IMG/VR virus record: IMGVR_UViG_3300042862_000073 | Coordinates: 1-56,794 of that record | DNA length: 56,794 bases | Strand: one strand, 5' to 3' | Source of the DNA: a virus | Taxonomy: Duplodnaviria; Caudoviricetes | Shown: piece by piece, positions 1 through 56,794 of the stretch | Layout of the letters: every line of letters starts with the position of its first letter | How positions within the stretch are numbered: position 1 is the first letter of the stretch | Made by a program: the position numbers and the translations under genes | The notes under the pieces: model-generated | Told to the model about the DNA's origin: nothing | The model's input: the letters and a program-made list of their open reading frames with translations, nothing else | The model's database searches: none

Positions 1-141
1 GCAAAGCAAATGATGAAGGAGCAACACGAAGAAACTTGGTTTAGTAGTAGAGTAGAAGATATGGGTGATGAATTTAAGGTGGAGCAAAAGTCATTTGAGG
101 ACTACTATAACGAAACTTACGGAGGTCAAGATGAAAACTAA
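1..141 (+). CDS. Hypothetical phage protein, 5' truncated
   Basis: Frame 1 open from window edge: AKQMMKEQ...EDYYNETYGGQDEN*; overlaps next start. Confidence 0.6.
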   Translation, partial: AKQMMKEQHEETWFSSRVEDMGDEFKVEQKSFEDYYNETYGGQDEN

Positions 142-301
142 AACGGTAGAAAGGCTCCTCAAGGAAATAGAGAATAGGCCCTGGCATCTTAAACTAAGGG
201 ACTGGTGGAACATTAAACGATGGGTATGGACCTGTAGAACTAGATTCATTTGGGATCTGAGTTATGAACGTAATATCTTTAGAAAAAAGAACAATGGCTG
301 A
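131..301 (+). CDS. Hypothetical protein
   Basis: ATG at 131 (MKTKTVERL...) overlaps upstream stop; preferred to the ORF-track start at 65. Confidence 0.6.
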   Translation: MKTKTVERLLKEIENRPWHLKLRDWWNIKRWVWTCRTRFIWDLSYERNIFRKKNNG

Positions 302-491
302 TATAAGTAAGTGCATAGGGACAGATTGTCCCCACAAAGAAAAGTGCTACCGATTTACAGCACCGGCTAACGAGTACGCCCAAGCCTATTTTACGGAGCC
401 GCCAATCAAGGAGGACGGAACCTGCGATATGTTCTGGGGAAAGACACAGACAGACATCCTCTCCCAACTCAAGGAGATTGTCAAGGGATAG
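294..491 (+). CDS. Small Cys-rich phage protein
   Basis: MADISKCIGTDCPHKEKCYRF...C pattern; ATG 294 overlaps previous stop. Confidence 0.7.
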   Translation: MADISKCIGTDCPHKEKCYRFTAPANEYAQAYFTEPPIKEDGTCDMFWGKTQTDILSQLKEIVKG

Positions 492-1372
492 CGTGACAAA
501 TCCTCACGCCTTCAAAAATTGTCAAGATATCGTTTTACCTTTTGGATTTTTTTGTCCTGCAAGTCAATGACTTTTCGTGACAAATACATAGGTAAAAATG
601 TTACCACACTATAGTATGGTATAACAGTCATTAACCCCAATTTCACAGGCTAATGCATAGTATATCATACTTTAATGTGGTTTAGGTAAAATGGCAAACC
701 TCTCCCTTATAAGGAGCATAGCCGCCTAATTTTATCCCTCTAATGACATCTTATGAGTTAGATGCTATAAACCACACCTGTCCGATATAAGCGGACAACC
801 AACAAAAGACAGTGTTCTCATTTACTGGCAAATGTTTGATTGTGGAAAATAATCCCCAGAACAGGCGATATAGTGGAAAATAATCAATAAAGCATACACC
901 TTTATCAATCATAGTGGAAATATCAGTTTCAAACTGACAAGGGTGATATAAAACGCCATTACTAAAAAATCACAAGAGTATTGGCGAAATATAGAATGCC
1001 AAACTCCGTAACAAAAACACGCCAAACTCGGAAGTTCTCCGAATTACCTGCATGAATTTTTCCACAATCCCCATGCGCCATTGTCAAGTTTATTACGCAA
1101 AAAACTAGACACAAGCACCTAGGGACAACTCGTCCCCACAGCAACACACAAATCCCACCTACACCCGAAAACACCATTAGGTCGACTCCAACAGGATGGT
1201 AGATTATACCTTAACGCTGTACGAAAATTATACATTAAAGCAGTCGGCTACAAAACGTAACCAGCTGGTTAGTCCCACTACCCACCTGCATCAACCGGAA
1301 ACAGCCCTCCACCTTAGAGTGTTCCACAGGCGTTCCACAAGCTAACACATTGGCAGTCAGTTACATAGCTTT

Positions 1373-1388
1373 TGTTCCACGTGGAACA
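1373..1388. promoter_or_regulatory. parS: parS site (perfect palindrome)
   Basis: TGTTCCACGTGGAACA matches the conserved chromosomal parS consensus TGTTNCACGTGNAACA. Confidence 0.85.
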
Positions 1389-1405
1389 TAAGAGTACAGG
1401 TCATG

Positions 1406-1421
1406 CGTTTCACGTGAAACA
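1406..1421. promoter_or_regulatory. parS: parS site
   Basis: CGTTTCACGTGAAACA, one mismatch to TGTTTCACGTGAAACA. Confidence 0.8.
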
Positions 1422-1566
1422 TACATACATAAGCGTGGAACATCTGATTTAGGAAAGAGGCAGAACGTAGTGTAATGGGGGTCTATATACCATGTACAGC
1501 GCGGTGCTGTGTTCCGATGTCGTTTTTTGCGAAAGGGGTGCACCTACATTTGCAATGTGAATTTCG

Positions 1567-1582
1567 TGTTTCACGTGAAACA
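1567..1582. promoter_or_regulatory. parS: parS site (perfect consensus)
   Basis: TGTTTCACGTGAAACA. Confidence 0.9.
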
Positions 1583-1635
1583 AAGCAGCTTCTGTATTCC
1601 TTATTAATATACCAATACGAAATTCGTTGCTGCCC

Positions 1636-1658
1636 TTATTTAGAATGCGTCTAAATAA
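1636..1658. promoter_or_regulatory. Fur-box-like palindrome 1
   Basis: TTATTTAGA-ATGCG-TCTAAATAA, perfect 9-bp inverted repeat resembling the ATTTAGAAnnnnTCTAAAT Fur box as I recall it for Flavobacteriia. Confidence 0.6.
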
Positions 1659-1699
1659 CAAGAACACTAGGATATATAAAATATATTTCGTAATACAAA

Positions 1700-1715
1700 A
1701 TTTCCACGTGAAAAG
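1700..1715. promoter_or_regulatory. Degenerate parS site
   Basis: ATTTCCACGTGAAAAG; 12-bp core kept, outer bases diverged. Confidence 0.5.
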
Positions 1716-1730
1716 CAAATGTGAACCGCT

Positions 1731-1749
1731 ATTTAGAACGAGTATAAAT
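1731..1749. promoter_or_regulatory. Fur-box-like palindrome 2
   Basis: ATTTAGAACGAGTATAAAT. Confidence 0.5.
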
Positions 1750-1836
1750 TAGCAGCAAATTTGCATATCCCAATTTAATTCCGTATACGTGCGCGCGCGC
1801 CTGTTTCCTTATATGCAAAGAGAGAATAGGGTGCTT

Positions 1837-1855
1837 ATGTAGAATGCTTCTAAAT
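1837..1855. promoter_or_regulatory. Fur-box-like palindrome 3
   Basis: ATGTAGAATGCTTCTAAAT. Confidence 0.55.
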
Positions 1856-1863
1856 AACACATT

Positions 1864-1876
1864 TAACCTATTGATA
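1864..1876 (-). promoter_or_regulatory. IHF-like site
   Basis: Reverse complement TATCAATAGGTTA fits WATCAANNNNTTR. Confidence 0.4.
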
Positions 1877-1919
1877 TTCAGTTACTTAAATAAAAGATGC
1901 AAAAATAATTGCAAAAAAA

Positions 1920-1952
1920 TTTGCATTCACCTCTTCGAATGACGTATGTTTG
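1920..1952 (+). promoter_or_regulatory. Bacteroidota sigma70 promoter (early)
   Basis: TTTG (1920) - 21 bp - TATGTTTG (1945), the -33/-7 consensus, with A-tracts upstream. Confidence 0.75.
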
Positions 1953-2109
1953 CAGTGTCAATCAATTACAGCAACGGCAGTAAGAGTGACAGCGAAAAAA
2001 GTTCATTAAGAAAAAAGGGCATATCTCCTAATGGGATAACTACGCCCTGGTGGTGACCACACGTTAAACGGAGCTTAATGGGATAACTATGTACTAAATA
2101 TAAATAACT

Positions 2110-2313
2110 ATGGAAATTCAAGATTCGTCCTCGGTGTACTATTCTATGCCCGATGCAAGAAAACAGGTGTTCAAAGTAGGTCGTGTCACACGATGTGCTA
2201 AAAAGGTATGGGTGCAAGATAAACGCGACCAAGTGTTTAATGGGGTTTGCCGCATTATTCAACAGGGGGAACGTGCACAATTGCAGCGCGACACTAGACG
2301 GGCGAAGCGTTAG
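2110..2313 (+). CDS. Hypothetical early protein
   Basis: A-rich leader AAATAACTATG; first ORF after the promoter. Confidence 0.5.
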   Translation: MEIQDSSSVYYSMPDARKQVFKVGRVTRCAKKVWVQDKRDQVFNGVCRIIQQGERAQLQRDTRRAKR

Positions 2314-2332
2314 AATACGGAACGGCAACGGC

Positions 2333-2348
2333 TGTTCCACGTGAAACA
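2333..2348. promoter_or_regulatory. parS: parS site
   Basis: TGTTCCACGTGAAACA. Confidence 0.85.
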
Positions 2349-2401
2349 TTATTAGCATAGTGGTGACCACACTATAAACGGACAGACGGAAAGTACACAC
2401 A

Positions 2402-2417
2402 TGTTCCACGTGAAACA
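2402..2417. promoter_or_regulatory. parS: parS site
   Basis: TGTTCCACGTGAAACA. Confidence 0.85.
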
Positions 2418-2495
2418 TTGGTGCAAGGTACAACCTCGTGAAAGCCGAGGTCATGTAATATGCTACGCTCAAACCAATTAAATTTTACGTGCTTT

Positions 2496-2837
2496 ATGGA
2501 AAAGAATGTATCCTTTGTACTTACGCAAGAGAATGACTCTGCGTTTTATCTTCGTGGCGGCTTCGAATTTTCGGGGTCGGTAGAAGATGCATCTAGCGAA
2601 ATGACGTTTCGCGTTATCAAGTTTATGGAACGTGTCAAGAAGTTCCGTATGAAAACCAATTTCAAGTTCGGTAAAAAGTTCACCATCGATATGACTATTG
2701 ACGGGAAAACCTACCGAAGCACCGACCTGTACTTCGCCTTCGATGATTCGGGCAAGGATTGTAATGGGGCAATAACTCTCTCTATGAAACGCTCTACTAT
2801 CTTTATGGATTTAGTGCAAGAAATGATTGAGGCATAA
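2496..2837 (+). CDS. Hypothetical early protein
   Basis: Likely start MEKNVSF at 2496; followed by a terminator. Confidence 0.7.
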   Translation: MEKNVSFVLTQENDSAFYLRGGFEFSGSVEDASSEMTFRVIKFMERVKKFRMKTNFKFGKKFTIDMTIDGKTYRSTDLYFAFDDSGKDCNGAITLSMKRSTIFMDLVQEMIEA

Positions 2838-2861
2838 TTCGGCGGCTATTCAAATTTCAAT

Positions 2862-2882
2862 GGGGCTTCGTGCCCCTTTTTC
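2862..2882 (+). terminator. Rho-independent terminator
   Basis: GGGGC-TTCGT-GCCCC-TTTTTT. Confidence 0.75.
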
Positions 2883-2919
2883 TATTCAATCAAGTAAAAC
2901 CAATAAATAAATAAACAAC

Positions 2920-3123
2920 ATGGACAAGATCCTAAAACCCTTCATTGTGTTCATCACACATTGCGCTTTGTACAGTGCAACCTACATCACGGCATGTGCA
3001 CTCATTGCCCTAACATTCTGGACTAACTATGTTCAGATAGTACAGCACCCTGCGGCTATTGTCGCTATACTTATCACCGTGCTTTGTCACCTTACATTAA
3101 CCCTTTCAAATTCTAAACTATGA
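2920..3123 (+). CDS. Small membrane protein
   Basis: Two hydrophobic segments; AAACAACATG start context. Confidence 0.65.
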   Translation: MDKILKPFIVFITHCALYSATYITACALIALTFWTNYVQIVQHPAAIVAILITVLCHLTLTLSNSKL

Positions 3124-3284
3124 AAAGAAGTAATGCCCTAGTGCTGCTATACTTTGCAGCTATGTTATTGGCGGCTTCGATGGTGTCGTGTTCATCAAGT
3201 CAACACGGCTACGACTACAAGTCACATCAGAAGCGAAGCGGACACGGTCCAAGCAAGTGTTATGAAAAGCATAATAAATGGTAA
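3120..3284 (+). CDS. Small putative lipoprotein (54 aa, not in ORF track)
   Basis: MKRSNALVLLYFAAMLLAASMVSC signal with lipobox; ATGA overlap with previous gene. Confidence 0.65.
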   Translation: MKRSNALVLLYFAAMLLAASMVSCSSSQHGYDYKSHQKRSGHGPSKCYEKHNKW

Positions 3285-3302
3285 CCAATACAAATAAATA
3301 TC

Positions 3303-4532
3303 ATGTCAGAAAACAATTCAAACGTGCAGGTTGAAGATCTAGTAGACCTGTACAATGGCGAAGTAGCACTACGTAGCGAGTGCTTCATGTTTACAATCGG
3401 TCAATACGATGACCAATGGTATCACAAGGACGATGAGGGTGTCCTCACCATGACTTCGGGTGCTGTATGTCACACGGATGATGAAGATGATGTAAACCAC
3501 ACTACCTGCGGTGACTCCTTCCATAACGATGAGCAGGGCGACTGCGATATTGTATGGTGTGAGTATGACGACCTATACGCCTATGAAAATGACTGCGAGT
3601 ACGGTTATATCAATCGACGTACCGAAGGCTACTTCCTACGTGATGACAATGACTATGTAGAGTGTGACGGCACCTACTACCGTAACGATGATGTAGCTAA
3701 CTTCAACGACGTCTACTACTACGATTCAGTCAACGAGTACCGACACATTGACGATGCACCTGCTGATGATGATGACGAAGATGACGATACATATCTAGCG
3801 CAGTATCACAGCGGTGACCGAGCATGGCGTGTAGACAAGACTACTCCGTGGACAATGGGCTTCGAGGTCGAGAAGGAGGACAGGGATATACGTAATTCAT
3901 GCTTCCATGATGACCTACCTAACGATTGGACCAAAGAACGTGACGGCTCACTCTCAGATAGCTCTGGCTTTGAGCTTATCTCTCCTGTGTATAATCTCTT
4001 TGACAGGCTACACGAAGATGATATTGCGGCTTCGAGTTTGTTACGTAACCACATCAACGCCAAGCACAGCAAGTCATGCGGTGGTCACATTCATATCGGC
4101 AGTAAGTTGTATACAACCGAGCAATTGTTCCAGGGTATTAGCGGCTTCCTTCCTGTACTATACTCCCTGTATGAGAGTAGGGTTGATGTCACCTACTGCA
4201 AGGCTAAAAAGAAACACGAGTATCTCAACCGAGATAAGTACTCAGCCGTGTATGTGCGTGACACTACGGTAGAGTTTCGTATCTTCCCTGCGGTCAAGTC
4301 GGTAGACAATCTCAAATGGCGCATCGACCTGCTACGTATCATGGTACGCAACTTCGGTAAGTCAGAGCGTGACATACTGACTATGCTGTGTGACCGCAAA
4401 TCTATTCTTCATGAGCATCTGCTCAAGGTTATTGATGCAGACAAGATGCTGCAGAAGGTAGCCCTATTCGTCAAGTACTCGTCCATCTACAACGATACTA
4501 ACCTAGACGATCAATCAACTGATATTAACTAA
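3303..4532 (+). CDS. Putative amidoligase (COOH-NH2 ligase type 2) with acidic N-terminal extension
   Basis: GFEVEKE, ERDGSL, GFELISP, SCGGHIHIG and TVEFRIF motifs. Confidence 0.8.
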   Translation: MSENNSNVQVEDLVDLYNGEVALRSECFMFTIGQYDDQWYHKDDEGVLTMTSGAVCHTDDEDDVNHTTCGDSFHNDEQGDCDIVWCEYDDLYAYENDCEYGYINRRTEGYFLRDDNDYVECDGTYYRNDDVANFNDVYYYDSVNEYRHIDDAPADDDDEDDDTYLAQYHSGDRAWRVDKTTPWTMGFEVEKEDRDIRNSCFHDDLPNDWTKERDGSLSDSSGFELISPVYNLFDRLHEDDIAASSLLRNHINAKHSKSCGGHIHIGSKLYTTEQLFQGISGFLPVLYSLYESRVDVTYCKAKKKHEYLNRDKYSAVYVRDTTVEFRIFPAVKSVDNLKWRIDLLRIMVRNFGKSERDILTMLCDRKSILHEHLLKVIDADKMLQKVALFVKYSSIYNDTNLDDQSTDIN

Positions 4533-4546
4533 TAATTTACAAGACT

Positions 4547-5434
4547 ATGTGTATAGCAATCTTAAACCCTAATAACGTAACCCTTAAAAAGAAGGTCCTC
4601 AAGACCTGTTGGGAAAATAATACTGACGGAGCAGGTATGCTCTATCTAGCAGACGGCAAGTTAACTACTCATAAGGAGATGACTAACTTCGATTCATTCT
4701 ATGACCACTACTCTAATGTGCGTAAGCAATACAAGACTAGTCAAGTAGTCATACACTTTCGTATCTCTACTCATGGTAAGGTCAATCTAACTAACTGTCA
4801 CCCCTTTATTGTTAATGACAAGTGGGGATTTGTACATAATGGTATTATCTCGGCGGCTCCGAAGAACGAGGAATTTAGCGACACGTATATGTTCAACCGC
4901 GAGATACTACAAAAGCTACCTACCGACTGGATACATAACGATGCTATCTATGACCTCGTGCAGGAATATATCGGCAGCTCTAAGCTATTGTTCCTTAACA
5001 CCAACAACGAGGCATTCATTGTCAATGAGGATTGGGGTGTGTGGGACTTAGGCTGTTGGTTCAGTAACTCTACCTACAAGGCATCACGCTACTATGACTA
5101 CGGTGGTACTAAGGTCTACAAGGGTACGAGTGCGGCAGCGCCCACTATCACGCCTTCCCTCCCCACAGGCAAGTGGGATTCGTGGGACGATGATGATGTA
5201 GACACGTGGAACGATAGCTTCGACTACAAGTGGAACGCAACCACAGGAAAGTATGACCGTGTAACTGTAGAAAAGGAGGAGGAGTACACATCTAATCCGT
5301 GGGACACTAAAGACGAGCCTACCTACGATGACCGATGTGAGTCATGTATGGAAGATAAGGAATGCCGGTATGACTACGGCTACGATTGTAGTGTGTGCAA
5401 GGAGTGTGCAGATAGTATTCACCAACCATTCTAA
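4547..5434 (+). CDS. Class II (Ntn) glutamine amidotransferase
   Basis: N-terminal MC nucleophile, NxDGAG, HFRISTHG, NCHPF, HNG, SDT motifs; acidic tail ending in CxxC..CxxC. Confidence 0.88.
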   Translation: MCIAILNPNNVTLKKKVLKTCWENNTDGAGMLYLADGKLTTHKEMTNFDSFYDHYSNVRKQYKTSQVVIHFRISTHGKVNLTNCHPFIVNDKWGFVHNGIISAAPKNEEFSDTYMFNREILQKLPTDWIHNDAIYDLVQEYIGSSKLLFLNTNNEAFIVNEDWGVWDLGCWFSNSTYKASRYYDYGGTKVYKGTSAAAPTITPSLPTGKWDSWDDDDVDTWNDSFDYKWNATTGKYDRVTVEKEEEYTSNPWDTKDEPTYDDRCESCMEDKECRYDYGYDCSVCKECADSIHQPF

Positions 5435-5438
5435 TGAT

Positions 5439-5720
5439 ATGACACGATACGAATACTTTGAAAAGTGGATGACCACCGATGAGTGGCGTACATGGAAACA
5501 GTTATGTGTATCTAGATTTAGACAGATACACACCCTTAACACAAGGCAAGCCAGGGTGAAAAGACGCGAATATCTAATGCAGGAAGTAAACTTCCCGAAT
5601 GATGCAGCCGCAACAAATGATTTCGACACCATGACTAATATGTACATGCTATGGAGTAGTACACCTCAAGGTCATTCACATTGGAATCGATTAAACAGCA
5701 GAACAGGACCAATACGATGA
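5439..5720 (+). CDS. Hypothetical protein
   Basis: Start MTRYEY just after previous stop; WSSTPQGHSHW motif. Confidence 0.6.
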   Translation: MTRYEYFEKWMTTDEWRTWKQLCVSRFRQIHTLNTRQARVKRREYLMQEVNFPNDAAATNDFDTMTNMYMLWSSTPQGHSHWNRLNSRTGPIR

Positions 5721-6013
5721 AGATACAACAATTAGGTTTCAATCAAACCGTCCTTGCGACAACGTCGTGGGGTAAACAATTAGCCATTGAGCAGACATGT
5801 ATATGTGATATATACCTGCTCTCTGGCACTCCATTAAGTGGACATATGTATGTTGAGATGAACATACATAATGGTGAGGTTAAAGACATAGGGCTATACA
5901 CAAAAGATGGGACGCTGTTAGATTTTGACGGCGTTCCATTTTTGCCTCCTAGCCTAGTCGACCATCTAATTTACATAGGTATTAACTGCGATAAACTAAA
6001 ACAAACAACATGA
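5717..6013 (+). CDS. Hypothetical protein
   Basis: ATGA-coupled start MKIQQ. Confidence 0.6.
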   Translation: MKIQQLGFNQTVLATTSWGKQLAIEQTCICDIYLLSGTPLSGHMYVEMNIHNGEVKDIGLYTKDGTLLDFDGVPFLPPSLVDHLIYIGINCDKLKQTT

Positions 6014-6360
6014 GTACAGATAGATTTACTTTAGACATCGGAAGGATTGCTGAGAAGTTCGGCATGGACTATAAGGGAGAAGCCTACTTCCATGATGAAA
6101 ACTTTCTTAACAATCATAAACTTCCTTGCTATGTACCACTAAATACTGAAGATGTGTATGATATATACAGTCGAAATGATATAGATATGCAGGTTCGTGA
6201 GTGGTTAGATAGAGAGGATACAAAGGAGTATCTTTTAGAATCATATGACGGTGTTATGCCTGTAATTGACGAAGATTTTATTAGCAATTGGGTAGTGAAT
6301 GTATACCAGAATGTATCGTGGCAACACCCTTCAACGTATTTACAAGATCAACTAACATAA
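6010..6360 (+). CDS. Hypothetical acidic protein
   Basis: Coupled ORF with AAACAACATG start context. Confidence 0.7.
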   Translation: MSTDRFTLDIGRIAEKFGMDYKGEAYFHDENFLNNHKLPCYVPLNTEDVYDIYSRNDIDMQVREWLDREDTKEYLLESYDGVMPVIDEDFISNWVVNVYQNVSWQHPSTYLQDQLT

Positions 6361-6370
6361 AATAAACAAC

Positions 6371-6580
6371 ATGAAAGAACTTTTTGAAACAGACTACGTT
6401 ATTTATGACGAGGAATATGACCACGTTATTCAATTTTCAAATGGGGATATTGTACTATTTGGAACAAAGAACGAAGCTGAAGAAGATTCCCGTGGTATTG
6501 CATCGGGCAATCGAGTTGTAAGCTGCACTGACCTGCCTGACTATTGGAAGCAAATTATATTAACTCAAATAAATAAATAA
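6371..6580 (+). CDS. Hypothetical protein
   Basis: AAACAACATG start context, operon position. Confidence 0.65.
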   Translation: MKELFETDYVIYDEEYDHVIQFSNGDIVLFGTKNEAEEDSRGIASGNRVVSCTDLPDYWKQIILTQINK

Positions 6581-6590
6581 AACAAACAAC

Positions 6591-6830
6591 ATGAAAAAAG
6601 TATTAATGATTATGGCGCTAGCAATTGGATTGACTAGCTGCGAAAAGGAAACAAGTAAGCCGTGCAACTGCGGTACAATTACTAACGATGGTATCAATGG
6701 TAGCTGCTATTGGCTAGAGATTGAGAACGATTGCTCTGGCAATAAGAAAACATTCTGCTTCGATCAGAGTGTGTGGATGTCAGCCTATGTAGGCAGTAAC
6801 TTTTGTGTAACTAATCAAAACCAATGGTAA
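6591..6830 (+). CDS. Cys-rich putative lipoprotein
   Basis: MKK, hydrophobic stretch, LTSC lipobox, then CEKE; six further Cys. Confidence 0.75.
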   Translation: MKKVLMIMALAIGLTSCEKETSKPCNCGTITNDGINGSCYWLEIENDCSGNKKTFCFDQSVWMSAYVGSNFCVTNQNQW

Positions 6831-6831
6831 T

Positions 6832-7056
6832 ATGAGCAACATTCCATATCAAGAAGTTATCGAAGGCAATCTAAAAGCCGAGAAGGATACAGGAGATTTC
6901 GGTGGTCCAAATCAATGGCGCCTACACGTAAAAACTAATCAAGGTAGGTGGGAATCAGTACAATGGATGAATGTCCATAGTATTCAACGCTTCTTCAGCG
7001 CCAAGCTACCTGTGTATCAAGAAATAAGTTCAACCAAATACCAATTAGAAAGATGA
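6832..7056 (+). CDS. Hypothetical protein
   Basis: Tightly packed ORF. Confidence 0.6.
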   Translation: MSNIPYQEVIEGNLKAEKDTGDFGGPNQWRLHVKTNQGRWESVQWMNVHSIQRFFSAKLPVYQEISSTKYQLER

Positions 7057-7316
7057 GCAAACAAGAAGTAGAGGACCAAATCAGAAACTTCATCGAGTAC
7101 TACACCTCCAATGAGGAGGAGGGTATCAGAATGTTTAACACTCTTGATGACTACATGAACGAAGTGTATACCACATGGTATGAACTTAATGCAATCGTTA
7201 CCGGTGCAGAGCTTTCCGAATTGACACGAGCTGTAAATGCAGGAGAGTTCAACGGCCATAAGAGTATGGAGACTATATACAAGATAACTAACGGTATAAC
7301 AAAACAAATAAAGTAA
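7053..7316 (+). CDS. Hypothetical protein
   Basis: ATGA-coupled ORF. Confidence 0.65.
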   Translation: MSKQEVEDQIRNFIEYYTSNEEEGIRMFNTLDDYMNEVYTTWYELNAIVTGAELSELTRAVNAGEFNGHKSMETIYKITNGITKQIK

Positions 7317-7813
7317 TGGCTAATTGGTGCGGCAATAATGTTATATTCTCAGGAGAGAATGTAGACAAGGTGGATGAACTATTCACTAAGCTTATGAAAC
7401 AACAGGACATTGACAATCTTGGTATACGCCCCGATTGGGAGGCATGCAAGAAGAATGACGCCATGTATATGTTCTACATAGATAAACACGATTCAGGTTC
7501 CTATAGGTTTGAAACTAAGTGGGCTCCTGCTATCAATACTATCTTTCTTATAGGGCGGCGTTTCAAAGTTGCCTTCGAAATGGAATGGGATGAATGCGGC
7601 ATGGGACTATACGGCAAGATGATGTTCAACCCTGATATGCCTGATGTCGTAATGATGGCTGATGCTTCAGGTACTAACTTCCGATATGACGAAGAGAAGG
7701 ATAAATACATCTATAACGGTGAGGAGTATGAATCTAAGTATGACTTCCTGGACGGTGTCATTGACACCACTCCACTATCACCCATTAGTAAAGACCAAAT
7801 ACTAATAACATGA
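7316..7813 (+). CDS. DUF1281/YubB ferredoxin-like fold protein
   Basis: MANWCxN start, FETKWAP and ExGMGxxG motifs. Confidence 0.7.
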   Translation: MANWCGNNVIFSGENVDKVDELFTKLMKQQDIDNLGIRPDWEACKKNDAMYMFYIDKHDSGSYRFETKWAPAINTIFLIGRRFKVAFEMEWDECGMGLYGKMMFNPDMPDVVMMADASGTNFRYDEEKDKYIYNGEEYESKYDFLDGVIDTTPLSPISKDQILIT

Positions 7814-8004
7814 GAAGATTAATTGACATGCTAGCTGTGCTCGGTGCAATTTGCACACCGACAAGCATTATCCTGTGGATATTCGCCTATGACCTAGGCC
7901 TGCACAGGGAGTTATCAGTATACATACTGCTGATTTCTTTATCCTGCGGTGCAGTTGCAATCGTAACAAATACTATATACGATATTATTTATGGTGAAGA
8001 TTAA
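7810..8004 (+). CDS. Small two-TM membrane protein
   Basis: Two hydrophobic segments; coupled ORF. Confidence 0.6.
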   Translation: MRRLIDMLAVLGAICTPTSIILWIFAYDLGLHRELSVYILLISLSCGAVAIVTNTIYDIIYGED

Positions 8005-8215
8005 ACAAATTGAGATGTGCGCCATACATAAGTGCGCACGAGAGTGTGACTCTGAGATACGAGGCATAGGTGATTGTATGTGTCATAACCTTAACTGGCA
8101 GAAGGCTAGTGAGAAGTTTATGGACTACAGTCTATCCTATCAAATGGATGTCGCCCCGGCACATTGGAAGGTTAAAAAATCTAATAAAACAAGCAATGGA
8201 AAGACCAAAGAGTAA
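7991..8215 (+). CDS. Small Cys-rich protein
   Basis: Overlapping ORF with five Cys. Confidence 0.5.
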   Translation: MVKIKQIEMCAIHKCARECDSEIRGIGDCMCHNLNWQKASEKFMDYSLSYQMDVAPAHWKVKKSNKTSNGKTKE

Positions 8216-8351
8216 CTTTATCTGCGTACTTAGTAGTACTGAGCAGGGAATTAATAGACCACAGGTAGACTACAATGAGTGGGCTATCATGGTACGTAAA
8301 GAAAACGATATGCTATACGGTATCGCAAAAGACTATAAATCAACGTATTAA
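8196..8351 (+). CDS. Hypothetical protein
   Basis: Likely start MERPKSN at 8196. Confidence 0.5.
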   Translation: MERPKSNFICVLSSTEQGINRPQVDYNEWAIMVRKENDMLYGIAKDYKSTY

Positions 8352-8487
8352 GTTTTGTTTTTGTTTATTGGTTACTAGCATAAGAGTATAGTGCTTGACA
8401 TTGATTGTCAGGCACTTACCTTTTGTTAGGTCTAATAGGTAAAACAAACTAACTAAAGAACATAATTCTAACTAAACCCAATTTAAG

Positions 8488-8712
8488 ATGTTTAATAGAC
8501 AACCACAAGAATGGTACGAGGTATATGAAACTCGTGCAGACGGAGTAAAAGAAACTCTATTTAGAAATTCAAATCTATCGGCGTGCCAGGATTACATAGA
8601 CAGGAACAAGTATTTCAAACTACTTAACATAGATCAGTGGAAACAACTGAAACACGGGCCTGTAGTAGTTAAGAACGTGACTGCACCAATTGTTAATAAA
8701 CTATTTACATAA
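8488..8712 (+). CDS. Hypothetical protein
   Basis: ORF after intergenic hairpin. Confidence 0.6.
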   Translation: MFNRQPQEWYEVYETRADGVKETLFRNSNLSACQDYIDRNKYFKLLNIDQWKQLKHGPVVVKNVTAPIVNKLFT

Positions 8713-8750
8713 AAATTGGTGATTAAATTTACTTACATTATCTTTACACT

Positions 8751-8942
8751 ATGACACTAATAGAGTTCCTACAAAAGAATATAGACCTCCTATCGCTATC
8801 CGAGATATCTCGCGTGTGTGATATAGAGCGTTCCAAGATGCACCGTATCGTACATAAGGGTGCTATAACAGACGATGAAGCCGAGTCAATACGAGAGGTG
8901 CTTCGTCAACTATTTGTTGATATAGAATCGCTTGAAGGCTGA
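8751..8942 (+). CDS. Small HTH-like DNA-binding protein
   Basis: SLSEISRVCDIERSKMHRIV helix-turn-helix pattern; promoter-like TATCTTTA just upstream. Confidence 0.55.
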   Translation: MTLIEFLQKNIDLLSLSEISRVCDIERSKMHRIVHKGAITDDEAESIREVLRQLFVDIESLEG

Positions 8943-9159
8943 TCTACTCAATAGAGCCCAGAAGGTAGTCAGATGGTTCGGTGTTAAGGACAGGGACCCA
9001 AAAAGAACAGCACGGGTATACTTCCCTGAATACTACAGGGGTATGATGCGTGTGTTTCGACAGGCGTGCTTCACCTTCACCGATGATGACGTAACTAGAT
9101 GGGAGGAATTAATAAGAATACTAACAGCTCAGGAAAGGGCAACAAGAAAACAAAAATGA
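8932..9159 (+). CDS. Hypothetical protein
   Basis: TTG start overlapping previous gene; fills operon gap. Confidence 0.5.
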   Translation: MKADLLNRAQKVVRWFGVKDRDPKRTARVYFPEYYRGMMRVFRQACFTFTDDDVTRWEELIRILTAQERATRKQK

Positions 9160-9527
9160 CACGACCAGCAAAAAGGATAAAGGCTCCGGCTGCTAAGCGC
9201 ATAACGAGAGCCGATAAGATTAGACGTGCCTATGAACTAAAGGCTCGTGTATATCAAGCGTTAAACATGGCAGGACTTGACACTACACTAAAGTATCTAC
9301 CCTATGCAAAGAACTTTGACCTACTATTTGTAGCTCTTGAACCCGATGCTAACGAGCGTCGCATTAGACTACGTAGGATTATTAGCGGCGTTCCAAAAGT
9401 AGATGACGCATTTTGGATTGAAGTACTACACCGCTACTGCTCAGAGATATATCAGGTATCAAGATTCTTCTGCGCATTTACCTACCACCCTGGTATGCTA
9501 GATCTACCATCAACCAATCAAAAATAA
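9156..9527 (+). CDS. Hypothetical basic protein
   Basis: ATGA-coupled start MTRPAK. Confidence 0.6.
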   Translation: MTRPAKRIKAPAAKRITRADKIRRAYELKARVYQALNMAGLDTTLKYLPYAKNFDLLFVALEPDANERRIRLRRIISGVPKVDDAFWIEVLHRYCSEIYQVSRFFCAFTYHPGMLDLPSTNQK

Positions 9528-9533
9528 ATAGTT

Positions 9534-9842
9534 ATGCCTGCAATTGTAGATAAACTTACAATCAAATGTGATTTTCTTGACAAACGTGTTAAGCTTCTTC
9601 CATGCCAACGTGAAAGAATGAGATGGATGTGGGAGAATGGGATGAGTCAAAATCAGTTAGCCAAGAAGTATAACGTAAGCAAACGGCTTATACAATTTTG
9701 TATACACCCCGATAAGGCTGAACAGGCTAGGGCCGACTTCCTTAAACGTCAAGCAGACGGTAGATACTACAACAAGGAAAGACATACGGAGCACATGAGA
9801 GCGCATAGACAACATAAAAGAGAAGTACTAATAAATAAATAA
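9534..9842 (+). CDS. HTH DNA-binding protein
   Basis: GMSQNQLAKKYNVSKRLIQF helix-turn-helix pattern. Confidence 0.7.
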   Translation: MPAIVDKLTIKCDFLDKRVKLLPCQRERMRWMWENGMSQNQLAKKYNVSKRLIQFCIHPDKAEQARADFLKRQADGRYYNKERHTEHMRAHRQHKREVLINK

Positions 9843-9845
9843 ACC

Positions 9846-10700
9846 ATGAACTATTTTGAACTAGACGGAATAAACTATTCCTCATTAAAGCTTTACCACA
9901 AAAGCCCACTCCATTTCAAATGGAACCAGGACAACAGAAAGGATTCAACCGAAGCACAAAAGCTAGGTACTCTTGTCCATACGCTCGTTCTTGAGCCACA
10001 CCATATGGATAATGAATATACTATCCTTGATGTTGACAAGCGTCCTAATCGTGATGCCGACTTCCGTAACTCAGAGAACAAGCTATGGAAGCAGGTTATC
10101 ATTGAGGAGGCGGCTAGACACGGACGCATGGTAATCGACATCGACACCTACAATCAGGCTAAGGGTATGGCGGACAATGTACTACGCATCCCTGCCGTGC
10201 AGAAGCTTCTTGCATCAGCAACGATTGAACACGGTATTTCATGGACAGATCCTATGACTGGTCTATTGTGTAAGGGTAAGCCTGACGGATACAATACAGC
10301 ATCTAAGCTTGTGTTTGACCTTAAGACAACTATCTCTGCACACCCTACCGACTTTCAACGTGCTATATGGAACTATCGTTATCATGAGCAGGCGGCGTTC
10401 TATATTAATGGGTTGAACGCTGTTCATGGCGAGGATACATTCAAACGCTTCCTATTCATTGTTGTTGAGAAGGAGCCACCATACGCTGCGTCAGTATTTA
10501 TGCTAGCGGAATCAGCTATCAATGTTGGTTGGATTACCTGTCAATCACTACTCAACCTGCATAAGCAGTGCGTAGACAATGATGACTGGTCAGCACAATA
10601 CGACATTCTATCTAGCCATAGCTCAGGTGTTATGGATATGGATCTACCCGACTTTGCCTACATGAAGGCAGAGAATGATGAGTTAACTAATCAATTCTAA
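9846..10700 (+). CDS. recE: RecE/exonuclease VIII-like PD-(D/E)XK nuclease (DUF3799 type)
   Basis: SxLK...SP, GTLVHTLVLEP, CKGKPD, DLKTT, YHEQAAFY, VEKEPPY motifs; adjacent to RecT. Confidence 0.88.
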   Translation: MNYFELDGINYSSLKLYHKSPLHFKWNQDNRKDSTEAQKLGTLVHTLVLEPHHMDNEYTILDVDKRPNRDADFRNSENKLWKQVIIEEAARHGRMVIDIDTYNQAKGMADNVLRIPAVQKLLASATIEHGISWTDPMTGLLCKGKPDGYNTASKLVFDLKTTISAHPTDFQRAIWNYRYHEQAAFYINGLNAVHGEDTFKRFLFIVVEKEPPYAASVFMLAESAINVGWITCQSLLNLHKQCVDNDDWSAQYDILSSHSSGVMDMDLPDFAYMKAENDELTNQF

Positions 10701-10702
10701 AT

Positions 10703-11515
10703 ATGAACAAAGCAGTAGAAATCAAAAAGTTCGAAAGCCAAGTAAAGGCCTACGAAGAAACCATCACCAAGCTAGTTGGTAACAAGTATGGTATCACAGC
10801 AGACGAGTTCGCTATGTCTGTTATGACAGCAGTAAAAAAGACACCTAAGCTACTTAATTGTGACCGAGGTTCTCTCTTTGCGGCTGTCCTTTTATCAGCG
10901 GAGCTAAAGCTTCCCTTCAACACACCATCAGGATTCTCCTACATCATTCCATACGGTAATGAGGCGCAGTTCCAGGTAGGTTACAAGGGGCTAGTAGAAA
11001 TTGCCTACCGTAACCCACGAGTTAAGTCGGTATATGCCGGTGTTGTATATCAAGATGAGGTTGCGGCAGGGCTATTCAGATACTCACGAGGTATGGATGT
11101 CATCCTCGAACACACACCGATTATGAACAGAACACCAGAGCAGGAACGTGAGAAGGAGGTGTACTGTACATACGGTATTGTTAAGCTTGAGGGTGCTGAC
11201 CCAATCATTGAGGTGCTTGACGCCAATCAACTTAATGCTATCAAGAAGATCAGCAAGGGTGCAGGTTCACAATCAAGTCCCTACAATAATGGTACAGACA
11301 TAGCCGATTGGATGTATAAGAAGGCGGCTATCAAACAATGCCTCAAGACAGTACCTAAGCAGGGTGTACCTGAGATAGCTATGGCTGTTGAGGTGGATGA
11401 CAAACTATCTTCAGGCAGTAGAGCAATCATCAACGAGGATGGCGGTGTAGAGATACAGGACGTGGACTTCGTTGAAAAGCATGAAGCTAAGGACGAAATC
11501 TTTAATGACCTATGA
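10703..11515 (+). CDS. recT: RecT-family single-strand annealing protein
   Basis: PKLLNCDRGSL, YIIPYGNEAQFQVGYKGLVEIAYR, MYKKAAIK..LKTVP motifs. Confidence 0.9.
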   Translation: MNKAVEIKKFESQVKAYEETITKLVGNKYGITADEFAMSVMTAVKKTPKLLNCDRGSLFAAVLLSAELKLPFNTPSGFSYIIPYGNEAQFQVGYKGLVEIAYRNPRVKSVYAGVVYQDEVAAGLFRYSRGMDVILEHTPIMNRTPEQEREKEVYCTYGIVKLEGADPIIEVLDANQLNAIKKISKGAGSQSSPYNNGTDIADWMYKKAAIKQCLKTVPKQGVPEIAMAVEVDDKLSSGSRAIINEDGGVEIQDVDFVEKHEAKDEIFNDL

Positions 11516-11620
11516 TAGACGAAATCCTAACAGAAATTGAAGGCCTAGTGTATAGTGGTGTACGTCTGAACGTACATCACATACGCGCCATATTCCGTAA
11601 ATACAAACAACTAAATAACG

Positions 11621-12043
11621 ATGAAAGTAACACTTAATTCACAAGAGCATGGGACGTGCTACCTAATGATGTCCAACAGGTTGTATCTCAATCTAGAGGA
11701 GGATGTCTATGATCTTATAGCTGGCTATGCCTTCGCTAAATGGAAGAACATCTTCTTTGACTCGCTACAGGAGAAGTTCCACTATCACCTTCTCTTTAAT
11801 GACAAGCGCATCCGCCTTCACATTACTGGTGATGACTTTATTGAACTGGATATATCCAAGGCAAAGAAGATTGATGCCGACCTTGTAGTGCTAACACACA
11901 TTAATAAGGGCGAGGTTGATTTTGTCGGCTATGCAAAAGTCACTGACATATACATGATGGACAACGTTAGTATAGACGGTGACAAGAAGGTAGTCAAGAT
12001 AACAGAAGATAAACTAATTAAATTTAAAGAAGATGTCGGATGA
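11621..12043 (+). CDS. Hypothetical protein
   Basis: 140-aa ORF in operon. Confidence 0.7.
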   Translation: MKVTLNSQEHGTCYLMMSNRLYLNLEEDVYDLIAGYAFAKWKNIFFDSLQEKFHYHLLFNDKRIRLHITGDDFIELDISKAKKIDADLVVLTHINKGEVDFVGYAKVTDIYMMDNVSIDGDKKVVKITEDKLIKFKEDVG

Positions 12044-12251
12044 ACATGAGAAACTAATGGGATCAATGACGGTCCACAAGGGACACAAGCTGTTCCGGTA
12101 CAACACCAGTACTACTGAGCTAGCCGTATGCACGGATTATGATACCGATGAATACGGACGCCGCAAGGTAACAATGGAAAACGACTGCCTGTATATACTG
12201 GCACTCAACGAAAGAAACGCAATTAGAAAACTTAAAAACTTAGCAAAATGA
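12033..12251 (+). CDS. Conserved-looking small phage protein
   Basis: GHKLFRYN...CLYILALNERNAIRK. Confidence 0.7.
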   Translation: MSDEHEKLMGSMTVHKGHKLFRYNTSTTELAVCTDYDTDEYGRRKVTMENDCLYILALNERNAIRKLKNLAK

Positions 12252-12505
12252 TACAGACAACAGCAATAGTAATAGCAGTATTATCAATCATCACAAACGT
12301 ATTCCAATACTTTTGGGGCAGACAGACAAGCCAAATGCTTGAAGAGTTAGAGTATAGACATAGCGGTCTTATAGATACCTATATCGAAATACGCGGTAAG
12401 TTCTTTGACCTTAAAAATAAGGAGGTGAAGAAGCCTATCAAGCGTACACCTCCACAAAAGAAGGTAGGACCAGGACGTCCAATAGGATCTAAAAACAAGA
12501 AATAG
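12248..12505 (+). CDS. Membrane-anchored protein with AT-hook-like tail
   Basis: N-terminal TM; C-terminal GRPIGSKNK. Confidence 0.65.
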   Translation: MIQTTAIVIAVLSIITNVFQYFWGRQTSQMLEELEYRHSGLIDTYIEIRGKFFDLKNKEVKKPIKRTPPQKKVGPGRPIGSKNKK

Positions 12506-12506
12506 T

Positions 12507-12857
12507 ATGACGGACGATGAGAAAATGAAGGTATTAAACCTTATCATGTGGCTACAGGTAGGTATCTATGCGGCTGATGAGTGCGAGCCAATCAAATGGT
12601 TCTACACCAAGCAGACAAAACAACTACTCAAGCGACTGGTAGACACCATTCAAAAGGAACACGGAATTGTTATCAAGGCCCTGTGGGAGGTAGACGGAGT
12701 GAAGATGCCGGATGTTACGAGAGCTATAGATGAGTTCGCCAATCAACTTGCGAAAGCCGACTACTACAAACTACCCGACATAACAAGATTAATAGAAATG
12801 TATAACAACGGTGAGATGGAAAAGTATTTCATCCGCCCAATAAATCAAGACGTATGA
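12507..12857 (+). CDS. Hypothetical protein
   Basis: Coupled ORF. Confidence 0.7.
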   Translation: MTDDEKMKVLNLIMWLQVGIYAADECEPIKWFYTKQTKQLLKRLVDTIQKEHGIVIKALWEVDGVKMPDVTRAIDEFANQLAKADYYKLPDITRLIEMYNNGEMEKYFIRPINQDV

Positions 12858-13102
12858 AACCAGCAGGAGGAATGATTAAGCTAGCACCCATCTACATCGA
12901 CAAGAAAAGTTCGGCTATCCACACAAACGAGAAGCCGGAACTATCTTCAATGGGTAAGATTATAGAACTAGGACCTGATGTAACAGGATTTACAGAAGGA
13001 CAAGTTATTGTGTTCAACCCTAAAAAGTTGACAATAGCATCAGAGAACGGCGTTAACGTAGGTTACATCCACTCTGATCTAATAGACGCTATCTACGAAT
13101 AG
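12854..13102 (+). CDS. GroES-like co-chaperonin
   Basis: MKP..GMI, GKIIELGPDV..GQVIVF, IHSDLIDAI pattern and length match Cpn10. Confidence 0.7.
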   Translation: MKPAGGMIKLAPIYIDKKSSAIHTNEKPELSSMGKIIELGPDVTGFTEGQVIVFNPKKLTIASENGVNVGYIHSDLIDAIYE

Positions 13103-13123
13103 CATAGTTTCTCATCGTTAAAG

Positions 13124-13157
13124 TGGGGCGGTCCAAACGTGGATGCCCCATTTTTTT
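13124..13157 (+). terminator. Terminator between convergent units
   Basis: TGGGGC...GCCCCA stem followed by T7. Confidence 0.75.
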
Positions 13158-13449
13158 ATCCCTTCTTGGTACTTTTACCATTAGATCCATTGCGAGCACG
13201 ATTCTTTGAAGCGGCTTCCTTTACTGTACGGCCCGACTTGGTATGGCTCATGTCCTTACCGTCTCCATTACCTTCAGTACCTGCTCTTCTATTGGCTTTA
13301 TTTAAACCACTTCTATATGCTACACGCTCAGGTGTAGATTGATACTTAGTATCATACGCAAGTTTCTTCTTGCGGCTTTCAGGATTTTCTGCATAACCTT
13401 TAGCAGATTTACTAGTTCCTGTAGACTTTCCAGCCAATTTATTTCTCAT
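13156..13449 (-). CDS. Small basic phage protein (degenerate HNH-like)
   Basis: K/R-rich; GDGKDMSH..G...KNRARN pattern. Confidence 0.7.
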   Translation of the reverse strand: MRNKLAGKSTGTSKSAKGYAENPESRKKKLAYDTKYQSTPERVAYRSGLNKANRRAGTEGNGDGKDMSHTKSGRTVKEAASKNRARNGSNGKSTKKG

Positions 13450-13450
13450 A

Positions 13451-13600
13451 TCATTTCTTTTTTTTAGCTTTGATAGCCTTCTCCTGCTTTAACATAGCTT
13501 CTGTAGGCTTCTTACCTGAACCCTTCTTAGCTCGGATGTTATCCCAAAGTCCTCTTTGAGATGTGCTGCCATCCTTTCTTTTAATCATTTCCTTTTTCAT
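13451..13600 (-). CDS. Small basic protein (49 aa, not in ORF track)
   Basis: MKKEMIKRKDGSTSQRGLWDNIRAKKGSGKKPTEAMLKQEKAIKAKKKK. Confidence 0.7.
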   Translation of the reverse strand: MKKEMIKRKDGSTSQRGLWDNIRAKKGSGKKPTEAMLKQEKAIKAKKKK

Positions 13601-13734
13601 TTACCTTGACCAACATTAAGTTTAATATAGTTCTTTGAACCTTTAATCTTAGATGAATTGTTCTTTGAATGTACACCTGGTCTCTTAACCTTAGGTTTCT
13701 TTTTGAATGTAGTTACATTAGATACTTTTGCCAT
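13597..13734 (-). CDS. Small basic protein (45 aa, not in ORF track)
   Basis: MAKVSNVTTFKKKPKVKRPGVHSK...NVGQGK; ATGA-coupled to the next gene. Confidence 0.7.
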   Translation of the reverse strand: MAKVSNVTTFKKKPKVKRPGVHSKNNSSKIKGSKNYIKLNVGQGK

Positions 13735-13750
13735 TGTTGTATTGTTTCAA

Positions 13751-13758
13751 CAAATATA
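13751..13758 (-). promoter_or_regulatory. Bacteroidota -7 promoter element
   Basis: TATATTTG on the - strand 16 nt upstream of ATG 13734. Confidence 0.55.
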
Positions 13759-14137
13759 ACATGCTAGAGGTAGATTTGAGTCACGAGCAGGTACAAAAAG
13801 TGCTATGTATTACGCATACTTTTCATACCATTACATGCTATCGGTGAGTTTTTCGCCTTTCGCTTTGGCTGACAACGGAAAGTGCTTGGTCCTGACTTGT
13901 CATTTAAACTTGTTATTATTTCTCGACGCATAGAGATATGAGTGGCTCTGTTACCAGTACGGCTGTATTACTTCCGTTACCCTACACGTCTGCCTGACTA
14001 TTCCAACCGGCGAGGCTACTTTTTCATTCGGCACGAAGGTGTAGCAAACCAAGACTTAGAAAAAAAGAAAATCCCATACACCAGATCACATAACATACTG
14101 ATGCAGGGATTTGTATTATTCCGGTATGTGATCGGGA

Positions 14138-14168
14138 CAAATATACATACAATACTTACAATGTCAAC
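14138..14168 (-). promoter_or_regulatory. Bacteroidota sigma70 promoter facing a non-coding region
   Basis: TTG - 19 bp - TATATTTG on the - strand. Confidence 0.6.
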
Positions 14169-14244
14169 AGTGTGGTGTAAAAATATCTGATTTGTTAAAT
14201 GCTCGTCTGATATTGTTGCGTACATTAGCTTAAAATTTACCACA

Positions 14245-14355
14245 ATGAAAGGACGTCCAAACCCTAATACCTTGATTAAGAGTATCAAGCCAGGCAGCAA
14301 GCCATCAGCAACAGGAAGTAACAAATCTAAAAAAGGCAACTGCGGTTGTAAATAA
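14245..14355 (+). CDS. Small basic peptide (36 aa, not in ORF track)
   Basis: MKGRPNPNTLIKSIKPGSKPSATGSNKSKKGNCGCK; stop 1 nt before next ATG. Confidence 0.55.
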   Translation: MKGRPNPNTLIKSIKPGSKPSATGSNKSKKGNCGCK

Positions 14356-14356
14356 T

Positions 14357-14584
14357 ATGAAAGCACCAAAGAAGAAGGGAGCTGTTAAAAAAGCTGTCAA
14401 GAAAGTAGTTAAGAAGGTAGTTGCTAAGAGAGCTGCTAAGAAGGCGGTTAAGAAGGATGTCGCTACTACTGCTAAGAAGATTATGCGTCCTCCGGTACAA
14501 CAGACTCCAATGCAACCTCCAATGGGTGGAATGGGAATGCAACCTGGAATGACAAGAGGAATGGGTAATCCTGGAATGTATTAA
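14357..14584 (+). CDS. Histone H1-like K/A/V-rich protein with Met/Gly/Pro-rich tail
   Basis: AVKKAVKKVVKK repeats; MQPPMGGMGMQPGM tail. Confidence 0.7.
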   Translation: MKAPKKKGAVKKAVKKVVKKVVAKRAAKKAVKKDVATTAKKIMRPPVQQTPMQPPMGGMGMQPGMTRGMGNPGMY

Positions 14585-14587
14585 TAA

Positions 14588-14869
14588 ATGGCGGCTAAGA
14601 AAACTCCTACAGGCAGAACTGCTAAACTAACTTCTAAGGATAGAAATCCTAAAGGTGGTTTAAGTGCGGCTGGTCGTAAGAAAATTAACGCTGTTGAAGG
14701 TAGAAACCTAAAGGCTCCTGCACCTAACCCTAAGACAGAGAAGGATGCAAGCCGCCGTAAATCATTCTGTTCGAGAATGAAAGGTATGAAGAAGAAGAAC
14801 ACGTCAGCTAAGACAGCTAACGATCCTAACTCAAGAATTAATAAGAGCCTACGTGCTTGGAACTGTTAA
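14588..14869 (+). CDS. Basic phage protein (DUF6321-like)
   Basis: KGGLSAAGR, RRKSFCSRM and SRINKSLRAWNC motifs. Confidence 0.75.
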   Translation: MAAKKTPTGRTAKLTSKDRNPKGGLSAAGRKKINAVEGRNLKAPAPNPKTEKDASRRKSFCSRMKGMKKKNTSAKTANDPNSRINKSLRAWNC

Positions 14870-14880
14870 AATAAAAGACA

Positions 14881-15252
14881 ATGAACATTAAAGACCTCGG
14901 CAACTACGAACTTGTAAACGGTAATACCGATAGCCCTATCCTTATAGGCACACCTACATTTTACAACTTTTCTATACAAACAAAGACAGCTGTTGATCCA
15001 ACATCTACTAGACCTATGTTTAATGCGGCTACTCAAGTAGAAATGAAGGATAATTTACTTACCCTTCTAGAAGATGCGTCTATAGCGTTGGATCAGAATG
15101 GTGATGGTTGCGGATTCTGGTGGTATATCACAGATATTAAATCTGAATACATTAACAAGATAGGTGTTACTGGATACTTTATGGTTCTTTCTGCTACGGT
15201 TATTGCAGTTGAGGATAACAACATCCCTGCTGTATCTCCATCTAACGTATAA
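14881..15252 (+). CDS. Hypothetical protein
   Basis: 123-aa ORF followed by a terminator-like hairpin. Confidence 0.7.
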   Translation: MNIKDLGNYELVNGNTDSPILIGTPTFYNFSIQTKTAVDPTSTRPMFNAATQVEMKDNLLTLLEDASIALDQNGDGCGFWWYITDIKSEYINKIGVTGYFMVLSATVIAVEDNNIPAVSPSNV

Positions 15253-15273
15253 AAATATATTTGCTTAATACTT

Positions 15274-15303
15274 AAACCCGGTGTATATTGCATCGGGTTT
15301 TTT
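15274..15303 (+). terminator. Terminator-like hairpin
   Basis: AAACCCGGTG...CATCGGGTTT followed by TTT. Confidence 0.6.
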
Positions 15304-15308
15304 ATTAC

Positions 15309-15620
15309 ATGAAGGTACGGTTCTATACACAGGAAGATTATCACAACAGTGAAGGCGTTATTGATTTCACTAGAGGTCAGGACGGAACCTTCTTGCAATG
15401 GGGAACACAAACCAATGGTGTTGGAGAGGATACCGTGGCGGTAGTTAAGGATTCTCTAGGTCATGTACATCTCATTCATCCCGAGTGGTTATCTTTTGTC
15501 GGCTCCCAAAATGATCTGATTGAAAGCCTCCTCGAAGAGATAGTAGATGAGTACATACCTAACGCGCTACAGATTGATGCTAGAGCCCAAATAAAGGCCA
15601 TACTTAAACGCCACCTATGA
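15309..15620 (+). CDS. Hypothetical protein
   Basis: Likely start MKVRFY at 15309. Confidence 0.65.
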   Translation: MKVRFYTQEDYHNSEGVIDFTRGQDGTFLQWGTQTNGVGEDTVAVVKDSLGHVHLIHPEWLSFVGSQNDLIESLLEEIVDEYIPNALQIDARAQIKAILKRHL

Positions 15621-16012
15621 ACAGAGTAGATGTCAAGCCAATATCAATTAACACTGCCTATCGCGGTGGTAGGCGGTTTAAGACAAAGAAGTATATAGAC
15701 TTTGAGGCCCACTCTATGGCCATCATCAAAAAGGAGAAGCTACCTGAAGGACCTATCGGACTTCTTTTAGAATATGGATTTAGCAATAGAGCTCAGGACG
15801 TCGACTCTTGTATCAAGATGTCAATAGATGTCCTACAAAAGCGTCTAGGATTCAATGATAAGATTATCATGGAACTTTACGTTAAGAAGATTCTTGTCCC
15901 TAAGGGGGAAGAGTTCTGGAGTTTTAAATTTTACACCATACAATATGAACAGCAAAACACTGAAAGCAGTAATAGCCGACCTAGAAAACCGAGAGGAAAA
16001 GGGAAGGGCTGA
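15617..16012 (+). CDS. rusA: RusA-like Holliday junction resolvase
   Basis: PISINTAY, DVDSCIKMSIDVL and FNDKII motifs. Confidence 0.8.
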   Translation: MNRVDVKPISINTAYRGGRRFKTKKYIDFEAHSMAIIKKEKLPEGPIGLLLEYGFSNRAQDVDSCIKMSIDVLQKRLGFNDKIIMELYVKKILVPKGEEFWSFKFYTIQYEQQNTESSNSRPRKPRGKGKG

Positions 16013-16514
16013 GTACGGAACTACCGTAGACAGGACAGATCTATCACCTATGGATTGGGAACAACATCTCTATGAGGAGCTGCTAGATTCAGCACTCTAT
16101 CTCAAGCGTAGAAGCACAATGGACAACCTTCAAAACCTTTCACATAAGGTTGAGAGTTTCAATCGTGCGTTCAACCTACCAATTCGCATTAAGCCACAAC
16201 TAATTAAACAACAGGAGTATGAACTTCAATATAACCTACTACGTGAAGAACTTAGCGAGTATGGCGATGCTTGTGTTGCAAATGATCTTACTGGTATTGC
16301 TGACGCTATCGGTGATATGCTATATGTACTTCTTGGAATGGCTATTCGTCATGGCATACAAGATAATCTGGAGAAGATATTTAATGAGATACATGAATCT
16401 AATATGTCGAAGCTTGATAATGGCATGCCGATATATAATGAGGCTGGTAAGGTAATGAAGTCAAACAGTTATAAGAAACCTAATTTAGAAAATATCATAT
16501 ATGGAAATCACTGA
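15945..16514 (+). CDS. MazG-like/PRA-PH nucleotide pyrophosphohydrolase with a second MazG-like N-terminal domain
   Basis: LLREELSEY, IADAIGDMLYV, EIHESNMSKL, GKVMK motifs; N-terminal EYGTT..HLYEELLD; likely start MNSKTLK. Confidence 0.82.
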   Translation: MNSKTLKAVIADLENREEKGRAEYGTTVDRTDLSPMDWEQHLYEELLDSALYLKRRSTMDNLQNLSHKVESFNRAFNLPIRIKPQLIKQQEYELQYNLLREELSEYGDACVANDLTGIADAIGDMLYVLLGMAIRHGIQDNLEKIFNEIHESNMSKLDNGMPIYNEAGKVMKSNSYKKPNLENIIYGNH

Positions 16515-16707
16515 AAAAGAGGCGACGCTCCTCAACGAAATCATTGTTAGAACTGCTAACGCGGAGTTAACCAAGTTAAACGTACCTGAAGAGGATAGAG
16601 AACTATTTGTAGCTCTATTCGCAGGAGGATACACCAAGGCATTAAAAGACATTACAGAAGGTATAGATATCTTTAAGGAGGTTGAGGAAAAGTTAGCTAA
16701 AGAATGA
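16501..16707 (+). CDS. Hypothetical protein
   Basis: Overlapping ORF in operon. Confidence 0.65.
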   Translation: MEITEKEATLLNEIIVRTANAELTKLNVPEEDRELFVALFAGGYTKALKDITEGIDIFKEVEEKLAKE

Positions 16708-16750
16708 ATTTAAGCGGCGTTCCAAATTATACTTTTGGAAATAAAACACC

Positions 16751-17008
16751 ATGAGAATCACAGATGAAATCCTAGATGAACTAGGCTTCGAGAAGAAGGA
16801 GACCGTAGGACTATCCTACTTTTATGAGCTAATGATTAGCGATACGGAAGAGTTCGCTCCAATCTATCTAATAACTAAAGAGTTAAGCGATGAGATAGAC
16901 GGATTCTGGACCATACTTCTATGTGATGATGTGAGTATTTCATGGGTAGACGCCGCGCGTTTAAAAGAATTTGTAAAGAATATGCAATACGCTTGTTCAC
17001 ACAAGTAG
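16751..17008 (+). CDS. Hypothetical acidic protein
   Basis: ITDEILDELGF start; A-rich leader. Confidence 0.65.
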   Translation: MRITDEILDELGFEKKETVGLSYFYELMISDTEEFAPIYLITKELSDEIDGFWTILLCDDVSISWVDAARLKEFVKNMQYACSHK

Positions 17009-17063
17009 TTTGTTATATATTAGCTATGCTTTTCATAAGTTTATTTAGTTTATTGGTTAAGAC

Positions 17064-17095
17064 GGGGGGTGTTGTAAGCACCCCTCTTCTTTTTT
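17064..17095 (+). terminator. Rho-independent terminator
   Basis: GGGGGGTG-TTGTAAG-CACCCCTC followed by TTCTTTTTT. Confidence 0.7.
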
Positions 17096-17104
17096 ACATT
17101 CAAC

Positions 17105-17560
17105 ATGAAATGTCAAAATACTGAGTGCCACTGCACTACATTCAATCAAAAGTTCTGTAAGTTCTATCGTCCGGATAAAAAGAAGAAGTCTAGCGGCATC
17201 TCAAAAGTTCGGAAGCCGACAGGAGAAATGGAGGTATTCCAAAAGCTATGGGACGAGCGACCACACACCTGCTTTGTTTCAGGTGATCAGCTAGAGTTCT
17301 CCCACTACATTTGTTTTCATATTCTTGGTAAAGGGGCATACCCCAAGTACCGGTTAAACCCCGACAACATCATCTTTGTTTCAAGGGAGTATCACGATGA
17401 CTGGCATAGCATGACTAAGCCGGAGCTTCTTAAAAAGGATTGTGACTGGCAAAAGGTATTCGATATATACGATAACCTAAAGGAACGTTATATCAAAGAG
17501 GCTAAAGCAGAACTATCAGTATACCTCCAATTAATGCAGAAGGAATCCCAACAAGAGTAG
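17105..17560 (+). CDS. HNH/NinG-like nuclease
   Basis: CFVSG, FHILGKGAYP.YRL..DNI..V...H...H pattern. Confidence 0.65.
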   Translation: MKCQNTECHCTTFNQKFCKFYRPDKKKKSSGISKVRKPTGEMEVFQKLWDERPHTCFVSGDQLEFSHYICFHILGKGAYPKYRLNPDNIIFVSREYHDDWHSMTKPELLKKDCDWQKVFDIYDNLKERYIKEAKAELSVYLQLMQKESQQE

Positions 17561-17897
17561 TAGTACGCCAAAATTTCTTTCGGTTAGTCTGCTTTTCCAC
17601 ATCACCATTAAGCTTCTGAATTGTTCTATCGCGTTCAGCCACTATCATCTTCCATTCATCAATGGTTTTGATTTGGTCAACTATTACCATCTGACTAATA
17701 CTATCGCCACGCGTAAGTAGTGTCACCTGTTTAAGTAGGTAATCTCTTTCGGCTTTCAATTTTAGCAGGGCGCGAACCTCACTAGTCGTTAGACTGACCA
17801 GGGTATCGCTCACCTGCAAGCTCTGCGAGAAGGCTGTGCATGGCTCTACGAAGGCCATTACGATCAAGAGAGTCAATAGCACTAATATTTGCTTCAT
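17502..17897 (-). CDS. Spanin-like lysis accessory protein
   Basis: N-terminal signal, coiled coil, C-terminal TM; last gene of lysis cassette and overlaps upstream gene. Confidence 0.55.
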   Translation of the reverse strand: MKQILVLLTLLIVMAFVEPCTAFSQSLQVSDTLVSLTTSEVRALLKLKAERDYLLKQVTLLTRGDSISQMVIVDQIKTIDEWKMIVAERDRTIQKLNGDVEKQTNRKKFWRTTTLVGIPSALIGGILIVLL

Positions 17898-18138
17898 AAA
17901 TTGCTGTATTGCGTTCTAACTGTTGATTTAATAGATCTATCTCAATCATACGTTGAGTGTTGGTAGCTTCTAGGCTGTCTATAACATGGTTAGCCCTGTC
18001 AGATCTACGTTCATACCCCTGTATTACCTTCTCGTCCGTCTTAATTCTAATGTACATAGTTTGAATTAAGATGCATAGAAATAATGCAGCTGCTACTCCA
18101 ATAGCTAATTTAATTTGTTCCTTCGTCTGTTGTGTCAT
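17782..18138 (-). CDS. i-spanin-like protein
   Basis: Likely start MTQQTK; one N-terminal TM plus coiled coil. Confidence 0.55.
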   Translation of the reverse strand: MTQQTKEQIKLAIGVAAALFLCILIQTMYIRIKTDEKVIQGYERRSDRANHVIDSLEATNTQRMIEIDLLNQQLERNTAIYEANISAIDSLDRNGLRRAMHSLLAELAGERYPGQSND

Positions 18139-18355
18139 TCTGTTTATTTTTTGTAAAGATAGACTCAATTACGGTTAATCCAAGACCTCCACCTGCTAAA
18201 AGTAGAAGTCCGTCAAACATATATTCAGGACATTTATATTCTGTGAATGTGCCTATATAGGACAAGTTGATACAAACAATTAGGGCTAGTATTGCACTAA
18301 CCCTCTTACTACTTGCATCCCCCTCTGCGCTTAACAGCGACTTTAACCATTTCAC
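18110..18355 (-). CDS. Holin-like two-TM protein
   Basis: SSKRV motif, two TM segments, downstream of endolysin. Confidence 0.65.
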   Translation of the reverse strand: MKWLKSLLSAEGDASSKRVSAILALIVCINLSYIGTFTEYKCPEYMFDGLLLLAGGGLGLTVIESIFTKNKQNDTTDEGTN

Positions 18356-18525
18356 TTTTTCCTAGACATTTTTATAATGGTATAGATAGAAGCTATACCC
18401 GAAAGTACAAGGCAAAACATTTTGAGAGCAAACTCAACATCTAACAACCAAGCTGGAACTGATAATAGGATGCTGCTTATTGTGCCTGTTATCCCTTCCG
18501 TTATTTGCTGTTGGTGATTGCTCAT
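18352..18525 (-). CDS. Second holin-like membrane protein (57 aa, not in ORF track)
   Basis: MSNHQQQ...two hydrophobic segments...KMSRKK; overlaps both neighbours. Confidence 0.65.
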   Translation of the reverse strand: MSNHQQQITEGITGTISSILLSVPAWLLDVEFALKMFCLVLSGIASIYTIIKMSRKK

Positions 18526-19079
18526 TATGAGAAGTCTTTTTCGTTAAACAATATGCACGAGAAATATTTTACCCCACTCTTTTCGCATAGCCCTATGAAC
18601 TCATCGTACTCTTTAGGGTTATTTCTCACTAGACATCCGGCACTCCACTTGTCAATTATCCTGCTAATTGCATTGGCATTTGCACGGTGATGGTTAATGC
18701 CATAGTTACCGTAGACAGCTTTACCTATCTGCTCGCTTTTACTGTTCTTATTTGTATCTCTGAATACAGGGACAGGAGCATATTGAACTAGGGCCTTGTA
18801 TTGCCCCTTATGCTTTCCAATCACCCAAGAGTTTAGATGTTGACCTTCTGCAAGTACAGCCGTTCCTTTAGGATTCATAAAGTTCTTCAACCAATGAACT
18901 CCAGGGTTAGTAGTTCCTGTATGCCATGTAACCTGTTCATTATGAACTACACCCATCAGATCATCAAATTGATCAGGAGCATCAGAAGCCGAACGAATGT
19001 TTACCAATTGAAATGGTAGCCATTTGTATCCCTTCTTAGTAGCAATCGCTTTTAATTCCTCTATTGTTGGTGTTTTCAT
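18525..19079 (-). CDS. Putative endolysin with L,D-transpeptidase-like catalytic motif
   Basis: GINHH...WSAGC motif; first gene of the holin/spanin cassette. Confidence 0.7.
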   Translation of the reverse strand: MKTPTIEELKAIATKKGYKWLPFQLVNIRSASDAPDQFDDLMGVVHNEQVTWHTGTTNPGVHWLKNFMNPKGTAVLAEGQHLNSWVIGKHKGQYKALVQYAPVPVFRDTNKNSKSEQIGKAVYGNYGINHHRANANAISRIIDKWSAGCLVRNNPKEYDEFIGLCEKSGVKYFSCILFNEKDFS

Positions 19080-19124
19080 CTTGATTAAATCAACTAGGTA
19101 AAAATAGTGATAAAAGGCATCTGT

Positions 19125-19271
19125 TTATTCAACAACTACCTCTTCTTTTGCACTATTCTGATCCTGTGCAATCTTGTTTAGAAAGTTCAGTAGCGGCAGT
19201 CCAAATTTGGTCGGCATCTCCTGGATAAAAGCTTCAAGCTCTTTTACTTGTGTTTCGTTAAGTGTAATCAT
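19125..19271 (-). CDS. Small protein (48 aa, not in ORF track)
   Basis: MITLNETQVKELEAFIQEMPTKFGLPLLNFL...; ATGA-coupled. Confidence 0.6.
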   Translation of the reverse strand: MITLNETQVKELEAFIQEMPTKFGLPLLNFLNKIAQDQNSAKEEVVVE

Positions 19272-19408
19272 GATATTTGCGTTTGTGTATTTTCGTCAGA
19301 AACTTCTTCTGTTACTGTTTCGTAGTTTCCCCACTCAATAGCTTCCTGCTCATTAAGTGTTTCTATGTAACCGTTCTCGGTTATCATTCTGTACTTTGTT
19401 ATTATCAT
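19268..19408 (-). CDS. Small acidic protein after tail fibre (possible chaperone)
   Basis: Start MIITKY overlaps tail fibre stop. Confidence 0.5.
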   Translation of the reverse strand: MIITKYRMITENGYIETLNEQEAIEWGNYETVTEEVSDENTQTQIS

Positions 19409-21786
19409 CGTGCAGTTGTTAAGATGTTTTCGTACCCAATATAGTCGCAATAAAAACCTCTCGTTGTGATGCCTATTGTTTTGGCTAAACCTGTTTTCAT
19501 AAGAACATATCTGCTATTTGATGCAAGCGGAATGTTGGTTGTATGCGTTGCGATAGCTGTACCATTAACGTAAAATGTAACTGATGTCCCTGCTGCGTTA
19601 ATCTCTATTCTTAACTTATTCCAAGCCGATGCCGTTACTGCCGTAGTTGATGTGGTAAGTGTACGCACTGAGTTAGCAACCGTTACACATTGCCAATTAG
19701 CACTTGCTACCGTTCCATTTGCAGTACCGCCCTCATCGTATGTAATAAATACACCATCTGCTTCTGAGCTATTTGAAATGACTGAGCCAAAGCCAAAAAT
19801 CATTCTATATCTTTCCAGCGCAGTGCTTAAAGTGTTGATGTTAATTAACGCTTCGTAGTTCCATGCACCGCCACCAAACCAAAATTGTGCCGCTCCTGAG
19901 CTGCTGCAATAATTGATGTAATTGGTAGCTACGGTATTCGTTTGAAAAAATGCAACCCCTTGTTGATTTGTTCTGTTAGGAATCTGTGCTCCTACAACTA
20001 AACCCAATGAACCACCCGATGCAAACGATTGAGCCCCGTCTAACGTTGCGTTGGTTAAAAAGTCGGTAAAGAAAGATACCATTCTTTTGCCCTTGTCAAT
20101 AAACGAAAGACTATTCACAGCATCTACAGTTGGGAATTTTACTCCTGTTCCGTCTACTGCAAGTGAGTTCTGTTTGTTCGCTGTGTTCTCGGCTGTGAAT
20201 CCTAACGCGTCTTGTTTTGAATTGAAGGTTGTCCAATCAGCAGAACTCAAAGCACCTCTATTAGCTGCGCTTGCCGTTGGTAAATTGAAGGTGTGTGTAC
20301 TTGTCGCAGACGAAATATCGAAGTCTGTTCCTGTAGTTCCCGTTGCGAAGTTCTGCACCTGTGCCGTTAAGCCATTCAACGCAGTCAATCCCGTTGAGAA
20401 TGTAGTTATAACTTGACAAAGGTGACTGTTTTCGGTGTGAAGTTTAATTGTTTTTCCCGAATTGTTAACGTAGATTCTTACCGCTAACCTATCCGTTAAT
20501 GATAAGGTAGTTCGTGGAATAGCTAATGCGCTAACATAAAGGTCAGTTACTGTTCCATTGGTTATGCCTTCGGGAGTAGCTGAGTTAGAAGCTATCAAAG
20601 ATAATGTAGCTCCATCCCATTTGTATAACTCAATGTAAAATGAAGGTGTACCACCGCTACTTGAAGAACTGAAATATGTTTCGAAGTTCCAATTGCCTGC
20701 TGGTATTTCTAACTGATTCGGAACGTTAGCATCTGTGATAAAACTTTGAATGTAGCCATTCGTTGCAATCGTGAAATCTGTTCCTGCACCCAAGATAGGT
20801 GTCCTGTCCATTTCTCTAAAAGCCACACCACCAAATGTTCCTTGCGATACCGAACCGTTCAAATAGAATGACAATGAAGCACCACCACCTGTAGAAGATG
20901 GAAAGTTAGCTAAGCTACCATCTCCTCTCACATATTGAGATACTGTTCCTGCTCCTGTTACATCTAAACTTCCAGACGATGTAATAGGACTATTTGCTAC
21001 GCTAAATGCTGATGGCATTGTTAACGCGACGCTTGTAACCGTTCCTGTAGGTAGAGTAGGGAAGGTAGCTAAAGTACCATCACCTCTAATGTATTCAGCA
21101 GTTGTCCCTGTTGGATCATCAAATTTAGCGTCTAGGGCGGCTTGCAAATCCGTCTGTGCTGCAAGAGTTCCGGTAATTCCTCCCCATACGGCAGATCCCC
21201 CACCCATAGAGACGTAAGCTGCTCCGTCCCAAACATATGGCTCGGGAACGCTCATGTCAATATAAATGACATTGGCTGAACCTGTTACCGGGAATAATGC
21301 AAAACTTGCATATTGCTCGACACCTGTTGATACAAGTAGCTGATAGCTAGTTCCATCCCAAAAATAGGCGTGATTTAAACTCTCGTCAATGTATATTACC
21401 GCCTCCTGTCCTGTTGCCGGGAAGGATGCGAAGTTAGGATATACAGCTACAACGCCACCAACAAAGCTGGCGCCGCCGTTCTTATTAACAAGTACATACT
21501 CACAAACATCTCTATATACCTCATTCAACTTAGCTGAATAGGTAGATGGATTAAAGAAGCGTGAGTCTAATATTGAATATGGTAGACTAAAGGTAGCCGA
21601 CTCAATAGCAGTCAGCTGATATACATAGAATGAAATTGTCTTGTCATCACCGTCAAAGATGATTTGACCATCGTTAACCTTAGCTCCGTTTAAGTTCTGA
21701 AGATTGGTAATTAAGGTGTTGTTAGTCCCATAAAATGAGATTGAACCATTACCATTTATATATATCCTAACGGGAGTTATATTCAT
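19405..21786 (-). CDS. Tail fibre / receptor-binding protein
   Basis: G/T/S/A-rich; WGGITGTL..QTDL, YIRGDGTLA x2, GTVTSV, RGALSSADW fibre motifs; C-terminal lectin-like beta domain. Confidence 0.85.
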   Translation of the reverse strand: MNITPVRIYINGNGSISFYGTNNTLITNLQNLNGAKVNDGQIIFDGDDKTISFYVYQLTAIESATFSLPYSILDSRFFNPSTYSAKLNEVYRDVCEYVLVNKNGGASFVGGVVAVYPNFASFPATGQEAVIYIDESLNHAYFWDGTSYQLLVSTGVEQYASFALFPVTGSANVIYIDMSVPEPYVWDGAAYVSMGGGSAVWGGITGTLAAQTDLQAALDAKFDDPTGTTAEYIRGDGTLATFPTLPTGTVTSVALTMPSAFSVANSPITSSGSLDVTGAGTVSQYVRGDGSLANFPSSTGGGASLSFYLNGSVSQGTFGGVAFREMDRTPILGAGTDFTIATNGYIQSFITDANVPNQLEIPAGNWNFETYFSSSSSGGTPSFYIELYKWDGATLSLIASNSATPEGITNGTVTDLYVSALAIPRTTLSLTDRLAVRIYVNNSGKTIKLHTENSHLCQVITTFSTGLTALNGLTAQVQNFATGTTGTDFDISSATSTHTFNLPTASAANRGALSSADWTTFNSKQDALGFTAENTANKQNSLAVDGTGVKFPTVDAVNSLSFIDKGKRMVSFFTDFLTNATLDGAQSFASGGSLGLVVGAQIPNRTNQQGVAFFQTNTVATNYINYCSSSGAAQFWFGGGAWNYEALININTLSTALERYRMIFGFGSVISNSSEADGVFITYDEGGTANGTVASANWQCVTVANSVRTLTTSTTAVTASAWNKLRIEINAAGTSVTFYVNGTAIATHTTNIPLASNSRYVLMKTGLAKTIGITTRGFYCDYIGYENILTTAR

Positions 21787-22552
21787 CTGTCAAAGTTTGT
21801 ATTTCTTCATCGGAAGCCGCGAAGCAAAACAAAAGTAGTGATGAATAGACCTCCTTATATAGGCTACTTTCAAATTCTTTTTCACCTATGCCATTGATAG
21901 TTAGGAGGGTAAATAGTTCCTGCGCCTCCGAGTTTGATCGGACAGCTACCGGTTGTTTTACACTCTTATACTCTATCCTTTTGGCTGGTCTTTTTTCCGA
22001 CTGCTTAACAAGTGCTACGTCATTAGGGAATAGAAAGTCGGCCAACTTATTCTTAGTCAAACGCTCTCCGCTATTGATAAGCAAGTCACGATACGACTTA
22101 ACATCATCCGTTTCTATGCCTCTTCTCTCCATCTCACGGATTGCAAACTCGACATTCGGAGCCGCAAGAACGTCCCTCTTAGACCACGATGATTCAGCGT
22201 AGGTGTAGTCGGCTTTTCCACTATCATTAAATGTAGGGTTAAATCCCATCAAATGTAAACATTGCGTCAAGGCGCAAAGCTCAGCTTTAATGTAGGCATC
22301 CATGTCCCGACCTACACGTGCAGCATAGCCCGTTTCAATCCACTCCTGACCATCAATCCATTCGCCATTAACTAGGTCAAGCTGCATGATTCTAATGGAC
22401 ACGGCACAATGGTCGGAAGCCATCTTGCGTGAGGTCTGCTCAATTACGTAGCTGACAGTTTCGGAAGCCGCCTCCTGATAAATAAATTGTTTAACACGAT
22501 TCACTGCCTCCTGTTCTGGCGTGAATGGATTACCTACCTGTAAATTTAACAT
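21767..22552 (-). CDS. Hypothetical protein, N-terminus weakly Rad52/ERF-like
   Basis: TGYA...KAELCALTQCLHLMGF resembles the 'AETxAxxRAL..G' annealing-protein signature. Confidence 0.45.
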   Translation of the reverse strand: MLNLQVGNPFTPEQEAVNRVKQFIYQEAASETVSYVIEQTSRKMASDHCAVSIRIMQLDLVNGEWIDGQEWIETGYAARVGRDMDAYIKAELCALTQCLHLMGFNPTFNDSGKADYTYAESSWSKRDVLAAPNVEFAIREMERRGIETDDVKSYRDLLINSGERLTKNKLADFLFPNDVALVKQSEKRPAKRIEYKSVKQPVAVRSNSEAQELFTLLTINGIGEKEFESSLYKEVYSSLLLFCFAASDEEIQTLTDEYNSR

Positions 22553-22557
22553 ATTGC

Positions 22558-25500
22558 CTACTTTAATGTTGAGTTCAAAAAGTCTTGATATTCCTGTTGG
22601 TTCTTATATCCAAGCATCTCTAGCATCTCAGGAGTTAATGTTCTAATGTGATACTTACCTTTTATTAGATTTTCAGATGAAACATCAAATGCTGCAATTC
22701 CTCCTAATGATTTATACTTCAATGAATTGTCAATCTTCTTGGAAATTTCAGATCCAGGTACACCTGTCGCGTAAAGAGATGTAGCATACTTTCTAATATC
22801 ATCCTGCATTCTCCATAGGTGAACATTTGCCTGATTGATATTTTCTATATTCTCTTTTAGGAAATCCTTTCTAATATTATCGTCACCCTTTCCCTTAGCT
22901 TTAATCATAGCCTGCTCATACTTATACTCAATGTTGTTTATCTCATTAAGTTGTTCAGTAATTTTAGGAGTGTAATTACCTTGTAATTTACTTGAGAATG
23001 AATTTAACGTATTTATCTTCTGCTCTTTAAATCCTAGAAACTCACTTCTTAAAAGCTCTCCTGTTGTCTTTTTACCTTTATCATATTCAGGATCAACACC
23101 AACAGAATTATATAAATCATATCCAAATGTAGCAATACCAGGGACAAGATTTCTCATAGCCCACGGTGTAGCGTCAGAGAACTTCTTATACCACGGATCC
23201 ATTTCATCGTATAGCTTTCCACCTCTACCATCATCATTACTATCCCATTGTTTAGCTATCGTATAAACACCCTCTTGACCTAGGAATGGTTCTAATAAAG
23301 CCCATGCCCCCTGCATAGTAGGGTACTTTTCAGGATCGTATTTATCAGTTCTAACATATGCGTTACGTGCCTTGTAGAATAGGTTCCAAGGGTTTAAGAA
23401 GTCAAGCTCAAATGCAGTCATTTCACCCGGCTTACTTCCTGTGATTAATCTTGAATTGTTCTTAGCGTAATCGGGAGCCCCTTCATACAATACTCTTTCC
23501 TCATCTTCATCAGGCGGTTCAACTCCAGTTAAAGCTTTGATAAGACCTGCTCCAACCAATCCCCCTAGTCCAGAAGCTAAAACACCAGTAGATGTAAAAC
23601 CAACTAATCTTCTAACTCCAATTAATGTTTGCGCTACATTCTTGTTTTTAGCTCCTTCCGTTATATCTCGAATAGCCATTCTAGGGATAGTAATAGCTGT
23701 TCTAATAGATTCAGAAGCAAAGGTTGGGAATGTACCTACAAATGGCGAAGCCGCTAGACGCTTAACTATATTAGGAGCCTTATCATAGGTAACGTGTGTT
23801 TCTCTGAATCTTTCGGCTGCCAACTTTTTAAGTTCAGCATCAGACAAATTAGGAAACATCTTCTTACAGTCGTCAAGCTCAGACATATATGCCGTAACAC
23901 GCCATACATTATCCATAAACTCATATACTTTTGAAGCTGTAGCTCCCGTCTTTTTAACTGCAAACTTAGCTTTATCTACAATAGAATCAGTATCTTTAAT
24001 AGACTCAATTCCATCGTCATATATTGAACTTACAAAACCAGTAACGGTATCTTTTAATTCTTTAGACATACCACTATTAATAACTCCTAATGCAACAAGT
24101 TCATTGTTCATCTCACTAGGGTTTCTGAATAGTTCTTTTACAGCAAGAGATATACCTCCACCCTCTTTCCCCTTACCAAAGCTAATCATATTACCTAAAA
24201 GGCGGCCATTAGCTGTTTGGAAGAAGAAGTTAGACGTAAAGTTACGTATGGTTGTCTTGATAGACCCAACAGTTTTGAAGGCCTTCCAGTATGAAGCTAC
24301 ATTCCTAAGCAACTCAACTTTCATAGAGTTGTCTGTGCCTCTTAATAGGTCTGCAATCTCAGGCGTAGTATAAAGACCAGCCATTGGACTATAGGTATCA
24401 GTACCTGCAATCTGCTCATTAAAATCAACAGTAGGCTTGTCAAAGAAGATTTTGTTCATGCCCATATCCTTGAGCTTATTCAAAAACTTCTTGTTCTCAG
24501 CATACTTAATCATGTTCTCCATTGTGTGGTAGAACTTCTGAACCGGATCTTTGTACTCTCCGAAGAAGGCACGTAGTTCAGGTGGCATGTCTTGGCGGCG
24601 TTTCAAAAGATCGTCTACCGCTGTCCCCATCTTACCCTTCATCTCTTGTAGAGGGTCCTTCTGTTCATTGCTTAATCGAGCATACTCCTTTAGTTTAGCG
24701 TCAGCTTCCTCGGGACTTAAATTATATTCACCTGTAATATAATCTATAGCCTGACGATAAACAGCATTCATCTCTGGGCTTCTTCCCGACTCTTCAAAAT
24801 TAAGCGGAGTATTCTTTCCTTTAGGAAACATAGATTCGTTCCAACGTGAGTCCTTAAATGCGGCGTAACCACGATTCAAATAGATCCCCATATTTGCATC
24901 TATAATACCATATAGTTCAGATGTTGGATCAATACTAGCTTGAATCTCTTTTGACAGAGCGTCAATAGAAGCTCTCATCCTTTCAACGGTATTCATAAGA
25001 TCCGTAGCTGTTGGATACATAGCTTTTAAATCGGCTATATCCATTGCTACTAGCATTGGTTTACCGCTTGATGATAACGCTGGTCCTGCGACTTGTTTAC
25101 CACCTAAATAATCACTGATATTTTTTATTAAATCATCCTTCTCAGCATCAGTCATGTCCTTCGTAAAATCCTTGAAGTCATTTCTGAACTTGAATACGTT
25201 ATCTCGAATCTGCCTCATATCTCTTTCGATAGTATTAGCTCGTTCGATATTCATTTCGGTTATCTTTTTTTGGTAGGCGGTAGAGAACCAGAACTTCAAC
25301 ATTGACTTAGCATTGCTAAAGTTTCTAGGGACCATAGTCTTAAACACGCGAGTCTTACCCATTTTGGAAACCGCCTTATCCATCCACCCTTGTTTAGCTC
25401 CAAGTAGTCCACCTGGAACACTAATAAAAGGACCGTTATTTATTATATCCTGAAGATCTAAATTAGACACGGTAGATATAGGCTTCGAACCCATCAAAGA

Positions 25501-26913
25501 TTTACCTGCAATATCTGCGTAGTCTTTAATAGTCATCTCAAGGAAGTCGTAATTCTTAGACATTCCAAACACCTTGTTTAGAAACTCTCCAAACTTCTTG
25601 ATAGCATCTCTAATCTTTTGACCAAAGGTTCTATCATTGTAGGCGTTTGCCCTATCTTTAATTGCCTCTGCGGCTGCACGTTGTAGGATCTGCTCCTCCG
25701 ACATTGCCGGGAAGCCTTGAGCCTGCATATCTGCATCAGCCTGTCTTGCGTCTGTTTCGTATTGCGTACCCTTAACTGCCTCAATCATCTGCTTATATAC
25801 GGCTGAATCCTTGCCCTTTGCAAGCTCCATCCATACATAACCTAGACTTGTGATAGAAGCATCATCGTTGGTTGTTGCAACTGGGTCAACGACAACCTCT
25901 CCGTTATTTACAATAGCCACTACGTTACCTGACGCGTCAGTAATACGTACTGATTCAGGGTCCGAAAGGAGCTGATTAAATCTATTTCCGTCTATCTGAA
26001 TATTAACATTTGGAAGAGAGGATATTGTTGCATTTACAGCACCTTGAATGTTTGACAAGTTAGGTGTGACTACACCTGTTGTCTGCTCTTTTGATTGAAC
26101 TGATGGGTCTGTTATTTGTATCTGATTGTTATTGAAAACAATATAGCTATCATTCCCCTTATCTTCAACAGTATTTGAATAGACAATGCCATCAAAACCC
26201 TTGCTTTTTAAATAGGCTTCTATCCATCTGTTTTGAACATCAACTCTTGCTGCTGAAGGATATTCTTGAGGCTCATCGCTTAATACTCCATCACCATTTT
26301 CATCATAGACAGTTTTTAAATTGTCATCGTAAAAATCATCAATGTCTGTTTCAAAAGCTGCTGAAACATCTTCAGAAAGAGTACCTTTATCAACTCCTTC
26401 AAATATTTTCTTCAGAACTTCATATCCCTTCCATGAAGGCATCCTCTCAAACTCTTCTAGTCTAATTGGATTCTTAATATCTATATTAACTGAAATTGTT
26501 CTTGGATTTGAAACATCTATGGATTTTTTTCTAGATTCAAAATCTGGATTTGTTTCAAAATTAACTAAATCGTCTATTCTGTTTTGAGCAGCACCACGTG
26601 TTCCAAAATGATATCCAACATCATAATTTGTGGAATTAGCTAAATTAAATTCCGTAAAAGGAGTTGCTCCCTTAGGTGTAAATGTTCCGTGATATAAAGT
26701 TAATGGATTACCATTTTCATCTACAACTGTATTTCCAGAAGCCGCTGAAAACATTTGCTCCTTAGACCTAATAGAAGGACTTGACACCACTTTCATTGAA
26801 GGAATGTCAATGCCCATATTCTTAGCATCACGGTCAAACTCTCCGGCAAGCATAGCTGCCTTTAGCTCCGATTCCGTGAACTCCTTTCCGTTATAGTAAT
26901 ATTTACAAGCCAT
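22558..26913 (-). CDS. Giant virion/ejection polyvalent protein with ART-PolyVal-like domain
   Basis: 1451 aa; VVDENGNPLTLYHGT, GYHFG, IKNP, GFDGIVY, YIVFNNNQI; degenerate zincin region; helical C-terminal ejection-protein-like region. Confidence 0.75.
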   Translation of the reverse strand: MACKYYYNGKEFTESELKAAMLAGEFDRDAKNMGIDIPSMKVVSSPSIRSKEQMFSAASGNTVVDENGNPLTLYHGTFTPKGATPFTEFNLANSTNYDVGYHFGTRGAAQNRIDDLVNFETNPDFESRKKSIDVSNPRTISVNIDIKNPIRLEEFERMPSWKGYEVLKKIFEGVDKGTLSEDVSAAFETDIDDFYDDNLKTVYDENGDGVLSDEPQEYPSAARVDVQNRWIEAYLKSKGFDGIVYSNTVEDKGNDSYIVFNNNQIQITDPSVQSKEQTTGVVTPNLSNIQGAVNATISSLPNVNIQIDGNRFNQLLSDPESVRITDASGNVVAIVNNGEVVVDPVATTNDDASITSLGYVWMELAKGKDSAVYKQMIEAVKGTQYETDARQADADMQAQGFPAMSEEQILQRAAAEAIKDRANAYNDRTFGQKIRDAIKKFGEFLNKVFGMSKNYDFLEMTIKDYADIAGKSLMGSKPISTVSNLDLQDIINNGPFISVPGGLLGAKQGWMDKAVSKMGKTRVFKTMVPRNFSNAKSMLKFWFSTAYQKKITEMNIERANTIERDMRQIRDNVFKFRNDFKDFTKDMTDAEKDDLIKNISDYLGGKQVAGPALSSSGKPMLVAMDIADLKAMYPTATDLMNTVERMRASIDALSKEIQASIDPTSELYGIIDANMGIYLNRGYAAFKDSRWNESMFPKGKNTPLNFEESGRSPEMNAVYRQAIDYITGEYNLSPEEADAKLKEYARLSNEQKDPLQEMKGKMGTAVDDLLKRRQDMPPELRAFFGEYKDPVQKFYHTMENMIKYAENKKFLNKLKDMGMNKIFFDKPTVDFNEQIAGTDTYSPMAGLYTTPEIADLLRGTDNSMKVELLRNVASYWKAFKTVGSIKTTIRNFTSNFFFQTANGRLLGNMISFGKGKEGGGISLAVKELFRNPSEMNNELVALGVINSGMSKELKDTVTGFVSSIYDDGIESIKDTDSIVDKAKFAVKKTGATASKVYEFMDNVWRVTAYMSELDDCKKMFPNLSDAELKKLAAERFRETHVTYDKAPNIVKRLAASPFVGTFPTFASESIRTAITIPRMAIRDITEGAKNKNVAQTLIGVRRLVGFTSTGVLASGLGGLVGAGLIKALTGVEPPDEDEERVLYEGAPDYAKNNSRLITGSKPGEMTAFELDFLNPWNLFYKARNAYVRTDKYDPEKYPTMQGAWALLEPFLGQEGVYTIAKQWDSNDDGRGGKLYDEMDPWYKKFSDATPWAMRNLVPGIATFGYDLYNSVGVDPEYDKGKKTTGELLRSEFLGFKEQKINTLNSFSSKLQGNYTPKITEQLNEINNIEYKYEQAMIKAKGKGDDNIRKDFLKENIENINQANVHLWRMQDDIRKYATSLYATGVPGSEISKKIDNSLKYKSLGGIAAFDVSSENLIKGKYHIRTLTPEMLEMLGYKNQQEYQDFLNSTLK

Positions 26914-27391
26914 TAGCTAACTCTTGATCAAAGATAATAAACCCACATGTATCGTCCTTCAAAATTTCATAGCGAGCCATCAAGTCACCGTATTCGCCAA
27001 CGGCCTTACGCTGAATCTTGATGAAGTCTAGAAGAATCTCCTGACAAACAGGATCCGCCTTCTTGTAGAAATCTGAATAGAAGTTCAATAGGTCTATTTC
27101 ACTCTCAAGAGCAATAGCCAAAGCATCGCCAATAGATTCAACCTTATCCTCGCACGCAGGCATCGCAGGCATTCCGCCTAGGATACCAACATCATTCAAA
27201 AAGTTCACGATAGTTTGGAAGTGGGATAGCTCGTCAGCACTCTCCGCCTGGAAGAATTTGAACGCCCCCAAATAACCAATCATTTGCATCTGATTAGAGA
27301 TGTGACGGTATAGGTGTGAAACATACATTTCACGGTATAGAGCGTCCTCAAATCCTGAGATGCACTCCTTTGATATTAATTCTGTTTTCAT
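26903..27391 (-). CDS. Ferritin-like protein
   Basis: 162 aa; RE.Y.SHLY, GAFKFF.AESADELSH, ALESE, F...Q pattern of non-haem ferritin. Confidence 0.85.
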   Translation of the reverse strand: MKTELISKECISGFEDALYREMYVSHLYRHISNQMQMIGYLGAFKFFQAESADELSHFQTIVNFLNDVGILGGMPAMPACEDKVESIGDALAIALESEIDLLNFYSDFYKKADPVCQEILLDFIKIQRKAVGEYGDLMARYEILKDDTCGFIIFDQELANGL

Positions 27392-30300
27392 TATAATCCG
27401 CAGATTTTAGTTATTCCTAGTTTTTCAGCGATGTCCTCAAAGTTATCACTTATTTGCTTTGCTTTGTCATAATTTTCACCTAATATTTCACGCTGTGCTT
27501 TTATTTCGGCGGCTTTCGAAACTCCACGCTTCTTGGATATTACATCCATAGCAGACACGGCTTTTTTAGCACTATCAAGAATCTGATCTCTCCTTGCTAC
27601 TTCCTCAGTAGATTCTAGAGTAGGTCCGTAAAGTCTTTCAGCGTATGGTATTCTTGAACGATCTTCTGCATTTCTAGCCTCAACTTCACCAGCCATGCGT
27701 CTATATTCATCATATGCTACCTGCTTGATGACATTTTTAGCAATAACAGATTCAACAAAAAGTTTAGCTCTATCTAAGTCCTCTTTTGCTAAATCATCTA
27801 TACTTTCAAGCATGTTGTTGTCGCTTCCTATATACTTTAATATCGCTTCGGGATTTCCAGAATACAACTCTTTATCGTATTTAGAATTAGCAATGTCCTC
27901 AAGAGATGTTCCGTAAGTCATCATTTCAAGCACTTCATTAACAGCTTTAGTTACTGCTGCTCCTACTGTTTTAGAACTACCTAGAGAAAACCCTGGTATT
28001 TTGTAAACATCTTTAGATTTAGAAAATTCATCAGCCTTATCATCTACATTTCCACCATACTCAAAGCCTTCTCTGTCTTGAATATAATGTTGAATCTCAT
28101 GTATTAAAGTTCTTCTAAAACCATCTATACCCTCATTTTCAATTGCTTCTGGACCAAATTCAATTAAGTTTCTGCTAGTTCTAAATACGGCAGCAGCATT
28201 TCCAAGGTCTGGATTTACAGAGAATGTCACGTCAGATAAATAGGGATACGCTTCTTCTAGCTTCCCCAAGTCTAAAATATCGGTTATTGGAGCCGGAGGA
28301 TAATTTTCATTAGCTCTAACTCTAACACCTTCTTTTTTAGCATTCTCCTGAAGGTAGAACATTATATCAAAGTCGCTTTCAATATCCTCGTTTAATTCAA
28401 CGTCCGGATATTCATATCTCCATTGTCCATCTGCTCCTACTTCCCATCCTGTTGCTGCCTTAATATCTTGAGCTGCTCTGTTGGCGGCTTCCATATTTTT
28501 AGCTACATCTAAGTCCTGCATTGCAATATCATCAGCAGCCGTTTCAACACCTACTTGACCTACGATTGCTTCTTTACTTCCATCTTTCGCACCTGATTCA
28601 CGTGGTCGGAATCTATAATCTGTTTCAAATGCCTTACCTACATTTTCGGCAGCCGCTGTAATATTCTCACCCCCCTGTCCTGTAGACATTGCAGATGAAA
28701 CGGTATTAAAGAAGTCCATAAGTGACTTCGTTTGTGCATTAGCTGTAAATGGAATTAGTGTTCCTTTAGTTATACGAGAAACAAACTCATTGATAAGGTT
28801 CATTATCTTTTGAGCTGTTGTCGGTGTCAACTTTTCACGGTTGGCTGTCATAAGACCTGCTAGCTGAGCCATAAACTCCTCTGGTCTAACATCTTTATCC
28901 GTGTACTGATTAACGAAAGCATCAAGCTCTGCAACTCGACTAGCTGAAAGGGCCTTCAAGATTCTACCCTGAAACTCCTTAAACAACTCCGGATTATCTC
29001 CGAATGCATCCATAAGGATTAGGTGGGTAAACTCGTGTGGAGCTGTATCAGTACCTGCCTTTTCCATGTTAACGTGTACGGCAATAACATTACCCTTATC
29101 GTCATATTGGAAGGTTCCTGCACCTGTTCTAGCCATTGATTCACCACCTGTAATTGCGGTAGCCGCCTCCATGTCAGAAGTCGTTTCATGTACATAAATT
29201 GGTACGTCTCCGTAGGCCTTACGAATTGCGGTAGCCGCACGATCAATGCTGGATACTAGCGCACGCTTTCCACTATCACCCTTAAATTTAGCTAGCAGTG
29301 CATTTTTTCTTGTGGCGTCAAAAACTTTTGGTTTAACTGCACGCACACCTGCTGCTGGTTTAGCTTCAGTTGTCGGGACTTCTGCAACAGGAGTTTCCAC
29401 TGCTGGAGCTTCTACTGTTGGCCCCTCTTCAACTACAAGAGGCTTTACTTCTTGTGTTGTTACTTCTGTAGTCTCTGATACTTGAGGAGTAGTAGTTCTT
29501 TCAACAAACTTCTTAAAACCTTCTAAATCCTGCTTAGTACCTAATATATAAGCCTGCTTTTCTGAAGATACTGCGTAAGTTTTTCCCTCCGTCTGACCTA
29601 TATCTTCACCAAAAACTGTATCATTTCCCTTTTCAAAAGACTTCTTTGCACGAGCATACATTATATCCTGTTTACCCTCTCTGTTCTCAACATTGTTAGC
29701 GTTGATGATTACCGGATATACTTTTGCAACGCCGCCCGTCTTAAATTGTCCCTTAGCATACTCAGGATTGTTTGTAGCGAATATAGCTCCACCCTTTCCA
29801 TATTGATCGGAAACTCTTGGCTCAAACTTCTCTAGGGTTGGATTATCACTACCATGATACAAAATATCCTTTACTTTACTATCTGGAAATATAGTTTCAA
29901 GATATGCAGAGTACTGCGCTGGAGTTCCAATAGAAGCAAGATCAGGAGTAGAATCAAATAATTCTTGCACCCCTGTTTTAGGTGCTACTTCTTCTTTTTT
30001 ACCAACTTCTTGGGCAGTTTCTTCCCCTTGGACGCCTGGTCCCATTCCTTGAGGTTTACCCCCTGTTTCTGTAGTTTCTCCTTGTTGGCGTGGAAGAACT
30101 TCCTCTGTGCTTCGCTTTTGTATGGCATCTCTATCTGTTTTAGGGTGATAAAAGGAATCTGCAAAGGCAGTGTCCTTTAAACTTGTTTTTATATACTCAT
30201 CTGCTTTTTTAGCAACTTCGGCGGCGTCCAAATCTAAATCTTCGCGCGGCTGAATTACATAGGTTCCATCAGGATTAACAGCGACATTTCTAACGCCCAT

Positions 30301-33300
30301 AGCCATTAGATTATCATCGTTGTACATTACCGGCTTAGTAGCACCGTAATCCTTTTGTCCTGTTAAATAGTCGTTTATATCCTGATCGTATTGAGCTAGA
30401 GTCGTTTTAACAGCTTCGGTAGTTACACCTACCTTTCTAGCATTATCTTGAATCTGATTCTTACGATAGGTTAAAGCCATTACAGCATCCTGATTTGCTG
30501 TTGTTAACTCTGTAAAACCAGGCATAGATTGAAGCGCATTCCATGTTTCTGAAATACCCGTCAACTGCTTCTCAATTTCCTTAAAGGTAGCGTCGCCAGG
30601 ATTAACTCCATTGCTTTGCGTCTGCTCAATAACTTTTAAAATGTCATTAGCATTTTTACCCATGTAGGATAGGTTCTGCATCTGTGTTTGAGACATCGGT
30701 CTAAGACCTCCGAAGAATCTCATTCCACCACCCGTAATAAATCCAGCAACTCCATTGTCTGTTATATTCTTTGCCTGATATAGATCTTGGTATGGGTTAG
30801 TCTTATATGTTGCAGGTCGAGTGCCATCCATATTGAATGTAGTTACCCGGTTGTACAACTCATTGCTGATATCCTTTCCTAGGTCGGTAGATAATGCTCC
30901 TAAGGCTTCCTCACCAAACTCTTGAGCACCACCCTTTACTGTGTTCTTAACAAGCTCGTCAATTTTACCTAGGCCCTGTCTTAATAGAGCATTACCTCTA
31001 ATCCCATTCTTATATGAAGCTATTAGACCTGCTCTTGTAGCTACGTTGTCAAAATATTTAATATCAGGTACTGCCTGTTCAGCAACAGCTTGAAGTGATG
31101 CAATTAAAGTGGCGGCTTCCGCAGCATCGTCTTGCGATAGACCTGAACGCAAGGCCTCCTGATATGCCTGCCCTTCCATCATTAAGAAGGCTCCGGTAGT
31201 ATTCACACCAAAACGTCCAACAGTAGCTAGTTTACCTGCTCCCGAAAATAACTTTCCGGCAGCCGCACCTGGAAGAGCAAACGCTCCAACACTACCAATC
31301 CCCTGACCTAGTGTTTGTGTCAATTTAGCAAATTCAGGAAGATCATCTGCCTTGCCATCTCCGTCAATATCCATCCCTGAATACCCGTATAGGTAGTCGC
31401 GGTTATTCTGTGCTGTTTCTGCTCCGTAATAAACCCTATCCGCCCATCCGTAACCATCTCCAACTTCCAATACTTCTGAAATAGGTTTAATAGACTTGGC
31501 TGTTTCAAGGATAACCATATCCGTAAAACTTCTCCAAGCATCCCCAGTTCCGTATACAAGACCACCTAGAACAGGATTTTCAGTAACCCATCTTTGGCGA
31601 TTTTCCATGTTCTTTTCCTTCTGCTTTTCAAATGCAGATATAGGAGCAAAATTGCTATTGTTTATAGCTAGATTCTGTTGTACCTCCGATTGTTTTGAGT
31701 ATCGATTTAAATCAAAATCAGTTACTCCCGTTTCCTTTTGAACCTGTTGGGCACGAGTTGTTAGCTCCTGTTCTTTTAATTTTAACTGCTCGGCTCTTGA
31801 TTTGTATTCCTCCTGGGTAATAGTTCCTGAATTAAACGCTAGACGCAAGGCATCTACGTCTGATGAAAACTGCTTAACATCATTAATTATAGGCTGTATA
31901 TCAGTCATGTACTGACGAACCTGTCTGTCGGAAGCGTTCTCTATTGTTCTGTCTAGTGGAGCGTATGAAGATCCAACAGCTTCAGCTCTTAATTTTCTTA
32001 GAAATTCAGTGTCAGCTTGATCTATTCCAATCAAATCTTCTAAATTACCATCACCTTCAAAGATGATATTTTGTTTTCCACTTGAAATAAGGAAATTATT
32101 GGCATCCTCCCACGTTTCAAACCCCTTTTTGTTAAGGGCATTCATCACCTCCCAATAGCGTTCAGAATATTCTTTATGTTTATCAGGATCCGTCTTTTCT
32201 AGTACGGATAAGTAGGTAGCCTCAAGATTCTTGTATGAATACTTCTTTCTGTTCTCAAGCTCCTGCTTTTTAGTAGTATAATACTGCTCATCTACCTGAC
32301 CATTTTTCCTCTGCTCCTCTAGTTCGGCAAGATCTCTCTCTGGTGTAGTTATATCTACCTGACTTACGGCTCTATATGTATCCCAATTCTTTTGATTTGA
32401 AGCTCTTTCTACTTGATTAGTATGAGCCTTCATTTCGGCGGTTTTGTTTTCTAGGTAGTCCTTGCTTTCCGCATCCACCTTTTTAGCAAACTCTCCCGAT
32501 GGAACCCAAACCTTCTTAGTTTTCATTCCGGGTTGAGTGGTTACCGTACCACCTTTAGCGGCATCAAAATATGTAGATCCGGCATCATACTCATTTCTCT
32601 CCTCCCATCTACCATTAGGGTCAATCGTTTTAGGATCTACTTTACCGGAATTTATTTGATCTAACTGATATTGAGCTGTTTGGAATGTAGGCTTTGCTGG
32701 TTGAGCAACTTTACCTGTTAATGTAACTCCAGATTCTGCTGCTTTTGATTCGTATGACCACGTACCATTTGTGTTTATATCAGATACAATACCTGTGTAA
32801 TCGTCTGCAATTTTCTTTAATTCTGCCTGAGATGCTGTTGAAGGATTAGCCTTTAACTCCTCCATATAATCTAGGAGCTGTGTTTCAGACGAGAATACCT
32901 TTTGCCCAGGCTCAGACGCCTTAGGGGCATTTAATGGACCTGTTGGCTTTGGTTTTTCCTTTGGTTTTTCCTTTTCCTGTTGAGATTTTGCATACGCAAC
33001 AGATTGAGCTACCTGCTCTGGAGTCTGAGGTGTACCCGACATTTTAGGCCCTGAAAGAAATTCAGAAGCCTGTTCCAAATAACTCTTACCTTGGGAAGGC
33101 TGCGAGCCACTTGACGGTTGGGTTTGACTTGAGCCATCCCCAGACTTTGGTTGCGTAGGTTCTTTTTTTTTTAAGCCCCCTTCAAATTCAGATTGGCTTC
33201 CAAATTTTTGAGACCCATATTTATTGTAAATATGAGCTACATATTTTGGATTAGAGTTTAATGCAGTCAAATACGCTTGGTAATCACCAAATATTGCATT

Positions 33301-33345
33301 TCCTCCATTTGAATCGTAAATCGACTTAGCTAATTCTTCGTTCAT
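27391..33345 (-). CDS. Giant virion/ejection polyvalent protein (ART-like, zincin and LPD23-like domains)
   Basis: 1984 aa; SKVKDILYHGS...ILGTKQDLEGF domain; HEFTH zincin; ATGW..GADGQWRYE, HEIQHYIQ..EGF..GG, AGEVEARN; Gly/Ala-rich hydrophobic middle. Confidence 0.78.
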   Translation of the reverse strand: MNEELAKSIYDSNGGNAIFGDYQAYLTALNSNPKYVAHIYNKYGSQKFGSQSEFEGGLKKKEPTQPKSGDGSSQTQPSSGSQPSQGKSYLEQASEFLSGPKMSGTPQTPEQVAQSVAYAKSQQEKEKPKEKPKPTGPLNAPKASEPGQKVFSSETQLLDYMEELKANPSTASQAELKKIADDYTGIVSDINTNGTWSYESKAAESGVTLTGKVAQPAKPTFQTAQYQLDQINSGKVDPKTIDPNGRWEERNEYDAGSTYFDAAKGGTVTTQPGMKTKKVWVPSGEFAKKVDAESKDYLENKTAEMKAHTNQVERASNQKNWDTYRAVSQVDITTPERDLAELEEQRKNGQVDEQYYTTKKQELENRKKYSYKNLEATYLSVLEKTDPDKHKEYSERYWEVMNALNKKGFETWEDANNFLISSGKQNIIFEGDGNLEDLIGIDQADTEFLRKLRAEAVGSSYAPLDRTIENASDRQVRQYMTDIQPIINDVKQFSSDVDALRLAFNSGTITQEEYKSRAEQLKLKEQELTTRAQQVQKETGVTDFDLNRYSKQSEVQQNLAINNSNFAPISAFEKQKEKNMENRQRWVTENPVLGGLVYGTGDAWRSFTDMVILETAKSIKPISEVLEVGDGYGWADRVYYGAETAQNNRDYLYGYSGMDIDGDGKADDLPEFAKLTQTLGQGIGSVGAFALPGAAAGKLFSGAGKLATVGRFGVNTTGAFLMMEGQAYQEALRSGLSQDDAAEAATLIASLQAVAEQAVPDIKYFDNVATRAGLIASYKNGIRGNALLRQGLGKIDELVKNTVKGGAQEFGEEALGALSTDLGKDISNELYNRVTTFNMDGTRPATYKTNPYQDLYQAKNITDNGVAGFITGGGMRFFGGLRPMSQTQMQNLSYMGKNANDILKVIEQTQSNGVNPGDATFKEIEKQLTGISETWNALQSMPGFTELTTANQDAVMALTYRKNQIQDNARKVGVTTEAVKTTLAQYDQDINDYLTGQKDYGATKPVMYNDDNLMAMGVRNVAVNPDGTYVIQPREDLDLDAAEVAKKADEYIKTSLKDTAFADSFYHPKTDRDAIQKRSTEEVLPRQQGETTETGGKPQGMGPGVQGEETAQEVGKKEEVAPKTGVQELFDSTPDLASIGTPAQYSAYLETIFPDSKVKDILYHGSDNPTLEKFEPRVSDQYGKGGAIFATNNPEYAKGQFKTGGVAKVYPVIINANNVENREGKQDIMYARAKKSFEKGNDTVFGEDIGQTEGKTYAVSSEKQAYILGTKQDLEGFKKFVERTTTPQVSETTEVTTQEVKPLVVEEGPTVEAPAVETPVAEVPTTEAKPAAGVRAVKPKVFDATRKNALLAKFKGDSGKRALVSSIDRAATAIRKAYGDVPIYVHETTSDMEAATAITGGESMARTGAGTFQYDDKGNVIAVHVNMEKAGTDTAPHEFTHLILMDAFGDNPELFKEFQGRILKALSASRVAELDAFVNQYTDKDVRPEEFMAQLAGLMTANREKLTPTTAQKIMNLINEFVSRITKGTLIPFTANAQTKSLMDFFNTVSSAMSTGQGGENITAAAENVGKAFETDYRFRPRESGAKDGSKEAIVGQVGVETAADDIAMQDLDVAKNMEAANRAAQDIKAATGWEVGADGQWRYEYPDVELNEDIESDFDIMFYLQENAKKEGVRVRANENYPPAPITDILDLGKLEEAYPYLSDVTFSVNPDLGNAAAVFRTSRNLIEFGPEAIENEGIDGFRRTLIHEIQHYIQDREGFEYGGNVDDKADEFSKSKDVYKIPGFSLGSSKTVGAAVTKAVNEVLEMMTYGTSLEDIANSKYDKELYSGNPEAILKYIGSDNNMLESIDDLAKEDLDRAKLFVESVIAKNVIKQVAYDEYRRMAGEVEARNAEDRSRIPYAERLYGPTLESTEEVARRDQILDSAKKAVSAMDVISKKRGVSKAAEIKAQREILGENYDKAKQISDNFEDIAEKLGITKICGL

Positions 33346-33351
33346 AATCTA

Positions 33352-34710
33352 TTATTGAAAATTTTTAGGATCGTCTACTCCAGGTAAAGGTGTTTGGTAA
33401 TATGTTGGATTTCCTTTTTGATTAGCTGTATTATATTGTTGAGCTAGGCCAACAACATCTATTTTAGGATATTGAGCTTGGAATTTAGTTTTATTCCAAT
33501 CGTAAGGAACATATACAGTTTCTAAAGTTTTGTATGTAAGGGTATTTGTCTGTTCGTCAAATTCAGGTTCTGCTATTGTTCCACCTTCGTTAGTTGAAGC
33601 CCAAGCATCAGCCTCTGCCTTATCTTTAAATGTTTTTGTTTGAGTGTTACCCGGAATCTTACCCTCAATATGCCATCCACCTAAAGGAGCTATTTTAGTT
33701 TCGCCTGGTTTACCCATATACTGAACTCCAGATGGTATAATTGAAATCAATTGTTGATTAACATCTAAAACTTGCATAGGAGTTACATCTGTTGGCAAAG
33801 CTACATAATCAGAAAACCCTTGACTTGTTGCGGTTCTTACACCAGCTGCACCCATTTTAGTTTGTTTGTTCCATCCGCCTCCACCTCCGCCTGTAGATGC
33901 AGTTAAAGTTTTTTCGTAATAAGGTTTCATTTGCTCATGAATCTTACTTAAAAACTCCTCCTCCGTGGCAGGTCTTATATTACCATCAGCATCTTTTAAT
34001 TCTAGATTTTTTCCAGCCTGACGTAACATTCTTTGTCTTTCGCTAGGAGTTCTAGTATCCCAAACTGAACTTTCAGCACCTCGCTGTTTTTTTTCGTCTG
34101 TCTTGGTTAATCTTCCTTGTTGAACCTCTTTTGAAAAATAATCAGTAAAAGGTTTCAATATATCAAAATACTCTCCCGGTTTAGGTTGAGTCATAATATA
34201 ATCATACCTACCTTTAATATTCTTTTGTTCTCTAATGCCATTTTCCCACAACTTAACATCTTCCTGATCAAGTTTTTCATTTGCTGTTGCATCAGTCATG
34301 TATTTTGAGTAGGTGTCAAATGTTTTTTCGTTCATGCTTTTATCAGCATCAAAACCCATCATTTTCTTTTTAAGAGCTAATTGAAAATTGTAGTCCTCAG
34401 GTTTTCCTGAAGCTCTCCAATCAACAACAAAATTCTGTATTTCATCTATACTATTACTCATTTGTTCAACAGGCATATCCCATTTAGGATCCGTCTGAAT
34501 ATCAAGCATCAACTTCTCAAGTGCAGCATCCTTCTTCTTCTTATCCTCCTCCTTCTTCTTCAAGTCATCCTGTTGAAGCTGTAGATTCTTATCTAACGCC
34601 CCTTGAATAGTAGAGAATATATTCTGATTAGGAGTGTATACAAACGATTCCGCTTGACCTACTTGAGTACCTGCTCCTAGTGGATTTTCTATGCTTTGAT
34701 TAAGTTCCAT
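33352..34710 (-). CDS. Putative ejection/cargo protein
   Basis: Lies between muzzle and giant proteins; coiled-coil N-terminal half. Confidence 0.6.
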   Translation of the reverse strand: MELNQSIENPLGAGTQVGQAESFVYTPNQNIFSTIQGALDKNLQLQQDDLKKKEEDKKKKDAALEKLMLDIQTDPKWDMPVEQMSNSIDEIQNFVVDWRASGKPEDYNFQLALKKKMMGFDADKSMNEKTFDTYSKYMTDATANEKLDQEDVKLWENGIREQKNIKGRYDYIMTQPKPGEYFDILKPFTDYFSKEVQQGRLTKTDEKKQRGAESSVWDTRTPSERQRMLRQAGKNLELKDADGNIRPATEEEFLSKIHEQMKPYYEKTLTASTGGGGGGWNKQTKMGAAGVRTATSQGFSDYVALPTDVTPMQVLDVNQQLISIIPSGVQYMGKPGETKIAPLGGWHIEGKIPGNTQTKTFKDKAEADAWASTNEGGTIAEPEFDEQTNTLTYKTLETVYVPYDWNKTKFQAQYPKIDVVGLAQQYNTANQKGNPTYYQTPLPGVDDPKNFQ

Positions 34711-34719
34711 TCCTGATTG

Positions 34720-36024
34720 TTATTTCTTGTATGTTGGCATCAAGCTATTTCTATGCTTTTCAAGTTCAGCTTCAGTAGCCGCTCCGTATAATTTGCCGCT
34801 AGCATCTTTATAATAAAATGCCCCACTAGAATCTGAAATTATTGTACCTGGAGGTAGAGCATCTAATGAATTATTTAAATTTCTTTCAGATATTTGGTTA
34901 TTATTCAATCCAGATATATTATCTTGAGGAGCCAAAACTCCAGAAATATTTGGTTGACTCTGACTAGGTTGACCTCCAATAAATTGAGGAGCTAAAACTC
35001 CAGCGCCACCATTAGCTGCTATTACATTTGGATCTAATCCAGGAGCTAAAACTCCAGATCCAGGTTGCATTGACATGTCTAATGAAGCCACTCTATTCTC
35101 AGGAAGTAGATCAGGTCTAGTAACCCCTAAAGCTGTTGTTGGTACAGTAGAATTAGGTGTTATAGGCCCATTTACAGAAGCAAAGTCGGAACCCATCTGA
35201 CCCTGAAGAGAACCTTGTATTTGATTTACATTTGGTGCTGTTGTCGCTGTTGGCGTTCCTGGAATAACACCGAACCCTTGTAAGGAGCTAACTATTCCTT
35301 GAAGATCTGGCTGTTGACCAGCTATAGGACCTAAATTTTGCGGCTGTATGTTTACAGGTGCAGCAGCAGGCATTGGAAGAGCACTTATGTCTATTCCTTT
35401 CATTGGACCTTCGGGTGTTGTACTAGGAGGTGTAGCTCCTGGATACATCTTGTTCATTAGATTCATATTCATCTGATAGCCAAGTCCTGTAGCAACTCCT
35501 TGACCTACAGAGCCTACAGCATTTTGCATGTTCTGCTGACGTGCAGTGTCAAGAGAAGCTCTTCTAGCCATTTCATCGTTATACGCCTTCATCTGATCCT
35601 GTTGTTGAGCATTTTGCCAGTTAGCGTAACTACCCAATTGACCTTGAAGATTTTGAAGTGAACCTAAATAACTTTTTGCGTTAGTGATATCTAAATCTCT
35701 TTTTGCCATTCCGGCTCCTACATTTGCCGATGCCATTGCCGCCATAATATCCTGCATATTTCCACCAGCAGCCTTAACATCACCAATAGCTCTGTTAGTT
35801 TGATTTTCAATCTTATCTAAAGCCTCATCGTAACCAGGCATGTTTCTGTTACTAGCAATAGTACGAGCTAAACCTAATTGTTCTTTAGCGGCTTCTGGAA
35901 TTTGAAAGTCGGGACGCTCAATATCAGGTAGATTTTTCAATCTACTACCTTGTTGAATAGATTTAATAGCCGGCAAAATTGCTTGGCCAGCACCCATTAA
36001 TATAGAAAGTGTTATCGGGTCCAT
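34720..36024 (-). CDS. Putative ejection/cargo protein
   Basis: MDPITLSILMGAGQ hydrophobic N-terminus; Q/A/M-rich helices; low-complexity tail with GVLAP x3. Confidence 0.65.
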   Translation of the reverse strand: MDPITLSILMGAGQAILPAIKSIQQGSRLKNLPDIERPDFQIPEAAKEQLGLARTIASNRNMPGYDEALDKIENQTNRAIGDVKAAGGNMQDIMAAMASANVGAGMAKRDLDITNAKSYLGSLQNLQGQLGSYANWQNAQQQDQMKAYNDEMARRASLDTARQQNMQNAVGSVGQGVATGLGYQMNMNLMNKMYPGATPPSTTPEGPMKGIDISALPMPAAAPVNIQPQNLGPIAGQQPDLQGIVSSLQGFGVIPGTPTATTAPNVNQIQGSLQGQMGSDFASVNGPITPNSTVPTTALGVTRPDLLPENRVASLDMSMQPGSGVLAPGLDPNVIAANGGAGVLAPQFIGGQPSQSQPNISGVLAPQDNISGLNNNQISERNLNNSLDALPPGTIISDSSGAFYYKDASGKLYGAATEAELEKHRNSLMPTYKK

Positions 36025-36087
36025 ATATTCTGCAAATTAAGTATTTATTTAGGTGTTATCCTCGTTCTATTAAAAAAGTTTTCATAT

Positions 36088-39000
36088 TTATATCAACGCC
36101 TCACTTGGCACATACGTCGTCTTTATTGAGAAAAGGACAACTTTAGATGTGCTGTTTTGGCTGATTACATGTTCAAATACATATCCTCTCAACTGACGCC
36201 CATTTTGTAGTGCAAGTTCAGTTGTTCTAAGGTATGGATCTGATAAATTCACGTTAGTTTTATCTCTCAAGTATGCTGACCAATAGTACCCCTCCTTCAA
36301 CTTAAATAGGGCGGCTGGTATTTCCGAGTTCATCGCAGGGTATGAGCCTGATACAGGCGTGGTAACAGAGTCTACATTGAATACTCCATTAGACCTAATT
36401 CCCATAGTTAACAGCCTTTTAATTGTAATAGCCGATTCATTCATTACGAAATCAATCATTTGTGTTTTAGTTAACCCGTAAAAATTAAGTTCAGCGCCAT
36501 CATTGTGAGAGTATATCTGACTATTTACATTCCAAGACACATTAACAACACCTAAAGTTTCAGCCCACATAGGGTTGTAATCTACCATTGTAATCCATCT
36601 ATCTCTTAGATATGAAAATACCACACCTTCTGTTTCTCTTGGTCGAATAGTATCGTCCTTAAATCCAAAGAAGCAGGTGTATTCCATGTTCTGTTCATCA
36701 ATCATGGATATAATCTCATAGTTATTAAAATCTAGAGAAATTTCAGTAGCCTTTGTGGAAGTGTAATAGTTAAACTTATACTTTCCACTTGATATATCAT
36801 TTTGACCATTATTAGAAGTTCTGATAAAAGCCCCTGTGTAGTAGTCAAAATAATACAAATCTCCCTCAATTAACTGCACGCTTCCCGGGTGAACTGTTCC
36901 AAATAGTGTGTCGTATGGATTAATACCACCAAATACTTTATCTGTATAGGCAAGTTGACCTGCTCCATCACCACCTGTTGCGTATGACTTTTGAATATAT
37001 ACCGCCGTTTCTTTTCTGTCTTGCAATACTTTCAATGTATATCCAACCTGCTTTAATCGGTTAATAGAACCAAATGTATCGTCAAGATATCGGCTAGAAC
37101 CTAGACCTTGAAATGCAGAAAGTCCATTGATATTACTATCTTGAACAAGAGGAAGTGAGTGTATTACACTTGATTTAAGATGGCGGCGTTTCGCGTTTAT
37201 GTCGTCGACACCAAATCTTCCAAGACCTAAGCTATTAGACGTATAGTAATCACTAAAGTTGTAATCTTCTATCCAAGAATAAATATACTTAGGGAACACA
37301 TTTGGCTGATAATTATATATTTTCACGTAAGAAGATCCATTCCAATACCAATATTCATAAGCAGATTCTGATATTTGAACATTATACAAAACAGATATAT
37401 CTGGATAAATAGGTAAATTATCAATACCATCTACATAAACTCCTTTTACTCCAGTTGAATACTGACGTACTCTTAACCAAACATCACCATAACTTAAATT
37501 AACTATAGCAGGTAATAATGATGTTTGATTTTGTGAATTTCCAGCATGATATCTATTTTCTGTATGTGGGTTTAAAATAACATATCCTTCTCCAACATTT
37601 GCTGGGTCTTGTATCTCAAACCAAAGGTCATCAGCAGATTCTTCTCTTTTTGTATATATCTCTATTAAAGATCCTACCCCTCCGTTAAATCCACCTATTA
37701 TAGAATCGTAATCAAAAATAGATACTAATATAAAAGGGCCGGAATCAACACCTCCACTAGGGCTGTATTCAATTACTTCTGTTTCATAGTACTCAGAACA
37801 GTAATCTGGAGATGGATATTCGTATCCATTAGCCGTTGTGTTTGGATAAGGCTGAACCGACTTCTTGATAAATCTAACAATATCTCCTTTTTGAGGAGTG
37901 TGATTTACAGTAGCTCCTTTATATATTTTTGTATACTCATCATCTATTGATATTAGTAAAGCGAATGGAGATTCAGGATCAACAGATATGTCTTTTATTG
38001 TAGTTTGCTGAAAATTAGTCATCAACTCATCCTTTTTAACAAGGATTTGATAATGCGTAGCCCATTCAGGAGGAGTGTGATTAATTGTTAATTTAGCACT
38101 GACATAATACGGATTATTTGGATATGATAACCCTGATAAATCCTCTCCTGAAGGAAACGGAACATCTAATTCAATAGGTAAAATATCACTTCTGTTCTGA
38201 ACTGATCCAGACCTGTTTCCTCTATCGTAATATTGGATTCCAAATACTTTTTTAGAACCTTTTTTTAAGGACCTAACCGCAAAATTTCTTCTTAATACTT
38301 TACAAGTAGATACTGGTACATTTGCACTTCCAGGAGGATATATAGGACAATAACCATCTATTCTTATAAGTGATATTATAACCGAAGCTTCTATATAAGC
38401 TGTTATACCTATAGATACAAACCAAGCTACAATACTATCCGCTAGATTATTTAATTTATCAACATTGCTTCCTGGAAACGATACATCAGATTGAGTAATT
38501 TCATAATAATAATTTCTTAAAGTGGATTGACCTAAAGAAGTATTGAATAAATTCATTACTATAACATCACCTTCCATGTATTCAAAAGTGTAATTCACTT
38601 CAGGGAATCCAACATAAACAGTATAATATGGAGCTAAAAACAAACGTGTATGACCTGTAGCTACAGTTGGATCCGAAGCATCAAAAAAAGATATGTTTGA
38701 AAAAGGAGTTTCCTTATATTCATTTCCATTGAAAGAAACATTATTTACAACTCTTTCAACAGAAATATCTATATCTTTAAGAAGATCATAATCTGCATAA
38801 TAATTTCCATACACGAGGCTATTATTTGATAACACCTCTTGACACAACGCAATTTGAGGTATTAAATCATAATTGTATTCCGTGTAAGTCGCTGGTTTGG
38901 AAGCTTCATTTCCATCAAAAACAACATTATAAGTTATGTTGTCAGAAATGCCATCTTGTATTTTATTAACCTCTTTAAAAACAACCCAAACTCCATTATC

Positions 39001-39876
39001 TCCATTTCTATACGCTATCTTAAAACCTTTTACAATACATGATCCTGTTTCAATAGTAATTTGTATTTCATTATCTATTAAAGGATCTTGAAAATCTCTA
39101 CCAGATACAAAATCAATATTTTGAGGAATACTTAAAACACTATACATTGACCACTTAGACTCCTCGTTATTATCATATACATATTGATATGAAAATTGAG
39201 GCTGCATGCCATATAGTTTATTAAACTGCTTATTTGTATTATTTTGATATTGACATATAGGTTTAAACACAGGAGGATACTTTAACGCATCTAAAGTTTC
39301 AAAAGACTCATCAATAGTTGAAAAGGCATTTGCAGGATACCCTTCAGGATCTGCTCCAAAAGAAGCCATGTACTTAATCGCCTTGTTGATGTCAATCTTT
39401 CTCGGCGGATTGAATTGCAATAGCCCGTCAACATTGTATTCAAAGTTGTCAAAGTATCCATCCGTCCAATACAATAGATTGTCTACAATATTGGTGTGAT
39501 ACACCTTATTTGAAAGTTGGAAGTTAAGTGCTGTTCCTCCTACACCTAAAAGCCAGTTACCTAGCACTAGAGTAATAGAGAAGTCATTGATGTTATACGA
39601 CCATATTGTATGGTCCCCTGTTGAGTTGTGAACCATGTAGATGATAGACGAACCTTCAATCCATCTAGCGCTACCTATAACTGTGTTTGTTCCTGCTGGA
39701 AGATCGGGGTTGTTGTGAAGCAGATTACCCGGCATAGATTCCATAGCACCCTGATTCTGCGATTCAGCAGAACCCGAGCGTGTATACTTGGACATTCTAA
39801 AGTCACCATTGGGAATTAGACGTGCCTCATCATCGGTGTTAATTCCACCTGAAAATATAATATCTTTTGCTTCCAT
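36088..39876 (-). CDS. Tail muzzle / stabilisation protein (P22 gp10-like position)
   Basis: 1262 aa beta-rich; F.GG.NTD start, LYWTD..NPPRKI, QFSYQYVY..EES, FGIQYYD.G motifs; crAss-like synteny. Confidence 0.8.
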   Translation of the reverse strand: MEAKDIIFSGGINTDDEARLIPNGDFRMSKYTRSGSAESQNQGAMESMPGNLLHNNPDLPAGTNTVIGSARWIEGSSIIYMVHNSTGDHTIWSYNINDFSITLVLGNWLLGVGGTALNFQLSNKVYHTNIVDNLLYWTDGYFDNFEYNVDGLLQFNPPRKIDINKAIKYMASFGADPEGYPANAFSTIDESFETLDALKYPPVFKPICQYQNNTNKQFNKLYGMQPQFSYQYVYDNNEESKWSMYSVLSIPQNIDFVSGRDFQDPLIDNEIQITIETGSCIVKGFKIAYRNGDNGVWVVFKEVNKIQDGISDNITYNVVFDGNEASKPATYTEYNYDLIPQIALCQEVLSNNSLVYGNYYADYDLLKDIDISVERVVNNVSFNGNEYKETPFSNISFFDASDPTVATGHTRLFLAPYYTVYVGFPEVNYTFEYMEGDVIVMNLFNTSLGQSTLRNYYYEITQSDVSFPGSNVDKLNNLADSIVAWFVSIGITAYIEASVIISLIRIDGYCPIYPPGSANVPVSTCKVLRRNFAVRSLKKGSKKVFGIQYYDRGNRSGSVQNRSDILPIELDVPFPSGEDLSGLSYPNNPYYVSAKLTINHTPPEWATHYQILVKKDELMTNFQQTTIKDISVDPESPFALLISIDDEYTKIYKGATVNHTPQKGDIVRFIKKSVQPYPNTTANGYEYPSPDYCSEYYETEVIEYSPSGGVDSGPFILVSIFDYDSIIGGFNGGVGSLIEIYTKREESADDLWFEIQDPANVGEGYVILNPHTENRYHAGNSQNQTSLLPAIVNLSYGDVWLRVRQYSTGVKGVYVDGIDNLPIYPDISVLYNVQISESAYEYWYWNGSSYVKIYNYQPNVFPKYIYSWIEDYNFSDYYTSNSLGLGRFGVDDINAKRRHLKSSVIHSLPLVQDSNINGLSAFQGLGSSRYLDDTFGSINRLKQVGYTLKVLQDRKETAVYIQKSYATGGDGAGQLAYTDKVFGGINPYDTLFGTVHPGSVQLIEGDLYYFDYYTGAFIRTSNNGQNDISSGKYKFNYYTSTKATEISLDFNNYEIISMIDEQNMEYTCFFGFKDDTIRPRETEGVVFSYLRDRWITMVDYNPMWAETLGVVNVSWNVNSQIYSHNDGAELNFYGLTKTQMIDFVMNESAITIKRLLTMGIRSNGVFNVDSVTTPVSGSYPAMNSEIPAALFKLKEGYYWSAYLRDKTNVNLSDPYLRTTELALQNGRQLRGYVFEHVISQNSTSKVVLFSIKTTYVPSEALI

Positions 39877-40622
39877 TAGCGAATGTTAAATCCACAAGCT
39901 GCGTAAATGGTATCCATCGCCTCGTCCATAACAGGGCCTTTAACCAAAATATTCGCATCCCATAGGGTGTCCTTGTACTGTCTTTCCTTATCCTTAGCCA
40001 TAGAAACAATCTCCGGCTTGAGTTCGCACATCTGCCATATCAAATAGTTTCTAAATGCCTCAACATAAGCAACAGGAACTAGAGTGCATCCATTGACATT
40101 TCTGCCTGAACTTAGATACTCAATAACGGCCTGACCTGTAGGTAGTGCCTCAACGAATTGAATGTATCTGTTAGCTTCATTAACTCGATAGTAGTTGACG
40201 TTAAATCCACCACCAGCTGTGTATAGAGGTCCATAGTATGTTCCGTTATAGAATCCTTCGGCTATCCAAAATCCACTGCCGATAGCTCCAGATTCTGCAC
40301 TTCTTATATCATTACATATTTCGGGACCTGAAGATAGAGCAATAGTATTGTCTATACCTAGAGTCCACACACGATTTCCAATCTTATAACCAACCTTGGT
40401 ATAACGAATGAAATCACTTGGCATTGGCCAAATACGAGTGTTAGCATTTACAGTAACATAGTCAACTACAACAGAAGGCATCTCATAACCACGAAGTTTC
40501 TCTTGATAGAACTCAATGGCTAGCTGCTCAATCCATTCGTAGTCGCTAGTAGTGTATCCGAAGTTTTTCATTCGGCTGATAGCTGACATCGTAACGTATG
40601 TAATATTTTTAACTGGCTCCAT
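39876..40622 (-). CDS. Tail ring / tubular protein
   Basis: MPSDFIRYTKV motif; directly upstream of muzzle gene. Confidence 0.7.
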   Translation of the reverse strand: MEPVKNITYVTMSAISRMKNFGYTTSDYEWIEQLAIEFYQEKLRGYEMPSVVVDYVTVNANTRIWPMPSDFIRYTKVGYKIGNRVWTLGIDNTIALSSGPEICNDIRSAESGAIGSGFWIAEGFYNGTYYGPLYTAGGGFNVNYYRVNEANRYIQFVEALPTGQAVIEYLSSGRNVNGCTLVPVAYVEAFRNYLIWQMCELKPEIVSMAKDKERQYKDTLWDANILVKGPVMDEAMDTIYAACGFNIR

Positions 40623-41215
40623 TATTTAGCTGGCTGTGTTGGTTTGTCCGAATCAGGGACATTGTTATTATACACCTCTTCTGGTTTCAATCCTGCCTGT
40701 TGAATCATCTGAACTACCATCTGGAAGATAGCAGCCTCCTTTCCCGGAGCCGACAAATAATCATCATCAGACATTGAGTTAGGATTAGGTATCATATCTA
40801 CCGTAATAGTTTCTGTAGGGATTCCATTGAAGTATAGCTTACGACCTTGTAGGTATGCTGTCACAAGATTAGTTTGCGGCTTCAAAATATTCATGATGTG
40901 GTTCTCAATAGTACCCATGCGAGGAGGATACCAACATCCATCACTTCCACTAATGTATGTTAAACTTTCGCTACCCATTAAAGGTGTAGCAGGAAGGTCA
41001 ACGTAAAATCTTGGAGCCGTCCCCTGACGTTCTAAATCGTAGGGAACAGAAGCATCCTTCTTAGCTTGAGGATTAGAATAGACAACATCAGTATATACTA
41101 GACCGATAAGATAGGCAATAACTTGATAGGGATACTTTCCTTTGATATCCTCCGTTACATCACCACCTGCTAGGCGGTTCTGTATCAATTCGACCATCTG
41201 TCTTTTAGTAATCAT
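40622..41215 (-). CDS. Tail ring / connector protein
   Basis: Synteny, size and translational coupling. Confidence 0.6.
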   Translation of the reverse strand: MITKRQMVELIQNRLAGGDVTEDIKGKYPYQVIAYLIGLVYTDVVYSNPQAKKDASVPYDLERQGTAPRFYVDLPATPLMGSESLTYISGSDGCWYPPRMGTIENHIMNILKPQTNLVTAYLQGRKLYFNGIPTETITVDMIPNPNSMSDDDYLSAPGKEAAIFQMVVQMIQQAGLKPEEVYNNNVPDSDKPTQPAK

Positions 41216-41934
41216 TATTGTCCTTTATTTATATCTAATGTCTGCAAGTTAAACTGAGATCTGATATTAATTGTAAAGTATTTTACTATCAATTCAACAA
41301 GGTTGTATGTAACCGACTCCGGCCATTCAAACTCAACACTTGCACTTGGAGTTCCCACAGGAGCAACAGAGCTGTTCTGATGGTATGTTCCAGGTGGAAG
41401 ATAGAAGATCTCTGTACCTACAATATCGTAGTCAAATACAGGGTCTGTTGGGCGGCGTAAATATGTAAATGTTACGGCTTCGATTCCAATAGGTCTAAGA
41501 AGCATTCTGTTATTCTGAATAGCTGATATCGGACGGTCCAAACTCGGAGCCATAATCTCTGTTCCAATACGATATCCAAAGTCTGCCTGATTCAAAAACT
41601 CAATAGGACGAACCTTTTCAATAGCACCTGCGCAAGTATTGTCAAACTGAGAAGTATAGGAGCGAACATAGTAGTAGTAGTCCTCTGGGAACTCGTAGTA
41701 TCCAAAAGAATCAACCGGGATTGGAGTGCTTCCACTATCACCAATAGTAGTTACATAAGGAAGAAGGTCGTCAGTAATCTCACGCTTTTCTTCAAAGACT
41801 TTAAGTAGGTCATTAATCTGTTCAAGATTGACCCACTTAATAGCCTCATTGTAATTCCTCGGAGTAATGTAACCACCATACTGGTCTTTACCTAGTTGGT
41901 TGTATACCTTATCTAATATCTCTCCTAAATTCAT
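41215..41934 (-). CDS. Head-tail ring protein (crAss gene 74-like)
   Basis: KDQYGGYITP..YN, FPEDYYY, YLRRP..P motifs. Confidence 0.7.
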   Translation of the reverse strand: MNLGEILDKVYNQLGKDQYGGYITPRNYNEAIKWVNLEQINDLLKVFEEKREITDDLLPYVTTIGDSGSTPIPVDSFGYYEFPEDYYYYVRSYTSQFDNTCAGAIEKVRPIEFLNQADFGYRIGTEIMAPSLDRPISAIQNNRMLLRPIGIEAVTFTYLRRPTDPVFDYDIVGTEIFYLPPGTYHQNSSVAPVGTPSASVEFEWPESVTYNLVELIVKYFTINIRSQFNLQTLDINKGQ

Positions 41935-42005
41935 ATTCTATTAATTATATACTATGATTTTGGTAGACGTATCTACTATTAAAATCTTTAATAGTCAGAG
42001 GTATT

Positions 42006-42031
42006 AGAAGGGGATTTTATAGTCCCCTTCT
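42006..42031. terminator. Hairpin between fibre and ring genes
   Basis: AGAAGGGGA-N8-TCCCCTTCT. Confidence 0.6.
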
Positions 42032-42050
42032 TTAACCTGTGATTATTTTA

Positions 42051-43667
42051 TTATGCAACGTACATTGGAATCTTATAGTTCACTCCATTAACACGTACAG
42101 TCCATGTTCTAGTAGTAGCAGCAGGTGTTTCAGTAGTAACAGCTCCAGCGTTTTGAATAGTTGAACCTACAACAAACTGATTATTACCATTTGCTTGTGC
42201 TTGATATCCTAATATAACTGAACCATTAAATCCTAGTGAACTTGTACCAGATCCAACTGCTACATTGTAAGAACCGTTTCCACCAAACAATGAACTATAT
42301 CCAATTGCTGTGTTATACTCTCCTGTTGTATTAAAGGATAAAGTACTTGCTCCCAATGCAGTATTACCAACACCTGTAGTAGTATTTTGACCAGAGAATG
42401 CTCCAACAAGTGTACTGTTATTAGCTGTTGTATGGAATTTACCAGCTGATGCTCCTAGTGCAACACTATTAAAAGGATTAGTTGCATAATAAAAAGATTC
42501 CTCTCCAATAGCGGTTACAAAACCAGCACCAGTATTTGAAAATAATGCATCAACACCTATTGCAGTATTAAAACTAACACCTGATGTTTGAGATTGTGAT
42601 GCTCCACTACCAATTGCAACGTTGCCAATACCATCAGTATTATTAGTTAATGCATTATAACCAATAGCCGTATTAGTTGCTCCTGTGGTATTAAACTTGA
42701 GGCTGCTTTTTCCTATTGATACATTATTTCCTCCAGTAGTATTGTTAGTTAAAGCCTCTACTCCAACTGCTGTATTAGCTGATCCTGTGGTATTTCTAAA
42801 CATAGCATCACCTCCAACTGCTGTATTGTTAGACCCTGTATTATTCATTAAGGCTACACTTCCTACAGCAGTATTCAAAAATCCTATCTGATTTGTTTGT
42901 AAAGTTCTAGCTCCAACAGCCGTGTTGCCACCTCCTGTAGTAGTTAATAAACCTGCATTATTACCTAAAAATACGTTTTCAAATGCTGTAGTCAATGAAA
43001 ATCCCGCATAAGAACCAAAAGCTGTATTAGATCCTCCTGTAGTATTACTATATAATGTTTGGTATCCATAAGCAGTATTTTGATTTCCGGTTGTATTAGA
43101 TTTTAACGCACCATCTCCAAACGTAGTGTTCTCTCCAATATTACCTTGACCATTATTCCAAACTGTTTTATCTGTAGCGTTAAACTCTAAGTTTGGAACA
43201 GATCCACTAGCTCCAGCAGGACCTTGTGGGCCAGTTGGACCTTGCAATCCAGTAGCACCAGTAGCACCGATAGCTCCTTGAGAAGCAAGCAATGCCCAGT
43301 TAGTAGTGTTAGAAGCAGGATTAGTTGTTCCTGAAGTAGCAAGAATACAATAGTATGAAGCTCCGTTGTAACCAACTGCATCATTCAAAATGTATGATGT
43401 ACCTGATACCCACGTACCTTGCCAGTTTAATCCAGCAGGACCTACAGGACCAGGAACTCCAGCAGGACCAGTTGCACCTGCAACACCTTGTGCTCCAGTA
43501 GGGCCCGGAGGAAGAGTTGCAACAAAATCATTTACAGTAATAATATTACCAGTGCTAGGACTAGACCCATCTAAAATGTTTAAATAGGTGTCTGCCGGAT
43601 TGCTGATAGTTGATCTTGTCAACCCAAGCATGTTTTTTGTTAGATAAAACCAATTTCTAATAGCCAT
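42051..43667 (-). CDS. Fibre protein with collagen repeats and adhesin-head-like beta-roll repeats
   Basis: GxP/GxT triplets; WQGTWVSGTSY...DAV.YNG module; many NTTG..NTA.G..AL 14-aa repeats. Confidence 0.85.
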   Translation of the reverse strand: MAIRNWFYLTKNMLGLTRSTISNPADTYLNILDGSSPSTGNIITVNDFVATLPPGPTGAQGVAGATGPAGVPGPVGPAGLNWQGTWVSGTSYILNDAVGYNGASYYCILATSGTTNPASNTTNWALLASQGAIGATGATGLQGPTGPQGPAGASGSVPNLEFNATDKTVWNNGQGNIGENTTFGDGALKSNTTGNQNTAYGYQTLYSNTTGGSNTAFGSYAGFSLTTAFENVFLGNNAGLLTTTGGGNTAVGARTLQTNQIGFLNTAVGSVALMNNTGSNNTAVGGDAMFRNTTGSANTAVGVEALTNNTTGGNNVSIGKSSLKFNTTGATNTAIGYNALTNNTDGIGNVAIGSGASQSQTSGVSFNTAIGVDALFSNTGAGFVTAIGEESFYYATNPFNSVALGASAGKFHTTANNSTLVGAFSGQNTTTGVGNTALGASTLSFNTTGEYNTAIGYSSLFGGNGSYNVAVGSGTSSLGFNGSVILGYQAQANGNNQFVVGSTIQNAGAVTTETPAATTRTWTVRVNGVNYKIPMYVA

Positions 43668-43705
43668 TTTTTTGTTTTTTTTAATTAATATTTATTGATG
43701 TTTTT

Positions 43706-46012
43706 TTATAATGAGAATTTAAATGTTTCTAAGGTTACATCGACAGGAACAGTACCACCAACTCTGTCTACAGCAATTGAAAAATACATATCCTGAGCCC
43801 AATCTATCGCAGTTGCTCCTGTTTCAGATTCAAGTCCATAAAACATTTGAACTTGAAATCCTCCAGTGCTAGCTTTATTTCCACTGAAAGAAGGCGCGTA
43901 TTTAGTAAGCTCACCAACTTCAGCTATCAATTGACCCGTAAGTCTTGTTGTTGATATTGTAGTTGAAAACGAATTAACTAATTGATATATATTTTGAGTT
44001 GCATTTGATAGGTTTCCAACTAAACTGATATACCCGTCGTAGTTCGTTGTATTTACAGGAGCTCCTACCTTGTAGATAAGTTTATATACAATGTCAGTAG
44101 CTCCAGATGATGTGATTCCTTTTGTTAAAAGAACAGTAACGTCAATTAATTCTCTAACAACTTGTCCGGCTGGAATTAAGAACATATTAAGACCTGTCAA
44201 TGTCGCTGGTGCACAAGATACTGTTACGTTATAATAACCACCTATTTTAACAACTCCAACTCCAGGGATTCCTTGAGGACCCTGAGGACCAGTATCCCCA
44301 GTTAAACCAATAGGGCCTTGTGGGCCAATAGGGCCTTGTGGACCTTCTGGACCCATTGGACCTTCAGCTCCATTAACTCCATCAATTCCATTAGTTCCAT
44401 CAATACCAGCAGGACCCATAGGGCCTTGAGTACCCGGTATACCGCCATTAGATAGCGGCGTCCAATGAGCATTATCAAAGAATGGGGGTTCTGTAGAGGT
44501 TATAGGCCCATCAAAACAAACGTACGATACCCAACCACTTCCTCCTGAATCATCAACAACTACACTGTATGTAGGATATTCTGTGCTCGCATCCCAATAA
44601 CCCTCCCAAGTTAATCCAGCAGGAACAGGAGGTCCCATTGGACCTTCAGGGCCTTGTGGACCTGTAGCCCCAGTTGGCCCATTTTCTCCATTTTCTCCAT
44701 TTTCTCCATTTTCTCCATTTTCTCCAGGAGTTCCAGCAGGACCTTGAGAACCTTGCGGGCCGATAGGACCTTGAGGACCGATGATTTGAGGAAGATTGTC
44801 TACTGATTCTTGAAGTTCTAAATAGGCTTCATATAGGGCCTCAAAAGCAGGAGTTCCTGTTTGAGAAGTGTTGTCTACCCATTGCGGACCATCGGAAGAA
44901 CAACAATTGCAAGCGCAGTCTGTTCCGCTAGCACTTAATAGGTCAACCATTTGGTTGTAGTAGTTCTCATAGTCAGCGTGATTTCCGCACGCTTGAGCCT
45001 CTTTTGCTAGAGGATATAAAAGCGCTATACCATCTACATATCTTTGATATGGGCTTGTACTTCCGCAATTCAAGGCGTCCATGTGCTTTGTGTAAAGAGC
45101 ATTGATGCAATCGTCTAAACCACATAGTGTTCCTGCACAAGTAACTGTTGATTCAACCGATTCGTTTAGTGCTGCTAACAGGACTAGATCATCATCTTGA
45201 GTAATTGTTAGTGTAGCTGATATAGCGGCTGTCCAAGTTCCTGTGGCCAACTCTGTTAAAGTTAGGATAGACGTTGTAGTTGTCTGTGGATTAACAGCAG
45301 GTGCAGGATACAATCCATTTGGATAATACGCACTTAATACTCTTGAACCAACAGTAAATCCTAAATAGTCTGTATTATCTGTAAATGTAATAGAACCAAA
45401 TTGGCTAGATTGACAATCGTATACAGTTGAAATAGATAGTATTGGAAGTGTGCATCCTGAGTATGTGTAGTCATCATTAAACACTCGATTTAATGAGAAT
45501 GACATAATAAGAGTACCTTCTGGATTTAAGTCCTCTACAGTAAAAATTGTAGACGCATCTCCATCCCAAGTAACACTTAAGACAGTTTTAAAACCGTTAT
45601 TTCCTGCCGGAGATGATGATAATTGAATTAAATCTCCTGGTTGTAATACATCTGTCAAATCAACTCCTTCAACAAACACATCGTTTGCATCAAGAACATA
45701 ACAATCTCCAGTCGTGTAGGATAGATTAGCTGTATATGTTAAACCGTAAGGTCCGTTAAGTATGTTTCCGTTTAATAGTGGAAGATTATAACCAATAGAC
45801 GTTGTTTGCCCATTGCTAATTTCAATTGGCGGCGTTGCTAAATTTGTTTGATTCACAAACGCTGAACCTCCAGGTCCTGTCATTAAAATCAATCCTTTAA
45901 CCGTAATTATTGACGGGTTAATACCCTGATTCAAGTAATTAGTTTCGTCTTGAATTGTAACAGTTTTAGAAGCTACATTAAATGTAGTTGTTACGTTAAA
46001 ATTTAGTGCCAT
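43706..46012 (-). CDS. Collagen-repeat virion fibre protein
   Basis: Two (Gly-X-Y)n tracts; Cys-rich CACNCC linker; likely start MALNFNV at 46012 because the upstream extension overlaps a terminator and promoter. Confidence 0.8.
44681..44725. repeat. 9-bp tandem repeat x5 (Gly-Glu-Asn)
   Basis: ATTTTCTCC five times, exact. Confidence 0.9.
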
Positions 46013-46037
46013 AATACGTATACGTTTGTACAAAACT

Positions 46038-46070
46038 AAAAAAGGCGGTGGAAAATCCAACCGCCATTTT
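46038..46070 (-). terminator. Terminator abutting a -7 promoter element
   Basis: GGCGGT...ACCGCC stem with T6 on - strand; TAGTTTTG at 46031-46038. Confidence 0.65.
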
Positions 46071-46086
46071 AATAATTTATTCTACT

Positions 46087-47061
46087 TTACTTCGAGTATT
46101 TCTCGATTGCGTCTTGAGCTGCTAAATCATTAGTAACGAACTCAATAAGATTAAAGATTTCCTCGTTTTCACCTGTACCTGCAACCTTGCAAATAGCCTT
46201 TGGTTTTCCTCCCGTCTTAATCTTCCAATCTGCACCGTCATTGTAAATTTTGGTAGCCTCAATCAAAGCAACAATTCTGTTTTTTAAGCTTGTTGTTTCT
46301 ACTACGGCCTCTACAGTTGTTGCGGCTTCCGAAACTTTTGGTTTGTAGGATACCTCTTCTACTTCAGGAGTAATAGAACGCTTGATTGAATAGTACTTCT
46401 CTTGAGATGTCTTAGATCCTGAAACCAAATCAAACAATGTGATACGGTCTACCTTCTCCTCATTTCTGATAGGAACATTCATCTTAGTCATTACTGCTTT
46501 CAAAACTTCAAATGAAACACGAGTTCCTTCAATAAGAAGCTCATCTTCAAACTTACGACGTGAAGATATATTATCCCATTTGCTTTCTACATCATCAGAA
46601 GGAATTACAAATGTAAAATCTGCATTGTCTTTTCTGTATGTACAATCATTATTGTTAAACTCAGGACAATAGAACCATAAGAAAATCAATAGTTCTAAAT
46701 CTATAGCCGGATCCAACTTGGAATTATGGGCAAGTTGAAGATTTAGATTGTTAAACTTATATTCTCCGTTTGAGTAGTTTGGAGCTGATCTAGAAAAAAT
46801 AACTTCTACATTGAAGCCATCTTCCATATCATGTCCAATAGACTTAATACCTTTTGGTGTTGGTGGGATAACCCGGTTTCCAACTTTTGTATCTCCACCT
46901 GGAGTGAACAAATCTACAACACGCATTCTGTGCTTTGCGTATGTGTAAAAAATTGGTAAAGCCCCCTGTTTTCTAAAAAACGATGGGAATGTTTCTTTTA
47001 GGATTTCAATATGACCTTGTAAATCCTCTTTTGCTAACCTTTTGCCTTCTCTGTATAACAT
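46087..47061 (-). CDS. Conserved head-module protein (crAss gene 75-like position)
   Basis: 324 aa directly downstream of MCP. Confidence 0.6.
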   Translation of the reverse strand: MLYREGKRLAKEDLQGHIEILKETFPSFFRKQGALPIFYTYAKHRMRVVDLFTPGGDTKVGNRVIPPTPKGIKSIGHDMEDGFNVEVIFSRSAPNYSNGEYKFNNLNLQLAHNSKLDPAIDLELLIFLWFYCPEFNNNDCTYRKDNADFTFVIPSDDVESKWDNISSRRKFEDELLIEGTRVSFEVLKAVMTKMNVPIRNEEKVDRITLFDLVSGSKTSQEKYYSIKRSITPEVEEVSYKPKVSEAATTVEAVVETTSLKNRIVALIEATKIYNDGADWKIKTGGKPKAICKVAGTGENEEIFNLIEFVTNDLAAQDAIEKYSK

Positions 47062-47087
47062 GATTTATAATTTTAATTTTAAAAGTA

Positions 47088-47120
47088 TAAAGGGCAGGGA
47101 CGCTTTGTCCCCACCCTATT
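47088..47120 (-). terminator. Hairpin after major capsid gene
   Basis: AGGG.AGGGAC...GTCCC..CCCT imperfect stem followed by T-rich tract on - strand. Confidence 0.55.
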
Positions 47121-47130
47121 ATAAGTTAGA

Positions 47131-48522
47131 TTATGCGTACAATAGACCGCATTGCTCGATTTTGAACCAGTCGAAACCGAATTGAGTCAACATGTAAACA
47201 ACATAGTTGTCGTTTGGTCCAAGGCGACGTGGAGAAGCTGCTCCATCATCCCAAACCTTCATGAAGCGATCTTCACCGTCCATAGACTTGTATGTTAATT
47301 CAACACAGTTGCGCAATACACCTTGAGCATCAGCAGACTTCTCAGCAGGGATAAAGAATCCATAATCCTTGAACTTAGCAGATGCAGTAGCTCCGAACAT
47401 AACTGGGTCATAAGACAAGTCAAATGATTTCAAGTTTAAGTTCTTACCATTCAAAGTGATGGTGCTGAATGCGAATGTAGACATCATTGTTTCGAAGTCA
47501 GTGTTGTTACCAAAGATGGTCTTAGCACTTTCTTGACGAGTAGATGCGATGTTTACGTTGTTAGTATAAGCCAACAATTCTTGCTCAGCAACAACATAAA
47601 GATCTTTAGATAACAAACCGATAAGGTCAGTTCCAACCCAGTTAGCTTTTAAGCCATTAACCAAGTTATAGAAGTCATCAATCAAAGTTGCAGAAGTCCA
47701 AGCCTCTTGAACAGCGCGATCCTTGAAAGTTTCAACCATACCCTTAGTAGTAGAAGGTTGTCCAGGAGAAGTTGTAACATCACCGTAGATCATTGAACCA
47801 ACCAATCCCAAAAGGTGACGGTATTCGTGTTGAGCAAACAAATGCGTGTGGAATCCTTTCAAAGACTTACCATCATCCATCATTACAGGATAAAGTTTGT
47901 CAGTCAAAGCATCACCAGTGATTTTAGCAGTTGTCTTGTGACGTTGCAATTGGAAAGAGAATTTCTCCCAGTAGCTAGCCTTTGCTTCAGGTTGAGCAGT
48001 ATCTTCATCAAAAGAAGAAGAGTAGATAACTAAAGTTGGAGTAGTAGTTCCCCAGTTAGTTCCGTCTAAAGTAACAACAGTGTAGGTAAAGTTACCTGAA
48101 CCTGCATCAACTTTAGCAACAACACGTCCTTTTTGCTCGTTGTCAAGGTTGATAACCAAGTCACCGATTGCAGGATATGCATAGTACTGAGTAGAAGTAG
48201 AATCAATCTCTTGAGAAGCGTTGTATGTGAAAACTTCTGTTGGAGATCCACCTGCCCAAGCTGAAATGTTAACAGCAGCTAATTTACTGTGGTAACGATT
48301 TTCTTCGAAGTGGAAACCACCATTAGAGTTCGTGATAACACGCTTAGCTCCTTGAGCGATTAATAGATTTAAGATCTCCAAACCTTGACCACCGAAACGG
48401 CGATACAATTTAGTTGATACGTCTGGAGGAAGTGCGTCAATAGACGACAAAAGCGTATGCTGGCCGTAATTCGCGGCGCCCGTACCATACGAGTGATTTA
48501 CAATTGGGTTAGTTGTAGCCAT
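47131..48522 (-). CDS. Major capsid protein
   Basis: 463 aa after portal and scaffold; strongly biased codon usage; followed by hairpin. Confidence 0.8.
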   Translation of the reverse strand: MATTNPIVNHSYGTGAANYGQHTLLSSIDALPPDVSTKLYRRFGGQGLEILNLLIAQGAKRVITNSNGGFHFEENRYHSKLAAVNISAWAGGSPTEVFTYNASQEIDSTSTQYYAYPAIGDLVINLDNEQKGRVVAKVDAGSGNFTYTVVTLDGTNWGTTTPTLVIYSSSFDEDTAQPEAKASYWEKFSFQLQRHKTTAKITGDALTDKLYPVMMDDGKSLKGFHTHLFAQHEYRHLLGLVGSMIYGDVTTSPGQPSTTKGMVETFKDRAVQEAWTSATLIDDFYNLVNGLKANWVGTDLIGLLSKDLYVVAEQELLAYTNNVNIASTRQESAKTIFGNNTDFETMMSTFAFSTITLNGKNLNLKSFDLSYDPVMFGATASAKFKDYGFFIPAEKSADAQGVLRNCVELTYKSMDGEDRFMKVWDDGAASPRRLGPNDNYVVYMLTQFGFDWFKIEQCGLLYA

Positions 48523-48553
48523 TTTATTAAAATGTTTTTATTTGTTGTGTTTT

Positions 48554-49702
48554 TTAAAAGCCTAACGCTGCACGAGTTGCCGATAAGTGTGGACTTTCCT
48601 TAATATCTCCTGACGGAGCGTCTTTACGGTCTACTACTTTTCCACCATTGTGTACACTTCTGATGGTATCTTCCTTCAGTTTGCCAGCCGCAGACTTCAG
48701 TACTTCTTTCATAATTTGTTCTCTGTTTTCTAACCATACCCGGTTTTCGAGAACTTTCATAGCCGTTTGTACGCCTTGTTCATCTGGAGCCATTCCAGTC
48801 ATGTATTGTTTGATCTCAGGGATATAACGGTCTAGATCCTCTTTGCTTACCGCGAAGTCTATAGTTACATCTCCAATATCTTCTACATTAACTTTAATAG
48901 GAATAGATTTCATCTTCTCCGGTACTTTTGATAGAACAGTTTCCCATTGTTGACTTCTTTCATCCGTAGCCCTTTGGCTATCATTGCGTTGCGTTTGCAA
49001 ATATGTGAAATAATCTTGATTAGTATCGAACTCCTTTCGTTTGTTTTCAATACTTTTCAACGCCTTCTGCGCTTCAATGCGAAGCCCAATAGGCATTTCA
49101 TCAACTGAATCGAACGTAGAGTCCACATCCATGTTGTTTTTGTGAGCCACGTATTCCATTACGCGGTCCAAACCAAGACCTGCTAACTCCTTATCATTTA
49201 AGATTTCTAAAATAGCCAAAGCCTTTACAGGATTGGTTTTCAGAGAATCATCTGATGTGTTAAGGATTGTAGCTGCTAAATTCAAATCATCAATACCCGT
49301 TGAACGTACAAAGTTATTTAGACGGTGGATTGTATCATTTGCAAACGGATTTTTGATATCACGTGCAAATGGAACGATGTCCTCAACCTCTTTATACTTA
49401 GCAGCATCATCCTTATATCCTTTTGACGCATTAACATAGCTCTTCAACTCATCCATTGAATTAAAGCCTAGTTCCGTAAAATCAAATGAAGGATTTGCTG
49501 GCGGCTCCGAACTTGGTTCATCTGAAGAAACAGCAGCCAACTCCTCTTGAGTTATAACTGGCGTTTCAATAGCTGGTTCTTCCGGAGCTTCTGGCATTGT
49601 GTATTTTTGCATCTCCTGTTCGATGCGATCTTGTGACCATCCTTCGATAGCCGCATTTGCAGCAACCTCTGCTGGCAAATAGTTGTTTTCGTTACCTTCC
49701 AT
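48554..49702 (-). CDS. Putative scaffolding protein (crAss gene 77-like position)
   Basis: Acidic, helical; between portal and MCP. Confidence 0.65.
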   Translation of the reverse strand: MEGNENNYLPAEVAANAAIEGWSQDRIEQEMQKYTMPEAPEEPAIETPVITQEELAAVSSDEPSSEPPANPSFDFTELGFNSMDELKSYVNASKGYKDDAAKYKEVEDIVPFARDIKNPFANDTIHRLNNFVRSTGIDDLNLAATILNTSDDSLKTNPVKALAILEILNDKELAGLGLDRVMEYVAHKNNMDVDSTFDSVDEMPIGLRIEAQKALKSIENKRKEFDTNQDYFTYLQTQRNDSQRATDERSQQWETVLSKVPEKMKSIPIKVNVEDIGDVTIDFAVSKEDLDRYIPEIKQYMTGMAPDEQGVQTAMKVLENRVWLENREQIMKEVLKSAAGKLKEDTIRSVHNGGKVVDRKDAPSGDIKESPHLSATRAALGF

Positions 49703-49706
49703 GTTG

Positions 49707-52016
49707 TTATAGATTACCTGATATTTCTACTTCTTTTTGCTTCTCCAAAGTACCTTCTTGTGCAAGCTCAGCCATTCTATGGTTGTGTTTAACTTGTTCA
49801 AGTAGCGCCTTTTGCTGATACTCGGTAAGCATTTGATCTGTTTTTAATTGTTGAACAGCCATGTCAGCTTGTGCCTTAGCTTGCTGAGCCATCATAGCCG
49901 ACTGTTGTTGCGCCTGTGCATTCATCTGCATCATCTTCTCCTTTTGACCTTGAATCTCGCGCTTAGAACGCTCTTCTGACAAAGTCAAATACCATGAAGC
50001 AAACTCATCGTTCCCCTTCTCAAGTTCCTTCTCTATAAATAGATAGTCACCCATTGTAATTCCAGGCTGACCGCTTTTACCTACTTTCATAGATTCTAGG
50101 GCGGCTTGCATAATTATCTGTTTGCGTTGAGCTGAAGGAGTTGAAACTAATGTGATTCCAATTTGGTCAAGAGTCAAATCCTCAAATGAATTTAAGGCAT
50201 TCATCTTCTCTTTACCTAATAGATTAGAATAATACTTCTCTACCTCTTTATCAAACTTAATATTCGTTCTAGTCATAAGGATAGCCTTTCTAGCAGCCTT
50301 CTCCTTAAATCTCATCAATGCCTTTTTAAGAGGATACATCGCGTGGTTAGTTGAATCAACTTCCATTTGAGCTAATCCTAATCCCTGTTCGGAATTATTT
50401 GTAGGTTGAGCAGCCATAGCAGGAGTAATACCTGCAAGGTCCATAATACGATTCATGTCATCCTGCCAGCAGGTTAACCATTCTTGAAGCTGTGGTCCTA
50501 TTCCTCCAGGAAGTTCCTGAATAGAGCTAGCTCCACCACCCTTGTTTAATATGTCTGTCTTAGACTGAATGAATTGATTACCTGTTTGACGGCGGATACG
50601 AATAAGCTCCAATGGAGTCATCTTACCAAATCCCATATCCATATTAGACAATAATCCAATATCAATCATAAGACCTTTAGGTGCTGCACTCCATTTAGCG
50701 GCTTGCAACTTAATCCATGTCAACATTAATGAGTCAAGATGCGGCTTCCATCTTTCAACGATAGCCTTTCCTGGGACACGCTCAAAGAAATAGCTTAAAG
50801 CTACGTTTCCTTTAGAGTCACGCATCATATTCTTTTGCATACCGTAATCGTAAACGAATCTAGTACCCAAAATATAATTTCCTGTGTACAAGTTCTGCAC
50901 GCAGGTTACGTCTGTCTTTCTCTTACGTCCGTCAGCATATGGCTTTTTAATAACGCCATACTCTTCAGGAGCATATACATAAGTTCCGTCCTTCTTCTCA
51001 CGACCTGTAAAATAGTCGTAGTCATTAGACTTGTATTCAAAGTGAAGAACTTCAACAACGAAATCCTCCCAAATATAACGTCCTGTTACAGGGTCCTTGC
51101 GATTGAAGTTAAAATCCTTATCGCTATAACCTTGAGTTTCATAATATATTCTCGCAAGCTGCTCGAGGTCTTGTGGACTAGCACCCAAATTAAGTAGCTT
51201 ATGCTTAATATCCTTAATTTGAACCCTCTCAATATGGCCTGCAAATGCCGGTTCTGCTTCTTCACTTTCGTCAATATATGCTGTTACAAATGCTGCTGGA
51301 TTAATAAACTTCATCTTTGTTGATCCATCATCATCAGTATAGACACGCCCAACGCAAAAATTAGTTTCAATTAATTTCTCAATTGTTCTCAATCTAATCT
51401 TATCCCAATCACTAATTTGAAATACGTGCTCTGCGATATCAGCCATTGCCATTTCCAACGGCAACTTAAAGCCATGATATCTCTCGTACATATCTAATTC
51501 CGTTTCGTTAGCAGGAACCCAAGGATAATCCTTAGTAGGGATTCCAATCTGCTCGCGTAGTGGATTGATTAGCTTATCATCATAATACAATTTCCACTTC
51601 TCATAAGCCTTTTGATAGCTAGCCTCCTGATTCAAAGATTCAACATGAACTTTAAAATCACTTGCGCTAAGCATAGACTTAATTGTAGAAATGAATTTAG
51701 GAGCAGGACTCACAATCTCATAACTAACGTTGGTATATGCCTTACGAGAATATTCTGTGAAGTTTCTATCCGTACTATTCTTATCATTCTTAGTTCCTAG
51801 GAACCAGTCGCGATACGGCGCTGAAGATTGTCTTGACTCGGCGTAGTCGGTCATCATTTGAAACCATCCTGTAGCACTATGGCCAAACAGGGTTCTTCCA
51901 TTATACCATCTTGAATAGATAGCTTGACCCACCTGGCTAATAAAGCTAAGCGACTCTTTTTGCTCTCTAGGTACATTATCGGACGGAAAACCGATTATTT
52001 CGCTGAATTTCAACAT
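49707..52016 (-). CDS. Portal protein
   Basis: 769 aa after TerL; FP.D.V....K start, PKF motif, Q-rich C-terminal helical barrel. Confidence 0.85.
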   Translation of the reverse strand: MLKFSEIIGFPSDNVPREQKESLSFISQVGQAIYSRWYNGRTLFGHSATGWFQMMTDYAESRQSSAPYRDWFLGTKNDKNSTDRNFTEYSRKAYTNVSYEIVSPAPKFISTIKSMLSASDFKVHVESLNQEASYQKAYEKWKLYYDDKLINPLREQIGIPTKDYPWVPANETELDMYERYHGFKLPLEMAMADIAEHVFQISDWDKIRLRTIEKLIETNFCVGRVYTDDDGSTKMKFINPAAFVTAYIDESEEAEPAFAGHIERVQIKDIKHKLLNLGASPQDLEQLARIYYETQGYSDKDFNFNRKDPVTGRYIWEDFVVEVLHFEYKSNDYDYFTGREKKDGTYVYAPEEYGVIKKPYADGRKRKTDVTCVQNLYTGNYILGTRFVYDYGMQKNMMRDSKGNVALSYFFERVPGKAIVERWKPHLDSLMLTWIKLQAAKWSAAPKGLMIDIGLLSNMDMGFGKMTPLELIRIRRQTGNQFIQSKTDILNKGGGASSIQELPGGIGPQLQEWLTCWQDDMNRIMDLAGITPAMAAQPTNNSEQGLGLAQMEVDSTNHAMYPLKKALMRFKEKAARKAILMTRTNIKFDKEVEKYYSNLLGKEKMNALNSFEDLTLDQIGITLVSTPSAQRKQIIMQAALESMKVGKSGQPGITMGDYLFIEKELEKGNDEFASWYLTLSEERSKREIQGQKEKMMQMNAQAQQQSAMMAQQAKAQADMAVQQLKTDQMLTEYQQKALLEQVKHNHRMAELAQEGTLEKQKEVEISGNL

Positions 52017-52022
52017 TGGTTA

Positions 52023-52030
52023 CAAATATA
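52023..52030 (-). promoter_or_regulatory. Bacteroidota -7 element upstream of portal
   Basis: TATATTTG on - strand a few nt before the ATG. Confidence 0.5.
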
Positions 52031-52076
52031 GATATAACAGCACGCTAAAAAACATACTTTTTGATTTTTATTCAAC

Positions 52077-54452
52077 CTAATCAAAAAATTCTAGCAGGTT
52101 GTCCATAACTCTCGTTGAATTAGCCTCTTGCATATATTTAGGAAAGGCACTCTTAGCTCCAAGCAGAGCCATTCCTCCTGCGGCAAATAAGTCATAGTTA
52201 GTCATCTCGCTAGGGTCATTAATCTCAAGACACTCCTCTAAAAGTTCTATGTGGTTATCACCTTTCCCAAATAGGCGGATGTAATTCATGTACTCAGTAA
52301 AGATTTGTTCCTTGTCGGCTTCCGTTGTATATCGACCTGGAGCTTGGGCTAACTTCCCATTAGGATCTAAATCATTTAGTAGATATCCCTCATAACCCCA
52401 CTCACGGAACTTATCAATAACGATAGGCACGTTACGCTCAGGATAAACATGCGCTCCAAATAGAATAGCTAACTTCAACATATCCTCGCAATAGGTGTTA
52501 CCGTCATCAACACGAATGTTGTACGTTACAACAAATTTATTGCTTATCCATTGGTCAACCGGCTTATCCATACTATCAAATGCTGGATCGTGCTTATAAA
52601 ACATAGCACCACCACCATTAGACTTCCTACGGCCCTTCACGTCCCTGTTATTGAACTTAAATGGGTCACACCCTAATATGTATCTATTTACAACATCAGG
52701 TGAAGGATACCATGTGTTTGCCTCGCTATCGAAGTACTTCTTATTCCTCTGGTCCTCTGATGGTATATATGAAACAACATACTTTCCTTCCGGATCATCT
52801 GTAACTCTAACATTACTTCCAAATGCACCTACCCAATCTAATCTAACCGTTCTAGTTCTAAACAGTCGGTCAAACTTTAATTGGTTAATACGTGTTCTAA
52901 GAATAGAAAGGTCGAAGTTGTTATTCTTACTTGCTTTAGAGGCGGCTTCCTGAAGTGTCCAGGGGTTATCCCTAATCTCTCCATTTAATCGTAGGTCAAG
53001 TCCCTTCTCCTCTAAATCCTTTCTTGTATTCATTAAGATTGTTTTGGATCCTCTGGAAACCATGTTTCCCTCCAAATTTCTAATAGGCTCCATTGGATCT
53101 TCAATGATTGAGTTGCCGTACTCGTCCACACATTCGTCATAGCCGTCATATGCGGGGACGAAAAGGGTGTATAATCCGCTTGTTGTAAATCCGTTTTCGT
53201 TTCGCTCATCGTAATATGAAGATTTAATTAGATCAAAAAATTCTTTACCCCCACCTGCCTCGAACTCACCAAGTGTTGATGTGAACATGGCTAATCCGTT
53301 AATACGCAAACCTTGAGATAGACATTTACGAACAACGTCCTGCCATCTTCTTGGAATAGATACACCTGAGTCACCATGCTTACCACCCTCATCATCTAGA
53401 TAGGCGTGCAGCTTCTGTCCATCAAATGCCCTTTCACTAGATGCACGCGATTCAATCCAACCGTCATGGCTAGATATTCTATTTTGAGCTACCCCTTGTG
53501 TTCTTGCAGCAGGATATGTAAACGATAACTTTTCCTTTGGGAAGTCAGTTCCGTCATGAGCAGGTTTCAAAAAGAACGGTATCTTTCTCCAAGGTTTAAT
53601 TACCTTGTCTATATAAACGTCCTCCTTAGCCTGACGCTCTGTGATGGATTGTATTCCACCCTTCTGTTGTTTGCGTTCTGTTGTGATACAATACAATATA
53701 CAGGCGGCTTGCGAAGTTGCTCCAATACGGCGGCGTTTAGGAAAGATGTAACCATAGCAGGTTCTATATCCCATATCCACAACATATTTACCCTCATCAA
53801 CATAGGCTGCTGGATGCTTAGAAGCAAAATCTTCTGCATTCTTTACTCGTTGAAAGAACTTAGTTTTAATGTTACCCTCATTTCTGTAAGTAACCCTGTA
53901 TTTATAAACAGCCTCAGTTGTTGTATAGCAGTGCTTTGCAAAAATAAATATGCGGCGATCCAAATCTCGATACCACGGAAGTGAATCCTGTCGAGTTTCA
54001 TTTTGAATATCCCAGTAGTTAAGATAGATATAATGCCAACCATCTATGTATGTTGGCACTCCATTATTGAAGAACCAGTATCCCTGATAACGTCTTTTGA
54101 TTTGAACTTGAATCCACTCAATCTCATTTCTATACTCAAGTCGATTAGACTCCAACTCAGAATATATATCCTCCTGCGTAACAGCCTCCCTCTTCTTTAA
54201 CTTGTTCTTCTTCCGGATAATCTCTTGTATGCTCTTTAGCTTCTCAGGAACCTCCTGATGCTTAAACCTTTGATTTTTAGGATGCAGGCCATATCCATCA
54301 ATAAGTTGAATTGCCTCATCCCAATCTTTACCATAGAAGGATTCAACCGAAGGAAGCTTTATCTTAATCGTTTCAAGGATAGGGTCATGCTCGTGATACA
54401 CGGCATACTCTAGTTCCTGCTTATATTCGTTATGCCATTTACTAGTTGCCAA
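52077..54452 (-). CDS. terL: Terminase large subunit
   Basis: KRRRIGAT Walker A variant, YLDDEGGK Walker B, FTST coupling motif, ILGCDPF nuclease motif, late D..AAGGMAL. Confidence 0.92.
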   Translation of the reverse strand: MATSKWHNEYKQELEYAVYHEHDPILETIKIKLPSVESFYGKDWDEAIQLIDGYGLHPKNQRFKHQEVPEKLKSIQEIIRKKNKLKKREAVTQEDIYSELESNRLEYRNEIEWIQVQIKRRYQGYWFFNNGVPTYIDGWHYIYLNYWDIQNETRQDSLPWYRDLDRRIFIFAKHCYTTTEAVYKYRVTYRNEGNIKTKFFQRVKNAEDFASKHPAAYVDEGKYVVDMGYRTCYGYIFPKRRRIGATSQAACILYCITTERKQQKGGIQSITERQAKEDVYIDKVIKPWRKIPFFLKPAHDGTDFPKEKLSFTYPAARTQGVAQNRISSHDGWIESRASSERAFDGQKLHAYLDDEGGKHGDSGVSIPRRWQDVVRKCLSQGLRINGLAMFTSTLGEFEAGGGKEFFDLIKSSYYDERNENGFTTSGLYTLFVPAYDGYDECVDEYGNSIIEDPMEPIRNLEGNMVSRGSKTILMNTRKDLEEKGLDLRLNGEIRDNPWTLQEAASKASKNNNFDLSILRTRINQLKFDRLFRTRTVRLDWVGAFGSNVRVTDDPEGKYVVSYIPSEDQRNKKYFDSEANTWYPSPDVVNRYILGCDPFKFNNRDVKGRRKSNGGGAMFYKHDPAFDSMDKPVDQWISNKFVVTYNIRVDDGNTYCEDMLKLAILFGAHVYPERNVPIVIDKFREWGYEGYLLNDLDPNGKLAQAPGRYTTEADKEQIFTEYMNYIRLFGKGDNHIELLEECLEINDPSEMTNYDLFAAGGMALLGAKSAFPKYMQEANSTRVMDNLLEFFD

Positions 54453-55110
54453 CTTCCGGGAACATTTGGTTTGATTTCATTTTTCCTGGCGGCTTCGAAT
54501 CAGGTGCAAACATCATGTACTCCTCTGGTCTAATCCCTAAATTATCTTGAGCAAGAAACTTTGTAATCTCATTCTCAAGTGCCTTTGTTGTTTCACCCTG
54601 CATAAATCTTGTGCGAGCATCACTTAGCTGCTTACGTATAGATTCAATATTTCCGATGTGGTTCTTTTGGTCAACTGCATCTTCAGGCATAGACATCTCA
54701 AGTAGGTCGTACAGGATTTCTTCTGCACGAATCATGATAGCCCAATCCTCCGGTTGTTGTAAACGAAGGAATAGAACAATCTTAGCTCTTACGTTTGCGT
54801 TCTTGTTTAACAGAACATCATTGTATATCTGTGGATATGAACCATCTAGCTCAGGCTCAAGACCTAACTCTCTCAAGGCCCAAGTCTTTCTTTTACTTAA
54901 CTGCGGATACGCGTCTATACCTGGACTTCCTGGGCTATACATCAAGATGATATATCTCAATACAAAGTCGGGAGTTATCTCAGGCGGCAATCCAAAGTTG
55001 TTAGCGAAAACAGTTCCGTGCTGAGCTAGGTCAGGAAACTTGAATACAACCTGCTCCGTACTTGGAACGCGGTCTATTCTGTATTTCATTTTAGAATACT
55101 TATTCTCCAT
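54442..55110 (-). CDS. Hypothetical protein, possible terminase small subunit
   Basis: Helical protein overlapping TerL start. Confidence 0.5.
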   Translation of the reverse strand: MENKYSKMKYRIDRVPSTEQVVFKFPDLAQHGTVFANNFGLPPEITPDFVLRYIILMYSPGSPGIDAYPQLSKRKTWALRELGLEPELDGSYPQIYNDVLLNKNANVRAKIVLFLRLQQPEDWAIMIRAEEILYDLLEMSMPEDAVDQKNHIGNIESIRKQLSDARTRFMQGETTKALENEITKFLAQDNLGIRPEEYMMFAPDSKPPGKMKSNQMFPEVGN

Positions 55111-55828
55111 CTATCTTAGCCATTATAATGTGGGACTGAATAAAAACAAACGGATCCATTGTTCTGTTATAGGAAAATTCCAAATCAACAGGAGCTCCTC
55201 TAAACGTCTTTATCCTTTCACCTACCTCGCAAGATACTGATTTCCATCCGCTTTTGAAAGGAAAGTTTTTCTTCCAGTCATATTTAATATCTCTACTTGG
55301 GGTATATACCACGTCAAAGATATCCGGTTCATCTCCCGAAGCTCCTTCGAGATGCTCAAGAATAATGAACTGGCTAATTTTTTTCATTGGAACACGCTTG
55401 CAAATAACATAGTCATTAAGCGCAAGAAATCCACTATCACTTTTTCTTAGAACCAATTCCTTATACGGAACAATTAAAAGGTGAACCATCTCTTCCCCAT
55501 CTTGATAGGCAAAATAGAAACTCTCATCCCTTTGTACGGTACAAATTTTGGCAATAGCATCAGGAGTAAACCAAACCTGATCACCCACCTCAACTTCTAC
55601 AGGACCATCCCACGAATAGTTAAGCGGTCCTAGGTCTGCCTTTGCGTTAACAGAAACAACAATACCACTGCGTGCAGCAAGCATAATTCTTGCCTCATCA
55701 CTCACAGCCTGTAGTGAAATCTTAGCGTTGTTTAATATAACGTCAGGTGTAATAACATATGGTATGCGAACCAATACTCTACCAACGCCTACGTTTAATG
55801 ATAGAGCCTCCTCCTTTGTGATTATCAT
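55100..55828 (-). CDS. Tandem GroES-like domain protein
   Basis: GRVLV..GIVVSV..VEVGDQVWF, then LNDYVIC..EVGERI..IQSHIIMA. Confidence 0.6.
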   Translation of the reverse strand: MIITKEEALSLNVGVGRVLVRIPYVITPDVILNNAKISLQAVSDEARIMLAARSGIVVSVNAKADLGPLNYSWDGPVEVEVGDQVWFTPDAIAKICTVQRDESFYFAYQDGEEMVHLLIVPYKELVLRKSDSGFLALNDYVICKRVPMKKISQFIILEHLEGASGDEPDIFDVVYTPSRDIKYDWKKNFPFKSGWKSVSCEVGERIKTFRGAPVDLEFSYNRTMDPFVFIQSHIIMAKIDGE

Positions 55829-55945
55829 AATATCTTGATTTAGTAGGGAATAACTTCCTGTTGTTTTGCATTCCCTGTAATGTACTTTTGTTTTGCCTTA
55901 CCTTCCTGTTAAGATTAGGAGCGTCATCGGATGCTCCTTTTCTTT

Positions 55946-56794
55946 TTATACAATCTTTCCGTCAATAATCATTTTATTATCTACCGTAAATTTTCCTGTA
56001 GCATCAAATTGCACTACGCAAAATCCATGCACCCAATCATTATGTGGCATATAGTCAGGATTCAATTCACATAGACAGCCAGTGGTGTAGGCTCCATGTA
56101 TAACATCGTGTATATCTCGCGTTACAAATTCCGACTTTCTGTGGAAGTGGCCGCATATTGTATTTCTCTTGGTCTTTAAATACAAGGCTCTGGCTGGTTG
56201 AACTGTTCCTCCACCTCTGTATTCGTGGCCGTGAATAATAAACAGATCACCTGCTATGGCAATCGTTTGTGATTCAACTAGCTTAACTCCACTCTCTCCA
56301 AATCTTAAAAGCATCTGAAGTTCAAACTCATCCGTTTCAATCCATTCAGGAGCCTTTATGCTTAACCATCTCTCTAGTCGATGCTCGTGGTTCCCAATCT
56401 TGTAGTAGATACCTGCTTTAGGAAAGGCGGCTCTCAATTCTTTGATGAACCATCTACCCTGCTCAAGTTCTACATTCATCTTTGGCTTGCTTGGATCCTT
56501 ATCAAAACTTGATAGGCCATAGAAATCTAAAATGTCCCCATTCAGATATACACAATTTACATTTTTAGCCAAGCCATATTGGATAGCCGCCCTTAACGCA
56601 TCCTCATCATGATATGGAATATGTATATCAGCTAGAACAAGAATATTATTATGATGACTAGGCAGAGTTAAAAAACTTGGAGATGACTTATATGATTTTG
56701 GTATATCCTGAAATGGATTATACTTATATTCAATAGGTCTATGTAACTCCTTATCCTTTCCAGATCTAGACTTACTTCCTTGAAGTCCCGATTT
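55946..56794 (-). CDS. Calcineurin-like metallophosphoesterase, 5' truncated
   Basis: Frame stays open upstream of 56572 to the window edge and adds ADIHIPYHD; GDILD, GNHE, HGHE and GHFH motifs. Confidence 0.88.
   Translation of the reverse strand, partial: KSGLQGSKSRSGKDKELHRPIEYKYNPFQDIPKSYKSSPSFLTLPSHHNNILVLADIHIPYHDEDALRAAIQYGLAKNVNCVYLNGDILDFYGLSSFDKDPSKPKMNVELEQGRWFIKELRAAFPKAGIYYKIGNHEHRLERWLSIKAPEWIETDEFELQMLLRFGESGVKLVESQTIAIAGDLFIIHGHEYRGGGTVQPARALYLKTKRNTICGHFHRKSEFVTRDIHDVIHGAYTTGCLCELNPDYMPHNDWVHGFCVVQFDATGKFTVDNKMIIDGKIV

Follow-up and report, generated by a model that had tools for sequence, protein, structure and literature searches.

Iteron-containing origins and control regions are known from lambda (ori), P1 (oriR/incA) and the F and pPS10-type replicons. 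Another kind of non-coding element is the DNA titration locus, as exemplified by datA of E. coli and incA of P1; these are the nearest known kin of the decoy array that an earlier note had proposed for the phage locus described here. In T4-like phages, free-standing homing endonuclease loci are formed by the seg and mob genes. The T4-type phages also carry promoter-early stem-loop cassettes (PeSLs; Arbiol et al. 2010, PMC2839356; Comeau et al. 2014, PMC4122927).

The present locus, positions 491-1290, belongs to an uncultured phage whose record is 86% complete; the window is the whole stretch of DNA that was analysed, 56,794 nucleotides long. The locus appears best explained as part of a control region common to a broad set of uncultured freshwater (lake) phages. 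With a probability of about one half, 491-1290 would form the main part of a DNA control region that acts in cis, is present once per genome and has its sites in a fixed order, serving as an origin and/or in early-operon control. Our literature searches turned up no account of this element, of decoy arrays by which phages would target host regulators, or of clustered parS sites in phages of this kind.

The non-coding gap and its inverted repeats

ORFs of at least 60 aa cover 92.6% of the window. The largest gap between them in the record, counted on the locally transcribed strand, is 492-2109 (1,618 bp), followed by 13343-13941 (599 bp). The palindrome region 491-1290 makes up approximately the left half of this gap; the earlier description of some 800 bp without a credible ORF is thus borne out, the gap being even longer. 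That the stretch is non-coding is also seen from its substitutions, which show no three-base periodicity (p 0.09-0.61). Matches by blastx were solely to spurious minus-strand ORFs over homologous non-coding DNA, the minus strand being A-poor, which favours long chance ORFs; the genes of relatives that code for endonuclease-like or PAPS-reductase-like proteins gave no match. The possibility of micro-ORFs or of a decayed gene was rejected because periodicity is lacking, the gaps inside conserved blocks (1, 7 and 11 nt) are not multiples of three, and identical repeats 31 nt apart fall in different reading frames. No tRNA or tmRNA was detected in the window.

All 11 palindromes of the earlier note are present where it had placed them. 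With arms of at least 5 and loops of at most 12, 491-1290 contains 18 inverted repeats, about twice the number in dinucleotide shuffles (9.2 ± 3.0), and 3 of 500 shuffles reach 18. The counts are 6 against 2.4 ± 1.6 for arms of at least 6 (fraction of shuffles 0.04) and 2 against 0.6 ± 0.8 for arms of at least 7 (0.116), while 800-bp windows across the whole record hold 10.4 on average (sd 3.7, maximum 22). The excess is, therefore, real but modest. Folding energies of 400-nt pieces, compared with 25 shuffles per strand, gave z of -3.67 on the plus and -4.15 on the minus strand for 491-890, and -3.53 and -2.41, respectively, for 891-1290, as against -1.92 to +0.92 in fifteen control windows from 2091 onward. 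These scores are alike on the two strands. For the 800-nt fold, compared with 20 shuffles, z was -3.80 (plus) and -6.76 (minus). Several dyads have operator-like geometry, in line with the earlier note, with fixed spacers, and no U-tailed terminator occurs in 491-1290. Although all members of the palindrome list exist, some are conserved dyads and others are confined to one lineage or are probably due to chance. The list also misses the strongest features, namely the direct repeats at 842-854, 873-885 and 911-924 and the long inverted repeat at 602-684.

Core repeats, dyads and their order

The best-conserved feature, absent from the earlier list, is a pair of 13-bp direct repeats on the plus strand, GTGGAAAATAATC-N18-GTGGAAAATAATC (842-885; copies 842-854 and 873-885), lying 31 bp apart start to start with a partly conserved spacer. 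A third, degenerate copy, ATAGTGGAAATATC (911-924, plus strand), follows 41 bp after the second; 13 of the 57 instances have such a copy no more than 120 nt away. With offsets of 31 and 41 bp, the repeats lie on one face of the helix. An inverted partial copy is situated 175 bp downstream of the core.

The pair was recovered from 36 viral and 38 metagenome contigs, which represent 57 distinct instances; the spacer is 18 nt long in 56 of them and 17 nt in one, while the invariance of the 13-mer in these loci is by construction, as they were retrieved by the repeat pattern itself. When loci were fetched independently of the repeat, via a neighbouring protein, the 13-mer was present in 19 of 80, and both 13-mers were exact in 11 of the 13 distinct sequences of the block alignment. 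Each of five near-complete genomes (64-123 kb) has exactly two copies, solely as the pair; for this reason, the 13-mer was rejected as a dispersed phage RNA polymerase promoter. Among 185,579 bacterial and archaeal species genomes, the pair occurs on a single contig, a 10.8-kb MAG contig, which argues for a phage feature and not a copied host operator arrangement. A distant-mode blastn search with 400-2500 against 50,697 phage records gave no match to cultured phages. Neighbouring gene families vary, each of them being next to the repeats in at most 14 of 32 loci. The scanned proteins of the window, from a record that is 86% complete, include no initiator-like candidate.

The core forms part of a mosaic of short blocks at about 575-684, 752-885, 997-1067, 1173-1200 and 1258-1284. 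Coverage by homologues is best over 831-890 (40-54 of 58 distinct hit patterns) and poor over 491-570, 691-750, 891-950 and 1111-1290 (1-12 of 58). At the left edge, GCGTGA-N7-TCACGC (491-509) abuts the stop codon of a 75-aa Cys-rich gene (264-491) and is lineage-specific, with all 6 pairs in none of 7 homologous sequences and 5 pairs in two. The first block is the dyad CGTGACA-N16-TGTTACC (575-607), which reads CGTAACA...TGTTACG in relatives; it contains the earlier GGTAA-N5-TTACC (591-605), of which at least 4 of 5 pairs are kept in 13 of 15 sequences. The word CGTRACAAA is found at 492, 576 and 1006. Next comes the long imperfect inverted repeat (602-684; arms about 602-622 and 664-684). 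Its left arm is the palindrome reported at 603-620, which exists but pairs imperfectly (6 of 7). A second block (752-838) comprises TGTCCG-N7-CGGACA (779-797), intact in all 6 pairs in 11 of 13 homologous sequences, and the conserved ACTGGCAAATGTTTG (822-836).

Downstream of the core, TCAGTTT-C-AAACTGA (923-937) appears in relatives as TCAGG-ATGAA-CCTGA, a compensatory change that represents a single event, and three of the six homologous sequences retain TTGGC-N12-GCCAA (981-1002). On the plus strand, GCCAAACTC is found twice in direct orientation within 997-1035 (about 997-1005 and 1021-1029, as read by eye). Next comes the dyad AACTCGG-N7-CCGAATT (1025-1045), in which the earlier TCGGA-N5-TCCGA (1028-1042) is contained; the latter is fully paired in 8 of 14 sequences and has at least 4 of 5 pairs in all 14. 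In this AAYTCGG/CCGARTT dyad, the arms are conserved and the 7-nt spacer is free in sequence but fixed in length. The block TGCATGAATTTTTCCACA...CATGC (1049-1076), with an inverted copy of the repeat core TTTTCCAC at 1058-1065, occurs within 330 nt of the repeat pair in 37 of 57 instances. GGGAC-N5-GTCCC (1122-1136) is uninformative since its only homologue is near-identical. ACCAT-N18-ATGGT, with an internal GTCGAC (1173-1200), is a conserved block and is followed in short-form relatives by GGTTAG-N6-TAACCAACT and the promoter. At TAACCAGCTGGTTA (1258-1271), only the half TAACCA(A/G)CT is conserved, all 7 pairs being present in none of 4 homologous sequences; similarity to the relative G001 (L003) stops at 1269.

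As palindromes, then, about three or four of the 11 are conserved (779-797 and 1028-1042 kept; 591-605, 981-1002 and 923-937 partly kept), and the other seven or eight (among them 491-509, 561-573, 603-620, 705-714, 1122-1136 and 1258-1271) are not kept or are uninformative. The shuffling of motifs as units, for which the earlier note had suggested looking, was not observed: all 36 of 36 loci with at least three blocks are collinear with the window. No second copy of any block of 481-2500 was found elsewhere in the window.

Neighbouring sites, constraint and cassette exchange

A cluster of host-type sites does adjoin the region, as had been noticed earlier. Six parS-type sites, GTTYCACGTGRAAC, start at 1374, 1407, 1568, 1701, 2334 and 2403 (1374-2416), and the window has 7 matches where 0.39 are expected. 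No ParB_N gene is found in the 86%-complete record, and no DNA polymerase was seen in this 86% of the genome. Metagenome DNA contigs over the region are fragmented, and the parS sites are touched by contigs of other organisms.

Perfect matches to TTWTNCACA, the DnaA-box consensus, number 5 in the window, two of them at 841-849 and 1058-1066. The ninth position of the box, before repeat copy 1, is not conserved (T 36, A 17 and C 4 in 57 instances), and matches with at most one mismatch are not enriched genome-wide (105 against 151 expected; 4 in 841-1328). The resemblance to DnaA boxes is, thus, weak and is kept as a lead. The nearest AT-rich stretches, 1601-1700 and 1801-1900 (26-30% GC), are at least 700 bp from the repeats.

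Downstream of the array, a full match to a Bacteroidota-type promoter first appears about 1 kb away, as TTTG-N21-TATGTTTG (1920-1952, plus strand); the putative assignment to Bacteroidota comes only from matches to the TTTG/TAnnTTTG promoter consensus. No TTTG-N17-23-TANNTTTG match lies within 491-1290. In 7 of 32 distinct loci, a perfect one directly precedes the first ORF, 85-304 nt downstream of the repeats. A sigma-70-type scan of 1-3500 gave no signal (7 sites, 9.7 expected). Two further promoter candidates were rejected: the SP6/T7-like word CACTATAG in GTKACCACACTATA (600, 2053, 2363), which is confined to this non-coding stretch and at up to 3 mismatches gives 7 matches against 9.45 expected, and a sigma-54-like reading of CTGGCAAATGTTTG, whose spacing, judged by eye, is one base short of the consensus.

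These sites, together with several dyads of operator-like geometry and fixed spacing, are what could be said for the decoy array, in which a rising number of phage genomes would draw host DNA-binding proteins onto the sites: the parS sites are host-type, the 86%-complete record has no ParB_N gene, and two of the DnaA-box matches fall in the array. The host consensus sequences compared were those of parS and the DnaA box. Nevertheless, independent sites would need neither a fixed order nor a fixed position, whereas the blocks keep one order in all 36 loci compared, and none of the 5 near-complete genomes has a second copy of the core. Each dyad occurs once in 491-1290, a poor design for titration; of the 11 palindromes, 7-8 have not kept their symmetry in relatives, and the repeat pair is, one MAG contig excepted, missing from the 185,579 species genomes. 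The position of the array upstream of an early promoter in relatives also suggests action in cis. A decoy function is, for these reasons, highly improbable. The concept, if true, would be new and important; the data here give it no support.

Alternatively, transcription together with the plus-strand early genes, or antisense transcription, could yield a structured non-coding RNA or a long leader or 3' UTR whose hairpins would act in stability, processing or protein sponging. Such an RNA would account for the folding energies, which for either strand indicate greater stability than those of shuffles. Read-through is plausible, since the plus strand has no terminator-like site from the upstream gene as far as 2862, and a twister-sister ribozyme detected with Rfam (2416-2481, plus strand) could cut such a transcript free. 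Compensatory changes also occur, singly, at 923-937, in the long hairpin 602-684 (one A-U to G-C change) and in a dyad that relatives carry upstream of the repeats (GTCGCAA/TTGCGAC versus GTCACAA/TTGTGAC). Covariation is minimal, however, the RNAalifold term for 602-684 being -0.22, and the region matches no Rfam family (491-1290, at the gathering threshold or E<=5; 400-2600 at E<=5 gave nothing beyond the ribozyme and one chance-level hit). In the best-sampled hairpin, AAYTCGG/CCGARTT, a hand count of the fifth pair in 41 distinct variants gave 25 mismatched, 13 Watson-Crick and 3 G-T, so that its commonest variants are mismatched on the plus strand. Other helices have G-T pairs that work only on the plus strand, and thus no one strand fits all; compensatory changes amount to a few isolated pairs, and the G-T pairs favour different strands from helix to helix. 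The relatives' upstream dyad keeps a spacer of 12-13 nt, yet only 14 of its 39 variants are fully paired and several have lost the left arm. Conservation peaks in tandem direct repeats at fixed DNA spacing and not in stems, and a promoter match is absent from 491-1290. An RNA function is unlikely, if less so than titration. The fixed spacers, conserved arms and lack of consistent RNA covariation support the view that the conserved parts behave like DNA sites.

The same array is best read as also being a hotspot for the insertion of homing-endonuclease-like cassettes and for exchange between phages. In relatives, endonuclease-like ORFs (GIY-YIG+HTH or T5orf172+HTH) are placed between the blocks, and such ORFs replace about 604/618 to 654 within the long inverted repeat; they carry an HTH_3 domain and could equally be regulators. 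The segment 103-1269 is 99% identical to G006 and G001, whereas the large terminase protein is just 46% identical, a sign of recent exchange. G006 is without 1092-1172, and a population variant (one contig, run X6) is without 488-701. The array thus flanks variable ORFs and marks the boundaries of exchange, as PeSLs do. The window represents the cassette-free form, in which the intergenic blocks stand back to back and, for this reason, look like a library of palindromes; such an impression can arise wherever conserved intergenic blocks adjoin after cassette loss.

It could be argued from this turnover that most of the stretch is functionless junction DNA, i.e., the flanks of lost cassettes and homing sites with a functional repeat core, the palindromes in excess being a by-product of recombination and endonuclease target sites. 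The poorly covered parts, the two deletions and the coming and going of cassettes would fit. Still, phages of 58-123 kb, though far diverged in their proteins, have retained at least five separate blocks in one order, and the excess of self-complementarity holds in the conserved blocks too, which leaves this explanation about as unlikely as an RNA function.

The segment could, similarly, mark a packaging signal or genome end (pac/cos or a terminal-repeat boundary) that the terminase would recognise. Such a role would fit a cis site present once per genome; in some lineages (L112, L106, L111, L094), a gene for the large terminase or a metallophosphoesterase is found about 1 kb or less from the pair, and contig ends are less than 1 kb away in the window, G001, L084, L106 and L112. 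In the complete relative G002, however, 15 kb separate the pair (at 16.3 kb) from the terminase gene (at 31.4 kb), and the contig breaks are equally explained by a 99%-identical segment of co-occurring phages acting as an assembly repeat. A packaging role is, therefore, rather improbable.

The proposed control region and known systems compared

Under the preferred reading of a cis-acting control region, sequence-specific proteins, phage-encoded or host, would assemble on the array, and the complex would act as a replication origin and/or as a switch for an early operon with a host-type promoter just downstream. The core is flanked by several dyads of fixed spacing, namely TGTCCG-N7-CGGACA, AAYTCGG-N7-CCGARTT and CGTRACA-N16-TGTYACG. 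Protein binding, the identity of the binders and the role in origin function or transcription are what we infer from this arrangement. Against it, an iteron origin would be expected to have more than two or three repeats, no gene family is a constant neighbour (at most 14 of 32 loci), the strict promoter is close after the array in just 7 of 32 loci and about 1 kb off in the window, the AT-rich stretches are distant from the repeats, and the DnaA-box match is weak.

A broader possibility, which appears quite doubtful, is that 575-2420 mimics a bacterial origin-proximal region. The DnaA-box-like repeats, the dyads and the six host-type parS sites would together recruit host DnaA, ParB/SMC and further DNA-binding proteins of the host. 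The outcome might be plasmid-like replication and segregation in a carrier state in freshwater Bacteroidota, or the withdrawal of these proteins from the host chromosome, a narrower and specific form of decoy.

If the control-region reading is true, the locus would be a non-coding hub widespread in a large group of uncultured lake phages (58-123 kb), without a match in cultured phages (50,697 records) or Rfam. It would offer a sequence handle for the origin or early-control region of these phages and a marked site of cassette insertion and exchange, and it would explain why assemblies break here, a near-identical segment being present in co-occurring genomes.

Among the known systems, the titration loci datA and incA are likewise non-coding clusters of binding sites, which act by sequestering a DNA-binding protein, as the decoy array would. 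They repeat one site many times for one protein, whereas the candidate sites here are all different and single. With the seg/mob loci, the region shares GIY-YIG-type ORFs in intergenic DNA that are present or absent at one place among genomes, and near-identical flanks in otherwise diverged genomes; the ORFs, with their HTH_3 domain, are putative endonucleases or regulators. PeSLs resemble it as conserved intergenic motifs with stem-loops, set on either side of variable, non-essential ORFs in an early region of high plasticity, and they mediate the exchange of modules between related phages. They consist of a promoter and a terminator, neither of which lies within 491-1290, and are multi-copy per genome, whereas every block here is single-copy. 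Compared with iteron origins, the locus differs in having only two to three repeats, of 13 bp and with a conserved spacer, no adjoining initiator gene and no AT-rich unwinding element within about 700 bp. It is like them in its tandem repeats, which are spaced by whole helical turns and have part of their sequence inverted nearby, in the accompanying dyads, in being one locus per genome, and in the cluster of partition sites that adjoins it.

The ORF-free gap and its self-complementarity

The record is a linear, whole IMG/VR virus entry with an estimated completeness of 86%. ORFs of at least 60 aa cover 92.6% of the window, and the longest gap between them on the transcribed strand is 492-2109 (1,618 bp; the next longest is 599 bp). 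The stretch 491-1290, which the earlier note had described as gene-free, makes up the left half of this gap. The first 17.5 kb are filled with small plus-strand ORFs, and minus-strand structural genes follow; the portal (49707-52016) and large terminase (52077-54452) are both on the minus strand, and a RecE/RecT-like pair is present at 9846-11515. Amidoligase-like (PF12224) and class-II glutamine amidotransferase-like genes stand side by side in the early region (3303-5434). In the second-largest ORF-free gap, 13343-13941, blocks are kept in the related phage contigs G001, G006 and G008. The source runs containing the window sequence are lake or freshwater metagenomes, and no match to 400-2500 was found among cultured phages.

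All 11 palindromes reported earlier for 491-1290 are present at the positions given for them. With arms of at least 5 and loops of up to 12, the stretch contains 18 inverted repeats against 9.2 +/- 3.0 expected, a number reached by 3 of 500 dinucleotide shuffles; the excess fades with longer arms, to 6 against 2.4 (fraction 0.04) and then 2 against 0.6 (fraction 0.116). As a separate check, folding energy gave z values of -3.67/-4.15 and -3.53/-2.41 (plus/minus strands) for the two 400-nt halves and of -3.80 and -6.76 for 800-nt folds, against a range of -1.92 to +0.92 in 15 windows from 2091 onwards. Thus, the suspected excess of self-complementarity is real, roughly two-fold and present on both strands.

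The individual palindromes, counted over distinct homologous sequences, are unequally kept. The one at 779-797 retains all six pairs in 11/13, that at 1028-1042 all five in 8/14 and at least four in 14/14, and that at 591-605, which lies within a larger dyad CGTRACA-N16-TGTYACG, at least four of five in 13/15. On the other hand, full pairing is never seen for 491-509 (0/7), 603-620 (0/12), 705-714 (0/4) and 1258-1271 (0/4). For the rest, 981-1002 is kept in 3/6, 561-573 pairs fully in 1/2, 923-937 keeps six of seven pairs in 3/3, with one compensatory change that is a single event, and the sole homologue of 1122-1136 is near-identical. The 603-620 palindrome forms the left arm of a long inverted repeat, 602-684; seven sequences keep this repeat, and one of its pairs shows a compensatory change.

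Conserved blocks around a single-copy pair of direct repeats

Related loci were collected via the neighbouring 75-aa Cys-rich gene (80 loci) and via the repeat pair described below (36 viral contigs, one genome-collection contig and 38 metagenome contigs). Across them, short conserved blocks alternate with variable DNA in the non-coding stretch, giving it a mosaic make-up. Counted as distinct hit patterns per 20-nt bin, out of 58, coverage is highest at 831-890 (40-54), followed by 991-1070 (22-39), 571-690 (19-31) and 751-830 (18-26); it falls to 6-9 at 491-570, 691-750 and 891-950, and to 1-12 at 1111-1290. Such a pattern could also come from a functional core within mostly junk junction DNA, which is considered unlikely.

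The strongest conservation belongs to a direct repeat and not to a palindrome. Two copies of GTGGAAAATAATC (842-854 and 873-885) are spaced 31 bp start to start; a third, degenerate copy follows at 911-924, and part of the repeat recurs in inverted orientation (TTTTCCAC) at 1058-1065. Both copies are exact in 11/13 sequences collected independently of the repeat pattern, exactness in the pattern-derived loci being so by construction. The spacer is 18 nt in 56/57 distinct instances, and its sequence is partly conserved too. In 5/5 near-complete genomes (64-123 kb), the 13-mer is limited to this pair; in a one-genome-per-species collection, the pair was found on a single contig, a 10.8-kb MAG contig.

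The earlier note had proposed the palindromes as a candidate decoy library titrating host DNA-binding proteins, and had suggested asking whether motifs are shuffled as units between related phages. No such shuffling is observed: each of the 36 loci that retain at least three blocks shows the block order of the window, a given block being either present or absent. With this fixed order, a single-copy core in 5/5 near-complete genomes and most palindromes poorly kept, the decoy reading finds no support in order, copy number or conservation and is regarded as very improbable.

In the best-sampled dyad, AAYTCGG-N7-CCGARTT, spacer length is fixed and spacer sequence is free; over 41 distinct variants, the fifth pair is a mismatch in 25, Watson-Crick in 13 and G-T in 3. 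Another dyad, GTCRCAA-N12/13-TTGYGAC, precedes the repeats in many relatives and is missing from the window; it pairs fully in 14/39 variants, and several have another sequence in place of the left arm. Which strand the G-T pairs favour, plus or minus, varies from helix to helix, an Rfam search of 491-1290 found no family, no codon periodicity was found in block substitutions, and indels of 1, 7 and 11 nt occur within blocks. These patterns agree better with sequence-specific DNA sites than with RNA helices or a coding role, and are also compatible with transcription. A structured RNA is doubtful, given the helix mismatches (25/41), the mixed G-T preference and the empty Rfam result.

Exchange and downstream context

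In relatives, ORFs occur between the blocks: GIY-YIG+HTH_3 (locus L025 and others), T5orf172+HTH_3 (L010) and other small ORFs. These occupy the position of ~604/618-654 in the window (the loop between the arms of the long inverted repeat), and the window looks like an empty site for such cassettes. The GIY-YIG or T5orf172 plus HTH_3 ORFs are ~160-206 aa long (L020 6319-6939, L025 6345-6965, L010 6265-6753, L082 5539-6105, others). In G001/G006, a minus-strand PAPS-reductase-like gene follows block 1258-1269. Window 103-1269 (the Cys-rich gene plus array; 1.0-1.2 kb shared) is 99% identical to G006/G001 despite large terminases at 46% protein identity, which points to recent exchange of this module between phages; the closest collinear relative, G007, shows 77-89% identity elsewhere. 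Assemblies would break at such a near-identical segment, the likely cause of contig ends here. As a reading of the array, a packaging or end signal is judged improbable.

A perfect TTTG-N17-23-TANNTTTG, which we take to be the Bacteroidota promoter consensus, lies 85-304 nt after the repeats in 7/32 distinct loci, immediately before the first plus-strand ORF. In the window, plus-strand matches are limited to 1920-1952 and 13702-13730, the latter within gap 13343-13941. Between the array and 1920 are parS-type sites and three TTTAGAAYG..TCTAAA dyads in AT-rich DNA (1636-1657, 1730-1752 and 1835-1857; 93 and 106 bp apart). The dyads sit shortly before the promoter match, where GC content is lowest (26-30%), and look like a candidate operator set of the early promoter.

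Chromosomal-type parS sites (GTTYCACGTGRAAC, up to 2 mismatches) occur 7 times in the window, where 0.39 would be expected, six of them at 1374-1387, 1407-1420, 1568-1581, 1701-1714, 2334-2347 and 2403-2416; no ParB_N domain was found in the 86%-complete record. They follow the array in 5/32 loci; similar clusters come after it in L007, L090, L092 and L098, and L011 has parS sites too. In lake metagenomes, contigs of other organisms touch the window's parS sites. A twister-sister ribozyme (2416-2481, plus strand; 38.4 bits against a gathering score of 34) begins on the final base of a parS site and stops 15 nt before ATG 2496, and its cleavage would therefore fall in the 5' leader of the gene whose product begins MEKNVSF; it is kept in L007 (8298-8363) and L142 (4176-4241). 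A related contig, L102, carries a group I intron (9067-9294; 53.6 bits). Downstream of the promoter match, the leader that runs up to the first ORFs also carries an exact direct repeat, TAATGGGATAACTA (2029-2042/2076-2089), and a 91% one, GTGGTGACCACACNNTAAACGGA (2050-2072/2360-2382); a third, partial copy of the latter is at 600-613. Window-wide, 9-mers at most one mismatch away from TTWTNCACA number 105, fewer than in shuffles (151 +/- 12).

A putative control region and its likeness to known systems

Phased direct repeats and fixed-spacer dyads, in one copy and set order upstream of an early promoter, suggest a cis-acting nucleoprotein assembly site that would act as an origin and/or early-transcription control region; the array is also a landing place for endonuclease-type cassettes. 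A probability of about 0.5 is given to this assembly-site reading, in which we infer both the binding proteins and the role in replication or transcription. The array may be filed as a phage non-coding control/origin region of putative function. Iteron-type control regions are its nearest likeness, although the array is without an adjacent initiator and its repeats are few. In T4 PeSLs, conserved intergenic motifs flank variable ORFs (PMC2839356); the array resembles PeSLs in this arrangement, but it is single-copy and without their promoter-plus-terminator build.

Follow-up and report, generated by a model that had tools for sequence, protein, structure and literature searches.

A phage genome from fresh water carries five copies of parS, the 16-bp centromere site of bacterial chromosomes, at intergenic positions within 1.1 kb of one another, and profile searches of it and its relatives recovered no gene for ParB, the protein that binds such sites. 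With five copies of the site and no such gene, the phage probably borrows the segregation protein of its host, and loading of host ParB at the phage sites is, on balance, the reading that we favor. On bacterial chromosomes, parS sites cluster near oriC, where ParB forms CTP-dependent clamps and SMC is loaded.

The parS cluster and its surroundings

The window, by which we mean the whole stretch of 56,794 nucleotides analyzed here, is an IMG/VR phage record taken in full; it is of freshwater origin and estimated to be 86% complete, and the same assembly has been recovered in independent lake metagenomes. The features that matter to the argument are these (no strand is assigned unless given):

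839..903, plus strand: iteron-like repeats, GTGGAAAATAATC twice (842 and 873) and once more in a weaker form
1320..1338: two direct parS half-sites, TGTTCCAC at 1320 and CGTTCCAC at 1331
1373..1388: parS 1, TGTTCCACGTGGAACA, a perfect palindrome
1406..1421: parS 2, CGTTTCACGTGAAACA, one mismatch at outer position 1
1434..1442: parS half-site, CGTGGAACA
1567..1582: parS 3, TGTTTCACGTGAAACA, a perfect palindrome
1635..1859: three 26-nt palindromic operator-like repeats (1635, 1728 and 1834), TTATTTAGA-N5-TCTAAATAA, in DNA of 33-37% GC
1700..1715: degenerate parS-like copy, ATTTCCACGTGAAAAG, the inner 12 bases (TTCCACGTGAAA) intact and four outer mismatches
1920..1952, plus strand: promoter motif, TTTG-N21-TATGTTTG, between the two parS groups
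2110..2313, plus strand: basic 67-aa ORF, between the two parS groups
2333..2348: parS 4, TGTTCCACGTGAAACA, 20 nt past the stop of the 67-aa ORF
2402..2417: parS 5, TGTTCCACGTGAAACA, abutting the ribozyme
2416..2481, plus strand: twister-sister self-cleaving ribozyme (RF02681)
3303..5434, plus strand: gene pair for Amidoligase_2 and a class-II glutamine amidotransferase

Measured against the 16-bp chromosomal consensus TGTTNCACGTGAAACA, as given in the available excerpt of PMC7022226, four of the sites are exact and one has a single mismatch; the same excerpt gives the Caulobacter variants as t/cGTTt/cCACGTGAAAca (PMC7022226). An earlier note on this DNA had counted five intact palindromes; those at 1373, 1567, 2333 and 2402 have no mismatch to TGTTNCACGTGNAACA, and that at 1406 has one, a C at position 1. 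The degenerate copy and the three half-sites that it listed are all present in the sequence. With up to two mismatches to TGTTNCACGTGNAACA allowed, the window holds seven matches against a shuffle mean of 0.25, and none of 100 shuffles reached seven. The two matches beyond the cluster, at 41386 and 43470, are no more than chance would give, each with two mismatches of which one falls in the CACGTG core; there is therefore no further parS site in the window, as the note had also observed. The shorter motifs are similarly concentrated, with 6 of the 11 window copies of CACGTG and 13 of the 28 copies of GTTNCAC falling within 1321-2416. Gene context bears out the claim that every site is intergenic: 492-2109 is non-coding, the site at 2333 lies past the end of the 67-aa ORF, and that at 2402 precedes the ATG at 2460.

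The motif at 1920..1952 is of the Bacteroidota promoter type and is likely the early promoter; across the window such motifs show no enrichment (5 against an expected 2.3), and a sigma-70 promoter scan of the sequence stayed at background level. The three operator-like repeats are distinct from the parS set and have similar counterparts in the related record G003. Further upstream, the iteron-like repeats are accompanied by the DnaA-box-like TTTTCCACA at 841-849 (minus strand) and 1058-1066 (plus strand), so that repeats of both kinds lie 300-500 bp upstream of parS; in relatives, the genes for the primase-helicase and a DnaA_C (DnaA-domain-IV) protein lie just upstream. Although their surroundings cannot be aligned, positions 839..903 show 85% conservation in G003, G009 and G011, and these repeats could possibly be a replication origin.

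The ribozyme scores 38.4 bits, above the Rfam gathering score of 34, and the corresponding loci of G003, G004, G008 and G009 gave no twister-sister match at E<=1 and no other Rfam match. A conserved block at about 1466-1545 was considered as an RNA element and set aside, having no convincing consensus fold (-4.5 kcal/mol). The 67-aa ORF belongs to no family that we found and is 66% identical in G003. In the independent metagenome assemblies, among them X3, a sequencing run from another study, contigs end at these parS repeats, a number of them continuing into unlike sequence.

Conservation of the cluster among relatives

The earlier note had proposed scanning related phages at the syntenic locus, and the cluster is found at the matching place in six records (G003, G004, G007, G008, G009 and G011). 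The non-coding DNA around the sites is barely alignable between relatives, with short islands only, and the sites persist nonetheless. In a five-way alignment with a mean column identity of 57%, the columns CGTTTCACGTG.AAC of parS 2 are invariant in all five aligned relatives. The 16-mer of parS 1 is identical in G007, within a region about 68% identical; the counterpart of parS 4 in G003 sits directly past the stop of the homologous ORF; and parS 5 is kept with about eight flanking bases in G003, G008 and G009. A half-site aligns with 1320..1338 in G007, G003, G009 and G008, reversed in the last three. Flanking genes have been swapped in some relatives, and the parS sites have been retained.

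Pooling seven family records, among which G011 largely repeats G009, gave 24 sites selected at no more than one mismatch. Variation among them is confined to positions 1/16 and 5/12, all eight single mismatches being on the outermost base, an invariance of the inner bases that is partly by construction because of that selection. Positions 1/16 and 5/12 are also the variable ones in natural chromosomal parS, according to the excerpt of PMC7022226.

Conservation has its limits. Three relatives that span the interval, namely G002 (complete, 66 kb), G005 and G006, have no parS there, and the cluster is therefore dispensable for the basic lytic cycle; it may be a swappable module. The more distant Cellulophaga phi46:3, Flavobacterium elemoA and MW202828, all complete or circular records, have no sites either. 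Among the relatives, the only window genes that track parS are the Amidoligase_2 and amidotransferase pair, and a search with the amidoligase added one distant fragment, which is without parS.

These comparisons bear on whether the cluster works as parS at all. It could conceivably have arisen by chance, act as a hairpin or terminator in RNA or DNA, be left over, without function, from host origin DNA that was once captured, or stem from a chimeric assembly. A 16-bp palindrome can certainly fold, a terminator-like match overlaps the 2402 site on the minus strand, and the module is missing from some relatives. Yet chance is contradicted by the shuffles, and a hairpin by the sites themselves, since only 6 of the 24 are perfect palindromes and the asymmetry of the pair 5/12, present in 16 sites, is never compensated. 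A neutral remnant would not be expected to keep its sites while its flanks diverged beyond alignment. As for a chimera, the cluster is flanked left and right by phage genes in six or more independent IMG/VR records, and two contigs of run X3 span 277-1573 without a difference and 1568-3714 with a single one, so that mis-assembled host oriC DNA, which the earlier note had named as a possible undoing of its reading, is excluded. A non-functional cluster is thus largely refuted by shuffles, palindrome asymmetry, conservation and independent records, and we regard it as very improbable.

The missing partner and the probable host

No parB gene could be found, as the earlier note had held for the window. 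Six-frame profile searches for ParB_N (PF02195) gave no hit in any of 11 family records (the window and G002-G011), those for TIGR00180 and AAA_31 gave none in five family records each, and no integrase was found in the window or the relatives so searched; Bacteroides thetaiotaomicron, among the controls, scored for both ParB_N and TIGR00180. Pfam scans of 43 window ORFs revealed no partition, repressor or integrase domain, and neither these scans nor the family searches recognized any gene for lysogeny or a carrier state. For the large structural ORFs at 19405-47061, coverage was by the six-frame family searches, and the PHROGs scan extended to ORFs other than these and those at 47131-54452. 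The note had also asked whether the rest of the genome might hold parA or parB. The missing 4-5 kb is spanned by G010, which has about 90% DNA identity to the window across the shared structural region, together with the related G003; as covered by these two, it holds genes for a DUF3127 protein, the primase-helicase and the DnaA_C protein, and no ParB or ParA. The phage, as searched, has no self-contained ParABS cassette with a parA and parB of its own.

The host is probably a member of the Flavobacteriales, in the Bacteroidota, an assignment that is only probable because it is based on distant cultured relatives. Matches to the terminase and portal comprised 86 cultured-phage records, all of phages infecting Flavobacteriaceae, and an 87th that is uncultured, while the primase-helicase has its best match among cultured phages in a Riemerella phage. 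Other approaches were less informative about the host or about relatives. A blastn search with window positions 1-8000 matched none of the cultured phages; profile searches of prokaryote genome contigs with the terminase and with a 36-sequence RecT alignment yielded no relatives; protein cluster searches with the lysin-like and DUF3127 proteins returned viral clusters only; RecT matches in cultured phages are scattered across many hosts, while a contig of 63,960 bp encodes a RecT that is 99% identical; tblastn with the tail fibre was uninformative; and ARAGORN found no tRNA in the window. The sequencing runs in which the phage occurs are all metagenomes, with no isolate run among them, and there is therefore no sign of persistence in cells. 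Nor was an RNA run listed among them, which speaks neither for nor against expression. A host with a suitable ParB is plausible: B. thetaiotaomicron scores for ParB_N, and a Hi-C study describes ParABS homologues with consensus parS clusters for 12 gut bacteria, Bacteroides caecimuris among them (PMC10197239).

Sites without a partner are not peculiar to this phage. Among at least 110 IMG/VR stretches with tandem parS pairs, 79 records (80 listed loci) were examined and 77 lack ParB_N, which suggests that ParB-less parS pairs are common in that collection. The same 16-mer occurs in about 20 DNA-distinct viral groups with no phage gene in common, among them 11-14-kb protein-primed elements with parS inside their terminal inverted repeats. 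Such sites in unrelated viral groups point to a shared host factor.

A different possibility is that the palindromes are operators for an unrecognized dimeric DNA-binding protein of the phage, their likeness to parS being convergent or derived from a captured host site. Most of the small early ORFs are without a family, and any of them could encode a binder; moreover, the phage group encodes the DnaA-domain-IV protein, which has a helix-turn-helix, and the half-site TGTTCCAC resembles the DnaA box, TTATCCACA. The distribution of candidate genes speaks against it. DnaA_C is present in all eight family records searched, of which four have parS, three do not (G002, G005 and G006) and one, G010, ends before the region; of 20 viral records that bear parS and are unrelated, none has it. 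Neighboring ORFs of 67 and 125 aa are absent from relatives that have parS (G004, G008 and G009 lack the former), ORFs with weak helix-turn-helix scores do not track parS, and the amidoligase and amidotransferase, which do, do not look like DNA binders. Given also that no phage gene is common to the 20 or so viral groups, a binder encoded by the phage seems improbable. Recognition by host ParB is thus the preferred account, since the phage encodes neither ParB nor ParA. The note's description of host-type parS without a phage ParB is upheld by the consensus match and the partner searches, and its proposal that host ParB is loaded there stands as a reading of the sequence.

Known systems and the possible use of host ParB

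Several known systems resemble this one in part. Like chromosomal ParABS, it has the same 16-bp sequence with the same variable positions, clustered and adjoining DnaA-box-like repeats; unlike it, the replicon is a virus without parA or parB. The prophage-plasmids P1, P7 and N15 have their own ParA/ParB (or SopA/SopB) and their own site sequences. This phage likewise carries centromere sites in a phage genome, but they are of the host type and are without partition genes of its own.

By contrasting its find with P1 and N15 only, the earlier note overstated the novelty, for it missed the precedent of phi29 (PMC2731898, in excerpt). According to excerpts of two papers, phi29, which is virulent, carries five parS of the host type and lacks ParB, and host Spo0J is used for its entrapment in spores (PMC2731898; PMC9437464); both excerpts cite Meijer et al. 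2005 for the binding of phi29-family parS by Spo0J. Scanned with the same pattern, phi29 (NC_011048.1) has four perfect sites, compared with the five given in PMC2731898 (in excerpt). The present phage is like phi29 in having several host-consensus parS, no integrase and no parA or parB, the presumed binder being a host protein. The differences are considerable. The phi29 genome is 19 kb and protein-primed, while the present phage is podovirus-like and about 60-66 kb long; the phi29 sites are spread along the right half of its genome and mostly fall within genes, whereas here all are intergenic within 1.1 kb; and the phi29 sites act alongside Spo0A boxes, which put the lytic cycle on hold and have no identified counterpart here. 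Finally, phi29 infects a spore-former, while the cultured relatives of this phage infect Flavobacteriaceae, and the Flavobacteriales are, to our knowledge, non-sporulating. In the literature covered, which lies mostly outside subscription journals, the phi29 family was the only phage precedent found for host-type parS without ParB, and nothing was found on such sites in phages of Flavobacterium or other Bacteroidota. What is new is accordingly the setting, a probable Flavobacteriales podophage in which the sites are grouped about the early promoter and a putative origin. Outside phages, the genomic island SGI1 hijacks the parABS of an IncC plasmid and is similarly a mobile element with parS in cis only and ParB from another replicon; there the donor is a helper plasmid and the element an integrative island, here they would be a chromosome and a virus (PMC10954446, in excerpt).

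How might borrowed ParB serve the phage? The five palindromes would be functional parS of the chromosomal type, retained by selection in the lineage, at which host ParB would load as a CTP-dependent clamp. From five sites within 1.1 kb, it could slide across the early promoter and the putative origin, and the resulting partition complex would couple the phage genome to the ParABS/SMC segregation machinery of the host. The likeliest use would be to hold, position and pass on the genome where lytic growth is delayed, in an integrase-free carrier state, much as the phi29 genome enters the spore by way of host Spo0J. By analogy with phi29, segregation may be the purpose of the sites, a suggestion that we put forward tentatively.

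Recruited ParB could also act in ways other than segregation. Hundreds of replicated parS copies might titrate ParB away from the host origin, with effects on SMC loading and ParA control; or ParB clamps, sliding in from either side, might set the timing of the early promoter or shut it off, bring SMC onto phage DNA or cover that DNA. The sites lie on both sides of the 1920-1952 motif, at distances of 340-580 bp on the upstream side and 380-480 bp on the downstream side, and the ParB-family clamp KorB is reported, in the excerpt of PMC11790492, to silence genes at long range. The lack of recognized lysogeny or carrier-state genes and the accessory nature of the cluster (absent in G002, G005 and G006) fit such roles as well. 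However, the promoter already has three palindromic operators distinct from parS, and in phi29, the sole case studied, the sites serve segregation (PMC2731898, in excerpt). The sequence does not separate these roles from segregation, and we consider a use other than segregation unlikely.

Host ParB loading, if real, could have a wider reach. It is conceivable, though doubtful at present, that borrowing the centromere protein of the host is a general strategy of integrase-free phages, beyond phi29 and spore-formers, that this podophage is a "centromere-only" episome segregated by host ParABS/SMC in a heritable carrier state, and that the trick has arisen in some 20 viral groups. Loading of host ParB would in itself bear on the long-standing puzzle of carrier states and pseudolysogeny, for which reports from aquatic and gut Bacteroidota are frequent and the mechanism unclear. 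A mechanism known from one Bacillus phage family would then extend to another phylum, another type of phage and non-sporulating hosts. Through the sites, ParB fusions could readily be used to image such phages. The sites would also mark, simply and in the sequence itself, phages able to persist through host division without integration, and the IMG/VR tally of 77 in 79 suggests that the mark is common.

The parS cluster and its surroundings

The window, a whole IMG/VR virus record (56,794 bp, linear, 86% complete as estimated by CheckV), contains 1.6 kb of non-coding DNA, running from the stop of a small plus-strand gene (491) to the next credible gene (2110). In or just after this stretch lie four perfect copies of the parS palindrome TGTTNCACGTGNAACA (1373, 1567, 2333 and 2402), together with a copy at 1406 whose single mismatch is a C at position 1. 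At up to two mismatches the pattern matches seven times in the window, against a mean of 0.25 in shuffled sequences, and none of 100 shuffles reached seven. The remaining two matches, at 41386 and 43470, have two mismatches each, one of them within the CACGTG core. The cluster reported in the earlier note is confirmed, and so are its descriptions of a degenerate copy at 1700 and of three half-sites.

That note had allowed for mis-assembled host DNA, and an artefact, or a cluster without function, now appears very improbable. Phage genes flank the cluster on both sides in independent records from different metagenomes. Moreover, the stretch occurs in 24 lake-water or freshwater metagenome runs from 24 studies, five of them with at least half of the sampled words, although two of those five may be the window's own source. 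In X3, a run from another study, contigs cover 277-1573 and 1568-3714 with zero and one differences, respectively; the cluster is genuine.

Features of the parS region (window coordinates unless stated)
842 and 873 (region 839-903): two exact iteron-like repeats, GTGGAAAATAATC, in the same non-coding stretch as parS
841 (minus strand) and 1058-1066 (plus strand): DnaA-box-like TTTTCCACA, adjoining the parS cluster
1373, 1406, 1567, 2333 and 2402: parS 1 to 5
1635, 1728 and 1834 (span 1635-1859): three 26-nt palindromic operator-like repeats, TTATTTAGA-N5-TCTAAATAA, in DNA of 33-37% GC upstream of the promoter motif
1920-1952: promoter motif of Bacteroidota type, TTTG-N21-TATGTTTG
Downstream of the promoter motif, before parS 4: 67-aa basic ORF
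2416-2481, plus strand: predicted twister-sister ribozyme (RF02681), scoring 38.4 bits where the gathering score is 34
ATG at 2460, overlapped by the ribozyme: 125-aa ORF, then a terminator
L178 3671-4204 in G010 and L045 11095-11628 in G003 (both related phage records): gene for a DnaA domain-IV protein

The motif TTTG-N21-TATGTTTG, which we take to be the Bacteroidota-type promoter consensus, shows no window-wide enrichment. The 26-nt repeats, similar versions of which occur in G003, look like operators of a dimeric regulator, and could therefore be a counterpart of the Spo0A boxes in phage phi29. The ribozyme's start falls within the final two bases of parS 5, and its sequence extends over the ATG of the 125-aa ORF, a position from which it would be predicted to cut the early transcript between the two small genes. 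In four relatives (G003, G004, G008 and G009) the corresponding loci yielded no Rfam match at E≤1; the ends of the ribozyme stem (ATTGGTGCA ... AAACCAAT) are retained in G003. After the terminator come Amidoligase_2, a class-II glutamine amidotransferase, a RecE-like PD-(D/E)XK nuclease, RecT, a RusA-like gene and MazG, while the minus strand carries lysis, tail, portal and large terminase genes.

Several smaller elements also occur here. Two exact TAATGGGATAACTA repeats lie in the 5' leader (2029-2089), and an element GTGGTGACCACAC..TAAACGGA is present twice (2050-2072 and 2360-2382), its copies lying 38 nt and 78 nt upstream of the ATGs at 2110 and 2460, respectively; variants of it in G003 retain the GTGG...CCAC arms. 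An alternating-CG run, CGTGCGCGCGCGCC, is conserved between the window (1788-1801) and G003 (L045 13815-13826) amid AT-rich promoter-region DNA. All five aligned relatives share a conserved block at 1466-1545 (CAGAAC.TAGTGT..GGGGGTC.TATATAC ... TTTTTTGCGAAAGGGGTG), between parS 2 and parS 3; an RNA fold for it is unsupported (-4.5 kcal/mol).

Conservation and distribution among relatives

Outside parS, only short islands of the window's non-coding region align to relatives. Over this region G007, a relative whose terminase is 97% identical, shows about 68% identity, but the sequences of its two parS sites are exactly those of the window. A five-way alignment averages 57% identity per column, with no variation in CGTTTCACGTG.AAC, and parS is retained in relatives where the flanking 67-aa and 125-aa ORFs have been lost or replaced. 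Among 24 sites from seven records (G011 largely repeating G009), variation is limited to positions 1/16 and 5/12, and the outer base takes all eight single mismatches. This variation argues for a protein site and not a hairpin, since no more than six of the 24 form perfect palindromes and no compensating change accompanies the 5/12 asymmetry. Chromosomal parS varies at the same positions, according to a published account (PMC7022226).

A terminase search returned 23 IMG/VR loci at 83-97% amino-acid identity, and ten whole relative records were scanned for parS with at most one mismatch. The earlier note had looked to related phages for the same cluster, and its presence there is partial. Intact sites occur in six, namely G003, G008 and G009 (four each), G011 (three), and G004 and G007 (two each, those of G007 at a contig end), and none was found in G005, G006 or G010, the zero for G010 being uninformative, as that record ends before the region. 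They are likewise absent from G002 (complete, 66,069 bp, with terminal repeats), which has only a CACTTG look-alike within a gene. G002, G005 and G006 cover the interval from primase-helicase to RecE but lack both parS and the pair of amidoligase and amidotransferase genes. Within this phage group the cluster is therefore an accessory module.

Relatives also supply the part missing from the window. By local comparison, G003 spans the absent junction, and G010, with about 90% DNA identity over the shared structural region, extends beyond the window's end. In the 4-5 kb thus supplied are the remainder of a metallophosphoesterase gene, a DUF3127 gene, two ORFs of unknown function, and genes for a Toprim/DnaB primase-helicase and a DnaA domain-IV protein of 177 aa. 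A 99% identical cluster of RecT (window 10703-11515) is recorded on contigs of up to 63,960 bp, which makes it probable that public assemblies include a more complete copy of this phage.

Candidate partners encoded by the phage

The absence of a parB gene from the window, as first noted, holds more widely: ParB_N gave no match in six-frame searches of the window and its family (0/11 records), nor did TIGR00180, AAA_31 or Phage_integrase (0/5 each), and control genomes scored in every such search. Pfam found no partition or repressor domains in 43 ORFs of the window, 10 of G003 or seven of G010.

Binding of parS by some unknown phage protein is improbable. The DnaA domain-IV (DnaA_C) protein, a helix-turn-helix protein of about 177 aa encoded just after the primase-helicase gene, occurs in all eight family records searched, four with parS, three without, and G010; it is found in none of 20 unrelated parS-bearing viral records, and this co-occurrence rules it out. 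Taken with the GTGGAAAATAATC repeats and TTTTCCACA boxes, it gives the appearance of a phage origin served by a DnaA-like initiator of the phage's own. The only genes that track parS are the amidoligase and amidotransferase pair (3303-5434, plus strand), present in the four covered parS-bearing relatives (G003, G004, G008 and G009) and in none of three without parS. Neither looks like a DNA binder. Simple linkage is the likeliest explanation, because the pair adjoins the cluster, although the two may be functionally tied to parS.

Host ParB and the spread of parS among viruses

The host is probably a Flavobacteriales-like member of the Bacteroidota, given the promoter motif and the following matches. 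Of the 87 phage records matched by the terminase, and likewise of the 87 matched by the portal, one is uncultured and 86 come from cultured phages of Flavobacterium, Cellulophaga, Tenacibaculum or Maribacter (23-26% identity), and the best cultured matches of the primase-helicase are a Riemerella phage (40%) and then Flavobacterium phages (34%). ParABS homologues and consensus parS clusters are reported for 12 gut bacteria, including Bacteroides caecimuris, in a Hi-C study (PMC10197239). Bacteroides thetaiotaomicron, a control genome in the six-frame searches, scores for ParB.

ParB is a CTP-dependent clamp that enters DNA at parS and then slides over kilobases; it brings in SMC, and ParA moves it. 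From this behaviour we infer, with slightly more confidence than doubt, that the five phage sites are loading points for host ParB. Loaded ParB would cover the early promoter and the putative origin, and such a coat would tie the phage genome to the host segregation machinery. By analogy with phi29, the likeliest use would be inheritance or positioning of the phage genome while lytic growth is delayed, and segregation is put forward as a tentative purpose. Recruited ParB might conceivably serve for titration, promoter timing or SMC loading, uses we consider rather unlikely. Loading of host ParB appears to be the best available interpretation, and it has a precedent.

The earlier note compared the phage with P1 and N15 only. 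A closer precedent is phi29, a Bacillus phage. It has host-type parS, no ParB, and uses host Spo0J, as described in two papers that both cite Meijer 2005 (PMC2731898, PMC9437464). The same pattern finds four perfect sites in phi29 (NC_011048.1; 10445, 15903, 17243 and 18760), mostly within genes, whereas those of the window cluster at the early control region. This clustering, the different type of phage and the probable non-spore-forming host phylum are what is new. SGI1, a genomic island reported to borrow the ParB of a helper plasmid, is a further analogue (PMC10954446).

An IMG/VR scan for two parS within 31 nt returned at least 110 stretches; among the matches listed, 80 loci from 79 records were examined. 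ParB_N matched in two of the 79, one above the cut-off, leaving 77 without, and in one of the 41 that are at least 90% complete. A subset of 20 records had two to seven parS each and no match to the reversed control pattern. By DNA, these 80 listed loci sort into about 20 distinct groups, none joining the window or encoding its family's proteins; the largest are 11-14-kb elements with parS inside inverted terminal repeats and with a protein-primed PolB, and several complete phages of about 42 kb have three sites each. Such a polymerase was found in 10 of 25 records tested for it. This tally suggests that parS without ParB is a common, largely unstudied trait of phages.

Follow-up and report, generated by a model that had tools for sequence, protein, structure and literature searches.

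A conserved A10 run early in a giant phage polyvalent-protein gene as a candidate site of programmed slippage

Introduction

Most of what is known about recoding in phage structural genes concerns the tail chaperone pair G/GT and a few capsid genes. The G/GT pair is presented in passages of PMC5009743 as the classic recoding case in phage structural modules. The same passages describe efficient slippage of bacterial RNA polymerase on runs of nine A or T, and a truncated product of Thermus dnaX that arises through polymerase slippage, mostly by the addition of at least one A. They also state that A_AAA_AAA is a far weaker slip site than A_AAA_AAG for the E. coli ribosome, and that, in bacteria with only one tRNA-Lys, this tRNA is prone to shift on A-rich sites (PMC5009743). 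For E. coli RNA polymerase, part of PMC6260861 reports poor slippage on poly(A), none below eight A's, and a preference for poly(T). In vitro (E. coli PURE system), ribosomes slid robustly only at A11, with weak sliding at A9 and A10, and consecutive AAA lysine codons are normally avoided in coding sequence (both from sections of PMC4363877). Iterated AAA codons reduce protein output through sliding and premature termination (PMC4363877; see also PMC4552401).

Here, we analyze a run of ten A's near the start of a very long gene in a viral DNA stretch of 56,794 bases (the window, at its full length). The gene product shares several characteristics with the phage polyvalent proteins (Iyer et al. 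2017, PMC5512222): it is giant, consists of several domains, and has an LPD domain as well as metallopeptidase-like HEXXH motifs, a neighboring gene encodes ART-PolyVal, and the phage is of the portal-terminase type. It differs from them in an N-terminal domain that matches no Pfam family. The words 'frameshift' and 'slippage' have 0 occurrences in the main text of that paper (PMC5512222), and our literature search found no published description of this slip site.

Results

The A10 run and the gene that carries it

The minus strand reads ...GAA GGG GGC TTA AAA AAA AAA GAA CCT..., with GGC TTA AAA AAA AAA GAA as codons 57-62 of a 1984-aa gene whose ATG lies at 33345. The ten A's, which appear as T10 on the plus strand, comprise the third base of codon 58 (TTA) and the three AAA codons 59-61 (Table 1); re-reading of the strand showed that a preliminary description of this DNA had placed both the run and the codons correctly. 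The A10 is the only homopolymer of at least nine bases in the window, among 15 runs of at least seven, and 116.7 kb of related loci contain no homopolymer of at least nine other than the slip-site run. In the structural genes of the window, AAA makes up 343 of 722 Lys codons, and none of the four other KKK triplets is encoded by AAA throughout (three are AAG AAG AAG and one is AAA AAG AAA). The slippery heptamer A_AAA_AAA (pattern X_XXY_YYZ) is present twice in phase within TTA AAA AAA AAA.

The same description had derived two shifted products from the run, and both were reproduced with the same stops. One additional A leads into the -1 frame, where KKK is followed by the tail RTYATKVWGWLKSNPTVKWLAAFPR and a TAA (58 + 3 + 25 = 86 aa); one A fewer leads into the +1 frame, with 50 more residues before the stop (111 aa). 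Over the whole gene, the -1 frame is open for at least 25 codons at 4.8% of the positions, and the +1 frame for at least 50 codons at 4.4%.

The gene belongs to a structural module encoded on one strand (terminase, portal, tail fibres, and virion structural proteins). Its product carries LPD23 (Pfam PF18838) at residues 1604-1648 with 40.2 bits (cutoff 27), a weak SprT-like match (17.9 bits, below the cutoff of 25.6), and two HEXXH motifs (H1437 E1438 H1441; H1749 E1750 H1753) that are invariant in 20/20 homologues. The giant protein is probably packaged into the virion, and its domain content together with the gene context suggests a role in ejection. Members of the family comprise 2000-3500 aa and are known only from contigs of lake and other environmental viral metagenomes.

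AlphaFold2 predicted five helices over residues 3-59 (pLDDT 84-91), and the N-domain displays a conserved pattern (Y10, G14, G15, F19, G20, Y35, G44, G49, and K59). Against the PDB, Foldseek gave 0 matches, and VIA gave a best Z of 3.8 among various small helical domains, which we do not consider meaningful. In the ESM Atlas, the best scores (0.86-0.87) belonged to clusters of viral hypothetical proteins of 56-61 aa, which we regard as a lead only. Residues 62-110 are rich in S, Q, P, and G and were modelled as disordered (AlphaFold2 pLDDT 46-53 per 10-residue block), in line with the low-complexity linker recognized earlier. At the protein level, residues 59-87 are more conserved than the N-domain (20 homologues).

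Table 1. Coordinates of the gene, the putative slip site, and the overlapping frames in the window.
Feature	Position	Strand	Basis or remark
Giant polyvalent virion-protein gene, 1984 aa (P0001), frame 0	27391..33345	-	ORF list and translation
N-terminal helical domain, aa 1-58, common to the long and the predicted short product	33172..33345	-	AlphaFold2
A10 slip site (putative), TT[A AAA AAA AAA] G	33163..33172	-	codons 58-61
-1 frame tail, 25 codons (RTYATKVWGWLKSNPTVKWLAAFPR), and TAA at 33086-33088	33086..33163	-	reachable only via a shift at the run
Hyper-conserved nucleotide block, frame-0 codons 70-85 (GSSQTQPSSGSQPSQ)	33091..33138	-	comparison with L002
Frame-0 linker modelled as disordered, S/Q/P/G-rich, aa 62-110, hosting the overlapping frame	33016..33162	-	AlphaFold2
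+1 frame (A9) tail, 50 codons, and stop at 33009-33011	33009..33161	-	not supported as a selected product

Conservation of the run

The run is present in all 17 contigs that span the site (A10 in 15, A11 in two). These contigs represent eight lineages (A10 in seven, A11 in one) with N-domains that share 26-43% identity with that of the window. In all eight, KKK is encoded as AAA AAA AAA (24/24 Lys codons), and the preceding codon, be it for Leu, Val, or Gln, always ends in A (wobble A kept in 8/8). KKK itself is invariant in 20/20 long homologues and in 4/4 contig-end fragments. As AAA accounts for 0.46-0.82 of the Lys codons in the genes of these lineages, the run would arise by chance, given the protein, with a probability of 0.05-0.21 per lineage, and these values multiply to 3.8e-9. 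Homologues with AAG codons breaking the run, which the preliminary description had named as evidence against slippage, were not encountered, the run being unbroken in 17/17 contigs. Judged by these codon statistics, the A10 run is a conserved and apparently selected feature, beyond what codon usage would lead one to expect.

Around the run, signals that commonly accompany ribosomal shifts had no conserved counterpart: across the eight lineages, the contexts differ, with no conserved stimulatory hairpin or pseudoknot 5-9 nt downstream and no common SD-like element at canonical spacing upstream. The one stem proposed by RNAalifold begins no less than 20 nt past the run and is disrupted in L002; its covariation term is +1.2. 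Searches around the site for Rfam families and for terminators and promoters gave no match.

The -1 frame downstream of the run

In the window, the -1 frame has a stop three codons upstream of KKK and no ATG, GTG, or TTG in between; an upstream stop without a start codon before the run was found in 8/8 lineages, so this ORF can be reached only by a shift. The -1 ORF exceeds the mean length of a synonymous-codon null in 7/8 lineages (Fisher p=0.004; the eight lineages are not fully independent, because the window and L002 share the conserved block described below). In family 1, the tail and the place of its stop are kept in 6/6 DNA sequences. They are retained in L002, L005, L006, L007, and L009 and in the database ORFs P0030 and P0038, even though the whole protein of L002 is only 43% identical to that of the window; in L009, TAG takes the position of the TAA stop. 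The replacements seen in the -1 frame of family 1 are among V/I/L/F or between K and R, and S73N and P77Q, which recur in frame 0, leave the -1 peptide unchanged (derived by hand). The 86-aa product put forward in the preliminary description has thus gained support, since its tail and stop are conserved in these six sequences and it has been called as an ORF in two public assemblies.

Within the overlap, frame-0 codons 70-85 form a block that reads W[LFVI]KSNPT[VI]KW[LF]xxFPR in the -1 frame. By nucleotide identity to L002 (0.92), this block ranks top of 1511 windows of 16 codons (mean 0.545, sd 0.118), and it has identical codons at 12/14 identical residues vs 408/812 gene-wide (binomial p=0.0068). 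A second window with high codon identity (0.85) lies at aa 584-599. In mosaic variants (X19 record 9, X20 record 11), the sequence switches just 5' of the run and again directly after the -1 stop. Around the conserved block, N-domain types occur in shuffled combinations with downstream segments.

In family 2, a patch with 13 differences in 33 nt between L013 and L012 was compared in all three frames: the -1 frame gave 6/11 identities, nine positives, and a BLOSUM sum of 35, against 2/11, five, and 5 in frame 0, and 4/11, five, and 13 in the +1 frame. Pairwise pN/pS over the overlap was 0.51 in frame 0 and 0.75 in the -1 frame, values that are not decisive, as the sample is small and overlapping frames bias the method. 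Within families, the -1 tails (20-43 residues) are conserved; between lineages, they cannot be aligned with each other. Part of their common basic and aromatic character is an automatic consequence of an acidic, Ser-rich frame 0, since GAN codons read as xGA specify R or G. The tail peptide had no Pfam match and a single PDB match at E=1.1, and AlphaFold2 modelled the tail of P0030 with a pLDDT of ~50 from a four-sequence alignment, which is hence uninformative. Taken over the two families and the ORF lengths, the -1 frame at the run looks selected at the level of sequence.

The +1 frame behaves differently. After KKK its tail varies from 28 to 83 residues within the closest family and from 7 to 83 over all lineages, its pN/pS is 1.61, and its ORF is no longer than the synonymous-codon null (p=0.16). 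The 111-aa product expected from the loss of one A is therefore not conserved. The earlier ideas of three proteins from one gene, of membrane binding, and of a part in cargo stoichiometry or the ejection channel are speculative. Both tails had also been described as amphipathic helices, and neither exceeded shuffled controls: the best hydrophobic moment of the -1 tail was equalled or exceeded by 1530/3000 shuffles (11-residue window) and 2319/3000 (18-residue window), that of the +1 tail by 881/3000 and 325/3000, respectively, and the model of the -1 tail has a low pLDDT from a shallow alignment.

Database ORFs and related loci

P0030 and P0038 (87 aa each) have different sequences and come from two sources, and each consists of the N-domain followed by the -1 tail described above. 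They are predicted ORFs, located on contigs of just 1592 and 938 nt, and may stem from homopolymer sequencing errors. P0033 is a +1-type shifted ORF of family 2, P0035 has an out-of-frame-looking tail after KKK, and P0007 and P0008 carry KKKK, consistent with a 3-base expansion. The other 24 protein clusters are all in frame. P0036, of 76 aa, has the N-domain without KKK. A search with P0030 for further short shifted ORFs returned only its own 2-member cluster, and the shorter homologues of residues 1-110 are four contig-end fragments in frame 0. Altogether, the short form is visible in only two of ~26 database entries of the window's own family, and both resemble broken genes. Over the run, 17/17 contigs and 5/5 Logan contig pieces are in frame without an indel (contigs hide minority variants). 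The 22 sequencing runs listed for the locus include no RNA run.

Near and distant DNA searches of a phage collection with 2.5 kb around the site gave no match, nor did tblastn of the N-domain regions of the window, L027, and L023 against cultured phages; with the whole protein, only the C-terminal part (aa 1598-1923) was found in cultured phages among the matches listed. A search for related loci with the giant protein alone returned none. Viral contigs scanned with an exact 20-mer and with degenerate patterns for frame 0 and the -1 peptide yielded only the contig of L002. The metagenome scan yielded six stretches, of which L004 and L008 were unrelated GC-rich repeats; L010, the sole stretch from the genome-contig scan, was unrelated as well (63.5% GC).

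Discussion

The conservation of the run and of the frame behind it probably reflects programmed recoding, namely dnaX-like slippage at the A10, most likely by RNA polymerase, that would give rise to a short N-domain isoform. Most transcripts and ribosomes would read through the run and yield the 1984-aa protein. A fraction would enter the -1 frame, in the most likely case through slippage of RNA polymerase on the ten A:T pairs, by which the mRNA gains one A; ribosomes slipping by -1 on A_AAA_AAA may contribute and would produce the same protein. Translation would then halt 25 codons past the run, giving an 86-aa isoform composed of the N-domain, KKK, and a basic, Trp-rich tail (RTYATKVWGWLKSNPTVKWLAAFPR) that is probably a selected product in its own right. 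The run appears to be placed exactly at the border between the folded N-domain and the disordered linker. Counting against this reading are the poor slippage of E. coli RNA polymerase on poly(A) reported in PMC6260861, the weak ribosome sliding at A9 and A10 (PMC4363877), the pN/pS values, the -1 tails that do not align between lineages, the low-confidence model of the tail, and the absence of a conserved hairpin or SD-like stimulator across the eight lineages; P0030 and P0038 may also be sequencing errors. That slippage occurs, whether polymerase or ribosome performs it, at which rate, and what the short protein does are points that we infer from comparative data. As a guess, the short protein might be a partner, adaptor, or competitor for the binding target of the N-domain during packaging or ejection.

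Among the other explanations, the one that survives best, although we consider it unlikely, is that the run only attenuates expression: slippage or sliding would abort some translation early and so limit a costly protein of ~2000 aa of which few copies are required, the shifted peptides being functionless. AAA repeats do lower output according to PMC4363877 (see also PMC4552401), the run lies early in the gene at codons 58-61, and a tail that cannot be aligned between lineages and has neither a confident fold nor a family match is what functionless peptides could look like. A pure attenuator is disfavored, because it predicts an unconstrained shifted frame or quick stops, whereas the -1 ORFs are longer than the null, the -1 peptide and its stop are kept at 43% overall identity, and the family 2 patch is best conserved in the -1 frame. 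Sliding in vitro is, in addition, weak at A10 (a section of PMC4363877), the length found in 7/8 lineages, with the reservation that this is an E. coli threshold that may not be that of the host.

Somewhat less probable still is -1 programmed ribosomal frameshifting on A_AAA_AAA alone, with the same product and without polymerase slippage. Two in-phase X_XXY_YYZ heptamers lie in the run, the product is identical to that of an A11 mRNA, and the shift-prone tRNA-Lys of single-tRNA-Lys bacteria (passages of PMC5009743) would suit such a mechanism; yet A_AAA_AAA is a much weaker site than A_AAA_AAG in E. coli (PMC5009743, same passages), and neither a conserved structure 5-9 nt downstream nor an upstream SD-like element was found in the eight lineages. 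Moreover, seven A's would be enough for a ribosomal shift, yet all ten are kept in 8/8 lineages. An RNA:DNA hybrid comprises 9-10 bp, and the need for ten A's rather than seven fits a hybrid of this size.

We regard as improbable that the run is a phase-variable tract at the DNA level, in which replication slippage toggles the giant gene, for instance as a way past host defences that detect the protein. The indel-form ORFs in public assemblies (P0030, P0038, P0033, and P0035) are of the kind that such toggling would leave behind, and KKKK in P0007 and P0008 fits a 3-base expansion. Against this, every contig and Logan piece over the run is in frame (with minority variants invisible in contigs), as are the 24 other protein clusters, the search with P0030 recovered only its own cluster, and all runs are either 10 or 11 long rather than variable; in a lytic phage, switching off a structural-module gene would also hardly select a conserved tail. 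Least credible of all is that there is no recoding, KKK being required in the protein and the nucleotide conservation marking a mosaic recombination junction or an RNA or DNA structure: the shuffling of N-domain types and downstream segments around the block and the high codon identity of aa 584-599 (0.85) could be read in this way, but AAA at 24/24 Lys codons with a preceding wobble A exceeds any protein-level need (product 3.8e-9), no covarying structure, Rfam match, or terminator was found around the site, and the substitution pattern favors the -1 frame in two families.

If programmed slippage at the A10 is indeed the explanation, a hidden small protein, to which standard annotation is blind, would be added to every member of this giant virion-protein family. 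It would provide a handle on the assembly and dosage of unstudied proteins of 2000-3500 aa, and annotators could follow the rule of looking for a T-A10-G run directly after the N-domain. A more far-reaching version, which we put forward tentatively and with less than even confidence, is that the run is an ancient, clade-wide slippage switch at the border of N-domain and linker in giant injected proteins of uncultured aquatic phages: each gene might yield a small protein of N-domain plus cationic, aromatic tail that acts with the giant protein as packaging adaptor, chaperone, or copy-number setter, in a reversal of the G/GT system.

Compared with known systems, poly(A)-track attenuators have consecutive AAA Lys codons in common with this locus; they differ in that sliding is robust in vitro at A11 or longer and that no conserved shifted peptide is required (parts of PMC4363877). 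In Shigella spa13/mxiE and Citrobacter tssM, slippage on A or T runs likewise affects secretion or injection genes and gives two length variants (passages of PMC5009743; see also PMC4256274), whereas the DNA of those genes has a broken frame that slippage repairs or lengthens, and an intact frame would be truncated here. E. coli dnaX and phage lambda G/GT resemble the present case in having an in-phase, A-rich slippery heptamer and two products that share an N-terminus in a fixed ratio (passages of PMC5009743), as we would expect here. They differ in their stimulators, since no conserved 3' hairpin or 5' SD-like element was found at this locus, and in the heptamer, which is A_AAA_AAA within A10 rather than A_AAA_AAG or G_GGA_AAG; in lambda G/GT, the shift lengthens the protein, whereas the shifted product would be the short one here.

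The most similar system is dnaX of Thermus thermophilus (tau/gamma), in which a run of nine A/T lies within a long ORF and the polymerase adds A's, so that a full-length and a truncated protein with a common N-terminus are produced (passages of PMC5009743); the corresponding slippage at the phage locus is presumed. The proteins themselves are unrelated in role, a clamp-loader component in Thermus and a virion polyvalent protein in the phage. The shift would also occur after only 61 of 1984 residues, and while a stop follows almost immediately in Thermus, the -1 tail of the phage genes extends over 20-43 residues and is conserved within families.

The A10 run in a polyvalent protein gene

The minus strand of the window (a 56.8-kb IMG/VR virus record with an estimated completeness of 86%) carries a long structural module that comprises the terminase, the portal, collagen-like tail fibres and several 'virion structural proteins'. 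P0001, the protein of the giant gene, is a phage polyvalent protein as PMC5512222 uses the term, because it contains LPD23, has a sub-threshold SprT-like match in Pfam, and lies next to ferritin-like and ART-PolyVal genes; this class and the gene context suggest its 'ejection' role. The ferritin-like gene sits between two giant polyvalent genes with its ends overlapping both, and the ART-PolyVal protein also matches a PHROG virion structural protein.

Features of the window and -1 tails of family 1 (the window's family; asterisk, stop)
Feature	Position	Strand	Remarks
Terminase	52077-54452	-	structural module
Portal	49707-52016	-	structural module
Giant gene (P0001), 1984 aa	27391..33345	-	Pfam LPD23, 40.2 bits (cutoff 27)
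N-domain of P0001	33172-33345	-	
A10 run	33172..33163	-	GGC TTA AAA AAA AAA GAA, codons 57-62
Stop, one extra A	33088-33086	-	25 aa after KKK, 86 aa in total
Stop, one A fewer	33011-33009	-	50 aa after KKK, 111 aa in total
Ferritin-like protein, 162 aa	26903-27391	-	PF00210, E=2.9e-11
Next giant gene, 1451 aa	22558-26913	-	ART-PolyVal ADP-ribosyltransferase domain, 32.7 bits (cutoff 31.2)
-1 tail, window			RTYATKVWGWLKSNPTVKWLAAFPR*
-1 tail, L002			RGYWTELALWLKSNPTIKWLRAFPRR*
-1 tail, L005			RTYASKLWEWFKSNPTIKWLSTFPR*
-1 tail, L006 and L007			RTYATKLWEWVKSNPTIKWFAAFPR*
-1 tail, L009			RTYATRVWDWLKSNPTVKWFAAFPR*; stop TAG, not TAA, at the same position

The A10 run is the sole homopolymer of nine or more in the window. 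AAA accounts for a minority of lysine codons in the structural genes (343 of 722), whose four other KKK triplets each include AAG. Codons, coordinates and stops of the run and of the two shifted products proposed in the preliminary description were re-read from the sequence and confirmed. In the AlphaFold2 model, a five-helix N-domain is confident at residues 3-59 (pLDDT 84-91), the linker (residues 62-110) is disordered (pLDDT <50), and the run falls exactly at the end of the former, ahead of the latter. The N-domain resembles a ~29-aa motif duplicated in tandem, Y[IL]xx[IL]Yxx.GGxxxFGxYxx[FY]xxL, as also seen in the related proteins P0026, P0031, P0034 and P0037; in the distant family 2 the copies are nearly identical (e.g., DDKYIKDIYDNLGGESVFGNYNDYYSLIT and DDSYIKDIYDNLGGESVFGSYNDFFSLVK in P0031), and six stretches of P0027 (1987 aa) match query residues 5-28.

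Conservation of the run

A protein search with residues 1-420 returned 20 proteins, query included, in all of which K59-K61 are invariant; the low-complexity KKKEPTQPxSGxGSxQTQxSSGSQPSQ is better conserved than the folded N-domain, which exists as at least two swapped types. All four shorter homologues are contig-end fragments in frame 0 with KKK. P0007 and P0008 carry KKKK at the site, as would be expected if the run had grown by three bases to A13, provided that every codon there is AAA.

At the DNA level, the relatives include L002 (IMG/VR), 43% identical to P0001 across the whole protein, and four JGI metagenome contigs near the window (L005, L006, L007 and L009); the remaining two matches of the JGI scan, L004 and L008, are unrelated. 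A 1.84-billion-protein library was searched with residues 1-110, and an N-domain alignment and scan then gave 13 loci, 12 of which reach the site (L018 breaks off at a contig end): L002's contig, four found earlier (L011-L014) and seven new ones (L016, L017, L023-L027). Altogether the site is reached in 17 contigs, window included, from eight lineages with N-domains 26-43% identical to the window's. The run stands at the same position in all 17, as A10 in 15 and as A11 in two (L024 and L025, reading CAA AAA AAA AAA GGA), and no other homopolymer of nine or more occurs across 116.7 kb of these loci. Given the protein and the gene's own codon usage, the run would arise with a probability of 0.05-0.21 per lineage, with a product over the eight of 3.8e-9. 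Interruption by AAG codons, named in the preliminary description as evidence against slippage, is thus contradicted by a run kept in every lineage. Five Logan contig pieces from four lake metagenomes cross the run with no indels or substitutions in it, three of them being variants with 17-25 positions different from the window.

Conservation of the shifted frames

The -1 frame is reached by one extra A or a -1 ribosomal slip, the +1 frame by one A fewer. Against L002, frame-0 codons 70-85 have the highest nucleotide identity of 1511 16-codon windows (0.92; mean 0.545, sd 0.118), and where residues are identical, 12 of 14 codons are identical too, compared with 408 of 812 over the whole gene (p=0.0068). 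The second-ranked window is aa 584-599 (QRWVTENPVLGGLVYG; 0.85 nucleotide identity, 85% identical codons). Frame 0 and the -1 frame both look constrained in the overlap, because replacements are silent or mild in the opposite frame: the frame-0 replacements S73N and P77Q are synonymous in -1 and the others are K/R or A/V there, and the -1 replacements are V/I/L/F, located at frame-0 wobble bases. The pN/pS was 0.51 in frame 0, 0.75 in -1 and 1.61 in +1; this simple measure does not separate frame 0 from -1, which is consistent with constraint on both.

Around the slip cassette the gene family is a mosaic (P0001-P0024, aa 1-150; window 33085 and 33175-33213): the same KKK-linker block is joined to N-domains of at least two types (MNEELAKSIYDSNGG... 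and MNEEY[LI]...) and to several different segments downstream, and its borders coincide with the junctions. Among the mosaic variants, the change of sequence lies just 5' of the run in one (record 9 of X19) and directly after the -1 stop in another (record 11 of X20).

A 33-nt patch with 13 differences between two subtypes of family 2 retains 6/11 identities in the -1 frame (9 positives, BLOSUM sum 35), 2/11 in frame 0 (5 positives, sum 5) and 4/11 in the +1 frame (5 positives, sum 13). Both shifted-frame stops (TAA and TGA, 7 nt apart, in GCGTAACAGTTGATA) fall within a small conserved island directly 3' of the diverged patch (L013, columns 267-299 of alignment A3; L013:5904-5936). Across lineages, the -1 ORFs (20-43 codons) exceed the mean of a synonymous-codon null in seven of eight (Fisher p=0.004), whereas the +1 ORFs (7-83 codons) show no excess (p=0.16, eight lineages). 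In all eight, a -1 stop lies a short way 5' of the run, with no start codon in between, so that the -1 frame can be entered by a shift alone.

Shifted tails also occur in public ORFs. P0030 (87 aa), from the library search, consists of exactly a second-type N-domain, KKK and the -1 tail, and its cluster-mate P0038 has a different sequence and another source; P0033 (family 2) bears the +1-frame tail, and the tail of P0035 after KKK looks out-of-frame. From these ORFs it follows that some assemblies have gained or lost one A; with contigs this short, sequencing errors, DNA variants or an RNA origin may account for them. P0030 as a query had no match outside its own cluster. P0036 (76 aa), a called ORF with a complete N-domain without KKK that ends in ...TIAKRPKYSKLNISKLKKYF, may represent an N-domain gene standing alone or a further mosaic form, and clusters of viral proteins of 56-61 aa came up as weak ESM Atlas matches (0.86-0.87).

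Mechanism and possible function

We consider it probable that the A10 run is a selected recoding site yielding the -1 product. The same 86-aa protein results whether the mRNA carries A11 or the ribosome slips by -1 on A_AAA_AAA; we favour RNA polymerase slippage, because seven A's would be enough for the ribosome, yet conservation extends to all ten, the wobble A of the Leu, Val or Gln codon before the lysines among them, and because structure prediction and comparison across lineages found no conserved hairpin or SD-like stimulator at the site. Passages of PMC5009743 report that bacterial RNA polymerase slips efficiently on runs of nine, chiefly by base addition, and one added A leads into the selected-looking -1 frame; they also describe A_AAA_AAA as far weaker than A_AAA_AAG as a ribosomal slip site in E. 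coli, which makes the ribosomal shift the less favoured source. However, two reports count against polymerase slippage: poly(A) is described in PMC6260861 as a poor slippage template for E. coli RNA polymerase, which may not be this phage's polymerase, and ribosome sliding, according to PMC4363877, requires A11. The ORF list of the window shows no obvious ORF of the size of a T7-like RNA polymerase, with 14% of the genome lying outside the window.

The short protein comprises the whole folded N-domain, with a basic tail in place of the disordered linker. This tail has three Trp and a charge of +5/0 after KKK, its basic character being in part an automatic consequence of the acidic, Ser-rich frame 0; it had no family or structure match in Pfam or PDB, no confident fold in AlphaFold2 and no significant amphipathicity against shuffled controls. 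Overall, the site and the product of the added A proposed in the preliminary description hold, the latter by its tail and stop kept in family 1, the best-kept frame in the family 2 patch and the ORF excess; the product of the lost A, given its pN/pS and ORF lengths, and the amphipathic helices do not. As a working model, the short protein would compete or cooperate with the giant protein for the partner of the N-domain at packaging or ejection. The main rival is a role as a pure attenuator, and DNA-level phase variation ranks behind it.

In full-text literature searches, no paper came up that describes slippage or frameshifting for these polyvalent proteins, and 'frameshift' and 'slippage' have no occurrence in the main text of PMC5512222. 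The class of mechanism is known and resembles that of Thermus dnaX; the gene family, the position of the run and the conserved tail are new here.
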